NCBI GenBank assembly: GCA_964016885.1
Contig: OZ024740.1
Coordinates: 91,450,001 to 91,514,000, forward strand
Length of the DNA: 64,000 nucleotides
Source: Eledone cirrhosa
Lineage: Eukaryota
Direction: 5' to 3'
Of the stretch, positions 1 through 64,000 are shown piece after piece. The stretch's first letter is position 1, and every line of letters begins with the position of its first letter. Both the position numbers and the translations under genes were made by a program. The notes under the pieces are model-generated. The model did not search any database, was not told the origin of the DNA, and saw nothing but the letters and a program-made list of their open reading frames with translations.

Positions 1-51
1 TTCAGACTTAAATTTTTCTTTCAAGTGTATATTACAACACAACGGAAAATA

Positions 52-214
<163 letters not shown>

Positions 215-1617
215 CGTTATTCCGGGTTGAATCGGAGGTAACCACAGTAAGTAAGGTACTCAATACCTATATATATATATGTATATATATATAGTTATAT
301 ATGTATATATATATATAACATTCGTGTCTCGCTGTATGTTAAGTTTCTAAACATGAATAAATATGTCTGATGTAAGGGGCAATGATATTAAAAGCAGAAA
401 CAATGTATTTCGCTGCAATTACTTTACTCGCATAGATGATGTGTTACAATTATATTTCCCGTAAGTAGAAAGCTGTAATTAAATTTCAAATGTGTTTTAC
501 ATCTTCTGTCATCAAATATTTGTTGAATCGAGATATTGATTTTATAAGTAAAACTATAACCAGCACACAGATCGTTGTATGCGTCATGACTAAATATACC
601 ACTGTGTGTATATGCGTGTGGGGTTCTTTGTTTCTGCCTACTCATAAGTGTATGTATATTTGCGTGATAGATTCTTAAAGGTCAATAATTTAATGTATTT
701 AATATATTTTCACGTATACATACAATATAACAAGTTTCAGTTTTCTGCCATTTTATTCGAATGGAATTTGTTTATTTTTTTTAATGTTGATGCACTGTAT
801 ATAATTAGTAATAATTATACCTGTGCCATTTTTATGTTTTAAAATATGATAGTTACAGGCTATGTAGTACACCGTCTTCAAATAGTTTAATACTACACAT
901 GTATTCTCGGTTAGATATTATCAATGCGGTAGAGATTTTCATTATTCGGTCAATCAACGCTTTGTCATGAAATCAGTGATATATTTGTCTGTGTCAACTA
1001 TACCAAAAATTTATTGTTGTAATTTTGATTTCTCGTGAGTGTTAATTGCAATACTCAAACCAGATAAAGAACCATTTTATTCCCCGAAGAATGTCAGAGT
1101 AAGAACACAAATTTAAATGTAAATTTAAGTTTTTTATTATGTTATTTGCTCTTAAGACAATCATTTGCATTGATGTACACCATGTATATGATTGCAGTAA
1201 TAGGTATAAGATAAATGAAACACTGAATTATATTTTATTTCAGGTGCTGAATCAGTCAACATTTCTGAACATTTAACAGAGGGATTTATACAGCAAATGA
1301 TATAAATAGGTGGCGCACAGCATCCGAAATATGGCACCATTCAAAAGATAGGAAAATCCACAACAAAGATCCAGCAGCTATCATAAGTCAATGGACGGAA
1401 CACCTTAATGCAGTGCATTTGAGCTCAATATTTGCATAAACAGTATCATGTCCTCTCCACCAGTTGTGTAAGTGTATGTGGAGCCAGACATTTGCTTGAG
1501 AAAGAGAACATCTGTTGGTCAACTTTGTGTAATTCAAACGTGCACGTAATAGTGATTTTACCCTCCATTCTAAAAAAAAAGAAAATCACAGGATTATATA
1601 TATATATATGTATATAC

Positions 1618-1745
<128 letters not shown>

Positions 1746-1819
1746 AAAAATTGAACGGGAACAAAACAGAGAGGCAGTACGAACAAAGGTTTATTAGTTT
1801 CACGCTCTTATATATATTT

Positions 1820-2625
1820 ATATTCATTAGTTAAGCAAAGCAAGACCACAATTTTCACAAGGAAGACATTATTAAAATATTGTCAACATATTTTAGTTTG
1901 ACGTAAGGAATGTAGAGAATAATAATAATAATATTTATAATAATAATTGTTTCGACTTTTGGCACATGTCCGTTTACAATTGTTTCGCTGGTCCATATTA
2001 TATTTCTGGATCAGATGACTATATATCATAATTGATCTGGTTCAGTTGAAAATAATTAACATATTTAAAAAACAGAGCGGCTCAAAGGAATATAAATTAA
2101 AATAAGGAGAGAATGTTACATAATATAATGTTCCATATATTGGTATTTCAATATGGTGTCCTGGTTATTTCAGTTGTCAGCCATAATCAAGCAGTATTCA
2201 TCTATCGAGGCTGGTTACCCATAGGCAGATCTCACACAATGCAGCCTCGACAGATGTATACTGCTTGATTATTGCTGACAACTGATACAACCAGGACACC
2301 ATAGTGAAATACCAATATATGGAACATTATATTATGTAACATTCTCTCCTTATTTTAATTTATATTCCTTTGAAGTTCCGATGAGCCGCTCTGGTTTTTA
2401 AATATGTTAATTGTTTTCAAATGAACCAGATCAATTAGATATATAGTCATCTGATCCAGAAATATTATATGAAGTAGCGAACCAATTGTAAACGGACATT
2501 ATTATTATTAATATTATTATTATTATTCTCCACATTCCTTACATCAAACTAAAATATGTTGACAATTTTTTAATAATGTCTTCCTTGTGAAATTTGTGAT
2601 CTTGTTTTGCTTAACTAATGAATAT
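1820..2625. repeat. Long imperfect inverted repeat (arms ~1820-2212 and ~2241-2625), probable PLE pseudo-LTR remnant
   Basis: The arms are reverse complements (cattagttaagcaaagcaagacc... vs ...gatcttgttttgcttaactaatg) with a ~30-nt spacer, near a (TA)n tract. Each arm carries a GAAACAATTGTA-type hammerhead stem III motif. Confidence 0.75.
2375..2493 (+). ncRNA. Degenerate type I hammerhead-like motif with ~95-nt stem II region
   Basis: gtt-CCGATGA-gc...gc-GAAC-caattg-TA-aac. Stem I is gtt/aac and stem III is palindromic. The opposite arm has an intact GAAA but an 11-nt deletion at the core. The core carries mismatches. Confidence 0.3.
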
Positions 2626-2817
2626 TTCCAGCTCTGCGCACCTAACTTCTGCATGAACCCAGTCACGTAGCTGGTTTCTACTGCATAGTGCACATTGAGC
2701 ATATGCCTTTACGCTTTGACTTCAAACTAATTCACTAATCTCTCCTCTCATATCTCCTCTCCTATATCCATCTCTCTCTTTAAGATTGGTTTCTCTTGAA
2801 CTGTATATATATAAATA

Positions 2818-2911
<94 letters not shown>

Positions 2912-3086
2912 TAGATATCATATCATTACCATAAGTACCCACGGAAATATTTGAGGTGTCTATAATAGTGGTTGTCGCATGGTACTAATTTGAGATACCA
3001 GAACTGTAAATATGACCGGAACAATTAAACATTAAACAATCTTTTAAATAAATTAAAATACGATTTAAATATTTACCTCTTCTAGT

Positions 3087-3166
3087 GCCATGACCGACGG
3101 TTTCGCTAACCAACAGATTGGAAATTCAGAGAATTTCCAATGGAAAGATATAGCTCTTCAGAAAGC
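3087..3166 (-). ncRNA. Type I hammerhead ribozyme motif (extended stem II)
   Basis: Minus strand reads gcttt-CTGAAGA-gcta...ttggaaattc tct gaatttccaa...tagc-GAAA-ccgtcgg-TC-atggc. Confidence 0.6.
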
Positions 3167-3589
3167 TTTTCCAAACCTACTAGATAAAAATCCACGTAGA
3201 GGATTTATATCTAGAGATACATATTTAAATCGTATTTTAATTTATGTAAAATATTGATTAATGTTTACTTGTTCCGCTCATATTTACAGTTCTGGTATCT
3301 CAAATAAGTACCATGGAACAACCACTATTACAGACACCATATCTATTTCTGTGGGTACTTAGTACCTACTGGAATATCTATATAATTTATCTGAATTCCA
3401 TTAATGTTGAGAAAAAAATGTTGTATCTTGTTGCTATTTGTAGTAACATTAAATTTCAACTAGTCTATTATTCTCGCTCTTTCTAGCGGCCCATTTGTGT
3501 GGTGGTCATTCTAACGGCTTGATTCATTCACCGGGTAGAAAGCGACAAATCCTTATCTACGTGGATTTATATCTAGTAGGTTTCGAAAA

Positions 3590-3669
3590 GCTATCTGAAG
3601 AGCTATATCTTTCCATTGGAAATTCTCTGAATTTCCCATCTTTTGATTAGCAAAACCGCCGGTCATGGC
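3590..3669 (+). ncRNA. Second, inverted copy of the same hammerhead motif (G12 mutated to A)
   Basis: gctat-CTGAAGA-gcta...tagc-AAAA-ccgccgg-TC-atggc; 5-bp stem I gctat/atggc. Confidence 0.5.
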
Positions 3670-3739
3670 ACTAGAAGAGGTAAATATTTAAATCGTATTT
3701 TAATTTATTTAAAAGATTGTCTAATGTTTACTTGGTCCG

Positions 3740-3774
<35 letters not shown>

Positions 3775-3777
<3 letters not shown>

Positions 3778-4135
3778 TGTTTGAGGTTTACCACTGGATA
3801 GAGCTGGTCTATTCTGTATGGTCAATCGTAATGTAATAATATAGAGAGTACTCAACGTAAAGCAGTTCAACCGTCTTTGTTTTTGTAGTTGGTGGTGCTA
3901 TTACGGAGTTAAATATTATAATGAAATGACACTTCATTATAATATTTAGCCCCGTAATAGCACCACCAACTACATAAACAAAGACGGTTGACCTGCTTTA
4001 CGTTGAGTACTCTCTATATTATTACATTACGGATATCACCGGATTCATACGGAACCCGGTCGTTGAAATGATCATAGTATAATAAACCTTTCAAGGATTT
4101 ACACAAATCCAGCCTCCTGTTATTTCATTATAATA
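3775..4135. mobile_element. PLE end remnant with ~100-bp hairpin; same family as 57705-59958 and 62905-63055
   Basis: Palindrome ~3828-3925 / 3933-4031. Carries the 3' half of a hammerhead (GAAATGATCATAgtat), shared with 59702-59759. Confidence 0.65.
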
Positions 4136-4296
4136 TTATATTTATATATATATATATATGCAAAAGTTTTATTTAAAATTGTTGGGTTACAACAAGTAAA
4201 TATTTTATAACCGATATAAAGCACTCGACAAGTTTTTGGAGTAGATATACGATAGTAAACAAATGGAAACTATATTTATAAAACCATATTTATTTC

Positions 4297-4353
4297 ATTA
4301 CACATATTTCAGGGATACCATATTAAAAATATGGCATGCCTTCGTCAGATAAA
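4297..4353 (-). ncRNA. Hammerhead-like motif in family B pseudo-LTR
   Basis: CTGACGA-aggcatgccatatt ttt aatatggtatccct-GAAA-tatgtg; stem I/III pairing is imperfect. Confidence 0.4.
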
Positions 4354-5984
4354 ATACAATATATAAACTGTTTTTTTAAATAATTTTGACGTACCATAAA
4401 TATAAGCGACCATTAAGGTAGGAAGCTGGCTTGGTAGTGAGGTGTTTATAATTATTTAGTTATAGTGTTAAGCACGGTTAGAAAGAAAGACGGAGAGAAA
4501 GAATAAATGTATGTAAAGAAAAATAGAGAGAAATAGGGGAGAGAGAAAGAAGGAGGAGGTGAAAAAAGAGAGGCAACCGAAGTCAACAGATGAATAATAA
4601 TAATTCACCATACAGATAGAGAGATTTAAGAGAGAAAGAGTATGGTAATTATTTAGTTATAGTGTTATGCACAGTTAGAGAAGAGACGGAGAGAAAGAAA
4701 AAAAATGGAGATGCCGAGAAAATAGAGAGAGAGAGAGAAAGAGGTGGGAGGAAAAGAAGGAGGGAGAACAAATAATAATAAGTATATAGGGGGAGGTGAA
4801 ATAAGAGAGAAACATGAGAGGCAAAGTCAATGTGACAGATAAATAAACTTCATCATATATAAAGAGAGAGGAGAAGAAAGAGCTATATCTAGAGAGAGGG
4901 GTGATAGAGTTACATCTTTACGTCATGTCCTACCAATTTGAATTATCAATTCATATGAACTGGGTAATATAATGTAAATATCAATATTCATGAATGAGAC
5001 ATAGATATATAATGTGTGAAAATAATTTTGCTCAATAATGACCATATGTTTAGTTTAAAACTCTGAGGTCAATGTACCAAAATCTGAGATAAATCTTCAA
5101 AAAATTACCCTATTTATAAAAATACGGAGATATATATGTATATATATACACACGTATATGCACTTTCTGAAAAAAGAAAAGGGAAAGTTATGTCAAGCTC
5201 TAGTCGATAATATAGACATACACATGACTTTACGTGATCAACTCTATAATTTCTTGTGTCATGAAAAAATTTCCTTGTGTTATAAAAAAATTCATATATA
5301 TATATATACATAAAAAATAAACGATTAATATTCATGCCCTCACACATATGATTATCGTTCATGTATATAATATTATGCATATCTGTAACATATACAGAAT
5401 TATACCTACATATACATATACATATATATGCATACACAAGATATCTGCGTGAGTGTTCCAGTATCTCTATGCACACATACAGGCACATGAACAGATAAAA
5501 TATACTCTGTAATCTTTCCATATGCATGTTAATACATATGGCCTTTGTATAGAGATAACCAGATATCAATATATCAGCACAGAAATATCAAAACGTTAAG
5601 ATATTTTCAACACACCCTAGGGTATCTCAGGCCACAAAAACAGTATGCTTCATATATTTACCACATAAATCTATCCTTCCAATTTTTTCAGACAATATAT
5701 TGCAAAGTTCCTTAGAGGCAATCAGAATAAAAAAAAGCAAATAAAAAGCCAAAAATTATTTAATAAAAATTATTTAAAGGATTTAGAAGACCCTGTGGTT
5801 CTATGGATGCTCTTATATTTAGTATAGACATTTATCTTGCGTACAATTTATTTAATACATTTTAGAGTAGTTTAATTACATCATTTGTTTATATTTATGA
5901 AGAAGGTTTAAAAGAAAAAGTTGAAGGAATCGAAAGATTTATCGTCAGGTTTCATACATTAATTAAATTTCTTAATTAATTATA

Positions 5985-6540
5985 CTACATTTTAAATTTA
6001 TATTTATATTTAAACGTTGAGTTCAATCTATGTCTGCAGCAACTGAATAAATTGCTCCTTAGATTAAGGGAATTTTTGGATTTTAATATAAAGAATATCT
6101 CCTCCACACAAAGATCACATGTCTCAAATGAGGAATTAAAAGGAATCCCTCTTGAGACAATATTCCAAAACATCGAATACCCAACGTTTAAGTTGCCAGA
6201 GTAAGCTTGATAGCGAAGTTGAAGATTTTCTGTTTGGATCTGTGAAAGAATTCTTATGATTATTGAAGCGAAGTTTAAATTCTGTCGAGGTGTAACCAAC
6301 ATAGTTGAAATAATTTAAGTTAGTTTTAACATTACGATTGTATATTATATTTTTAACTAAGCAATTGTTATTTAACGGACATTTAGATTTATTTCTACAG
6401 TTACAGTTATTTAATTGAATATTGTTTGGGTTATTATTGGTATTTTGGTTAGGTTTTAAATTCCTATTATTAATTCTGTTAATATTTTGTGCTAAATTTT
6501 TGGTGGACGAGTAAGTTAATTTTATAGTATGTCTATTAAA
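5985..6540 (-). pseudogene. PLE Cys-rich linker + GIY-YIG endonuclease fragment (frameshifted)
   Basis: Manual translation gives TIKLTYSSTKN...CNCRNKSKCPLNNNCLVKNIIY...YVGYTSTEFKLRFNNHKNSF, then in another frame CDLCVEE...LFSCCRH. Confidence 0.85.
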
Positions 6541-6541
6541 A

Positions 6542-6653
<112 letters not shown>

Positions 6654-6767
6654 GTTAGAATATGTGTAATAAGGCCAAGACAATGCAGATATGGACATAG
6701 AAAAAAGAATGCAATAGTGAAAGATATTGATGAGAATTCGTCTTTCACCTTGAATTTATTTAAATGT

Positions 6768-6802
6768 CCTTAATTTTCGAGATAATATCTCTTCTTCGGA
6801 GG
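6768..6802 (-). ncRNA. Minimal hammerhead-like motif (U4 replaced by C) in a short insert between (TA)n tracts
   Basis: cct-CCGAAGA-a gagat att atctc-GAAA-AT-TA-agg; stem I cct/agg and palindromic AATT stem III. Confidence 0.35.
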
Positions 6803-8609
6803 GAAGTAAAAGTCTCAGACCAGCGTCTAAATTTCCAATGAAGCCATATATATATATATATATATATTGTTTCCAATGAAGCCATATATATATATATATA
6901 TATATTGTTGTTAGTTCATCCTCGTTTCCTCGAATATTTTACCCTTCATTTCCATTCCATATTTATGTACATGAGTGTGTATGTGTGCGTGTGTGCGTAT
7001 ATATGTGTATATCAGTGTGTCTGAGAAGGAAAATAATGGAAATACATGTTACATTTAGTTAAATTTTCTCTTTGAAATTGTTCATGGTAATCTACAAAAT
7101 TGTATAGGTTTCTATTTAGCGCAAACATTGTTATCTATTCATTACATTAACTTGGATGTCTACATAATTGGCATATTAAGCCCTCTTTTTCTATATATTC
7201 ATATATTCTTACTATTCCCTGAGTACATCCACATTTGCATATTTCTATCATGATTCATATTTATAATTTTGATCATGTTATTTTTTGTAACAAAATACAG
7301 CATTTCTATCAATACAAGCAGGTGAATCAGTTTAAATCACATCATTACTGAAACATATTTTTATTTGACCTGTATCTGTTTTTCAACTGAATATATATAT
7401 TACAAATGACAATTACACGTAATTAATGAAGAAGAATATTGTAATGCAATAATATTTTAATAATATTGTGGAAATCAAAATTAAACATATGAGTCCATAA
7501 AGACATATTAATTCTGATAGGTCTTTCAAATCAAAGCTCGCCCAAATTAATCTATTGGGGTAATAAAAACTAATATGAATACAGAAACGGTGAAAATCAA
7601 AATTATGAGGGCATCGGACGTGAGACTATATGTTTAGGGAGATCTTAGTAATATGCCACAATGGAATTTACTGGTAAGACTATTTACAAGTGTTTAATGT
7701 CCCTGTCATGTTTCTGGTTGAATTCGAGTCTGATTTAATATTTAAGGACCCGTTTTTTATATGGTTTCAAATATCCAGAAAATAGAAATTACCTGGGATC
7801 AAACATTTCCTTACAGTAGAGAAGGAAACATATACAATGAATTATAATACATGAACCTTCATATTCTTCTAATACAAATAATTTTCAATGTTTTTGAGAT
7901 ATGATTCCTGAAGTGTTTTGTAACTGAAAATGTTACAATAGATTTAGTGGCTTATGGTTTAGTACCTATAAGGAAAATAAGAACTTCAAAATATTTTAGT
8001 ACTGACCCATCCTTAATAATATGGGTTATTATTATGCTCATATACAGAATCGAAGGAAACATTTATTTTAACGTATCTCATATTAAGTTACGACCTTTGA
8101 GTGGAATTCAGTACGTGGAAACTATGCAGCATTCTGAGAAAATTGTTATAATTGAAATTCATGCGACATATCTATTTACAAAATACGTTATTCTATTCAA
8201 TTTGAGGATTATGTCAGAATCATATATGTCTATGCAATACACACATATATATATATAGAGGAGAATTCAATAAAAATATATTTAAGATGAGAGCACATTT
8301 AAATTGTTCTTAGATGAGAACAATCCTACATAAACACATATTATGAATCCCAATGTGCTGATACCGACATCTCAGGTTGGAATGAAATTCAATTGAACTA
8401 TTCAATTAGGAATTTTATACGTAAATGAGTTATACCTTATTCTTATATAAATAGCGAGTTATTAAAGGTAATAGATGACAGATATAAATCACTGAAAATG
8501 TTGGTAGTGTCATTCTCACTCATTTAGTATGATAGGTGTTAATGTGTTCCTAGGTAGAACGATCTCTTTTATTTTCTTATATACTTCTACTATTTTAATT
8601 ATCTATCTA

Positions 8610-9605
8610 TAACACGCACTGAGGCTACGCTATCTCCAGGTATTCCTGACCGGTGAACCGGTGTGACTGTTTTTTGTGAGACGACCTCTTCCACAACTCG
8701 TCTCACTAACAGAGCTGCAGTCCTGGGTCAAGCAAAGACCGAAAATGGGCGCCCGGCACCTCGAGTGCCTTCAGATGTTCACAGCTCTCTACCATGCGGA
8801 AACAGCAATCAACGGTGACTCCACTTCGACATTATATAGAGGATTAGTGTAGGATAAGTGCGATGAAGTTCTCGGGGAATATCTAGGCATCGAGGAGGAC
8901 GAACTGACCAGTCTCTTCAGGATGACTTTCGTCCAGGGCCTATGGATAACTTCCAGATATCTCTAGTCTGGTATTGCTACCGAAGAGCTCTACCAGTTCG
9001 AGACAAAATCTACAGGTATGCACGCCCTGGCACAGATACTGTCAAAAGTACCTGTCCAAGATGCGAGCAGGACATCGAAACCGTTCCGCATGCAATTGGT
9101 CAGTTCCCAGGGGTGACCGACCTGTAGAATTATGTCGAACAGCTACTGTCACGTGGGGGACGCATCCAGTTGTCAGCCGAGTCCATCGTGAGGGTCTTCT
9201 CTCTGCCGTCATTTAAGAATGAAGGAGGGGCGGTTTCCTCTGCCTGCGAGCTATGGGGAAGGAGGTAATATGGTGGACGAGGTAAAAAGGACTGAAGGCA
9301 AACAGCTTTCTTTCCGACAACAACTCCTCCCCTTCTTTAAGTACCGCTTCAGTAAATTCGCTGAGAGGTGGGTGAATGTGGTGAAAATGGCCTTAGTGAA
9401 TGGACCATCTCTGTATATAAACCTGTATGTTGAGGAAGATAAAGAGATAGAACATGGGGACACGTTCCCCCCTAATGGACATTCCGATTGTTTTATTTTA
9501 TATATAGTTTATTGTTATTCATCATCGTTAAACATTTCATGTAGAACCCCCGCCGTCATGTCATGTAATTCCCATTTTTGTACGCCCCTGTGGCAAACAA
9601 AACCT
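8610..9605 (+). mobile_element. Decayed 3' end of an L1/Tx1-like LINE (C-terminal zinc knuckle)
   Basis: Translation ...RRALPVRDKIYR...CPRCEQDIETVPHAI resembles the zf-RVT CxxC...H motif. Contains stops and frameshifts; followed by a 3' UTR and microsatellite tail. Confidence 0.6.
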
Positions 9606-9634
9606 GATATCTCTCTCTCTCTCACTCACTCTCT

Positions 9635-9698
<64 letters not shown>

Positions 9699-9709
9699 CT
9701 GTGTGTATA

Positions 9710-9746
<37 letters not shown>

Positions 9747-10009
9747 GGAAAAAATGAAACGATATTTCATTTCCCACTCTTAGTACGGCTGTTACTTAAA
9801 TATAAGTATGTACACGTACATACATATATGTATACCGACGTACAGTAGTATGTATATATATATATACATACATGCACACATATATATATGCACGTATGGA
9901 TTCACCGAACATTTATTATAATGCTCGGTGTGTTTGTAAACAAACATCCCGTATTAAGCCGTAGTGTCTAGCAACCACCGTTGCTCGTTTGTTCAACACT
10001 GACAAAGGA

Positions 10010-10052
10010 ACGCTGTACTTATTTCAAGCTTGTTAGCTATCGTCAGCAACGT
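10010..10052 (-). ncRNA. Minimal hammerhead, inverted copy with altered stem III
   Basis: acgttg-CTGACGA-tagctaacaagctt-GAAA-TAAG-TA-cagcgt; the palindrome is lost. Confidence 0.45.
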
Positions 10053-10194
10053 ATACCTTCCTGCCAGATTGTTGAACGTATATACTTACCTTATGCATAT
10101 TAACGGCTGAGTAGCCCAATTTGCAAATTGGGCTACTCAGCCGTTAATATGCATAAGGTAAGTATATATGTTCAACAATCTGGCAGGAAGGTAT

Positions 10195-10237
10195 ACGTTG
10201 CTGACGATAGCTAACAAGCTTGAAACTAGTACAGCGT
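10195..10237 (+). ncRNA. Minimal type I hammerhead ribozyme
   Basis: acgttg-CTGACGA-t agct aaca agct t-GAAA-CTAG-TA-cagcgt; 6-bp stem I and palindromic ACTAGT stem III, typical of PLE/retrozyme hammerheads that work as dimers. Confidence 0.75.
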
Positions 10238-10618
10238 TCCTTTGTCAGTGTTGAACAAACGAGCAACGGTGGTTGCTAGACACTACGGCTTAATACGGGA
10301 TGTTTGTTTACAAACACACCGAGCATTATAATAAATGTTCGGTGAATCCATACGTGCATATATATATGTGTGCATGTATGTATATATATATATATACATA
10401 CTACTGTACGTCGGTATACATATATGTATGTACGTGTACATACTTATATTTAAGTAACAGCCGTACTAAGAGTGGGAAATGAAATATCGTTTCATTTTTT
10501 CCGTTTATCGTTTTCGGTGCACCCGGCCGATTAACCCACTCGATATGCAAATTGGGCTACTCAGCCGTTAATATGCATAAGGTAAGTATATACGTTCAAC
10601 AATCTGGCAGGAAGGTAT

Positions 10619-10661
10619 ACGTTGCTGACGATAGCTAACAAGCTTGAAACTAGTACAGCGT
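10619..10661 (+). ncRNA. Minimal type I hammerhead ribozyme (second tandem copy)
   Basis: Identical to 10195-10237. Confidence 0.75.
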
Positions 10662-11040
10662 TCCTTTGTCAGTGTTGAACAAACGAGCAACGGTGGTTGC
10701 TAGACACTACGGCTTAATACGGGATGTTTGTTTACAAACACACCGAGCATTATAATAAATGTTCGGTGAATCCATACGTGCATATATATATGTGTGCATG
10801 TATGTATATATATATATACATACTACTGTACGTCGGTATACATATATGTATGTACGTGTACATACTTATATTTAAGTAACAGCCGTACTAAGAGTGGGAA
10901 ATGAAATATCGTTTCATTTTTTCCGTTTATCGTTTTCGGTGCACCCGGCCGATTAACCCACTCGATATGCAAATTGGGCTACTCAGCCGTTAATATGCAT
11001 AAGGTAAGTATATACGTTCAACAATCTGGCAGGAAGGTAT

Positions 11041-11083
11041 ACGTTGATGACGATAGCTAACAAGCTTGAAACTAGTACAGCGT
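11041..11083 (+). ncRNA. Hammerhead, third tandem copy, C3 mutated to A (probably inactive)
   Basis: acgttg-ATGACGA...GAAACTAGTA-cagcgt. Confidence 0.5.
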
Positions 11084-11286
11084 TCCTTTGTCAGTGTTGA
11101 ACAAACGAGCAACGGTGGTTGCTAGACACTACGGCTTAATACGGGATGTTTGTTTACAAACACACCGAGCATTATAATAAATGTTCGGTGAATCCATACG
11201 TGCATATATATATGTGTGCATGTATGTATATATATATATACATACTACTGTACGTCGGTATACATATATGTATGTACGTGTACATA

Positions 11287-11336
<50 letters not shown>

Positions 11337-11339
<3 letters not shown>

Positions 11340-11557
11340 TCATCGTCATCAGGTGGAGCTTGCTCAGCTTTCTACGACACGCTTCCTCCATCCATCTCTG
11401 TCTCTCATATCGTTTGCCAGTTCTTCCGCAGTGCATCCAGTATCGTCCTCAAGTTGCTGGACGTATGTCTTCTTTGGACGACCAGCGTTTTTTGATCCAT
11501 CAGATGGACTCCATAACAACACATCACCTGCTATTTCTTCCTTGCTGCACCAACAGT
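11337..11557 (-). mobile_element. 3'-terminal fragment of an RTE-clade LINE with (GAT)n tail
   Basis: Translation HCW...[10 protein letters not shown]...[16 protein letters not shown]...[11 protein letters not shown] is typical of RTE C-termini; ends in gatgacgatgatgat. Confidence 0.7.
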
Positions 11558-11584
11558 GTATATATATATATATGAAAGTATTGA

Positions 11585-13582
11585 AGTTTGCTTGAAGCAT
11601 TGTGGAATAATAAGTAAATATCTTTACTCAAACCCATCTTAGACACCTTGCCGGGACACGTTAACAGCTCCGAGGAGGTGTTGAAGCGCCCGCATCAAAT
11701 GGATCCCGACACCAGAAAGAATAACAGATATGTCTTCAGCCTTGATGTAGTCGCTCTCTATACCTCGGTCCCGGCACTCCTGGCCGTCAATATAATGGTG
11801 GAACGCGTCCAATCCACCGACCTACACTGCTTCTGGCTCACCACCACTGACATCCACCAACTCCTATCCATCGTCGTCGACAACACCCACTTCGGATTCC
11901 TTGACCAAACATACCAACAAACCTCGGAATTGCCCATGGGATCAAGCCTATCAGGTGTGCTTGCGATCTCTTACATGGCCAACCTCGAACGAAAACGCAC
12001 TCAACGCCTGCCACCCCAACGCCGTAGCATTTATCTCAAGGTACGTGGACGATATCCTCATCTTCACATCATCCCAAGACACGGCCAACAGAATCTATGA
12101 GACGTTCAACAACACGGACGAGAACATTGACTTCAGTGTTGAACACCCCAACGAAGACGAGTCACTTGCCCTCCTCGACTTCCGAATCAACAGCACGGAA
12201 CAGGGAAGCATCCACTGCAACTTCTACCGAAAGGCAGCCTGCAGGGACCTGTTCGTTCACTACAAGTTCGCCCTCCCTAACAGTGCCAAAAGAGGATACA
12301 TCACGAACGAGATCGCGCGAGTCAAAAACAGATGCAGCGATCCGGCGAGTGGTGTCACTCATACCAAGCGATTCCTCGAGGTGCTGGAGACGAACGGGTA
12401 CCCTACCTCGATCACAGACAGAATAGGAGACACCAGACGCAAGAGACAGAGAGGCACCCAAGGCAAGTGCTTCCTTAAAATGCCACACCTGGGCTAGAAT
12501 ACCACCAAGGCTATCCGCGAGGCTATACAGAGGAAGGGCCTCGACATCCACCTGGGCCACTCGGGCCCCTCCCTGCGAAGATTCCTCTCCAGGAAACCCG
12601 GGAAATCTATTGACGCATATTCCCTCAAAGACTGCCCGATACGCCATGCAAACTGTTGCCTACGCACATACTTTGTGTATAAGATATAATGGACAGGTGC
12701 AACCAATACTACATAGGTTGCACAATCCGACCTTTGCACATCCGGATCAAGGAACACACTAAAACCAGGGCCTCGTCTTTCTGGAAACACATAGACAAAT
12801 ACGGAAACAAAGACGGAAGGCCCATTGTCGCAATTCTAGCGACTGAAGGAAACGTCGGCACGTTACGTATCAAGGAAGCGCTTTTTATCAAACGACTACA
12901 ACCGCAAATAAACAACCGATCAGAGAGAAGCGAAATGAGATGGCTGGTTTAAGTTAACAAACGATGCAGCTAAACACGCACACACACACACACACACGAG
13001 ACAGCTACACACACACAGTAGCATTCCACCATACGAACATACTACACTGCCAATACAGATGAACACGTCAACAACACACGCACACACACACACTCAAGCG
13101 AGACAACAACACACGCACACACACACACAGTAACATTTACAAACAGGCAGAGAATGGACTGACAGCTAGCGCCACCCCTCTCCCTCATTCGGCCGCTGAC
13201 CTCTGCCCGACCGACCCCATTTCACGCGTTCGCGCGCTCTGCCGAATACCTCAGATATTCAAAACAACAAACAGCGGGGTACGCGTTTCGCACGCATCCG
13301 ACAGACAACCTTTTCCCCCGCCCCGGAAAAAAACCCCAGTTGATGAATTTGAATCCGAAATATATAGGGACTATTAAATCTCTCCCAAGGTAACTCTCTC
13401 TCGTGTTGTTATTTTTATTTTATCCTTTATACTCTTTCCTTCATTCTTCAAACACATTTTATACACACCACGCATCTGAACGTACACCCACTTACATCTC
13501 TCTCTCCACCACCGGATCTTGTTACCCGGAGATTTACCCATTTGCATTGTCGAGGCTTCCAAACGACTTAAAGATATTTACT

Positions 13583-13585
<3 letters not shown>
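11585..13585 (+). mobile_element. 5'-truncated, decayed canonical EN+ PLE (RT + C-terminal GIY-YIG); different clade from the main array
   Basis: RT and EN remnants followed by a ~600-bp 3' region with a degenerate hammerhead-like tail (ccGAAATATATAggg, ~13334-13369). Flanked by (TA)n. Confidence 0.85.
11648..12952 (+). pseudogene. PLE reverse transcriptase / GIY-YIG endonuclease pseudogene
   Basis: Motifs SLDVVALYTSVP, PMGSSLS, RYVDDI, LLDFRI..FYRK, then FVYKI..CNQYYIGCTIRPLHIRIKEH...WKH...EALFI..IN. Broken by frameshifts (~11995, ~12690) and a stop at 12497. Confidence 0.88.
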
Positions 13586-13638
<53 letters not shown>

Positions 13639-13789
13639 CATATAAATGTATATATATGTATATTTATATATATATATGTATATATGTATGTATATATATA
13701 TAACTATGGAGCGTTTCCAAGCATCATTTTGATTTTTGCGTTTCGTATCGCTTTTTCTACCCGCCGAAAACGATTCTCGCTAAATTTAT

Positions 13790-14386
13790 ATTAGTATTAA
13801 TATTCTGAGTCTTACAATTAACCTGTTCATAATTCTATTGACAGATTAATTCCATAAGTTTATTTTAATAACCACTATGTTGAGTGCTTATTCGAGTTGT
13901 GCTATTTATGCAACCTTTTCCATGATATAAACATACAGAATTCATTTGCCAACATCTGGGGTTTTTCCCCTTGTGAAGTGCACATGTGCTTTTACGAAAC
14001 TGAGTGTCATTCACAAATTTGGATCAGAGCAAAATACCTGTTAATAACGTGATATTCGTTGTTCGATCATTATACCTAAAGCTTATAGTTTTAAGCAGAC
14101 AGTATTATGGATTTAGGTGTCAGAAACCCTGCATTTGGATTTTACAAACAACTCCAATGGGTCCAGGTCTGTTTTTTTTATCATATATTTTGTCTTGTCC
14201 TGTGTAGCTTGATTTGATTTTTGGCTAAGGTGGTTGATGCTTTCTTGGCCACTCTTTCAGTTTTGTATAGCGTTTTAACATATTGTATAGCTCTGTTTTT
14301 TTTAATTATGGAGCTCTTGCCAGCATCATTCTTATTTTTGCTTTTCGTTTCGCTTTTTCTACCCGCCGAAATGTGATTCTCGGTGA

Positions 14387-14390
<4 letters not shown>
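13790..14390. repeat. Diverged interspersed repeat abutting (TA)n; related to 60020-60570 and, inverted, 61385-61880
   Basis: Shared terminus tttctacccgccgaaatg(t/c)gattctcg...ttata and shared internal blocks (ttctattgac..attaat; gttcgatcat; aagcagacagta; cagaaaccc). The terminus is also repeated at ~13740-13790. Confidence 0.65.
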
Positions 14391-14449
<59 letters not shown>

Positions 14450-14557
14450 AAAAGAAGTTGATATTTATCAATGCCAGGACCGGTTGTATTTCAGCGTATT
14501 CAATAGGAAATGTAGAATAGATTCCCAGTGTATACACATACACACACACACACACAC

Positions 14558-14601
<44 letters not shown>

Positions 14602-14771
14602 AGAGATATCCACGTTAAGATGTGGGATCTAGTCTGCATGAAGAACTCAATGTAATCCATATGTTGAAAATGTTGTAGATTAAAATAAAACCCGGAAAAC
14701 AATAAAACATTAAAAGGAAAACAGAGTCATGATATAAGTTACAACAATGAAATAAAAAATCAAGGCACTAG

Positions 14772-15562
<791 letters not shown>

Positions 15563-15574
15563 TGTGTATATATA

Positions 15575-15623
15575 TATTGTTAAACACGCCGGGTCCGTCA
15601 ACTTCTTATTATATATATATATT

Positions 15624-15688
<65 letters not shown>

Positions 15689-16210
15689 ATATAAATATAT
15701 ATATAATAAGAAGTTGACGGACCCGGCGTGTTTAACAATGCCATGACAGGTTGCATTTCAGCGTACACAATAGATATTGTAGAATACATTCCAGGTTATA
15801 CACATATTTATTCGATTAAACACAGCACACGTAAACAGGTGTTTATATTAGTTCCCGGACTCGACTTTCGGCCACACGTAATTCAGCAATAGGGTGCACT
15901 GCACCCTCTGTCTGCAAGTATTATGCAATAATGCATAATCGGCGGATGTGGGTTCATCAGCGGGTATCGCTTAATCAATAACCAATCGATCGACAGACTT
16001 CAACCCCATTTCCATGAAGGCTATAACTATAGGTGACGGCCGACACAGTAAAGTGATTAGCAACTGAAATCTAATACAACTCCGTCCCCCGATCAGCCAC
16101 CGATTTCCAAATTTACGTGTTGGCAGGAGATAGAAAATAAATAGTTATCGCTCCCGCCAAAGGTTCTTAGCCAACGTGTCTCAAACACATATTGATAAGA
16201 TAGTGAACAG
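15575..16210. mobile_element. PLE-type end remnant with a short inverted terminal copy across a (TA)n tract
   Basis: 15577-15612 is the exact reverse complement of 15703-15739; contains a hammerhead on the minus strand. Confidence 0.6.
15854..15964 (-). ncRNA. Type I hammerhead motif with ~80-nt stem II region
   Basis: cccg-CTGATGA-ac ccaca...tgtgg cc-GAAA-gtcgag-TC-cggg; 4-bp stem I, near-palindromic stem III, GUC cleavage triplet. Confidence 0.6.
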
Positions 16211-16415
16211 TTGGTTATTAGAAAAAGCAATTCCACTCACACATATATAAATATATATACAATATATTAGTAAATGGAAACTATATTTATAAAACCATAA
16301 TTATTATAAATATAGTTTCCATTTATTAATATATTGAATATTTACTCCAGTGCTCTATATGAGTTATAAACTTTTAAGTTTGTTGGAATCCCAACAAAAT
16401 CAATATAACTTCTGC

Positions 16416-16452
<37 letters not shown>

Positions 16453-17399
16453 ATATATATATACATATACGTGTGTATGTATGTATGTATGTATGTGTGT
16501 GTGTGAATGTGAGTGTGATTGTGTGTATGTGTGTATGTATGTGATGACGCACGGTTAATGGTTAGAGCATTGGGCTTACGATCCTGAGGTTTCTCGCTTG
16601 ATTGCCAAACCGGACGCCATGTAGAAAACGGGGTAGCTGTCAGTCTAAACAAACATCCTTACCCGGCTTTTTACCATGGAGTGGAATTTCTTGGTGCAAA
16701 TCACTTTGTAATTGATGAGAGATATCGATCTTTATTTCATATGATCTCAGCTTAGGATTCTGTCAGCTACTGTAACCATGTTGCTCAATACAACCTGCTT
16801 CTTGGTAGGGTTGTCAGTGGCAAAAGCAGTTACCCTATCAAAGCACAGTCTGGTGAGGAATTTACATGGAAACCTAGCATCACAAAACACGATAGCTGTT
16901 AAAGGGCAGAGGAACTCGATTCGTTAGAATCAACGTCTATTCACCCCATCCATGTGTTAAATAGCCTTACCAACCTACAATTGGCCAACTATGGTGAGAC
17001 CGGCTACATCCCCCAAGAGTTTAATCTCGATGACAATAACGTAAGCGATCCTTGTAACTGTCCTGTTATTCTGTTTTGGCTTCTCATTGGGCACATAGCA
17101 GTGTGGATGATGTATTTGGTGATATGTGTACATCACAAATACATAGAATTGTGAGCTTTATATGTAGATATTTCTTTGAAAACCCACAGGTTAAAAGAGG
17201 AATGGCAACGTGTGCATACTCGACCGGTTAGTAGCACATAGTCGGAAATCTACACATGGGTAGGTCGATACCTATCCACGTCGCTGCAGTGTTATCGTGG
17301 ACAGCACTATGATTCGGTCGTGTTTTGAGCGTCTGATGATCCATTTTGGTGATGCACAGCGCACCTCTACCACAAGAGTTGATCTAGTCAGAGCTTGTT

Positions 17400-19680
17400 C
17401 AGCCGTGAAACTGCCAAGCACCATGCTGGTTTCGGTGTTTCAAAACGGCAGTATAGGAAGCAAGTATTACTAGAGCAAAACAAAGTCAATTAAGTTAATG
17501 CGGACATTTTCTATTTGAAATGGATCTCGTTATCTCCAGCTTTGAACTGGTTTGAAACCAAATAAAAACGGCCCCAATATTGTTCACATATCTGGACTCA
17601 ATGAAACATGGTTGATTGATGAGGATCAGTTTATACAATCCGGGGTGGGTAGCAGTTTCTTCTGGAAAGGGGAGCGTGAGTGAGTTGTAGGATTAGCCAT
17701 TCGAACTCGATAACTCTAACGCCAAATTGCGGAGGGAACATGACACGTAGAAACAAATTGGGGATTAACGTTCTTGGATACACAAATGATAATAGGCTGA
17801 ACCTTGTTCAGGACTGCATTAAATCTAAATTAACAATTTGCAAATAGATTTTCTCCCACAAAGACTGTCATTATTAGATTCAACGAAGATCCAGCCATGG
17901 GCATATTCTCGATTATGTCATACATCGTAAATGAGACCTGTACAGGTCATTCGTGGTACTGAATGGGCTACATGCTCTGGCATGGGGCAAAATGAAATTC
18001 TGTATGAAACGTATACGGTCTAATTGGGCGAGGCATCTTAAATGTGTAGATACATCAAGATTTCAGGGCACGCTGGTACTTAAGGATCTGAAAAGTACTT
18101 TTGAAGAAAATGAATTTGACGGCGAATAAGGTCATTTTAAGACCGCGGTCTACAACACTAGTGTTGGGGAAGTAAAGTCGGGACTGTTTTACCGAAAATG
18201 ACTTGCAGATCAACAAGTTATTCAAAGCTTCTCTCCTTTCAGAATGCAAAATCCACTCTCCAGCGCAAAATACGTCTTATGAAAAATGAAAGATGTTCAG
18301 ATTTATCAAAGCAAATTCAGTGTATCTTTGATAGAAATGAGTTTAAGACATAAAACCACTTGATATACCAGGTAATTTGTCCCCAATTCCCGATTCCCGT
18401 CTGCGGTACAACTCTTGCCTAAGGTCATCGTTATTTTCAAAAGGTCATACGGGATAACGAAATGCAATGCTATACTGAGCATTTTACCGATCTTTTTTTT
18501 TCATAATTTCTCGGGATGTAATGCATATATAAGCAATATCTTGCCGAAATTGGATATACTCTAAGATATCTCAGACCATCCTAATTTACCAGATGCTCAA
18601 AAGAGAGTAGGAGATATTAATACTGGGAGGGCACCGTGTCTTGATGGTATTTCTGTCGAAATGTTATATTATGGAGCAGAAATAATTGCTGCGGAGATTT
18701 AAAGTTTCACTTCTGATATTTGGTCGTGTATCTCTGTTCCTCAAGATTGGATGAATGCGATCCTACTTGCCTGTTTAAAGGGAAAGTGTCAGATTTGGCG
18801 TTCGATGACAATAAGATAATAAACTTTCTTGAATCAGTGGGTACAATGTTCGCAAACCATACATCTCTCTCTTTCATAGGCATACCGTGTAAATCATTCC
18901 TTGAGTCTTTCCAGAGAGACAATGTGCATTTAGGTCAGGCAGATGAACAATTCATATGACTCTTTCAGCTTGCCAACAGCAGGAGAAATGTTATGAACAT
19001 TGAGTAGATTGTTATCAAGTGTTATTTTGACCTCACCAAAGCTTTAACATCCTGAATAGGCATGCTATGTGAATGTTTCTTTTTAAGGTCAGATGCTCTC
19101 CAGTTTTAGTGAGAATGTTCAACCACCTTCATCGAGGTACGAAGGTACGAAAGAAAAGGTTAACGTCAAACATTCTCAGATTGAACCTTCAACAAAGAAG
19201 TTAGACATGAGTAATTCCAAACCCAATTCTATTTTTACCAAATTTCTTTGCTATGACTCTCACATATGGTTTTCAGAATTCCGATGACGGTATGTATATG
19301 TGGTTTAGGATCACAAATAACGTTGTAAATTTAACTGGCTTTAGAGTGAAAGCGAAGATTTTCAGTCTGTTTCCGATCGATAATCTATAGTCATGATACA
19401 AACCTTGTTGTTCATACTGGGGAGAACATACAGGAAACCATGTACTTGTACTCTTGAGCATGTATTTCGTTTGGGTTTAACATCAACACAGAAACGCACT
19501 TGTTCATGTGTACACCTCCGCCTGGGCAATACTACGCCGAGCCCAACATATTTGGTGTTCTAGTGCAGAGTTTGACGGCTGGTTGTAAATTTGTCTCCCT
19601 TAGTATTGTTCACACCAGAGATGGTTTATTGGATTACGAAAACGAATCTAAAGATAGAGAAACAGCAATGCATTAGGTAT
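17400..19680 (+). mobile_element. Heavily decayed RTE (BovB-like) LINE
   Basis: Short remnants in the expected order: APE-like FFWKG...VVGLAI (~17657), RAPCLDGISVEML (~18628), RT FDLTKA (~19025). Many stops and frameshifts; boundaries approximate. Confidence 0.55.
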
Positions 19681-19904
19681 GTTGTTATTTTCAATCCCCC
19701 TCGTTTGGAACGTACCGGTATATAGTTGAACATTGATGATACACCTGCACAGATGCCAATGTATTCTGCCAACTAGCCTAGAAAAATAATGTATTTTTGT
19801 GAATTTAATATACGTAATATAATTATACTGAAATTAAATATATATATTTCGTTTCTGAATTTGTTTAGCAAGATTCTTTATCTGAAATCGTGTGTTGAAA
19901 CCGA

Positions 19905-20059
19905 TATTGTTATATTTTGGGAGGGTCATGTTGCCAATAAGAAACACACGCACCAGTTGCTTTCATTTCAATTTATTATATATTTATAAATTTATAAATT
20001 TACAAATCTACAAACTTATAAATTTCTGGTTGGTTGGTTGGTTCCACAACCAGATAGTT

Positions 20060-20145
<86 letters not shown>

Positions 20146-20320
20146 AAATATATAATATATAAACAACTCTCTGGTTGTGGAACCAACCAACCAACCAGAA
20201 ATTTATAAGTTTGTAGATTTGTAAATTTATAAATTTATAAATAAATAATAAATTGAAGTGAAAGCAACTGGTGCGTGTGTTTCTTATTGGCAACATGACC
20301 CTCCCAAAGTATAACAATAA
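19905..20320. repeat. ~155-bp inverted repeat flanking a (TA)n tract
   Basis: 19905-20062 is the near-exact reverse complement of 20160-20320. Confidence 0.85.
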
Positions 20321-20361
20321 ATATATATATATATATATCCATATATATGTATATATATATA

Positions 20362-21840
20362 TAGTTGTGGAACCCTGGAAGGTAATATCCGTAGGGTAGA
20401 GCACGCAATCCATCGGACACTTAAGGTAGAAGTGGTTACACAACAGTTAGTTCACCATACCGAGAACAATTGTTTAAACTTAGCGGATGCTCAGCTCGTA
20501 ATGGACATGGTTATACGGCACAGGAAGGACAACCGTACGCACGCGTATGCGCAGAAACGATCACTTCACACGAGCAATACTAAATTGCGTGCGACAGGTC
20601 TAAGGGAGATAACTGCGAAAGTCCGAAAGATTCTAGTTGATAAGAAAATTAGAATGTTGTAATTCAATCCGGAGATTTGTAGTTATGTAATAGGTGTTTC
20701 GAGATGTGTGGACAAAGTGTGAATAATTCAAATCTCGTATTTAGGCAATCACTATAGCGTAATCTCTTTAGAATATTTATTCGTTCATCAATACATAGTC
20801 CACACGACGGATTGCCCCTTGCGTATGGCTTGGACTTAGTGATGGCTTTCCATTGAATGGAGTAGTCTATACTTGAGTCCTTGATGGACCATACGTGGCT
20901 CGCAAGTTTCGTGGATGAAGGTCTGTCCGGGTACCTAAAGGTTGACTGGTGCTTCAGGAAGCGTTCCTTAAATCGGCCCTCCGCCATTCCCACATATGAT
21001 TTGACATCCTCTGGTTGATTCGGTCGGTTGGAAGTGACCACAGCTTCATAAACTATAGCGGGTGTGTTGCATTGCTGTTGAAGGGGACAAGTTCGGGCTT
21101 ACGGCAAGAGCACCCAGGTGGGATATTTCTCTTAGGGCTGTTGGTGATGTGGGCCATCATCTTCTTAGCGTAGGAGTATCCTAATTTTATTTGTGTCGGT
21201 TAAAGGTGGAGCGGTATTTATGAACTATCGAAAAGTGTCTATCTAAGAGGGCTAGAAATTGTTTGCCTACATTGGTTTTAACGTTGAGTGAGAAGGGAGG
21301 AGAGAACCAGATAGTTTGTCTATTGTTACGCTTTCTTTTCTTATTGCTGTTGTTGTTAGTGGGAGAGTAAGAGAAAGGTTGCGAGAAGCCGCAGTTAGCT
21401 AACGCCGTGTTATAGTAGGGTGCTGCACTGTCAAATATAGCCATATTAGAGGAAAGGTTTGAGATTCTAGTACTGATATCATTTATGAAATTTTCAAAAA
21501 ACATTGGCAGGGTGGCATGTGGCCTTGTGAACATAATTGAGTTTTTCGTTTAGCTTACGGAAGGGTCTATAAAACATCTTACATAACTACAAAGCTCCGG
21601 ATTGAATTACAACAACATTCTAATTTTCTTATCAACTACAAACTTTCGGACTTTCACAGTTATCTCCCTTATACCTCTCGCACGCAATTTAGTATTGCCT
21701 TGGTGAAGTGATCGTATCTGCGGAGACGCGTTCCTACGGTAGTCCTTCCTGTTCCGTCTAACCATGTCCATTCTGAGCTGAGGATCCGCTAAGTTGAAAC
21801 AATTGTTCATGGTTAACTAACTGTTGTGTAACCACTTCTA
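20362..21840 (-). mobile_element. 5'-truncated Hydra-like PLE (family C) with inverted 3'-end copy at 21579-21840
   Basis: Thumb/linker (RISNLSS, YYNTAL, IWFSPPFS, VGKQFL) and EN (YVGMAEGRFKERFLKH, CGLCIDE, ELFTLCPH) fragments. 21579-21840 is a diverged reverse complement of ~20427-20690. (TA)n on both sides. Confidence 0.85.
20664..21570 (-). pseudogene. PLE RT-thumb/linker/GIY-YIG pseudogene
   Basis: ORF pieces 21187-21534 and 20664-21041 are homologous to the C-terminal third of the 24368-26674 protein; frameshifted. Confidence 0.85.
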
Positions 21841-21865
21841 TATATGTATATATATATATAAATCA

Positions 21866-21935
<70 letters not shown>

Positions 21936-22043
21936 ATAATAATACGAATAACTTGTGGAGAAGGACCACACGAGCTAGTATATATATATATATATATATA
22001 TATAATAATACGAATAACTTGTGGAGAAGGACCACACGAGCTA

Positions 22044-22107
<64 letters not shown>

Positions 22108-22805
22108 ACAGGGAGAAAAGACGATTATTAGGGAGAGAAAAATGTTTTCCTTTTTTTATTTTTTTCTCTTTTTTCTAGGTTAGAACATGATTAAATGAAA
22201 GTATTCTACATTGTGTGCAGTGTTAACGTATTGGCTAATTTATTTATTATTTAACAATGGTATTTATTTATTTATATATTTAATTATTGTCTATTACCCG
22301 TTTCAGCATTTTTATGCATTATCAAATGATAATAATATTTATTGTGTAAAATGGTGGTGTTGAACATGTTAAGGAATTAGTGAAGAAAGAATAATGTTAT
22401 TTACAAACAATGTTTAAGAAGTGAAAAGAAAAAAGAAAAAAAGGTGGCGTAACTTGGAACATTGCCCTATTATGTTCCACATTACGTCGCTTTTTTTTTT
22501 ACTCGACCAATCCGCGTACACACCGATTGGTCGAAATACAGTTTGCAAAATATAGCTTCCCGTAGCCGCTGTTAACTGTATATAAAGCACAACATTTACA
22601 CCAAATTTATACATCTCATTACAGTTAAAAATTGCAAACTTGACTGTCACCCGAAGATTGCGAAAGCATGACAGTACTTGTTCAATTAACATTAAGATTT
22701 AATATTCTACCATAATATTACATTCTAATACCATTATACATTTTAAAGGATTGTAAATAAAACGAGTAAATCAGACAAAGTTGGAATTACTTTTCTAAAA
22801 AAATA

Positions 22806-22810
22806 TTAAT

Positions 22811-22842
<32 letters not shown>

Positions 22843-22846
22843 ATAC

Positions 22847-22932
<86 letters not shown>

Positions 22933-22956
22933 CTATATATATATATATATATACAA

Positions 22957-22989
<33 letters not shown>

Positions 22990-23030
22990 TATATGTATAT
23001 ATATATATATATATATACATATATATATAC

Positions 23031-23076
<46 letters not shown>
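22806..23076. repeat. (TA)n microsatellite, left target of the PLE array
   Basis: Nearly pure TA repeat directly abutting the element terminus. Confidence 0.95.
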
Positions 23077-23078
<2 letters not shown>

Positions 23079-23169
23079 CGAAGGAAATGTGGTAAGGAAC
23101 CAGGTGGACCATAACGCACCAAAGTACTCAATACTTGAGGTAGTAGAGTGGGTAATAGGAACCAGTAAG

Positions 23170-23263
23170 ACCCCGACAGCTGAGCTCAAGCCGTTTCGAC
23201 GGCTAATTCTGGACTAAATGAAAATTTATCCTGGTATTTAAATAGCCGATCTTCTCAAGGGGT
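23170..23263 (-). ncRNA. Type I hammerhead ribozyme, U3-A8 core variant (unit 1)
   Basis: acccc-TTGAGAA-ga(t)cggcta...tagccgtc-GAAA-cggc ttgagctca gctg-TC-ggggt; predicted cut between 23175 and 23174. Confidence 0.7.
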
Positions 23264-24367
23264 AATTCCATATATGGTCAAAGTGATTGTCAAAAATCAG
23301 TAGTAATTCTGTGGTTGCAAATTAGTAGGGGAGATGGTGGCTAAACCTGCCAGTAGGAGAAAGAGGGGAGGGGGTGGAGTAGACCCAATCAAGCGTTGGT
23401 AGTGCCAGCTACAGCTGGGCATGAGGTCAAAGAAGATACAGGGGAGGGGAAGGGGAGGAAGTCGGAACGGTAGGTAGAACAATTGGGGGTAGAAATAGGA
23501 AAGAAAAAATACTGAGAGTGAAGAAAAGCAAATAAGTGTAAAGAAAAAGAAAAAGTAAAGTAAATTAAATTCAACGACCTAGGTGTCAGGCTATTGTTAG
23601 GCGAGAATAAAATAAAGAAAGAAAGAAAGAAGTAAATAAATAAATAAATAAATAAATAAGGAAATAAGTAAGAGAACTAGGTGGGACAGATAAGGCAAGG
23701 ACCCTTTTAAGAGGTATAAATACGTAAATGATACGGTGACGGGTCAACAAAAGGGGCCAAAATACTAAAGAGACTACCACGAAATAAACAATAAAGGTTT
23801 CCATCCCGGGCCAGCAACGACCCAGTGCAGCAAAGTGAACTTGTACGAGATAATAATTCTGAGTCCCGGGAAAAATATATACTAATGCTAACTCTAAAAG
23901 ATCTAAAACAAGCTACATGAAAGTTCGTACGAAATAAAGGTAGAATACGGAGAAATAAATTCAGAATCCACCCCGCCCAGAAGAAAAGCGAAGCAAGAAA
24001 TACTGAAACGAAAAAATAAGGCATAAGTGCCACTAAGAAATATAGAGGGCACAGAGAATAGTGGGAGCGGTCGGAAAAAGGGGGAAAGTATCCGGGGTCT
24101 AAGCCAACTGCTATAAAGGGCGGAGTCCGCCAAATCTATCAAAGACTAGGGGAGGGTGGGGGGGTACTAAGGCTACATGGGGCCAAAGGGCAGCCTCGGG
24201 TGGGCGAGAAAAGACGCCGACAAAGGAGAAGAGCTGGGGTAGAAGGACAAAGGAGAGAGGGGGGAAGGAAATAAAGGAAGCGATAAAAGAATACAAAGAA
24301 GATCTTACGTCTTCCTTGGCAAGCAGGGGTTACCCATTGCAAAATCGGCAACTGGGGTGTTATAGCC

Positions 24368-26674
24368 CTAGTCTACCCCCCCCGGGTCATTATGGGGTTT
24401 GAGGGCGAGGTAAGTCCTACGCAATCTATGTTTACATGCAGTAACCAGTTCATCTTTCTTGTTTAGGAGTTGGTCCGTCGAAAACAGCATTTGTAAAGTT
24501 TCCTCCGAGCATAAATTGCACGGACGGCGTCCTCCCGTGTAAGAATTGGCTCTGGACAGTAATCTCCAAGTGAGATCATAGGTGATGTTGTTGTCCTTGA
24601 GGTCCCATATGTGGCCCGAAAGTGTAGTGGCGTGACGCCGGGCCGGGTTTCGGAAGGTATGTCTATGTTGGTATAGCCGGGTCTTGAAGTCACATGCGGT
24701 AAGTCCTATATAGGCTTTGTTGGAGGTATCCGTCCTCACGTTGCACTGGTAGATCACATTACGGTCTCTGCATCTATTGTCGAGTGGGCAAATAGATCTA
24801 TCCGGGCAGTTACACCTCCTGGTCGGTTCTCCACTGCTAATTAGGTTATTTCTGCCATCGGGGTTGAGTTTTTTGTTGTTAGAGGAGACGATGTTTTGTG
24901 CGAAGTTTGGTGTAGTGCTGTAAGAGAGTTTGATGGTATTTTTGTTAATTATGTTGTGGTAGCGGTGTTGTAATGGGAAGTGTTTTTCAATGAGCCTAAA
25001 GAATAGTTTCCCGATGGGAGTAGTCACCTCTGCGTTGTGGGGAGGATTGAACCATGTTACATTGCGTGAGCGGCGGTGTCTCCTGCTGGTTCCGCTAATG
25101 GGAGCTGGACAGTAGGATATTTCCTCCCGGAAACCACTCCGCTTGAGGGCCTGATTGTAATAAGGCGCATGTTCATCGAATATCCGCTCATTAGCTGACA
25201 AACGGGATATGCGGAGGGAGATGTTTTTGACCAGGTTGTTTGTGATATTCCTAGGATGGTTTGATCGGCGGTGGATGTAGTGCAGATTGTCATTAGGTTT
25301 CCTGTATGGGTAGTACAGGTCGTTTTCGAGGTCGAGGGTTACGTCCAGGAAGTTTACTCGGGTCAGGGACGTTTGTAGGGTTATTTTAAATCCCCAGTCG
25401 CGGAAGAATCTGATTAATTGTTTCCGGACCCGATCTGTACTACTGGGGTTGTACCCTTTAAGGGTAAGGAGCCCATCATCACGGTACAATCCACCACCGA
25501 ATGCAGGAAACATATCAGTGAGTTTGGCTATTAGGAATAATCCTATAAGATCAGTGACCTCCGCCGAATCCGTGGCGCCCATGCTGACGTCGAAGGGTGA
25601 GTCGGGAGCTCTTTTTATCCATTTAGAGTTGTCAAAGAGTAAGACTGTCTTCCTGGCGTGGAGGATGATTTTTCTTTCCTGGTCGGTGATGGGCACGAGT
25701 GTTTCGGCGAAGTCCAAGGCGGCAGTAAGTAGCGGTAAGGTGATTGAAGCATAGTAGCTCTCTATGTCGAACTGTATGAATTTAGTTTCTCGTTTATCCT
25801 CCATATTGCTGAACCAGGAGATTACTTCCTGGGTGTTGATCCATAGGCTAAGTCGGGTGTGTTGCTTGACTTTTGGTATCACGCGGTCTAGGATTTTTTT
25901 GCTGATTCTCCCTATGTCGGACTTCGTTGGGTTAATAAGCCTGATGGAGGGTTTACGGTCAAAATCGGATTTATGGTCCTTCAGTGTGAAGTATGGTGTC
26001 CGTGGGTCTAGAGGTTCCGTGCGGTCGGCGACCCCGAGGCTGGAGGTGATTTGTTGTCCATCTCGATTTATGTCCTCGATACAAGAGTGGTTGGCCTTTT
26101 TATAGGTGGAGTTTAGGCTGCTCCTGATCAGTGTGTGGTATCTGTCAGGGTTGACAAAGTATAGGTTCCCAGTTTTATCCGAATGCACCATGATGTCATT
26201 TGTGTTATCATACTCTGTTAGGTTGCTACGGAGTTTTTGTAGGAATCGGTTGTGTCTGGGTTTAAATTTAATGTTCTTGACCAGTTGGAAGAGGTCATTC
26301 TCGAAGGGTGCGAGCAAGGGGTTCAGGGGCGGAGATTTGTAGGTAATAAATCCGAATCTCTCCTTGGTGCTGAAGTCTTGGTTGTCGCAATATCTGTCAT
26401 AGAAAAAAGTTCTCCATCTAAGTCTTTTCGCAAATAGATCAATTTTTTGCGTGAGCATCCGAAGGTAAAGTTTTTTTGGTGGGATTGGGATGTTCTTGGT
26501 AGAGAAGTCAATGTTGTGTTTTCGCATGGTGCGGGTGAAATGAATTGAGCTTAGCGGAAAAGTCTGGATACGGCGTGGTAGGGTCGGAAAGTGCTCTACT
26601 ACGGGAGTAGGAGCTAGATAACGAAGGAAATGTGGTAAGGAACCAGGTGGACCATAACGCACCAAAGTACTCAA
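24368..26674 (-). CDS. PLE reverse transcriptase + C-terminal GIY-YIG endonuclease (Hydra-clade-like), intact
   Basis: SDKT, FDIESYY, MGATDS, YRDD, NFLDV, YRKP, WFNPP, CxCx5Cx5C linker, VIY..YIG, FKTRLYQH, CNLC..E. The listed start is TTG; the first ATG is at 26527 (719 aa). Confidence 0.95.
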   Translation of the reverse strand: MSTLVRYGPPGSLPHFLRYLAPTPVVEHFPTLPRRIQTFPLSSIHFTRTMRKHNIDFSTKNIPIPPKKLYLRMLTQKIDLFAKRLRWRTFFYDRYCDNQDFSTKERFGFITYKSPPLNPLLAPFENDLFQLVKNIKFKPRHNRFLQKLRSNLTEYDNTNDIMVHSDKTGNLYFVNPDRYHTLIRSSLNSTYKKANHSCIEDINRDGQQITSSLGVADRTEPLDPRTPYFTLKDHKSDFDRKPSIRLINPTKSDIGRISKKILDRVIPKVKQHTRLSLWINTQEVISWFSNMEDKRETKFIQFDIESYYASITLPLLTAALDFAETLVPITDQERKIILHARKTVLLFDNSKWIKRAPDSPFDVSMGATDSAEVTDLIGLFLIAKLTDMFPAFGGGLYRDDGLLTLKGYNPSSTDRVRKQLIRFFRDWGFKITLQTSLTRVNFLDVTLDLENDLYYPYRKPNDNLHYIHRRSNHPRNITNNLVKNISLRISRLSANERIFDEHAPYYNQALKRSGFREEISYCPAPISGTSRRHRRSRNVTWFNPPHNAEVTTPIGKLFFRLIEKHFPLQHRYHNIINKNTIKLSYSTTPNFAQNIVSSNNKKLNPDGRNNLISSGEPTRRCNCPDRSICPLDNRCRDRNVIYQCNVRTDTSNKAYIGLTACDFKTRLYQHRHTFRNPARRHATTLSGHIWDLKDNNITYDLTWRLLSRANSYTGGRRPCNLCSEETLQMLFSTDQLLNKKDELVTACKHRLRRTYLALKPHNDPGGVD

Positions 26675-26712
26675 TACTTGAGGTAGTAGAGTGGGTAATA
26701 GGAACCAGTAAG

Positions 26713-26806
26713 ACCCCGACAGCTGAGCTCAAGCCGTTTCGACGGCTAATTCTGGACTAAATGAAAATTTATCCTGGTATTTAAATAGCCGATCTTCTCA
26801 AGGGGT
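26713..26806 (-). ncRNA. Type I hammerhead ribozyme, U3-A8 variant (unit 2)
   Basis: Identical to 23170-23263. Confidence 0.7.
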
Positions 26807-27915
26807 AATTCCATATATGGTCAAAGTGATTGTCAAAAATCAGTAGTAATTCTGTGGTTGCAAATTAGTAGGGGAGATGGTGGCTAAACCTGCCAGTAGG
26901 AGAAAGAGGGGAGGGGGTGGAGTAGACCCAATCAAGCGTTGGTAGTGCCAGCTACAGCTGGGCATGAGGTCAAAGAAGATACAGGGGAGGGGAGGGGGAG
27001 GAAGTCGGAACGGTAGGTAGAACAATGGGGGGTAGAAATAGGAAAGAAAAAATACTGAGAGTGAAGAAAAGCAAATAAGTGTAAAGAAAAAGAAAAAGTA
27101 AAGTAAATTAAATTCAACGACCTAGGTGTCAGGCTATTGTTAGGCGAGAATAAAATAAAGAAAGAAAGAAAGAAGTAAATAAATAAATAAATAAATAAAT
27201 AAGGAAATAAGTAAGAGAACTAGGTGGGACAGATAAGGCAAGGACCCTTTTAAGAGGTATAAGTACGTAAATGATACGGTGACGGGTCAACAAAAGGGGC
27301 CAAAATACTAAAGAGACTACCACGAAATAAACAATAAAGGTTTCCATCCCGGGCCAGCAACGACCCAGTGCAGCAAAGTGAACTTGTACGAGATAATAAT
27401 TCTGAGTCCCGGGAAAAATATATACTAATGCTAACTCTAAAAGATCTAAAACAAGCTACATGAAAGTTCGTACGAAATAAAGGTAGAATACGGAGAAATA
27501 AATTCAGAATCCACCCCGCCCAGAAGAAAAGCGAAGCAAGAAATACTGAAACGAAAAAATAAGGCATAAGTGCCACTAAGAAATATAGAGGGCACAGAGA
27601 ATAGTGGGAGCGGTCGGAAAAAGGGGGAAAGTATCCGGGGTCTAAGCCAACTGCTATAAAGGGCGGAGTCCGCCAAATCTATCAAAGACTAGGGGAGGGT
27701 GGGGGGGTACTAAGGCTACATGGGGCCAAAGGGCAGCCTCGGGTGGGCGAGAAAAGACGCCGACAAAGGAGAAGAGCTGGGGTAGAAGGACAAAGGAGAG
27801 AGGGGGGAAGGAAATAAAGGAAGCGATAAAAGAATACAAAGAAGATCTTACGTCTTCCTTGGCAAGCAGGGGTTACCCATTGCAAAATCGGCAACTGGGG
27901 TGTTATAGCCCTAGT

Positions 27916-30216
27916 CTACCCCCCCGGGTCATTATGGGGTTTGAGGGCGAGGTAAGTCCTACGCAATCTATGTTTACATGCAGTAACCAGTTCATCTTTC
28001 TTGTTTAGGAGTTGGTCCGTCGAAAACAGCATTTGTAAAGTTTCCTCCGAGCATAAATTGCACGGACGGCGTCCTCCCGTGTAAGAATTGGCTCTGGACA
28101 GTAATCTCCAAGTGAGATCATAGGTGATGTTGTTGTCCTTGAGGTCCCATATGTGGCCCGAAAGTGTAGTGGCGTGACGCCGGGCCGGGTTTCGGAAGGT
28201 ATGTCTATGTTGGTATAGCCGGGTCTTGAAGTCACATGCGGTAAGTCCTATATAGGCTTTGTTGGAGGTATCCGTCCTCACGTTGCACTGGTAGATCACA
28301 TTACGGTCTCTGCATCTATTGTCGAGTGGGCAAATAGATCTATCCGGGCAGTTACACCTCCTGGTCGGTTCTCCACTGCTAATTAGGTTATTTCTGCCAT
28401 CGGGGTTGAGTTTTTTGTTGTTAGAGGAGACGATGTTTTGTGCGAAGTTTGGTGTAGTGCTGTAAGAGAGTTTGATGGTATTTTTGTTAATTATGTTGTG
28501 GTAGCGGTGTTGTAATGGGAAGTGTTTTTCAATGAGCCTAAAGAATAGTTTCCCGATGGGAGTAGTCACCTCTGCGTTGTGGGGAGGATTGAACCATGTT
28601 ACATTGCGTGAGCGGCGGTGTCTCCTGCTGGTTCCGCTAATGGGAGCTGGACAGTAGGATATTTCCTCCCGGAAACCACTCCGCTTGAGGGCCTGATTGT
28701 AATAAGGCGCATGTTCATCGAATATCCGCTCATTAGCTGACAAACGGGATATGCGGAGGGAGATGTTTTTGACCAGGTTGTTTGTGATATTCCTAGGATG
28801 GTTTGATCGGCGGTGGATGTAGTGCAGATTGTCATTAGGTTTCCTGTATGGGTAGTACAGGTCGTTTTCGAGGTCGAGGGTTACGTCCAGGAAGTTTACT
28901 CGGGTCAGGGACGTTTGTAGGGTTATTTTAAATCCCCAGTCGCCGAAGAATCTGATTAATTGTTTCCGGACCCGATCTGTACTACTGGGGTTGTACCCTT
29001 TAAGGGTAAGGAGCCCATCATCACGGTACAATCCACCACCGAATGCAGGAAACATATCAGTGAGTTTGGCTATTAGGAATAATCCTATAAGATCAGTGAC
29101 CTCCGCCGAATCCGTGGCGCCCATGCTGACGTCGAAGGGTGAGTCGGGAGCTCTTTTTATCCATTTAGAGTTGTCAAAGAGTAAGACTGTCTTCCTGGCG
29201 TGGAGGATGATTTTTCTTTCCTGGTCGGTGATGGGCACGAGTGTTTCGGCGAAGTCCAAGGCGGCAGTAAGTAGCGGTAAGGTGATTGAAGCATAGTAGC
29301 TCTCTATGTCGAACTGTATGAATTTAGTTTCTCGTTTATCCTCCATATTGCTGAACCAGGAGATTACTTCCTGGGTGTTGATCCATAGGCTAAGTCGGGT
29401 GTGTTGCTTGACTTTTGGTATCACGCGGTCTAGGATTTTTTTGCTGATTCTCCCTATGTCGGACTTCGTTGGGTTAATAAGCCTGATGGAGGGTTTACGG
29501 TCAAAATCGGATTTATGGTCCTTCAGTGTGAAGTATGGTGTCCGTGGGTCTAGAGGTTCCGTGCGGTCGGCGACCCCGAGGCTGGAGGTGATTTGTTGTC
29601 CATCTCGATTTATGTCCTCGATACAAGAGTGGTTGGCCTTTTTATAGGTGGAGTCTAGGCTGCTCCTGATCAGTGTGTGGTATCTGTCAGGGTTGACAAA
29701 GTATAGGTTCCCAGTTTTATCCGAATGCACCATGATGTCATTTGTGTTATCATACTCTGTTAGGTTGCTACGGAGTTTTTGTAGGAATCGGTTGTGTCTG
29801 GGTTTAAATTTAATGTTCTTGACCAGTTGGAAGAGGTCATTCTCGAAGGGTGCGAGCAAGGGGTTCAGGGGCGGAGATTTGTAGGTAATAAATCCGAATC
29901 TCTCCTTGGTGCTGAAGTCTTGGTTGTCGCAATATCTGTCATAGAAAAAAGTTCTCCATCTAAGTCTTTTCGCAAATAGATCAATTTTTTGCGTGAGCAT
30001 CCGAAGGTAAAGTTTTTTTGGTGGGATTGGGATGTTCTTGGTAGAGAAGTCAATGTTGTGTTTTCGCATGGTGCGGGTGAAATGAATTGAGCTTAGCGGA
30101 AAAGTCTGGATACGGCGTGGTAGGGTCGGAAAGTGCTCTACTACGGGAGTAGGAGCTAGATAACGAAGGAAATGTGGTAAGGAACCAGGTGGACCATAAC
30201 GCACCAAAGTACTCAA
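27916..30216 (-). CDS. PLE RT + GIY-YIG endonuclease, intact (copy 2)
   Basis: As copy 1, with N>D and R>G substitutions; a 1-nt shorter C run trims the last two residues. First ATG at 30069. Confidence 0.95.
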   Translation of the reverse strand: MSTLVRYGPPGSLPHFLRYLAPTPVVEHFPTLPRRIQTFPLSSIHFTRTMRKHNIDFSTKNIPIPPKKLYLRMLTQKIDLFAKRLRWRTFFYDRYCDNQDFSTKERFGFITYKSPPLNPLLAPFENDLFQLVKNIKFKPRHNRFLQKLRSNLTEYDNTNDIMVHSDKTGNLYFVNPDRYHTLIRSSLDSTYKKANHSCIEDINRDGQQITSSLGVADRTEPLDPRTPYFTLKDHKSDFDRKPSIRLINPTKSDIGRISKKILDRVIPKVKQHTRLSLWINTQEVISWFSNMEDKRETKFIQFDIESYYASITLPLLTAALDFAETLVPITDQERKIILHARKTVLLFDNSKWIKRAPDSPFDVSMGATDSAEVTDLIGLFLIAKLTDMFPAFGGGLYRDDGLLTLKGYNPSSTDRVRKQLIRFFGDWGFKITLQTSLTRVNFLDVTLDLENDLYYPYRKPNDNLHYIHRRSNHPRNITNNLVKNISLRISRLSANERIFDEHAPYYNQALKRSGFREEISYCPAPISGTSRRHRRSRNVTWFNPPHNAEVTTPIGKLFFRLIEKHFPLQHRYHNIINKNTIKLSYSTTPNFAQNIVSSNNKKLNPDGRNNLISSGEPTRRCNCPDRSICPLDNRCRDRNVIYQCNVRTDTSNKAYIGLTACDFKTRLYQHRHTFRNPARRHATTLSGHIWDLKDNNITYDLTWRLLSRANSYTGGRRPCNLCSEETLQMLFSTDQLLNKKDELVTACKHRLRRTYLALKPHNDPGG

Positions 30217-30254
30217 TACTTGAGGTAGTAGAGTGGGTAATAGGAACCAGTAAG

Positions 30255-30348
30255 ACCCCGACAGCTGAGCTCAAGCCGTTTCGACGGCTAATTCTGGACT
30301 AAATGAAAATTTATCCTGGTATTTAAATAGCCGATCTTCTCAAGGGGT
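30255..30348 (-). ncRNA. Type I hammerhead ribozyme, U3-A8 variant (unit 3)
   Basis: Identical to 23170-23263. Confidence 0.7.
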
Positions 30349-31452
30349 AATTCCATATATGGTCAAAGTGATTGTCAAAAATCAGTAGTAATTCTGTGGT
30401 TGCAAATTAGTAGGGGAGATGGTGGCTAAACCTGCCAGTAGGAGAAAGAGGGGAGGGGGTGGAGTAGACCCAATCAAGCGTTGGTAGTGCCAGCTACAGC
30501 TGGGCATGAGGTCAAAGAAGATACAGGGGAGGGGAAGGGGAGGAAGTCGGAACGGTAGGTAGAACAATTGGGGGTAGAAATAGGAAAGAAAAAATACTGA
30601 GAGTGAAGAAAAGCAAATAAGTGTAAAGAAAAAGAAAAAGTAAAGTAAATTAAATTCAACGACCTAGGTGTCAGGCTATTGTTAGGCGAGAATAAAATAA
30701 AGAAAGAAAGAAAGAAGTAAATAAATAAATAAATAAATAAATAAGGAAATAAGTAAGAGAACTAGGTGGGACAGATAAGGCAAGGACCCTTTTAAGAGGT
30801 ATAAGTACGTAAATGATACGGTGACGGGTCAACAAAAGGGGCCAAAATACTAAAGAGACTACCACGAAATAAACAATAAAGGTTTCCATCCCGGGCCAGC
30901 AACGACCCAGTGCAGCAAAGTGAACTTGTACGAGATAATAATTCTGAGTCCCGGGAAAAATATATACTAATGCTAACTCTAAAAGATCTAAAACAAGCTA
31001 CATGAAAGTTCGTACGAAATAAAGGTAGAATACGGAGAAATAAATTCAGAATCCACCCCGCCCAGAAGAAAAGCGAAGCAAGAAATACTGAAACGAAAAA
31101 ATAAGGCATAAGTGCCACTAAGAAATATAGAGGGCACAGAGAATAGTGGGAGCGGTCGGAAAAAGGGGGAAAGTATCCGGGGTCTAAGCCAACTGCTATA
31201 AAGGGCGGAGTCCGCCAAATCTATCAAAGACTAGGGGAGGGTGGGGGGGTACTAAGGCTACATGGGGCCAAAGGGCAGCCTCGGGTGGGCGAGAAAAGAC
31301 GCCGACAAAGGAGAAGAGCTGGGGTAGAAGGACAAAGGAGAGAGGGGGGAAGGAAATAAAGGAAGCGATAAAAGAATACAAAGAAGATCTTACGTCTTCC
31401 TTGGCAAGCAGGGGTTACCCATTGCAAAATCGGCAACTGGGGTGTTATAGCC

Positions 31453-33759
31453 CTAGTCTACCCCCCCCGGGTTATTATGGGGTTTGAGGGCGAGGTAAGT
31501 CCTACGCAATCTATGTTTACATGCAGTAACCAGTTCATCTTTCTTGTTTAGGAGTTGGTCCGTCGAAAACAGCATTTGTAAAGTTTCCTCCGAGCATAAA
31601 TTGCACGGACGGCGTCCTCCCGTGTAAGAATTGGCTCTGGACAGTAATCTCCAAGTGAGATCATAGGTGATGTTGTTGTCCTTGAGGTCCCATATGTGGC
31701 CCGAAAGTGTAGTGGCGTGACGCCGGGCCGGGTTTCGGAAGGTATGTCTATGTTGGTATAGCCGGGTCTTGAAGTCACATGCGGTAAGTCCTATATAGGC
31801 TTTGTTGGAGGTATCCGTCCTCACGTTGCACTGGTAGATCACATTACGGTCTCTGCATCTATTGTCGAGTGGGCAAATAGATCTATCCGGGCAGTTACAC
31901 CTCCTGGTCGGTTCTCCACTGCTAATTAGGTTATTTCTGCCATCGGGGTTGAGTTTTTTGTTGTTAGAGGAGACGATGTTTTGTGCGAAGTTTGGTGTAG
32001 TGCTGTAAGAGAGTTTGATGGTATTTTTGTTAATTATGTTGTGGTAGCGGTGTTGTAATGGGAAGTGTTTTTCAATGAGCCTAAAGAATAGTTTCCCGAT
32101 GGGAGTAGTCACCTCTGCGTTGTGGGGAGGATTGAACCATGTTACATTGCGTGAGCGGCGGTGTCTCCTGCTGGTTCCGCTAATGGGAGCTGGACAGTAG
32201 GATATTTCCTCCCGGAAACCACTCCGCTTGAGGGCCTGATTGTAATAAGGCGCATGTTCATCGAATATCCGCTCATTAGCTGACAAACGGGATATGCGGA
32301 GGGAGATGTTTTTGACCAGGTTGTTTGTGATATTCTTAGGATGGTTTGATCGGCGGTGGATGTAGTGCAGATTGTCATTAGGTTTCCTGTATGGGTAGTA
32401 CAGGTCGTTTTCGAGGTCGAGGGTTACGTCCAGGAAGTTTACTCGGGTCAGGGACGTTTGTAGGGTTATTTTAAATCCCCAGTCGCGGAAGAATCTGATT
32501 AATTGTTTCCGGACCCGATCTGTACTACTGGGGTTGTACCCTTTAAGGGTAAGGAGCCCATCATCACGGTACAATCCACCACCGAATGCAGGAAACATAT
32601 CAGTGAGTTTGGCTATTAGGAATAATCCTATAAGATCAGTGACCTCCGCCGAATCCGTGGCGCCCATGCTGACGTCGAAGGGTGAGTCGGGAGCTCTTTT
32701 TATCCATTTAGAGTTGTCAAAGAGTAAGACTGTCTTCCTGGCGTGGAGGATGATTTTTCTTTCCTGGTCGGTGATGGGCACGAGTGTTTCGGCGAAGTCC
32801 AAGGCGGCAGTAAGTAGCGGTAAGGTGATTGAAGCATAGTAGCTCTCTATGTCGAACTGTATGAATTTAGTTTCTCGTTTATCCTCCATATTGCTGAACC
32901 AGGAGATTACTTCCTGGGTGTTGATCCATAGGCTAAGTCGGGTGTGTTGCTTGACTTTTGGTATCACGCGGTCTAGGATTTTTTTGCTGATTCTCCCTAT
33001 GTCGGACTTCGTTGGGTTAATAAGCCTGATGGAGGGTTTACGGTCAAAATCGGATTTATGGTCCTTCAGTGTGAAGTATGGTGTCCGTGGGTCTAGAGGT
33101 TCCGTGCGGTCGGCGACCCCGAGGCTGGAGGTGATTTGTTGTCCATCTCGATTTATGTCCTCGATACAAGAGTGGTTGGCCTTTTTATAGGTGGAGTTTA
33201 GGCTGCTCCTGATCAGTGTGTGGTATCTGTCAGGGTTGACAAAGTATAGGTTCCCAGTTTTATCCGAATGCACCATGATGTCATTTGTGTTATCATACTC
33301 TGTTAGGTTGCTACGGAGTTTTTGTAGGAATCGGTTGTGCCTGGGTTTAAATTTAATGTTCTTGACCAGTTGGAAGAGGTCATTCTCGAAGGGTGCGAGC
33401 AAGGGGTTCAGGGGCGGAGATTTGTAGGTAATAAATCCGAATCTCTCCTTGGTGCTGAAGTCTTGGTTGTCGCAATATCTGTCATAGAAAAAAGTTCTCC
33501 ATCTAAGTCTTTTCGCAAATAGATCAATTTTTTGCGTGAGCATCCGAAGGTAAAGTTTTTTTGGTGGGATTGGGATGTTCTTGGTAGAGAAGTCAATGTT
33601 GTGTTTTCGCATGGTGCGGGTGAAATGAATTGAGCTTAGCGGAAAAGTCTGGATACGGCGTGGTAGGGTCGGAAAGTGCTCTACTACGGGAGTAGGAGCT
33701 AGATAACGAAGGAAATGTGGTAAGGAACCAGGTGGACCATAACGCACCAAAGTACTCAA
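31453..33759 (-). CDS. PLE RT + GIY-YIG endonuclease, intact (copy 3)
   Basis: As copy 1, with R>K and D>N substitutions. First ATG at 33612. Confidence 0.95.
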   Translation of the reverse strand: MSTLVRYGPPGSLPHFLRYLAPTPVVEHFPTLPRRIQTFPLSSIHFTRTMRKHNIDFSTKNIPIPPKKLYLRMLTQKIDLFAKRLRWRTFFYDRYCDNQDFSTKERFGFITYKSPPLNPLLAPFENDLFQLVKNIKFKPRHNRFLQKLRSNLTEYDNTNDIMVHSDKTGNLYFVNPDRYHTLIRSSLNSTYKKANHSCIEDINRDGQQITSSLGVADRTEPLDPRTPYFTLKDHKSDFDRKPSIRLINPTKSDIGRISKKILDRVIPKVKQHTRLSLWINTQEVISWFSNMEDKRETKFIQFDIESYYASITLPLLTAALDFAETLVPITDQERKIILHARKTVLLFDNSKWIKRAPDSPFDVSMGATDSAEVTDLIGLFLIAKLTDMFPAFGGGLYRDDGLLTLKGYNPSSTDRVRKQLIRFFRDWGFKITLQTSLTRVNFLDVTLDLENDLYYPYRKPNDNLHYIHRRSNHPKNITNNLVKNISLRISRLSANERIFDEHAPYYNQALKRSGFREEISYCPAPISGTSRRHRRSRNVTWFNPPHNAEVTTPIGKLFFRLIEKHFPLQHRYHNIINKNTIKLSYSTTPNFAQNIVSSNNKKLNPDGRNNLISSGEPTRRCNCPDRSICPLDNRCRDRNVIYQCNVRTDTSNKAYIGLTACDFKTRLYQHRHTFRNPARRHATTLSGHIWDLKDNNITYDLTWRLLSRANSYTGGRRPCNLCSEETLQMLFSTDQLLNKKDELVTACKHRLRRTYLALKPHNNPGGVD

Positions 33760-33797
33760 TACTTGAGGTAGTAGAGTGGGTAATAGGAACCAGTAAG

Positions 33798-33891
33798 ACC
33801 CCGACAGCTGAGCTCAAGCCGTTTCGACGGCTAATTCTGGACTAAATGAAAATTTATCCTGGTATTTAAATAGCCGATCTTCTCAAGGGGT
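33798..33891 (-). ncRNA. Type I hammerhead ribozyme, U3-A8 variant (unit 4)
   Basis: Identical to 23170-23263. Confidence 0.7.
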
Positions 33892-35000
33892 AATTCCATA
33901 TATGGTCAAAGTGATTGTCAAAAATCAGTAGTAATTCTGTGGTTGCAAATTAGTAGGGGAGATGGTGGCTAAACCTGCCAGTAGGAGAAAGAGGGGAGGG
34001 GGTGGAGTAGACCCAATCAAGCGTTGGTAGTGCCAGCTACAGCTGGGCATGAGGTCAAAGAAGATACAGGGGAGGGGAGGGGGAGGAAGTCGGAACGGTA
34101 GGTAGAACAATGGGGGGTAGAAATAGGAAAGAAAAAATACTGAGAGTGAAGAAAAGCAAATAAGTGTAAAGAAAAAGAAAAAGTAAAGTAAATTAAATTC
34201 AACGACCTAGGTGTCAGGCTATTGTTAGGCGAGAATAAAATAAAGAAAGAAAGAAAGAAGTAAATAAATAAATAAATAAATAAATAAGGAAATAAGTAAG
34301 AGAACTAGGTGGGACAGATAAGGCAAGGACCCTTTTAAGAGGTATAAGTACGTAAATGATACGGTGACGGGTCAACAAAAGGGGCCAAAATACTAAAGAG
34401 ACTACCACGAAATAAACAATAAAGGTTTCCATCCCGGGCCAGCAACGACCCAGTGCAGCAAAGTGAACTTGTACGAGATAATAATTCTGAGTCCCGGGAA
34501 AAATATATACTAATGCTAACTCTAAAAGATCTAAAACAAGCTACATGAAAGTTCGTACGAAATAAAGGTAGAATACGGAGAAATAAATTCAGAATCCACC
34601 CCGCCCAGAAGAAAAGCGAAGCAAGAAATACTGAAACGAAAAAATAAGGCATAAGTGCCACTAAGAAATATAGAGGGCACAGAGAATAGTGGGAGCGGTC
34701 GGAAAAAGGGGGAAAGTATCCGGGGTCTAAGCCAACTGCTATAAAGGGCGGAGTCCGCCAAATCTATCAAAGACTAGGGGAGGGTGGGGGGGTACTAAGG
34801 CTACATGGGGCCAAAGGGCAGCCTCGGGTGGGCGAGAAAAGACGCCGACAAAGGAGAAGAGCTGGGGTAGAAGGACAAAGGAGAGAGGGGGGAAGGAAAT
34901 AAAGGAAGCGATAAAAGAATACAAAGAAGATCTTACGTCTTCCTTGGCAAGCAGGGGTTACCCATTGCAAAATCGGCAACTGGGGTGTTATAGCCCTAGT

Positions 35001-37301
35001 CTACCCCCCCGGGTCATTATGGGGTTTGAGGGCGAGGTAAGTCCTACGCAATCTATGTTTACATGCAGTAACCAGTTCATCTTTCTTGTTTAGGAGTTGG
35101 TCCGTCGAAAACAGCATTTGTAAAGTTTCCTCCGAGCATAAATTGCACGGACGGCGTCCTCCCGTGTAAGAATTGGCTCTGGACAGTAATCTCCAAGTGA
35201 GATCATAGGTGATGTTGTTGTCCTTGAGGTCCCATATGTGGCCCGAAAGTGTAGTGGCGTGACGCCGGGCCGGGTTTCGGAAGGTATGTCTATGTTGGTA
35301 TAGCCGGGTCTTGAAGTCACATGCGGTAAGTCCTATATAGGCTTTGTTGGAGGTATCCGTCCTCACGTTGCACTGGTAGATCACATTACGGTCTCTGCAT
35401 CTATTGTCGAGTGGGCAAATAGATCTATCCGGGCAGTTACACCTCCTGGTCGGTTCTCCACTGCTAATTAGGTTATTTCTGCCATCGGGGTTGAGTTTTT
35501 TGTTGTTAGAGGAGACGATGTTTTGTGCGAAATTTGGTGTAGTGCTGTAAGAGAGTTTGATGGTATTTTTGTTAATTATGTTGTGGTAGCGGTGTTGTAA
35601 TGGGAAGTGTTTTTCAATGAGCCTAAAGAATAGTTTCCCGATGGGAGTAGTCACCTCTGCGTTGTGGGGAGGATTGAACCATGTTACATTGCGTGAGCGG
35701 CGGTGTCTCCTGCTGGTTCCGCTAATGGGAGCTGGACAGTAGGATATTTCCTCCCGGAAACCACTCCGCTTGAGGGCCTGATTGTAATAAGGCGCATGTT
35801 CATCGAATATCCGCTCATTAGCTGACAAACGGGATATGCGGAGGGAGATGTTTTTGACCAGGTTGTTTGTGATATTCCTAGGATGGTTTGATCGGCGGTG
35901 GATGTAGTGCAGATTGTCATTAGGTTTCCTGTATGGGTAGTACAGGTCGTTTTCGAGGTCGAGGGTTACGTCCAGGAAGTTTACTCGGGTCAGGGACGTT
36001 TGTAGGGTTATTTTAAATCCCCAGTCGCCGAAGAATCTGATTAATTGTTTCCGGACCCGATCTGTACTACTGGGGTTGTACCCTTTAAGGGTAAGGAGCC
36101 CATCATCACGGTACAATCCACCACCGAATGCAGGAAACATATCAGTGAGTTTGGCTATTAGGAATAATCCTATAAGATCAGTGACCTCCGCCGAATCCGT
36201 GGCGCCCATGCTGACGTCGAAGGGTGAGTCGGGAGCTCTTTTTATCCATTTAGAGTTGTCAAAGAGTAAGACTGTCTTCCTGGCGTGGAGGATGATTTTT
36301 CTTTCCTGGTCGGTGATGGGCACGAGTGTTTCGGCGAAGTCCAAGGCGGCAGTAAGTAGCGGTAAGGTGATTGAAGCATAGTAGCTCTCTATGTCGAACT
36401 GTATGAATTTAGTTTCTCGTTTATCCTCCATATTGCTGAACCAGGAGATTACTTCCTGGGTGTTGATCCATAGGCTAAGTCGGGTGTGTTGCTTGACTTT
36501 TGGTATCACGCGGTCTAGGATTTTTTTGCTGATTCTCCCTATGTCGGACTTCGTTGGGTTAATAAGCCTGATGGAGGGTTTACGGTCAAAATCGGATTTA
36601 TGGTCCTTCAGTGTGAAGTATGGTGTCCGTGGGTCTAGAGGTTCCGTGCGGTCGGCGACCCCGAGGCTGGAGGTGATTTGTTGTCCATCTCGATTTATGT
36701 CCTCGATACAAGAGTGGTTGGCCTTTTTATAGGTGGAGTTTAGGCTGCTCCTGATCAGTGTGTGGTATCTGTCAGGGTTGACAAAGTATAGGTTCCCAGT
36801 TTTATCCGAATGCACCATGATGTCATTTGTGTTATCATACTCTGTTAGGTTGCTACGGAGTTTTTGTAGGAATCGGTTGTGTCTGGGTTTAAATTTAATG
36901 TTCTTGACCAGTTGGAAGAGGTCATTCTCGAAGGGTGCGAGCAAGGGGTTCAGGGGCGGAGATTTGTAGGTAATAAATCCGAATCTCTCCTTGGTGCTGA
37001 AGTCTTGGTTGTCGCAATATCTGTCATAGAAAAAAGTTCTCCATCTAAGTCTTTTCGCAAATAGATCAATTTTTTGCGTGAGCATCCGAAGGTAAAGTTT
37101 TTTTGGTGGGATTGGGATGTTCTTGGTAGAGAAGTCAATGTTGTGTTTTCGCATGGTGCGGGTGAAATGAATTGAGCTTAGCGGAAAAGTCTGGATACGG
37201 CGTGGTAGGGTCGGAAAGTGCTCTACTACGGGAGTAGGAGCTAGATAACGAAGGAAATGTGGTAAGGAACCAGGTGGACCATAACGCACCAAAGTACTCA
37301 A
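35001..37301 (-). CDS. PLE RT + GIY-YIG endonuclease, intact (copy 4)
   Basis: Same haplotype as copy 2 (FFGDW, short C run). First ATG at 37154. Confidence 0.95.
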   Translation of the reverse strand: MSTLVRYGPPGSLPHFLRYLAPTPVVEHFPTLPRRIQTFPLSSIHFTRTMRKHNIDFSTKNIPIPPKKLYLRMLTQKIDLFAKRLRWRTFFYDRYCDNQDFSTKERFGFITYKSPPLNPLLAPFENDLFQLVKNIKFKPRHNRFLQKLRSNLTEYDNTNDIMVHSDKTGNLYFVNPDRYHTLIRSSLNSTYKKANHSCIEDINRDGQQITSSLGVADRTEPLDPRTPYFTLKDHKSDFDRKPSIRLINPTKSDIGRISKKILDRVIPKVKQHTRLSLWINTQEVISWFSNMEDKRETKFIQFDIESYYASITLPLLTAALDFAETLVPITDQERKIILHARKTVLLFDNSKWIKRAPDSPFDVSMGATDSAEVTDLIGLFLIAKLTDMFPAFGGGLYRDDGLLTLKGYNPSSTDRVRKQLIRFFGDWGFKITLQTSLTRVNFLDVTLDLENDLYYPYRKPNDNLHYIHRRSNHPRNITNNLVKNISLRISRLSANERIFDEHAPYYNQALKRSGFREEISYCPAPISGTSRRHRRSRNVTWFNPPHNAEVTTPIGKLFFRLIEKHFPLQHRYHNIINKNTIKLSYSTTPNFAQNIVSSNNKKLNPDGRNNLISSGEPTRRCNCPDRSICPLDNRCRDRNVIYQCNVRTDTSNKAYIGLTACDFKTRLYQHRHTFRNPARRHATTLSGHIWDLKDNNITYDLTWRLLSRANSYTGGRRPCNLCSEETLQMLFSTDQLLNKKDELVTACKHRLRRTYLALKPHNDPGG

Positions 37302-37339
37302 TACTTGAGGTAGTAGAGTGGGTAATAGGAACCAGTAAG

Positions 37340-37433
37340 ACCCCGACAGCTGAGCTCAAGCCGTTTCGACGGCTAATTCTGGACTAAATGAAAATTTATC
37401 CTGGTATTTAAATAGCCGATCTTCTCAAGGGGT
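37340..37433 (-). ncRNA. Type I hammerhead ribozyme, U3-A8 variant (unit 5)
   Basis: Identical to 23170-23263. Confidence 0.7.
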
Positions 37434-38542
37434 AATTCCATATATGGTCAAAGTGATTGTCAAAAATCAGTAGTAATTCTGTGGTTGCAAATTAGTAGGG
37501 GAGATGGTGGCTAAACCTGCCAGTAGGAGAAAGAGGGGAGGGGGTGGAGTAGACCCAATCAAGCGTTGGTAGTGCCAGCTACAGCTGGGCATGAGGTCAA
37601 AGAAGATACAGGGGAGGGGAGGGGGAGGAAGTCGGAACGGTAGGTAGAACAATGGGGGGTAGAAATAGGAAAGAAAAAATACTGAGAGTGAAGAAAAGCA
37701 AATAAGTGTAAAGAAAAAGAAAAAGTAAAGTAAATTAAATTCAACGACCTAGGTGTCAGGCTATTGTTAGGCGAGAATAAAATAAAGAAAGAAAGAAAGA
37801 AGTAAATAAATAAATAAATAAATAAATAAGGAAATAAGTAAGAGAACTAGGTGGGACGGTTAAGGCAAGGACCCTTTTAAGAGGTATAAGTACGTAAATG
37901 ATACGGTGACGGGTCAACAAAAGGGGCCAAAATACTAAAGAGACTACCACGAAATAAACAATAAAGGTTTCCATCCCGGGCCAGCAACGACCCAGTGCAG
38001 CAAAGTGAACTTGTACGAGATAATAATTCTGAGTCCCGGGAAAAATATATACTAATGCTAACTCTAAAAGATCTAAAACAAGCTACATGAAAGTTCGTAC
38101 GAAATAAAGGTAGAATACGGAGAAATAAATTCAGAATCCACCCCGCCCAGAAGAAAAGCGAAGCAAGAAATACTGAAACGAAAAAATAAGGCATAAGTGC
38201 CACTAAGAAATATAGAGGGCACAGAGAATAGTGGGAGCGGTCGGAAAAAGGGGGAAAGTATCCGGGGTCTAAGCCAACTGCTATAAAGGGCGGAGTCCGC
38301 CAAATCTATCAAAGACTAGGGGAGGGTGGGGGGGTACTAAGGCTACATGGGGCCAAAGGGCAGCCTCGGGTGGGCGAGAAAAGACGCCGACAAAGGAGAA
38401 GAGCTGGGGTAGAAGGACAAAGGAGAGAGGGGGGAAGGAAATAAAGGAAGCGATAAAAGAATACAAAGAAGATCTTACGTCTTCCTTGGCAAGCAGGGGT
38501 TACCCATTGCAAAATCGGCAACTGGGGTGTTATAGCCCTAGT

Positions 38543-39170
38543 CTACCCCCCCGGGTCATTATGGGGTTTGAGGGCGAGGTAAGTCCTACGCAATCTATGT
38601 TTACATGCAGTAACCAGTTCATCTTTCTTGTTTAGGAGTTGGTCCGTCGAAAACAGCATTTGTAAAGTTTCCTCCGAGCATAAATTGCACGGACGGCGTC
38701 CTCCCGTGTAAGAATTGGCTCTGGACAGTAATCTCCAAGTGAGATCATAGGTGATGTTGTTGTCCTTGAGGTCCCATATGTGGCCCGAAAGTGTAGTGGC
38801 GTGACGCCGGGCCGGGTTTCGGAAGGTATGTCTATGTTGGTATAGCCGGGTCTTGAAGTCACATGCGGTAAGTCCTATATAGGCTTTGTTGGAGGTATCC
38901 GTCCTCACGTTGCACTGGTAGATCACATTACGGTCTCTGCATCTATTGTCGAGTGGGCAAATAGATCTATCCGGGCAGTTACACCTCCTGGTCGGTTCTC
39001 CACTGCTAATTAGGTTATTTCTGCCATCGGGGTTGAGTTTTTTGTTGTTAGAGGAGACGATGTTTTGTGCGAAGTTTGGTGTAGTGCTGTAAGAGAGTTT
39101 GATGGTATTTTTGTTAATTATGTTGTGGTAGCGGTGTTGTAATGGGAAGTGTTTTTCAATGAGCCTAAAT
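38543..39170 (-). pseudogene. 5'-truncated fifth ORF copy (linker + GIY-YIG only)
   Basis: Matches the 3' ~630 nt of the ORF, then runs directly into the 55-bp satellite. Confidence 0.92.
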
Positions 39171-42100
39171 AATTATGTTGTGGTAGCGGTGTTGTAATGG
39201 GAAGTGTTTTTCAATGAGCCTAAAGAATTATGTTGTGGTAGCGGTGTTGTAATGGGAAGTGTTTTTCAATGAGCCTAAAGAATTATGTTGTGGTAGCGGT
39301 GTTGTAATGGGAAGTGTTTTTCAATGAGCCTAAAGAATTATGTTGTGGTAGCGGTGTTGTAATGGGAAGTGTTTTTCAATGAGCCTAAAGAATTATATTG
39401 TGGTAGCGGTGTTGTAATGGGAAGTGTTTTTCAATGAGCCTAAAGAATTATGTTGTGGTAGCGGTGTTGTAATGGGAAGTGTTTTTCAATGAGCCTAAAG
39501 AATTATGTTGTGGTAGCGGTGTTGTAATGGGAAGTGTTTTTCAATGAGCCTAAAGAATTATGTTGTGGTAGCGGTGTTGTAATGGGAAGTGTTTTTCAAT
39601 GAGCCTAAAGAATTATGTTGTGGTAGCGGTGTTGTAATGGGAAGTGTTTTTCAATGAGCCTAAAGAATTATGTTGTGGTAGCGGTGTTGTAATGGGAAGT
39701 GTTTTTCAATGAGCCTAAAGAATTATGTTGTGGTAGCGGTGTTGTAATGGGAAGTGTTTTTCAATGAGCCTAAAGAATTATGTTGTGGTAGCGGTGTTGT
39801 AATGGGAAGTGTTTTTCAATGAGCCTAAAGAATTATGTTGTGGTAGCGGTGTTGTAATGGGAAGTGTTTTTCAATGAGCCTAAAGAACTATGTTGTGGTA
39901 GCGGTGTTGTAATGGGAAGTGTTTTTCAATGAGCCTAAAGAATTATGTTGTGGTAGCGGTGTTGTAATGGGAAGTGTTTTTCAATGAGCCTAAAGAATTA
40001 TGTTGTGGTAGCGGTGTTGTAATGGGAAGTGTTTTTCAATGAGCCTAAAGAATTATGTTGTGGTAGCGGTGTTGTAATGGGAAGTGTTTTTCAATGAGCC
40101 TAAAGAATTATGTTGTGGTAGCGGTGTTGTAATGGGAAGTGTTTTTCAATGAGCCTAAAGAATTATGTTGTGGTAGCGGTGTTGTAATGGGAAGTGTTTT
40201 TCAATGAGCCTAAAGAATTATGTTGTGGTAGCGGTGTTGTAATGGGAAGTGTTTTTCAATGAGCCTAAAGAATTATGTTGTGGTAGCGGTGTTGTAATGG
40301 GAAGTGTTTTTCAATGAGCCTAAAGAATTATGTTGTGGTAGCGGTGTTGTAATGGGAAGTGTTTTTCAATGAGCCTAAAGAATTATGTTGTGGTAGCGGT
40401 GTTGTAATGGGAAGTGTTTTTCAATGAGCCTAAAGAATTATGTTGTGGTAGCGGTGTTGTAATGGGAAGTGTTTTTCAATGAGCCTAAAGAATTATGTTG
40501 TGGTAGCGGTGTTGTAATGGGAAGTGTTTTTCAATGAGCCTAAAGAATTATGTTGTGGTAGCGGTGTTGTAATGGGAAGTGTTTTTCAATGAGCCTAAAG
40601 AATTATGTTGTGGTAGCGGTGTTGTAATGGGAAGTGTTTTTCAATGAGCCTAAAGAATTATGTTGTGGTAGCGGTGTTGTAATGGGAAGTGTTTTTCAAT
40701 GAGCCTAAAGAATTATGTTGTGGTAGCGGTGTTGTAATGGGAAGTGTTTTTCAATGAGCCTAAAGAATTATGTTGTGGTAGCGGTGTTGTAATGGGAAGT
40801 GTTTTTCAATGAGCCTAAAGAATTATGTTGTGGTAGCGGTGTTGTAATGGGAAGTGTTTTTCAATGAGCCTAAAGAATTATGTTGTGGTAGCGGTGTTGT
40901 AATGGGAAGTGTTTTTCAATGAGCCTAAAGAATTATGTTGTGGTAGCGGTGTTGTAATGGGAAGTGTTTTTCAATGAGCCTAAAGAATTATGTTGTGGTA
41001 GCGGTGTTGTAATGGGAAGTGTTTTTCAATGAGCCTAAAGAATTATGTTGTGGTAGCGGTGTTGTAATGGGAAGTGTTTTTCAATGAGCCTAAAGAATTA
41101 TGTTGTGGTAGCGGTGTTGTAATGGGAAGTGCTTTTCAATGAGCCTAAAGAATTATGTTGTGGTAGCGGTGTTGTAATGGGAAGTGCTTTTCAATGAGCC
41201 TAAAGAATTATGTTGTGGTAGCGGTGTTGTAATGGGAAGTGCTTTTCAATGAGCCTAAAGAATTATGTTGTGGTAGCGGTGTTGTAATGGGAAGTGTTTT
41301 TCAATGAGCCTAAAGAATTATGTTGTGGTAGCGGTGTTGTAATGGGAAGTGTTTTTCAATGAGCCTAAAGAATTATGTTGTGGTAGCGGTGTTGTAATGG
41401 GAAGTGTTTTTCAATGAGCCTAAAGAATTATGTTGTGGTAGCGGTGTTGTAATGGGAAGTGTTTTTCAATGAGCCTAAAGAATTATGTTGTGGTAGCGGT
41501 GTTGTAATGGGAAGTGTTTTTCAATGAGCCTAAAGAATTATGTTGTGGTAGCGGTGTTGTAATGGGAAGTGTTTTTCAATGAGCCTAAAGAATTATGTTG
41601 TGGTAGCGGTGTTGTAATGGGAAGTGTTTTTCAATGAGCCTAAAGAATTATGTTGTGGTAGCGGTGTTGTAATGGGAAGTGTTTTTCAATGAGCCTAAAG
41701 AATTATGTTGTGGTAGCGGTGTTGTAATGGGAAGTGTTTTTCAATGAGCCTAAAGAATTATGTTGTGGTAGCGGTGTTGTAATGGGAAGTGTTTTTCAAT
41801 GAGCCTAAAGAATTATGTTGTGGTAGCGGTGTTGTAATGGGAAGTGTTTTTCAATGAGCCTAAAGAATTATGTTGTGGTAGCGGTGTTGTAATGGGAAGT
41901 GTTTTTCAATGAGCCTAAAGAATTATGTTGTGGTAGCGGTGTTGTAATGGGAAGTGTTTTTCAATGAGCCTAAAGAATTATGTTGTGGTAGCGGTGTTGT
42001 AATGGGAAGTGTTTTTCAATGAGCCTAAAGAATTATGTTGTGGTAGCGGTGTTGTAATGGGAAGTGTTTTTCAATGAGCCTAAAGAATTATGTTGTGGTA

Positions 42101-42741
42101 GCGGTGTTGTAATGGGAAGTGTTTTTCAATGAGCCTAAAGAATTATGTTGTGGTAGCGGTGTTGTAATGGGAAGTGTTTTTCAATGAGCCTAAAGAATTA
42201 TGTTGTGGTAGCGGTGTTGTAATGGGAAGTGTTTTTCAATGAGCCTAAAGAATTATGTTGTGGTAGCGGTGTTGTAATGGGAAGTGTTTTTCAATGAGCC
42301 TAAAGAATTATGTTGTGGTAGCGGTGTTGTAATGGGAAGTGTTTTTCAATGAGCCTAAAGAATTATGTTGTGGTAGCGGTGTTGTAATGGGAAGTGTTTT
42401 TCAATGAGCCTAAACAATTATGTTGTGGTAGCGGTGTTGTAATGGGAAGTGTTTTTCAATGAGCCTAAAGAATTATGTTGTGGTAGCGGTGTTGTAATGG
42501 GAAGTGTTTTTCAATGAGCCTAAAGAATTATGTTGTGGTAGCGGTGTTGTAATGGGAAGTGTTTTTCAATGAGCCTAAAGAATTATGTTGTGGTAGCGGT
42601 GTTGTAATGGGAAGTGTTTTTCAATGAGCCTAAAGAATTATGTTGTGGTAGCGGTGTTGTAATGGGAAGTGTTTTTCAATGAGCCTAAAGAATTATGTTG
42701 TGGTAGCGGTGTTGTAATGGGAAGTGTTTTTCAATGAGCCT
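39116..42741. repeat. 55-bp tandem satellite, 65 full units + one 51-nt partial unit, derived from the PLE ORF
   Basis: Unit aattatgttgtggtagcggtgttgtaatgggaagtgtttttcaatgagcctaaag is identical to 24947-25001; only about 7 variant bases seen. Confidence 0.97.
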
Positions 42742-44138
<1,397 letters not shown>

Positions 44139-44680
44139 ATAATAATTTCAAACCCGCTCGCTGTTTCGAAAATAGTCTTACTCGATATTGAAATTACGAA
44201 CTTGTGCATCTGCTGTGGTGTCAAACACAAACGCACACGTCCGCACAGATGAGCAATGGACTATGCCACGTGGGTTGAACTTGCAAGTGAATTGAAGGAT
44301 GTGTAATAATAAATAATATACAGATTATTTATTATTAAGATGTATAAACTTGACATAACTATTATCATTTTATATTCTCTCAACTAATCACATTTGATTA
44401 TATTTCTCTATCCCGTTTTCTTCCCCCATATTTATAATATTTTTATTTGACAACATCGGTTTTTTTACATTGTGTTTTTCCCTTCTAATACTTGCTTATA
44501 TTTGTTTATATATTCTCTATATATGTTTTTATATATATATTTTTTTATCTTTATTCTTATATTCACTCTTATCCTCTTTTATATTTTACCTTATTCTTAC
44601 TTTTATACCTTATTATAGTGTAATCTTCCCCATGCCTTATTATACATTATTAAATATAGATTATTATTATTACTCTTATT

Positions 44681-44865
44681 GGGCGGTGGATTGGCAGTAT
44701 CGGTAGAGGGTCGGACGCCATGCTTTCCAGCATAGTTACGTCCCTTTACGATCTGAGTTCAAATCCCGCCGAGGTTGACTTTGCCTTTCATCCTTACGGG
44801 GTCGATAAAATAAAGTACCAGTAATGCACTGGGTAATTGCTGGCCTTGTACCTAAAGTAGAAACA
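44681..44865 (+). mobile_element. tRNA-derived SINE with 18-bp target-site duplication
   Basis: A-box-like TGGCAGTATCGG, B-box GAGTTCAAATCC, central GCCTTTCATCC..GGGTCGATAAAAT.AAGTACCAG (resembles the Deu/Nin SINE domain, from memory). TSD attattattactcttatt at 44663-44680 and 44866-44883. Confidence 0.85.
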
Positions 44866-46262
44866 ATTATTATTACTCTTATTCCATTTCTAATTACCTC
44901 ATGTACTTTCTTATCCGTTATATATATAGTGTATGCCCTTTGTGTGTGTGTAGCCTCTCCACACCCTCTGCACCCTTCTATCGACGCCACCCCATCTATG
45001 TCTCCACTAACCACTCGACTCCCGGCAATGAATATGACCACAGCTAATAAACAAGGTCCCACACCCCACACCCCCGCACCAAAATTAGACTTATCGTCCC
45101 CTGCTTTTACTGTTTACTCTCTTTATTCTTTGTTCTTGAATGATTGGTTGGTAGAGTCCATAACACCAATCAAACCCCATTTATAGATCTGAAGAAACCT
45201 ACGGTTACGTAAGGAAGAAATATTGTAAACCAATGAAAAAGATGTTGATGTTGTAGACGCTCTTGTGTTCTTTATCATATATATATATATATATATATAC
45301 TTCAGTTAAATATTGATGCAATTCAATTCATGCACTCAACGTATTTTTCTACATGGCAGTGTCGGAATATTTATCGAATAAGAATGCGATGTAATTTCAG
45401 ATGTTAAAGTCCTTTAATAATAATGCTGTGATACATCATTCACTGACAACAGTGGCCACATGGTTTGGTGCGCCCAGTGCCGTGACATTATCAGACAGCT
45501 TGTTACATAATAAGGTTATGTTGCCGAGGTAATCCAAATTGAATCGACATGGGAACGGACAAAACGTGTGCTCTTGAGTTCTTCGCCCGTTCCCTTGTGA
45601 GCCCCAATTCACCCCCACCGGTCTGCGCAGGCGCAAGTCCGAAGGAATTTGACCATCAAGTATCGTAGAGTTCTACAAAACTCGCCTAGGCAGGGCCCCC
45701 TCTCAACCCCTCCCCAGGCCTGTAATATGACACAGTTACAGCTTACTGCTAGCCACCCTGTTAGTGGCAGTCAGCCGAAAGCTAGTGGGGGTAGGAGAGT
45801 ATGGGTATCAATAGATCCCACTACTACCACTAAATTAAGCATGGACAGTAGAATTGACCATCAACTGCTAAGAGAATATATACTTATTTCTAGGTATTAC
45901 GGTTTCACAGTGGAATTTATGAATGAGAGTTGGAAATTAACAAAAACATTACAAATAAAAAATCAATAATTAAACAAAATTACAAGTTAGAATCTAGTTT
46001 GAAGTAAGTAAAACATATATATATATATATGTACATATGATAACTAATAAAGAGGGAGATATTTAAGTTATAGTAACTTCTGAAATTACTTCGCTTTCTT
46101 ATATAAATATATATATATATATATATGGAAAGTTATATTTAAAATTGTTGGGTTACAACTAGTAAATATTTATAACTGATATAAAAGCACTCGACAAATA
46201 TTTGGAGTATATTTACAATATTAAATAAATGGAAACTATATTTATAAAACCATATTTATTTC

Positions 46263-46320
46263 ATTATATATATTTCGGGGATATCATATTAACAATATGC
46301 TATGCCTTCCTCAGACAAAA
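46263..46320 (-). ncRNA. Hammerhead-like motif in family B pseudo-LTR (second copy at ~50158-50215)
   Basis: CTGAGGA-aggcatagcatatt gtt aatatgatatcccc-GAAA-TATA-TA; stem I is weak. Confidence 0.4.
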
Positions 46321-47767
46321 TACTATATAAACAGTTTTATAGATAAATAGATTCGACATACCGTTATAACACCGACTTGCATTTGAAGAGGTTAAGCTGG
46401 CAGTGAAAAAATGTTACACAGAGAGAAAGAAAGAGAGAAAAAAAGAGAGAAAAAAGAAAGAAAGACAGAAAACGAAGAAAAGGAAGAAAAAGAAGAAATG
46501 CATGGAACAAAATATAGAGATGGAAAGATAGATAAAGAGAAGAACTTCATGTAAAGAAACAGAAAGAGAGATATATATATATAGAGAGAGGAAATAGAGA
46601 TAGATACATATATATATAGAAAATTAGGTAGTGGGAGGTCATTTTGAGTAAATGTATCAATGATACATTTATTTATTTATTTATTTATTTAGCTCTAGTA
46701 TTAATGTAAGGGAGATATATATAGCGAGAGAAAAAAATATAGTGAGAGAAAAAATAGCGAGAGAAAAAAAAGCGAGAGAAAAAATAGCGAGAGAAAAAAT
46801 TTAAAAATAGCCAGATATATTCGAGGCGTAAAAACCCTATGTCTTAATGTATTAGAATTCATAAAACTTCCACTATATTGTAAATATCAGTATTCCTGAA
46901 TGAGACAAGTATCCATAGTGTGTGAAAATTAATTATCTTATGTTTAGTTTAAAAAAATTCATATGTTTATGTTATAGCTACAAACATCCATGTGAATCCA
47001 CATTATCAACTCTGCAAACTCTATGTTCACGGAAAACATTCTCATTGTGGTATAAAAATTTGAGTATACATATATGTGTATTATTATTCCTGTCTTTACT
47101 CTACAAGATTATCTATCAAGCAGAAATAGAGAGCAGATTTCAATATACTAATAAAAATATATATCAGAAACAAAACTAAAAATAAAAAGATAACAATAAT
47201 AGTAATAAGTAATAATAAAATAGAAAACTAAAAAATAAAAAAATATTACGAAAGAATATTACATATTAAAAATATTACATACTAAAAAATATTACGTATT
47301 AAAAAATGTTACGTATTAAAAAATTTACATATTAAAGAAATTAAAAATAAAAATAAAAAATATTATAAAATACTACAATAATAAAAAATAAAAATAAACC
47401 ACAAAGATCAACCCTTCAAAATGAATTGACAATATATTGCCAAGTTCATTACAAGACAAAGCCAAAAATTATCTATCAAATCACATCTAGCAAAGATCAT
47501 TTCAAAAAGTTTATGATGTCCAATTTAGTCTACATGTGTTCTTATATTTAATATAGAAGTTTATCTAGTGTAAGGTTTATTCAAAATATTTGGAGCATCA
47601 GCTTTTAGGGTAGCTTAATTTTTCATGAGGAATGTTTAAATAAAAATAAAATAAAAATAAACAATAAAAAAAAAAAAAAAAAAAGAATAAAAAGAAGGAA
47701 TCAAAAATTTAGGAATCAAAAATTTATCGGCTAGTTTCCCATATAAATATAAATCAAACTAAATATA

Positions 47768-49973
47768 CTACATTTTAAATTTAAATTTATATTTAAACGT
47801 TGAGTTTAATCTATGTTTGCAACAACTGAATAAATTTGTCCGTAGATTAAGGGAATTTTTAGATTTTAGTATAAAGAATATCTGTCTGCGCAGAGGTCAC
47901 ATGTCTCAGAGGATGAATTAAAAGGAATCCCCCTTGAGACTATATTCCAAGCCGTCGAATATCTAACGTTATCTAGCTTAAGTTGCCAGAGTACGCCTGA
48001 TAGTGCCGTTGAAGATTTTTTACTTGGATCTGTGAAAGAATTCTTGTGGTTATTATAGCGAAGTTTAAATTCCGTCGATGTGGAATCGACGTAGTTAAAA
48101 GAATTAGAGTCAGTATTAACATTACTATATTTTTAACTAAGCAGTTGTTATTTAACGGACATTTAGATCCATCTCTACAGTTACATTTGTTAACTTGTAT
48201 ATTATTTATGCTATTATCACTAGGTTTTAAGTTCCTATTATTTATTCTCTTAATATTTTGTGCTAAATTTTTGGTGGATGAGTAGGTTAATTTAATTGTA
48301 TGCCTATTGAAAATTGAGTGATACCTATGTGTTCTAGGGAAGCGATTATCAAGAGCTTTGAAAAATAATTTAGCGATGTGGGTTTTAATGTTTAGTGAGA
48401 AAGGGGGGGGGGGGGCAAACCAAATTATGTTCCTAGTTCTATTTCTTTTTTGGCCTTTGGAATTATAATGCTTTCTATTATAGTTGTTAATGTTGTTGCC
48501 GTAATTAAAAAAGTTGTTACTTTGTTTAGTTTGTCTATCATTATCTATGTACACAATCTTATCAGCATATCCTGCCCTAGCTAATGCTTCATTATAGTAT
48601 TGGGCCTTTTCGTCGAAAATCTTTCTATTCGACGAGATCCTAGAGATACGTTTTTGAACAGAGTTTACTATAGTGTTTTTGACAGATCTGGGGTGGTTAG
48701 AGTTAAAGTTGACATAGTTTAAGTTTTCATTCAACTTGTGAAAAGGATAGTGGAGACATGTGTTGAGATTTAATGTTATATCTAGGAAATTGACTATTCT
48801 ATGGTTGTTCTCAATTTCTATTTTAAGGTTAAAGTAATTAAAAAAATTTGTAATTTGTTTACATTTTCTATTTAGTTCAGGGTTATTATTATTAATAAGT
48901 AAAAGCATGTCATCCCTATATAAACCTCCGGTAGTACCAGGTATTTTCCTATGTAGCGAATTGATTAAAAGTAAGCCCACAAAGTCAGTTACCTGAGCTG
49001 AGTCGGAAGATCCCATAGTTATGTCAAAATTGCTATCTCTATCTGCTCTGGTCCATAATTTGTCATTAAATTCTATCAAAGTTTTCCTAGCCGATAATAT
49101 AATATGCATTTCTTTGCTAGTTAGGTCAGTATGTTTGAATGCGTAATTTAGTGCCTTATTTAGTAGGCTAGGGGTAATAGAAGAATAATAGTTAGCTATA
49201 TCAAGTTGAATAAACCTATTATTATTGTTATATTTAATTTGCCTAAACCACTCAACAACCTCTCCAGTTCCCTTCCACAAGCTCAGGTTAGATACACAAT
49301 CCAAGTTCTTAATTTACTGTATCACCCTGTCAAGAATGTTTTTGCTTAATTTGCCCAGGTCCGATTTTGATGGTGCGATCAATCTAACTGGCAGGTCATT
49401 TTCAAAATTCCTCTTGTGATCCTTCAAATTGATCTTCGGTTTCCTGGGCACGAAAGGTTGTGTTCTGTTCTCAATTTCCAACTCGTGCATTATACAAGAT
49501 GCTTCGACATTCATTTTCTCAAGTTCGGCCTTATCTGCTACCTTGTACTTTTTTCTCAGCTCTTTCAGTATGAGGTCATTATACATGTCTTTCTGCACTC
49601 CATAAAGGTTGTTGGTCTTGTCAGATTTCACCAAGATCTTCTCAGTTTTCTCTAAGCTCTCAATGTTATCCTTAATGCCTTTCAGATATTCCTGGCCTTT
49701 GAAGTTTCTCTTGAATTTGACCCCTTGTATGATAGAAATTATATCGTTTTCAAAGTCAGATAAAAGTTTGTTAGGGGGTGGATTTCTTTTAGATTTGAAA
49801 ACTTTGTTTAAGTCCGAGACATTTTCGTCTGCATTAGATTTATCAAAGTGGAATGCACGCCACCTGATTCTCCTTATAAAAGAGTCAGATTTATCTATTA
49901 ATTGTTTTATAAAGTCTTTGTTTCTAGGTAGAGGTATGTCTTTTAGAGATGAAGTAATCTTAAAGAATTCCAT
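47768..49973 (-). pseudogene. PLE RT + GIY-YIG pseudogene
   Basis: SDKT, LDIANYY, MGSSDS, YRDD, NFLDI and CNCRDGSKCPLNNNC present. In-frame TAA at 49314-49316. A ~10-nt deletion near 48126 removes the first EN motif relative to the copy at ~6340, and YVG has become YVD. Confidence 0.92.
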
Positions 49974-52900
49974 TTTTCAGTTATAATATAAAGCGCTCAA
50001 CAGTATTGGAGCAAGATACAAGGAAAGTTATATTTAAAATTGTTGGGTTACACCTAGTAAATATTTATAACTGAAATAAAAGCACTCGACAAATATTTGG
50101 AGTATATTTACAATATTAAATAAATGGAAACTATATTTATAAAACCATATTTATTTCATTATATATATTTCGGGGATATCATATTAACAATATGCTATGC
50201 CTTCCTCAGACAAAATACAATATAAACAGTTTTATAGATAAATAAATTCGACATACCGTTATAACACCGACTTGCATTTGAAGAGGTTAAGCTGGCAGTG
50301 AAAAAATGTTACACAGAGAGAAAGAAAGAGAGAAAAAAAGAGAGAAAAAAGAAAGAAAGACAGAAAACGAAGAAAAGGAAGAAAAAGAAGAAATGCATGG
50401 AACAAAATATAGAGATGGAAAGATAGATAAAGAGAAGAACTTCATGTAAAGAAACAGAAAGAGATATATATATATAGAGAGAGAGGAAATAGAGATAGAT
50501 ACATATATATATAGAAAATTAGGTAGTGGGAGGTCATTTTGAGTAAATGTATCAATGATACATTTATTTATTTATTTATTTATTTAGCTCTAGTATTAAT
50601 ATTGTATATATATATATATATATATATATAAACCAGAAACCGAAAAATCTATATATAAATTTATATAATTGGAAACATTATTTAATAAGGAATTATACTA
50701 ATTGCTGTACGTTTACTGAACATGTACATCCACGGTTTTTGTTTTTACAATGCTTCTTTGTCAGACGTTAGATATTAGATAATGGCGTCACATGTATGAG
50801 TAGATTACAATGTCAACGACAATGGAAATTACGTTGCCTGAGAATTCTTTTATTAGTTATAGTTTCTGTAAGAGTAATCAATAAGGAATTACGATCTGTA
50901 TTATTAATTAAGTAATATATGAGAGTTTCCTTTTTTTATTTTTGTTATTTTAATTTGTTTCTATACGGGCAGACATATTCATTATTTCTAGGAATTATCA
51001 ACAGTTATTTTTCTATATTGTAAAATAGTCTGCGATTAATGCTATGCGTACGTCTTTCTCGTCGGGTAAGTTGTAAGACAATATATATATTTTAAAAATG
51101 ATATAACATCAAAATAAACAATGTCTTTCCGAATGTGACATCTCGTAAATAGATGCAGTATCGCGTACCATGTTTGTAAGAGTATCGAGTAAATAGAAAT
51201 AAGTATGTGCTTGAAACAAGTCTCTCAATTATTCGAGTCGAATTTCTACTTTGGTTATGTATTTGATTTATGCATTATGCTCATGGAGTTCGATTTTTAT
51301 TTTCATAAATGTACATAATACATCCTCAGATATAGCCGCTGACTGCTTACATATTCATCTAAATAGTCTCTAGTCATCTTTTCCGGCATGGTTCACCGTT
51401 GCCCAGCCTTTGACATAAGACTATACTTATATGTTGTTTCCACCATATTCTTTTAGGTGCTACACAATAATATTTTAATCCAATCTCAAATCACCTTTAA
51501 TTTAACGTTTTAAGTGGAAATGTTATTCAAGTCAATTTTATAAATACAGAGTGTGTTTCGATGTGGGTATCAGAACGCTGTCAAGTGATCGCAATCATGT
51601 CATAACATTGATCGGAATGCTGCCAACTCACGAACGAATCCATGTGTCCATGTGTCCATGTGTTCGATCCCAAAACATATAGGAACATTTTACTTTGTTT
51701 TCCTGAGTGTTCACATGCAATCCAAAATATTTGCCGCATTTTCAATGAAAATTTATCATGGATATTTATGTGATATGTGTCAATGTTCTGCTTACATGTG
51801 TTGCATCAGTAAAGGCTCAAATTTATAAATTCACTGAATATTTCATTAGTTTTATTCGTGGGCATACATTGGTTTTATTTCTGTTGTATTCACGTTTGAT
51901 ATGCTTGTTTGCAGATGCAGTGGTGCCAAACGTTTGGTAAATAAAAGGTTTTGGGATCGTTGATATGAATTGTTTAATCCGGCTTAGGAGTAATATATTT
52001 CGATTATTTATTTTCTACATGTTTTAGTGTTTTGAATCACAAATAATTTTGCCGAGGTCTTTTATATCATAGTTCTTTATACTTGGAACACTAGTGGCAC
52101 GATAATGAAATTTGGCAGACGTTAGACCCTTGGTTGGAAAACATTTTTGCATTATAGATATGTTGCCGACCTCATCATTTTTCTGATGGATTCATCAGTT
52201 GTGCACAAATGCTTTACAATTTTGTACTTTTCTAGTGTTTGAAAATGTTCGAGAATCACTAAGACTATACCTATAAAGTAGGGAAGGGATAGAGGTATTG
52301 CAGATAGGTACTGTCATGGGTTTCCTCTTCACCATGTTTACTAATAACGAAGCAACAATCCGAAATGTATAAACACGTGATGCCATGTAATGATGTATTT
52401 AACATGGAAATGAAATGATTGCCAAATCAACCGTTGCCATGGAAATTAAAACTCATGCATCATATTGACAATGTTGTTGCTTGGGTTACACAGGCTGTAT
52501 AATAACATTTATACGACGCGAAAACCCAAGGAAATATCATTTTTTGCCCCCACCATCTCCTGTCATTTCCCTGGCCTCAATTAAAATATTCAAGGGAATT
52601 AAAATAAATACATAATCAAATTTCAGAGATTCATCTACTACCTTTAAAAAAGATATAGAATAACATTCATGATGGTTAATGGAGGTCGTGTTATGCTATC
52701 AAACGCTTTAGGTTTGTCAATAACTAATATTCCTATACATTTCGAATCACTGTTTTAGATTAGAATGGGATGCCAGAGACTGGGGTTAAGAAAGTCTTCA
52801 CCATCTTCACATATGCTGGTAAATAATATTCTTAATTTCTGGGCAAAAGCTTTCAAACTCCAAATTCGGTATGTTTATTCTAAGCAGGTTTTATGAATAC

Positions 52901-53405
52901 TTCTCGCTTAAGCTGAAGCGGTACTGTTAAACTCCTTTCTAAACTATGCGTCTAGGTCGGTAAACGGTATAAATATGGTACTGGGTGATTTTCTGACACG
53001 CCACCCCATAAATATCTGATACTTTGTTTGAATTAGAAAATATTTCAATTGTTGTTTTTGTTGTTATTGTTTGTCTTGATTTTATTTAGTCTATTCTTAA
53101 CATACATGAGGAATTTTACACAAATGTGTCCATCCTCTCACCAGAGATTTGTTACTTATTATATATTTTCTGTGTCTATCGTTGATTATGTTTCAGTTGT
53201 GTTAGATTTTGTGCACTATGTATACATTATATTTGCCATATAGAATATTTTATATGTTCGCATATTTACATTCGTAAATATATACTCCGGCATGATTTTA
53301 TACATGGATATTTATGAGTATGTTCTCAATATTTGTACCTTATACATACTTTTAATTCCTTCCATATCCGATATTGTTAGAACGTGCATTGCATTATATA
53401 TACGC

Positions 53406-53589
53406 GGTGGATTGGCAGTATCGGTAGAAGGTCGGACGCCATGCTTTGACGCAATGAGTTCCGGCCCTTGCCATTCTGAGTTCAAATCCCGCCGAGGTTA
53501 ACTTTGCCTTTCACCTTTACGGTGTCGATAAAATAAAGTACCAGTAATACACTGAGGTAATTGCTGGCCTTGTGCTAAAAGTAGAAACA
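53406..53589 (+). mobile_element. tRNA-derived SINE (same family as 44681) with 13-bp target-site duplication
   Basis: Homologous to 44681-44865; TSD attatatatacgc at 53393-53405 and 53590-53602. Confidence 0.85.
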
Positions 53590-54311
53590 ATTATATATAC
53601 GCATTGCTCATATCTGTCAGCAGAATCTCAGCTGACAATTGTAGACGACGATAAAATATATTTGAATATTCCACTACTTGCTTTGTGATATTATGTATTT
53701 TCCATATGTTTAGTTACGTTAGTTTTTCCACGTAAGTATTTGGAGCAGGCTAATAATTGTGGTTCAACTAGAGATAAAATATATTTAATTAAAGAATTAT
53801 CAACGTCACCAACCCCAGTGATGGAGGAAGGTGAAATATGACGAATAGAAATACCTCATAACTTAAATTACTAGACCATCCAAATTATAAATGAAATCAT
53901 TTGAGCCATAATGACGAGAAATTTATGTGAACATTGTTAGGCGGAAGACACATACATTTTCTGAGAATTCGGGAAAAAAATACAAACCTCATTGTTCACC
54001 CACTACTCAGAAAACCGATGTTCGCCTGAAGATACTCGACAATACAAGTGTTAGCTTTCTTCTGAAAATTTTGAACTAATGAAAAGCGAAAAATTACTAA
54101 GCGATGAATTTGCCTTTTCTTCAATTATATCCATTATATTGGCTATCAGAAGGAAAATAATTGCCTCATAGCAAGATATCAGATTGTTGTTGGTCAAATG
54201 TTGCACAATTGAAGAGAATAGCCATACTGATAAAAAATAGTCCGGTAATCTACGAAATCTACGAAATCTACGAAATTTACACCTTGATAAATAGCAAAAA
54301 AAAAAAAAAAA

Positions 54312-54342
<31 letters not shown>

Positions 54343-55295
54343 GAAATAAAGTAAATTAAATAAAATAATACTTTATTCAAGGCACGTTGAAAGTAATAAC
54401 ATGAATGAAGAGGGTTAATATTTAAAATAAATGTGTAGGTTCTACATAAATATAAAGTCACGTATGTGGTGGTATATATATATATATATATGACCATACA
54501 TCGTAATACTTAGCCATGCCAACAGTACTCCGCAGGTGGATTAGGGATAGGAAATTTCGTAAATTACATGAGGAGGACATAATGATTTCCTCAATGACAA
54601 GTCGAATTATATAGCGTCTGCAACTACATACATAAACGGAGCCATTTATCATAAATATATTTGAAGGAAATTTGATGTATATAAAATGAAAACAGTTTTA
54701 TTTTCCACATACAAAACGATATGTCAAAAATTCACATATAAATAAGGTATGTATGCTATACACTGGAGTCTATTTCTTTTGATACTGCGCTATGATACAT
54801 TGAAGAGACGAATTAAACATAAACAAACACAATTGTCACATTTCAGAAGTTTGGGCTGCTTGTACAAATATAACCGACAGGTGTTTCGTATCACTGATCA
54901 AACGATATATTGAATAGAATGTAAGTGCATTTGAAATGAATTCAATTTAAAACTCCGGATTAAACACACAGTCAACGACTGACGTCTGAACTTTATAGTA
55001 ACTCACGTGTGAGGATGGATGAACTGTATATACCGGAGGATATATCCATAAATCTATGTTAAAAACAAGCAGTATTATACAATAATGTATGACACAGATA
55101 TACTTGTCTGTTTGGAAATGTATGTGTCTCCATTATATACAGTAAATAATCTTAAAACAAACTACAATGACATCCCAATGAAGAACAACTTTTGTACTAA
55201 AATAATTCCACTAACAATATCAAAGTATGAAAAACATAACAGTTCAACAAGTATTTGCAGTTTGCATAATATCCCCATTTACCCCAACTAACAAT

Positions 55296-56900
55296 CTACA
55301 AAATATACTCTGAAACCAATACTGAAATAATAAGTAATATTAAAATATTCTTATATATACAAAAATAGTTACAACTAAAATATATTTCGGACAAATAATT
55401 CCACACCACGTTATATGAATTTAAATGTGATATGTTAAGTAAAATCTTACATCCGAATGTATTTATAGTTAAACAAAGCGAAAGTAGCATGAAATTAATA
55501 TTCGTGTATAGAGCAAGACCTAGTGTAATTATGGAGAAGAAAAATTGCATATAAGTATAAATAACTAAACTCGTGTGATGTTGAATATGAAATCTTCTAA
55601 TAATTGAAGGAGCAATAGAACAGCCAAACACTATCAAGATCAGATTATATTTACCAAAGAAATTCCAAAGAGAATTCACAAACTCATTAAAGTACATCGT
55701 ATATTATATAACAACATTTAATACCATGTAGTAAAACACAGATAAAATCTAGTAACAATTACAATAAAGAAGACGGCAGAAATATAATCCTTTATTCTTC
55801 TGATTGTGTATAATACATTAATCTAAATGTCTGAGGTAACCGGTGATATTATACATACAAATATCTTATAAACTTAATTACACAAATGTTCCTAATTTCT
55901 ACGCAAGAGAATTATTTGCATAGCATTTCGGATGGATACACAGTACATTATCTAAATTGGAAATGGACTACATTGAAAAATAGAAAAACTCCTCTCGACT
56001 AGAATAGAAAACCGAATGGGAGTTCATCGCAGCAAAATTACAAACCATCCCATGAAAACATGATGATGCAGATTATAAAATTACAATCTTTCTTCATCTA
56101 TGCCGGATGTCCATTTTGCTGGATAGCTGAGGTTAAGAAAAACAATATATATTGAAGCTTCAAAGTATCTGAGGTTTTGTAAGCTATGATGCATATGGGG
56201 TTGCAGTAATACACACATAAAAAGCCCCAAAGAAATTCGCCATAAAATATTTTAGTTAATGAGAGCGTTATATTTCTCTATTATAAACTTACACACATAA
56301 AGAGCGAAGTATTGTCAAACTACAAATATATTATTGCCATGTATGGAACAACCATGTACTAATGGATGTATCATTTCTAATGGAAAGAAATATATCTTTC
56401 ACAGAAATTGAGCTGAAAATATAGATATCCATAATGCTAGGTTTGAAAAATATCTCATGAAAAATTATGTACTAAGGATACCGCATACAATAAAGATATT
56501 ACTGCATTTCTTCACATTAGCAACAAAAAAAAAACATTTATATGAATACAACACATAATCGTTAACATAAAGATATATATACAATGACGGTTATTTTTAC
56601 ATTATGCCCATAAGTTCCGTAAACTAACGAATCAAGATGTTATTGATGTCATTTTGACAACCAGTACCTGATACTAACGTCAATTTATGGTTTACCTGCA
56701 TTACAAGTATGTAGGATATACGCAAGAAAACAATTAGAATCGGAAACCAAAACCACAACAAATAATCTCCAAAATAGGAACGCATGTTCACTACCAAAAT
56801 AATCATACGTAACAACAACATGTGCGAGCAATAGAAAGTGTATAATAGTCAATGTACTACTGCAATCCCCAATAATTTGACAAAGACTTGAGGGTCGGAC
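55296..56900 (-). pseudogene. Possible decayed intronless multi-pass membrane protein gene (uncertain)
   Basis: 133-aa hydrophobic ORF plus broken hydrophobic frames upstream on the same strand. T-rich composition alone could produce this. Confidence 0.2.
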
Positions 56901-57588
56901 AATCAAGAACATTTAAACAATCCTTGCATCGCAGATGCTCGTTTATGCTTTTAGTATCATGTTCAACACCCACATACACACATACACCACACGCGCGCAC
57001 ATACACATACACACGCACAAACGCACATACACAAACACACACACAAACACACACACATGTATATATATGTATATATAACTCACTAAATAACTCTAATGTG
57101 AGCACTCAGAAATTAAAGATACAGTTTCACAAGATTATGTTCTCATTGACAGAATCATGGACGGAAATCGCTGAAATAATTTCGGTCACTTTCGTAATTA
57201 ATTTTTTTATTATTTACTCACTACATTGACTGAGTTGCTCATGAATTAGGTTAGACTATTCTTATATTTCTATGTATTGAATATTCACTCATTGTTGATT
57301 GTTTGATATTATATTGCAAGTCAGCCATTACATGTGTATATTTCTATGCGGGTATATATATGTATGCATTGACTTCTATATCGGGGGAAACACCGTGTTT
57401 TCTCCAATCGGTACACTTCTTAGTGTCTCATGTATATATACATATATATATATATATCAATATATATAAAACTGTTGTTGTCTGTGTGTGTGTGTGTATG
57501 TGTGTCCCCCCTCATGTTTGAATGTATATACATATACACACACACACACACGCATATATATATATGCATACACACACACACCCACCCC

Positions 57589-57709
<121 letters not shown>

Positions 57710-57792
57710 AATAACAGGAGGCTGGACTGGTCTAATGACTGATCTAATGACTGGACTGATCTAATAGAATAATAAACCTTCAAAGGTTTAGT

Positions 57793-57850
57793 ATACTATG
57801 ATAATTTCAATGACCGGATTCCATATGAATCCGGTGATATCATCAGGTAT
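57793..57850 (-). ncRNA. Type I hammerhead ribozyme motif
   Basis: atac-CTGATGA-tatcaccggattc atat ggaatccggtcatt-GAAA-ttatca-TA-gtat. Confidence 0.65.
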
Positions 57851-59701
57851 TAGAATATAACAAAGAATATGTAAAAAAACCATGGGTCCGAAAAATCAGA
57901 GACAGAGACAAGAAGGACGACTGACCAACTAGCTGCTCGGCCAGTCGCTCTCAAAGTGTTGGCAACTGAATCTACTAATGAACATATGGTGAGGAGGCGA
58001 AGGCTTATAATGCACTACCACGACTCCGTCAAAGAAAAAGGGGAAGAAAGAAAGAAAGGGAGAAAGAAGTCAGTGTAAGGGTCACACTACATTCATGTTA
58101 GAAAATGCCGCGAAAAAATGTTACTCCAAATAATTTATAATGGTGTCTGTATGGTCTAATGTGTGAACCGAAGATTGGAACGTTAAACTTACGTTGCGAG
58201 TTATAGGATGAAATTAAATTAAATTAAAAATATTAAATTGCAAAATGATACTATGAAAAATAAGTTATTAGAGAATTAAAGGGTAAGGTAGCGAAATTTA
58301 TTTATTTAATGAACTTACGGAGAGAGTCTTATATGAACAAATTTATCTCGATAAGATATTAGGATGGGATATAGAGTAAAGATTTCGATTGGGGGTCCCA
58401 GCCAGCACCCCCGCCCCCTTCTCAGCATGAGTCAGCCAGTCCCGAGTGGTATCGTCCAGGGAAAGAAATGGAAGTTAATTTTTCCGAGTACTCAAGGAAC
58501 GTAGCTACCTCAGCCCCGAGAGCGCTAGCGGGAACTCCACAACTTTGACAGGCCATCGTTTATACCAAACGAATACTATTATATCACATATGAGGGGTTT
58601 ATTTACGTGCCAGTAACGGCATGATACAGCTAATAGTTATGCCTAAACCAGGAGTTTATAGGTATAAGTATAATGTGGCGGACAAAACCGGCGGCGCGGT
58701 GGGACTAGGGCAAAGCCATCCGTTCCGTGTAATTTTGTTTACCGAAAGAAGAGAAATTTATTTTTCCGAGCACTCAAGGAAGGCTGAACTTTCCGAGTGC
58801 CCAGCGCGCAGCCGGGAAAAGCCATCACACAAGTCGAGGGTAGCAACCCAATGAAAAGTGCAAATAGACCAAGATTATTTTAAAGTCCCAGTTATTCCGG
58901 GTTATAAGTAGTGTGGTTCTCAGGTGGGTAGTGGGCTATGAAAGATGCATATTGACCTGAGTAAGGAAAGTTACAGACAAAATAATAAAACAGCATACAA
59001 AGATAAAATACAAATATAAAGCTAGAATACATTGATAAAAATACATTAATAAAATAATCCAAAAATAAACAAAATAATACAATAATAAAAATATACATTA
59101 ATGAAATAATAAAAAAAATCATAAAGGTAAATAAGAATCAATATAGATCAAGTTGTAGTAAGATAATAGAGGTTGTACATATAGATATAGATATAGAGGA
59201 TGGAGGAGATGGAATGGTAACAAGTTGTACCTAGTGTAAAGTTCGGGTCTCCGAATTCAGTGTGAGTCACAAAAAGTCCTGAGGTATAGAGTAGAGAATT
59301 CAGACAATACACTAGATGTTTTAGTATACTACGTAGAGTTTTGTCGGAATCGCAATCATCCCGATAAGGAAGTAGTATCAGGTGGCGGTAGATAAGGCGC
59401 AGAGCAGCCACAATCCGAATGGTAAGTAGATCAGTTAATGCCATGATGGCAATAGCTCTACACTGAAGTCAGTGCCGCTGTTCAATATTATATATTGAAG
59501 TACTCAACATTATTGGAGAATTATTTCTTTAGGTTTGTTGGTTCACCACTGGATAGAACTGGTCATTCCGTATGGACATTCGGTATGGTCAATCCTTTTG
59601 AGGGCGACTGGCCGAGCAGCTAGTTGGTCAGTCGTCCTCTTTGTCTCTGTCTCTGATTTTTCGGACACATGGTTTTTTACATATGCCTTTGTTATATTCC
59701 A

Positions 59702-59759
59702 ATACCTGATGATATCACCGGATTCATATGGAACCCGGTCATTGAAATGATGATAGTAT
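59702..59759 (+). ncRNA. Type I hammerhead ribozyme motif
   Basis: atac-CTGATGA-tatcaccgg...ccggtcatt-GAAA-tgatga-TA-gtat. The consensus of three copies in the window gives palindromic stem III ATGATCAT. Confidence 0.65.
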
Positions 59760-60019
59760 AATAAACCTTTCAAGGATTTACACCAGCCCAGCCTCCTGTT
59801 ATTTTATGTTATCTATAATTAACTCCGTATTCGCACCACCAACTACACAAACGAAGATGGGTGAACTGCACTGCGTTGAGTACTCTTCACAATATTGCAC
59901 CAAGATTCACCATACGGAATGACCAGTTCTATCCAGTGGTGAACCAACAAACCTAAAGTTATATATATATATATATATGTGTGAGTGTGTGTGTGTGTGT
60001 ATCTGTGTGTGTATATATA

Positions 60020-60570
60020 AATATTGACTTTTTTAGTTAATTCTATTGACTGATTAATAGCTTATGTTAATGTTAAAACTATTCTGTCGAGAGCTTAATT
60101 CGTTTTGTGATACTTTGCAATTTTGCAATAACCACGCATACTGAATTCATCCCCCAAAACTAGGGGTTCTCTTCCTTCTGACCCAGCACGTGGGTTTAGA
60201 TAACGGTCAGTTCCTTAGCTTTGCATAGTACAAAATGCCTGTTGAAAAAGTGACTTCCTTGTTCGATCATCATACCAAAAGCTTAACATTATTTATTTAA
60301 GCAGACAGTACCTGATTTACAAGTTGCAGAAACCCCATATTGGATTTTATCACCGTTTCCTAGTTGGTCCGGGTATATTTTTCAATCATATTTTATTATT
60401 TGACCCGAATAGCTTGCGGTTAATTGTTTAACCATCGTCTCAGTGTGTTTGGCCTTTTAACTTATGTTTATTGCTCTAGTTCACTTGTTTCTATTGAACG
60501 CTTGCCACACATGTTGGAAGTTGTTTTTCGCTAATTTCTATTAGCCGAAATGCGATTCTCGCTAGTTTAT
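60020..60570. repeat. Diverged copy of the 13790-14390 repeat family
   Basis: Shared blocks and terminus gccgaaatgcgattctcgctagtttata. Confidence 0.6.
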
Positions 60571-60582
60571 ATTTGTACACAC

Positions 60583-60636
<54 letters not shown>

Positions 60637-61324
60637 GTACATTGTAGGTCGCTTTAACCCGCCATTTATTATTCAAAAAACTTCTTGCCAATAAACATTA
60701 ACCCCTGTCCGCCATTCATCGAACTGTAGACCAACAAATACCAATTAAACGGAGCGTTGACAAGAAGGATGGCAAATGAATCTTCGAGGTAAGCAGTTTC
60801 TTCCCGAGCTGTTAGTTCAAGTGGGATTCTCTGCTACACCTACCTGTTCGTAATAATACCGAACAAAGTACTGCTGGTCTCTCTTTCCTCCAAAAGCCGT
60901 ACAAAGCGGAGATGTGCATCGTGTAGATGGATCGGGTGCAAATCTACACCAGGCCTACACCAGAAATTCGCAAGGGACTGCTCCGAGAGGGATAGTGCGA
61001 ATGAACTTTTGAGGTAAGTAGACTACGCCTTAAGGCTATGGCACTGGAACCTTGTGCCAACTTAACCTGTGACTATCACTTTGAAATTTACTCCAAAAGG
61101 CCAAAGTAGAGAAGTATGAAAAGAAGGGGCTCAACAATAATCCTATGAACAATGCACGTAGACAGCTAAACTGTACAATCAACTTCTTAATTTTCTCCAA
61201 ATAAAGCAAGTTTCCTGCCGGTACATTTTCATGAGTTTTTAACAGGCACTCACAAAGAAACGTTTCTCATTTGAGGTGTTATTAGCAATATTCTTACCCG
61301 TGCAACACCGGGATATACTGCTAG

Positions 61325-61384
<60 letters not shown>

Positions 61385-61391
<7 letters not shown>

Positions 61392-61880
61392 TATATATAA
61401 ATATAAATTTACCGAGAATCGCATTTCGGCGGGTAGAAATTAGCGAAACGTAACTTCTTATTGTGTTGACAAGCGCTCAATGGATATGAAGATACAAGAG
61501 CTATAAACTTAAGTTTAAAAGGTCATACAAACTGAGACGATGGTTACCCGGACCATCGGGGAAGATGGTATACTCCGATATAGGGTTTCTGCGACACCTA
61601 AATCAATAATTCTGTCTGCTTGTAACAGAATAAGCTTTTAGTATAATGATCGAAAAAGGAATCGGTTTCTCAACAGGCATTTTGTTCTTCGTGCGCCAAA
61701 ATCTCACATGTTGTGAAAGCACATGCGAGGTTCTAAGGGGAGAAAACTCCCATGTTGGCCAGTGAAATCAGCACGTGTAGTTATTGCAAAAATTTGCAAA
61801 AATAGCGCAAAACGAATTCAGCTCTAGACCGAGTGGTTTTTAAAATAAACTTAAGCCATTAATCAGTCAATATAATTAAT
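61385..61880. repeat. Inverted diverged copy of the 13790-14390 repeat family
   Basis: Begins taaatttaccgagaatcgcatttcggcgggtagaaa and ends attaatcagtcaata. Confidence 0.6.
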
Positions 61881-62386
61881 ATATATATATATATATGAAA
61901 TATATAGAGAAACACGCAGATACATGCGGACACATACATACACATGAATATATCCACATATATCCCTGAGTTAGTGGTACCAAACTCAACCGATGTTGCT
62001 CTATGAATAACTGGGACAAACCAATCCGAATGGATTATACTGATTCAGTATCAGAGCTATAGAATACATTATGAAGAGAGAAGAAACATTAGATATACTT
62101 AGTAATAAGATATATCATACCTAAACTGCTTCAATAGTCCCCGACTACGTAGTTTCGTGGCATATTATGCAAAAACACTACATCATAGAGATATATAGTT
62201 TTTGTGAGGTCTGCCGACTTATCAAGAGGATATCTCTTTAAGGGTTTCAAAACACGTCTGTGATGCGCGAGATAAAATCTCGAAAAGGCGGAGGGGAAGT
62301 CAATCACGTGAGATAGCAGTCAAGAAACAGAGCTAGGCCCCTTATAACCCTGAACAAAATATGTATTTTATAAATATATACAAAAC

Positions 62387-62444
<58 letters not shown>

Positions 62445-62448
<4 letters not shown>

Positions 62449-62888
62449 CGAAGGAAATGTGGTAAGGAACCAGATGGACCATAACGCACCAACGTACTCA
62501 ATACTTAGGGTAGTAGAGTGCGTAGTAGGAACGACTAGGAACCCGACGGCTGAGCTCAAGCCGTTTCGACGGCTAATTCTGGACTAAATGAAAATTGTTA
62601 TCATGGTACATGAATAGCCGAGCTTCTCAGGGGGTAATTCCATATATGGTAAAAGTGATTGTCACAGGGATTGGTCAAAGTTTGTTGTTGAGACACATAA
62701 TTCTATCATGGCATTTTGTGGATGGAAAGGGTAGCTGAACTAGCCAGTAGAAGAAAGAGGGAGACAGTGTGGAGGAAAACCAGTCGTGCGTTGATAGTGC
62801 CAACTACAGCAGGGTCCTATTCATGTACCAGCATAACCATTTTCATTTAGACCAGAATTAGCCGTCGAAACGGCTTGAGCTCAGCTGT
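62445..62888 (-). mobile_element. Diverged relative of the main PLE pseudo-LTR with a short inverted arm (62816-62888)
   Basis: Same terminus (TA)n-ataacgaaggaaatgtggtaagg as at 23075; homologous to ~23075-23420. Confidence 0.88.
62541..62635 (-). ncRNA. Hammerhead homologue with C3/A8 core
   Basis: acccc-CTGAGAA-gctcggcta...tagccgtc-GAAA-cggc ttgagctca gccg-TC-gggt; stems conserved while the stem II loop has diverged. Confidence 0.55.
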
Positions 62889-63052
62889 TTATTTATAATT
62901 ACGCTGTTTATTTATAATTAACTCCGTATTCGCACATCCAACTACACAAACAAAGATGGGTGAACTGCATTACGTTGAGTAGTCTCCATAATATTACACC
63001 AAGATTGACCAGTCGGAATGACCAATGTTATCCATTGGTGAACCAACAAACC

Positions 63053-63094
<42 letters not shown>

Positions 63095-64000
63095 GCAAAG
63101 GTTTTATTTTAAATTGTTGGGTTACAACAAGTAAATATTTTATAACTGATATAAAGCACTCGACAAGTTTTTGGAGTATATATACGATATTAAACAAATG
63201 GAAACTATATTTATAAAACCATATTTATTTCATTATACATATTTCAGGGATACCATATTAAAAATATGGCATCCCTTCGTCAGATAAAATACAATATATA
63301 AACAGTTTCATAAATAATGTTGACGTACCATATTATAAGCGACCATTAAATTAGGAAGCTCTCTGGGTAGTGATTTTTTAATACTTATTCAGTTATAGTG
63401 TTAAGCACAGTTAGAAAAAAGACCGAGAGAAAGAAGAAACGGAGGTAAAGAAAAAACAGAGAAATAGAGGGGAGAGAAAGAAAGGAGGAGGTGAAAAGGA
63501 ACAAGGAAGAAATAAGAGAGGCAAACGAAAGCAACAGATAAATAATAATTCACCATACATATAGAAACACTCAAGAGAGAGGGAGTACTATATATAGAGA
63601 GAAGGATAATAATTATTTAGTTATAGAGTTAAGCACAGTTAGAAAAAAAGACGGAGAGAAAGTAAAAACTGGAGATAAAGAAAAAGAAAAAAGAAAAAAA
63701 CAACGGAGGGAGAGAGGGGGGAGGAAAGGAAGAGAGAGAGAAAATATAAATATATAGGAGGAAGTGAAATAGAAACAAGAGAGAAATAGGAGAGGCAAAC
63801 GAAAGCGATAGATACATAATCATTCATCATACACAAACACAAACTCAAGAGAGAGGAGAAAGTGCTATATATAGAGAGAGGGATATAGTTACATCTTTAC
63901 GTCATGTCATATCAATTTGAATTATCAATTCATATGAAATGGATAATAAGAATGCAAATATCGATATTCATGAATGAGACAGATATATAATATGAGAAAA
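63095..64000 (-). mobile_element. 3' end / pseudo-LTR of a family B PLE, running off the window
   Basis: Colinear with 4160-5020. Hammerhead-like CTGACGA-agggatgccatatt ttt aatatggtatccct-GAAA at ~63232-63288. Confidence 0.85.

Follow-up and report, generated by a model that had tools for sequence, protein, structure and literature searches.

A 55-nt segment from the open reading frame (ORF) of a Penelope-like element is reiterated head to tail at the join of two head-to-head cDNA arms in the genome of Eledone cirrhosa, and the presence of this array in the assembly is confirmed. Within the window, which is the whole 64,000-nt stretch of contig OZ024740.1 that was analysed, TRF finds at 39116-42741 a period of 55, 65.9 copies, 99% matches and 0 indels. 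This bears out the earlier sequence-only reading, which had described a nearly unchanged, roughly 66-fold repetition at the truncation point of the fifth element copy. New here are a second array, consisting of 506 x 59 nt, and an excess of short direct repeats at the joins of the same family. We consider it moderately probable that the window array was seeded at integration by a re-priming stutter on DNA at the join, and that growth at the DNA level followed.

The insertion in the window comprises four whole 3543-nt copies and a partial fifth, the array, an inverted 1.08-kb piece and (TA)n. The fifth element copy spans 37248-39173; the inverted part occupies 42742-43820 and corresponds to 23155-24252. 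An inverted pseudo-LTR had been proposed to follow the array; the inversion is indeed present, but it amounts to more than a pseudo-LTR, being a second arm of 1.08 kb. The array would thus occupy the place where two cDNA 3′ ends were joined. With about 6 private substitutions in 16 kb, the insertion belongs to the youngest quarter. Derived bases are common to copies 1 and 3 and to copies 2 and 4, a pattern that either a 7-kb DNA duplication at this locus or the stacking of haplotypes would explain; a search for the right flank on an alternate haplotype found no copy. Many unrelated tandem repeats also occur in the window and in the C4 region that holds the second array.

Table 1. Features of the insertion and its arrays (window positions, or unit of the 55-nt array)
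Feature	Position	Strand
(TA)n target, left of insertion	22809..23077	.
Copy 1, Penelope-like unit of 3543 nt; start of arm 1 at 23078 (start point '1')	23078..26620	-
719-aa ORF, predicted RT (YRDD) and C-terminal GIY-YIG-type endonuclease, Hydra-clade motifs	24371..26527	-
Repeat source in intact ORF, 55-nt segment and second AAT	24947..25004	+
Source segment of C4 array (506 x 59 nt), no flanking direct repeat	25345..25403	+
Copy 2, derived base in common with copy 4	26621..30162	-
Copy 3, derived bases in common with copy 1	30163..33705	-
Copy 4	33706..37247	-
Copy 5, truncated in ORF, leads into array unit 1	37248..39115	-
Array, 65 whole 55-nt units and 51 nt, inner end of arm 1	39116..42741	+
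Variant G55T	unit 1	
Variant G7A	unit 6	
Variant T3C	unit 15	
Variant T37C	units 37, 38, 39 (three neighbours)	
Variant G55C	unit 60	
Arm 2, inverted element 3′ part from second fixed point (23155, start point '78')	42742..43820	+
(TA)n target, right of insertion	43818..43928	.

The 719-aa ORF carries YRDD at 348 and YIG at 606, and therefore places an RT and a GIY-YIG endonuclease in one frame. Among Atlas neighbours of its protein (0.96-0.99), some of the members bear HTH_animal, GIY-YIG and RVT_1, while Pfam and PDB searches returned nothing relevant. The ORF also contains RWR, DKT at 117, CNCPDRSIC from 572, CNLC at 670 and CKH at 698, with one Cys before YIG and no CCHH. These correspond to the marks given for the Hydra clade in the available part of its description, namely an RWK-like motif, DKT, a CxCx5C linker, CxxC and CxH, without CCHH (PMC8557442). 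The canonical hammerhead core CUGANGA..GAAA is absent from either strand of the element, an Rfam search detected no hammerhead, and the family mostly carries the variant CUUGAGA followed by a stem and GAAAC. We call the element Hydra-like because its protein motifs fit but the canonical hammerhead core was not found; judged by its sequence, it is an EN+ Penelope-like element. As in the Hydra clade (Craig et al. 2021, PMC8557442), there is a single ORF with the motif set, the targets are (TA)n and insertions are tandem or inverted. However, the unit is 3.5 kb long here and under 3 kb there, the canonical hammerhead core is missing here, and the available part of that account describes no reiterated internal segments.

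With 1895 exact matches of a 3′ pattern, and 949 and 458 of more internal patterns, the family is large and young. Both insertion flanks are (TA)n, and the loose ends seen in reads are TA runs. Insertions typically consist of two arms placed head to head that begin at two fixed start points 77 nt apart, and points 1 and 78 are paired in 75 of 119 two-armed loci, a pattern that includes the window. A similar arrangement was obtained in vitro with Poseidon PAc (Frangieh et al. 2024, PMC11167929), where both target strands are cut and extended and two fixed RT starts give a 'tail' resembling that between points 1 and 78. PAc belongs to another clade, however, and the available part of that study reports no repeat ladder.

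As assembled, the window array holds 65 whole units plus 51 nt. Its unit equals the intact-ORF segment 24947-25001, which is indeed bounded by direct AAT repeats (24947-49 and 25002-04), as had been noted. In the 3.0-Gb assembly, exact matches to the head-to-tail junction number 61, and every one of them lies inside the window array. Seven of the 65 whole units are variant, through five events (Table 1), four of which are singletons. Three of the five are confined to four columns at the junction (post hoc p of about 0.003). The first junction carries a T, which is the base upstream of the segment, and shows no AAT overlap. The remaining event, T37C, is common to three neighbouring units and therefore implies copying of DNA, or else a consensus error, since one RNA cannot yield inherited variants. 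We rejected the idea that T37C is a family allele contributed by a second RNA, because 104 of 104 copies have T, and no result supports A-to-I editing of the template.

Of two features to which significance had been attached in the sequence-only reading, the G/T-richness proved to be ordinary: the G+T fraction of the unit is 0.67 compared with 0.61 for the ORF as a whole, where 23% of windows of 55 nt reach the same richness. The other, a 3-nt alignment region of the kind needed for telomerase-type translocation, provides weak evidence, given that 81% of ORF positions have some partner of at least 3 nt within 40-70 nt (although for a random segment the figure is only 6%), and the second long array has an overlap of 0 nt at its junction in the element.

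This second array lies on C4 (G000:C4:377,010,952-377,040,758) and extends over about 29.8 kb as 505.7 x 59 nt. It was reached through reads: contigs of public runs contain a backward joint from 25403 to 25345/25347 at a depth of up to 284, compared with about 6-26 at other contig joints. A pattern for the 59-nt joint has 475 matches in the genome and, among the 100 matches listed, all are on C4. The element copy at this locus stops at the equivalent of 25403, and its last 59 nt form the repeated unit, in cDNA orientation. That copy is older, being about 92% identical in the ORF to the best of the sampled loci, and no second arm was found within 11 kb beyond the array. The consensus of the array equals the active element; 63 of 506 units are identical to it, the mean is 2.4 changes per unit, the top variant reaches at most 13% and there are 109 distinct variants, with blocks that recur at lags of 61 and 71. 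Thus both long arrays lie at the end of an arm of about 2 kb, which argues against a chance position. At both loci, DNA-level duplication is the direct reading of the sequence patterns, namely T37C and the pairing of copies 1/3 and 2/4 in the window and the recurring blocks on C4.

Ordinary joins of the family were surveyed in 180 loci (1.38 Mb, some overlapping, mostly on C1-C2), chosen among the matches listed. None of the 180 has an array of 4-60 copies or any other long array. BLAST tiles show an overlap of 1-14 nt at 83 of the 121 distinct joins. Direct repeats of at least 11 nt are present at 13 of the 121 joins versus 11 of 466 random sites inside arms (Fisher p = 2e-4), and those of at least 9 nt at 20 joins versus 24 control sites (p = 1e-4); short repeats are five-fold enriched at joins. 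The expectation that repeats would recur at the truncation and joining points of this family was borne out by these cases together with the C4 array, and the link between repeat arrays and integration joins holds. Arm ends do not cluster at the sites of the two long arrays, with 3 and 0 of 242 falling within 15 nt.

When the 20 join repeats of at least 9 nt are sorted, four appear to be chance (L110, L155, L191 and L196), 11 repeat one arm only, one repeats one arm with an overlap from the other, and four are composite. The overlap case, L192 (19 nt x 3), depends on an overlap that exists only after joining and is supplied by the other arm. At L207 (38 nt), L246 (43 nt) and L256 (175 nt) the composite unit contains both arms; the unit repeated at L127 is a non-element patchwork that no other locus contains. 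Such composite units are absent from every element copy and therefore need a DNA template rather than element RNA; they show that stutter on DNA took place at some joins. All three small cases with a period of 38-175 nt are composite, and the composites did not go beyond about two copies. At 4 of 45 single-arm ends there is patchwork involving the (TA)n flank. L142 was considered as a further composite and rejected, as its repeat occurs in 67 other loci and is thus of one-arm type. The one-arm small cases (11-12 of 16) are equally compatible with copying templated by RNA or by DNA.

From these observations we infer a route by which the window array could have formed. Both cut target strands would prime cDNA synthesis, and the two arms would be joined through short overlaps. 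The 3′ end of one arm probably primes on the single-stranded cDNA of the other, copies the last 55 bases, releases and re-primes on the terminal AAT, after which the array was likely extended by DNA-level duplication. The template of the stutter would be DNA, and the enzyme may be the element's own: our most likely candidate is its RT, which would make the second strand by moving onto the partner cDNA. A one-base overshoot in leftward copying followed by re-priming on AAT, or repair at a loop edge, could account for the T at the first junction, whereas an RT jump on RNA would have to span exactly 55 nt with no homology. No result explains why copying should halt after 55 nt in each round, which weighs against the stutter model. 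Also at odds with stutter, the 180 loci include no array of 4-60 copies, and both long arrays are one-arm while composites halt at about two copies, so that the long arrays may come from another process.

Within this DNA-templated route, two versions differ in how much was made at once. The favoured version, which we put forward tentatively, is that an indel-accurate polymerase produced the bulk of the 3.6 kb, many copies in one event. Somewhat unlikely, in our estimate, is a seed of 2-3 copies, enlarged afterwards through replication slippage or unequal exchange. Slow growth at the DNA level does not predict the variants in the junction columns, which RT jumps on RNA could produce. For human Pol theta, the available part of one study gives rates of 3.3e-3 for additions and 1.4e-3 for deletions (PMC2441791), which predict about 17 indels in 3626 nt. 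With 0 in the array, Pol theta alone is an unlikely author, and an RT or a replicative polymerase fits. Neither the absence of indels nor the evidence for a large birth tells an RNA from a DNA template for the window array.

The sequence-only reading had instead proposed that the RT reiterated its own RNA in the manner of telomerase. In the form weighed here, on meeting a broken RNA 5′ end or a block at about 25004, the RT would step back 55 nt and recopy the segment dozens of times before joining, with a few later units made on DNA. We regard this as possible but unlikely. It agrees with the one-arm units of both long arrays, situated at an arm end in cDNA orientation, and with the tie to the truncation point, which stood up in the present analysis. 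It is also consistent with the mostly singleton, junction-biased and indel-free variation of the window array, and with a C4 consensus that matches the active element and includes no variant above 13%. Moreover, the available parts of two sources place PLE RTs as sister to telomerase RT (PMC8557442) and describe an RT that reiterates a 120-nt template in DRT2 (PMC12039810). In a simulation using a simple model at the insertion's own mutation density, the five events have a P of 0.016-0.14 for an array born at 64 copies versus <0.001-0.003 for growth from two. However, when only the two non-junction events are used the values are 0.08-0.19 versus 0.42-0.81, and the models are barely separated. 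In a simulation of founder number on C4, the low frequency of the top variant points to 8-16 founders or more (P 0.07 for two), whereas the 109 distinct variants are closer to few founders (median 122-130) than to many (159-174), which makes this outcome no more than a hint; a large birth does not in any case distinguish RNA from DNA. Weighing further against copying on RNA, no small case requires an RNA template whereas four require DNA, and variants are inherited between neighbouring units of the window array and in blocks on C4. Neither the C4 array nor the first window junction has an alignment overlap, RNA folding gives no common structure or closing stem around the two units, and neither site shows an accumulation of arm ends.

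Three other accounts were weighed. An ordinary minisatellite arising by chance slippage after integration, unlinked to joining, would suit the abundance of unrelated tandem repeats and the DNA-level duplication active at both loci; it is very unlikely, since both long arrays coincide with the last bases of an arm of about 2 kb and join repeats are five-fold enriched. That an assembler inflated a short duplication is equally improbable. The 55-nt joint is not among the joints listed (15 of 44) for four public runs, and four further public runs contain no backward joint; this neither confirms nor refutes the array. No more than 45% of the words of the region occur in the runs, which therefore probably come from another individual. 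The alternation of copies 1/3 and 2/4 could likewise reflect two stacked haplotypes. Against inflation, the array contains five different variant events and no indels, and its ends are clean; moreover, contigs from three runs of a single sample independently contain the C4-type joint. The least credible account, in our view, is that a 55-nt minicircle of RNA or DNA, excised from the ORF, was copied by a rolling-circle mechanism. The 4.5 tandem element copies in the window are in keeping with it, but a circle fixes one junction, whereas here there is variation in the junction columns, and the upstream T stands at the first junction. A circle would also have to enter, by coincidence, precisely where the arm itself ends, and neither unit nor element contains a canonical hammerhead core.

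The DNA-templated and RNA-templated routes share the possibility that a Penelope RT has repeat-addition processivity, whereby, during a single integration, it would re-prime and recopy a segment of 55-60 nt tens of times, on RNA or on partner cDNA, and so create kilobase satellites at one stroke. We judge the chance of this to be slightly below even, and repeat addition by the RT specifically on partner cDNA to be improbable though not negligible. If RT repeat addition is real, telomerase-like activity exists in telomerase's sister enzymes, and reiteration by a PLE RT bears on the origin of telomerase repeat addition. If instead host repair and slippage were responsible, the arrays would illustrate an elegant, if unexceptional, way for a satellite to arise from a transposon.

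Minisatellites and satellites derived from transposons, in which a piece of an element becomes a tandem array and is later reshaped by block duplication, are known; the window array differs in being nearly unmutated and anchored at an integration join. Several features of the family joins recall microhomology-mediated (Pol theta) end joining as described in the available part of PMC12426944, including short overlaps, direct repeats of the flank and iterative, patchwork inserts. Templated insertions of that type are generally under 25 bp, however, whereas the arrays here measure 3.6 and 30 kb and the young one has no indels. L1 twin priming and template switching also join two cDNAs head to head by microhomology, with small duplications and switches, according to the available parts of PMC11702581 and bioRxiv 10.1101/2024.08.27.596794. 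The L1 duplications are short (median 22 bp) and single, while here the 3′ end is where both arms begin, and the reiteration of one end runs to tens or hundreds of copies.

Our searches of the open-access literature, largely of titles and the starts of abstracts, found no report of reiterated ORF segments at Penelope joins, and the available part of PMC12016303 contains nothing of the kind. The joining and second-strand steps of Penelope arms are left open in the available parts of PMC11167929 and PMC8557442, and the joins of this family record the arm-joining step. Because they range from two-copy stutters to arrays of 66 and 506 copies, the birth of a satellite can be tied to one integration event. 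The published in vitro Penelope system makes template reiteration by a PLE RT, on RNA or DNA, directly testable.

Like telomerase and DRT2 (available part of PMC12039810), the Eledone arrays present head-to-tail copies of one segment in cDNA orientation, and the window unit is bounded by a 3-nt repeat. Unlike those systems, they have neither a template RNA dedicated to the purpose nor a boundary that is fixed: two different segments with no common fold were used, one of them without an alignment region, and the arrays appear to be an accident rather than a function. Both also lie away from contig ends, the window array lying 91 Mb into a 443-Mb contig and the C4 array 1.8 Mb from the end of its contig.

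A second array, 506 copies of a 59-nt unit corresponding to ORF segment 25345-25403 of the element, occupies positions 377,010,952-377,040,758 of contig G000:C4 of the same assembly (fetched loci L181-L184), at the point where an older element copy is truncated. Block duplications are present inside this array, and its joint, the head-to-tail junction between units, is found as well in contigs of sample S4.

Within the window, the tandem element copies across 23078-39115 alternate, with copy 1 resembling copy 3 and copy 2 resembling copy 4, and the partial copy 5 carries two bases that are those found in other family members. These patterns may reflect a 7-kb duplication, the use of mixed templates or the stacking of haplotypes.

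The inverted arm 2 (42742-43820, 1.08 kb) carries four private substitutions and a 19-nt deletion that removes a small hairpin, and its density of private changes is approximately 10 times that of arm 1. The inner arm ends of element copies at L091, L096, L103, L111, L124, L194 and L242 carry fold-back or short inverted pieces, a pattern such as self-priming of a cDNA end would leave.

Adjoining start point 78, where arm 2 begins, the element sense strand of 23155-23260 resembles a non-canonical hammerhead, with the sequence words CUUGAGA and GAAAC and a long stem.

Other repeats and elements in the window and on contigs C1 and C2 of the same assembly
Feature	Location	Remark
Tandem repeat, 422-nt unit x 2.8	window 10122-11293	adjoins (TA)n
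Degraded RT-like ORF region	window 11618-12497	
Degraded RT-like ORF region	window 47973-49976	resembles the 3543-nt Penelope element in type
Multi-copy tandem insertion(s)	G000:C1:437.19-437.22 Mb	same Penelope family as in the window
Multi-copy tandem insertion	C1:377.71 Mb	same family
Multi-copy tandem insertion	C2:11.11 Mb	same family
Multi-copy tandem insertion	C2:51.28 Mb	same family
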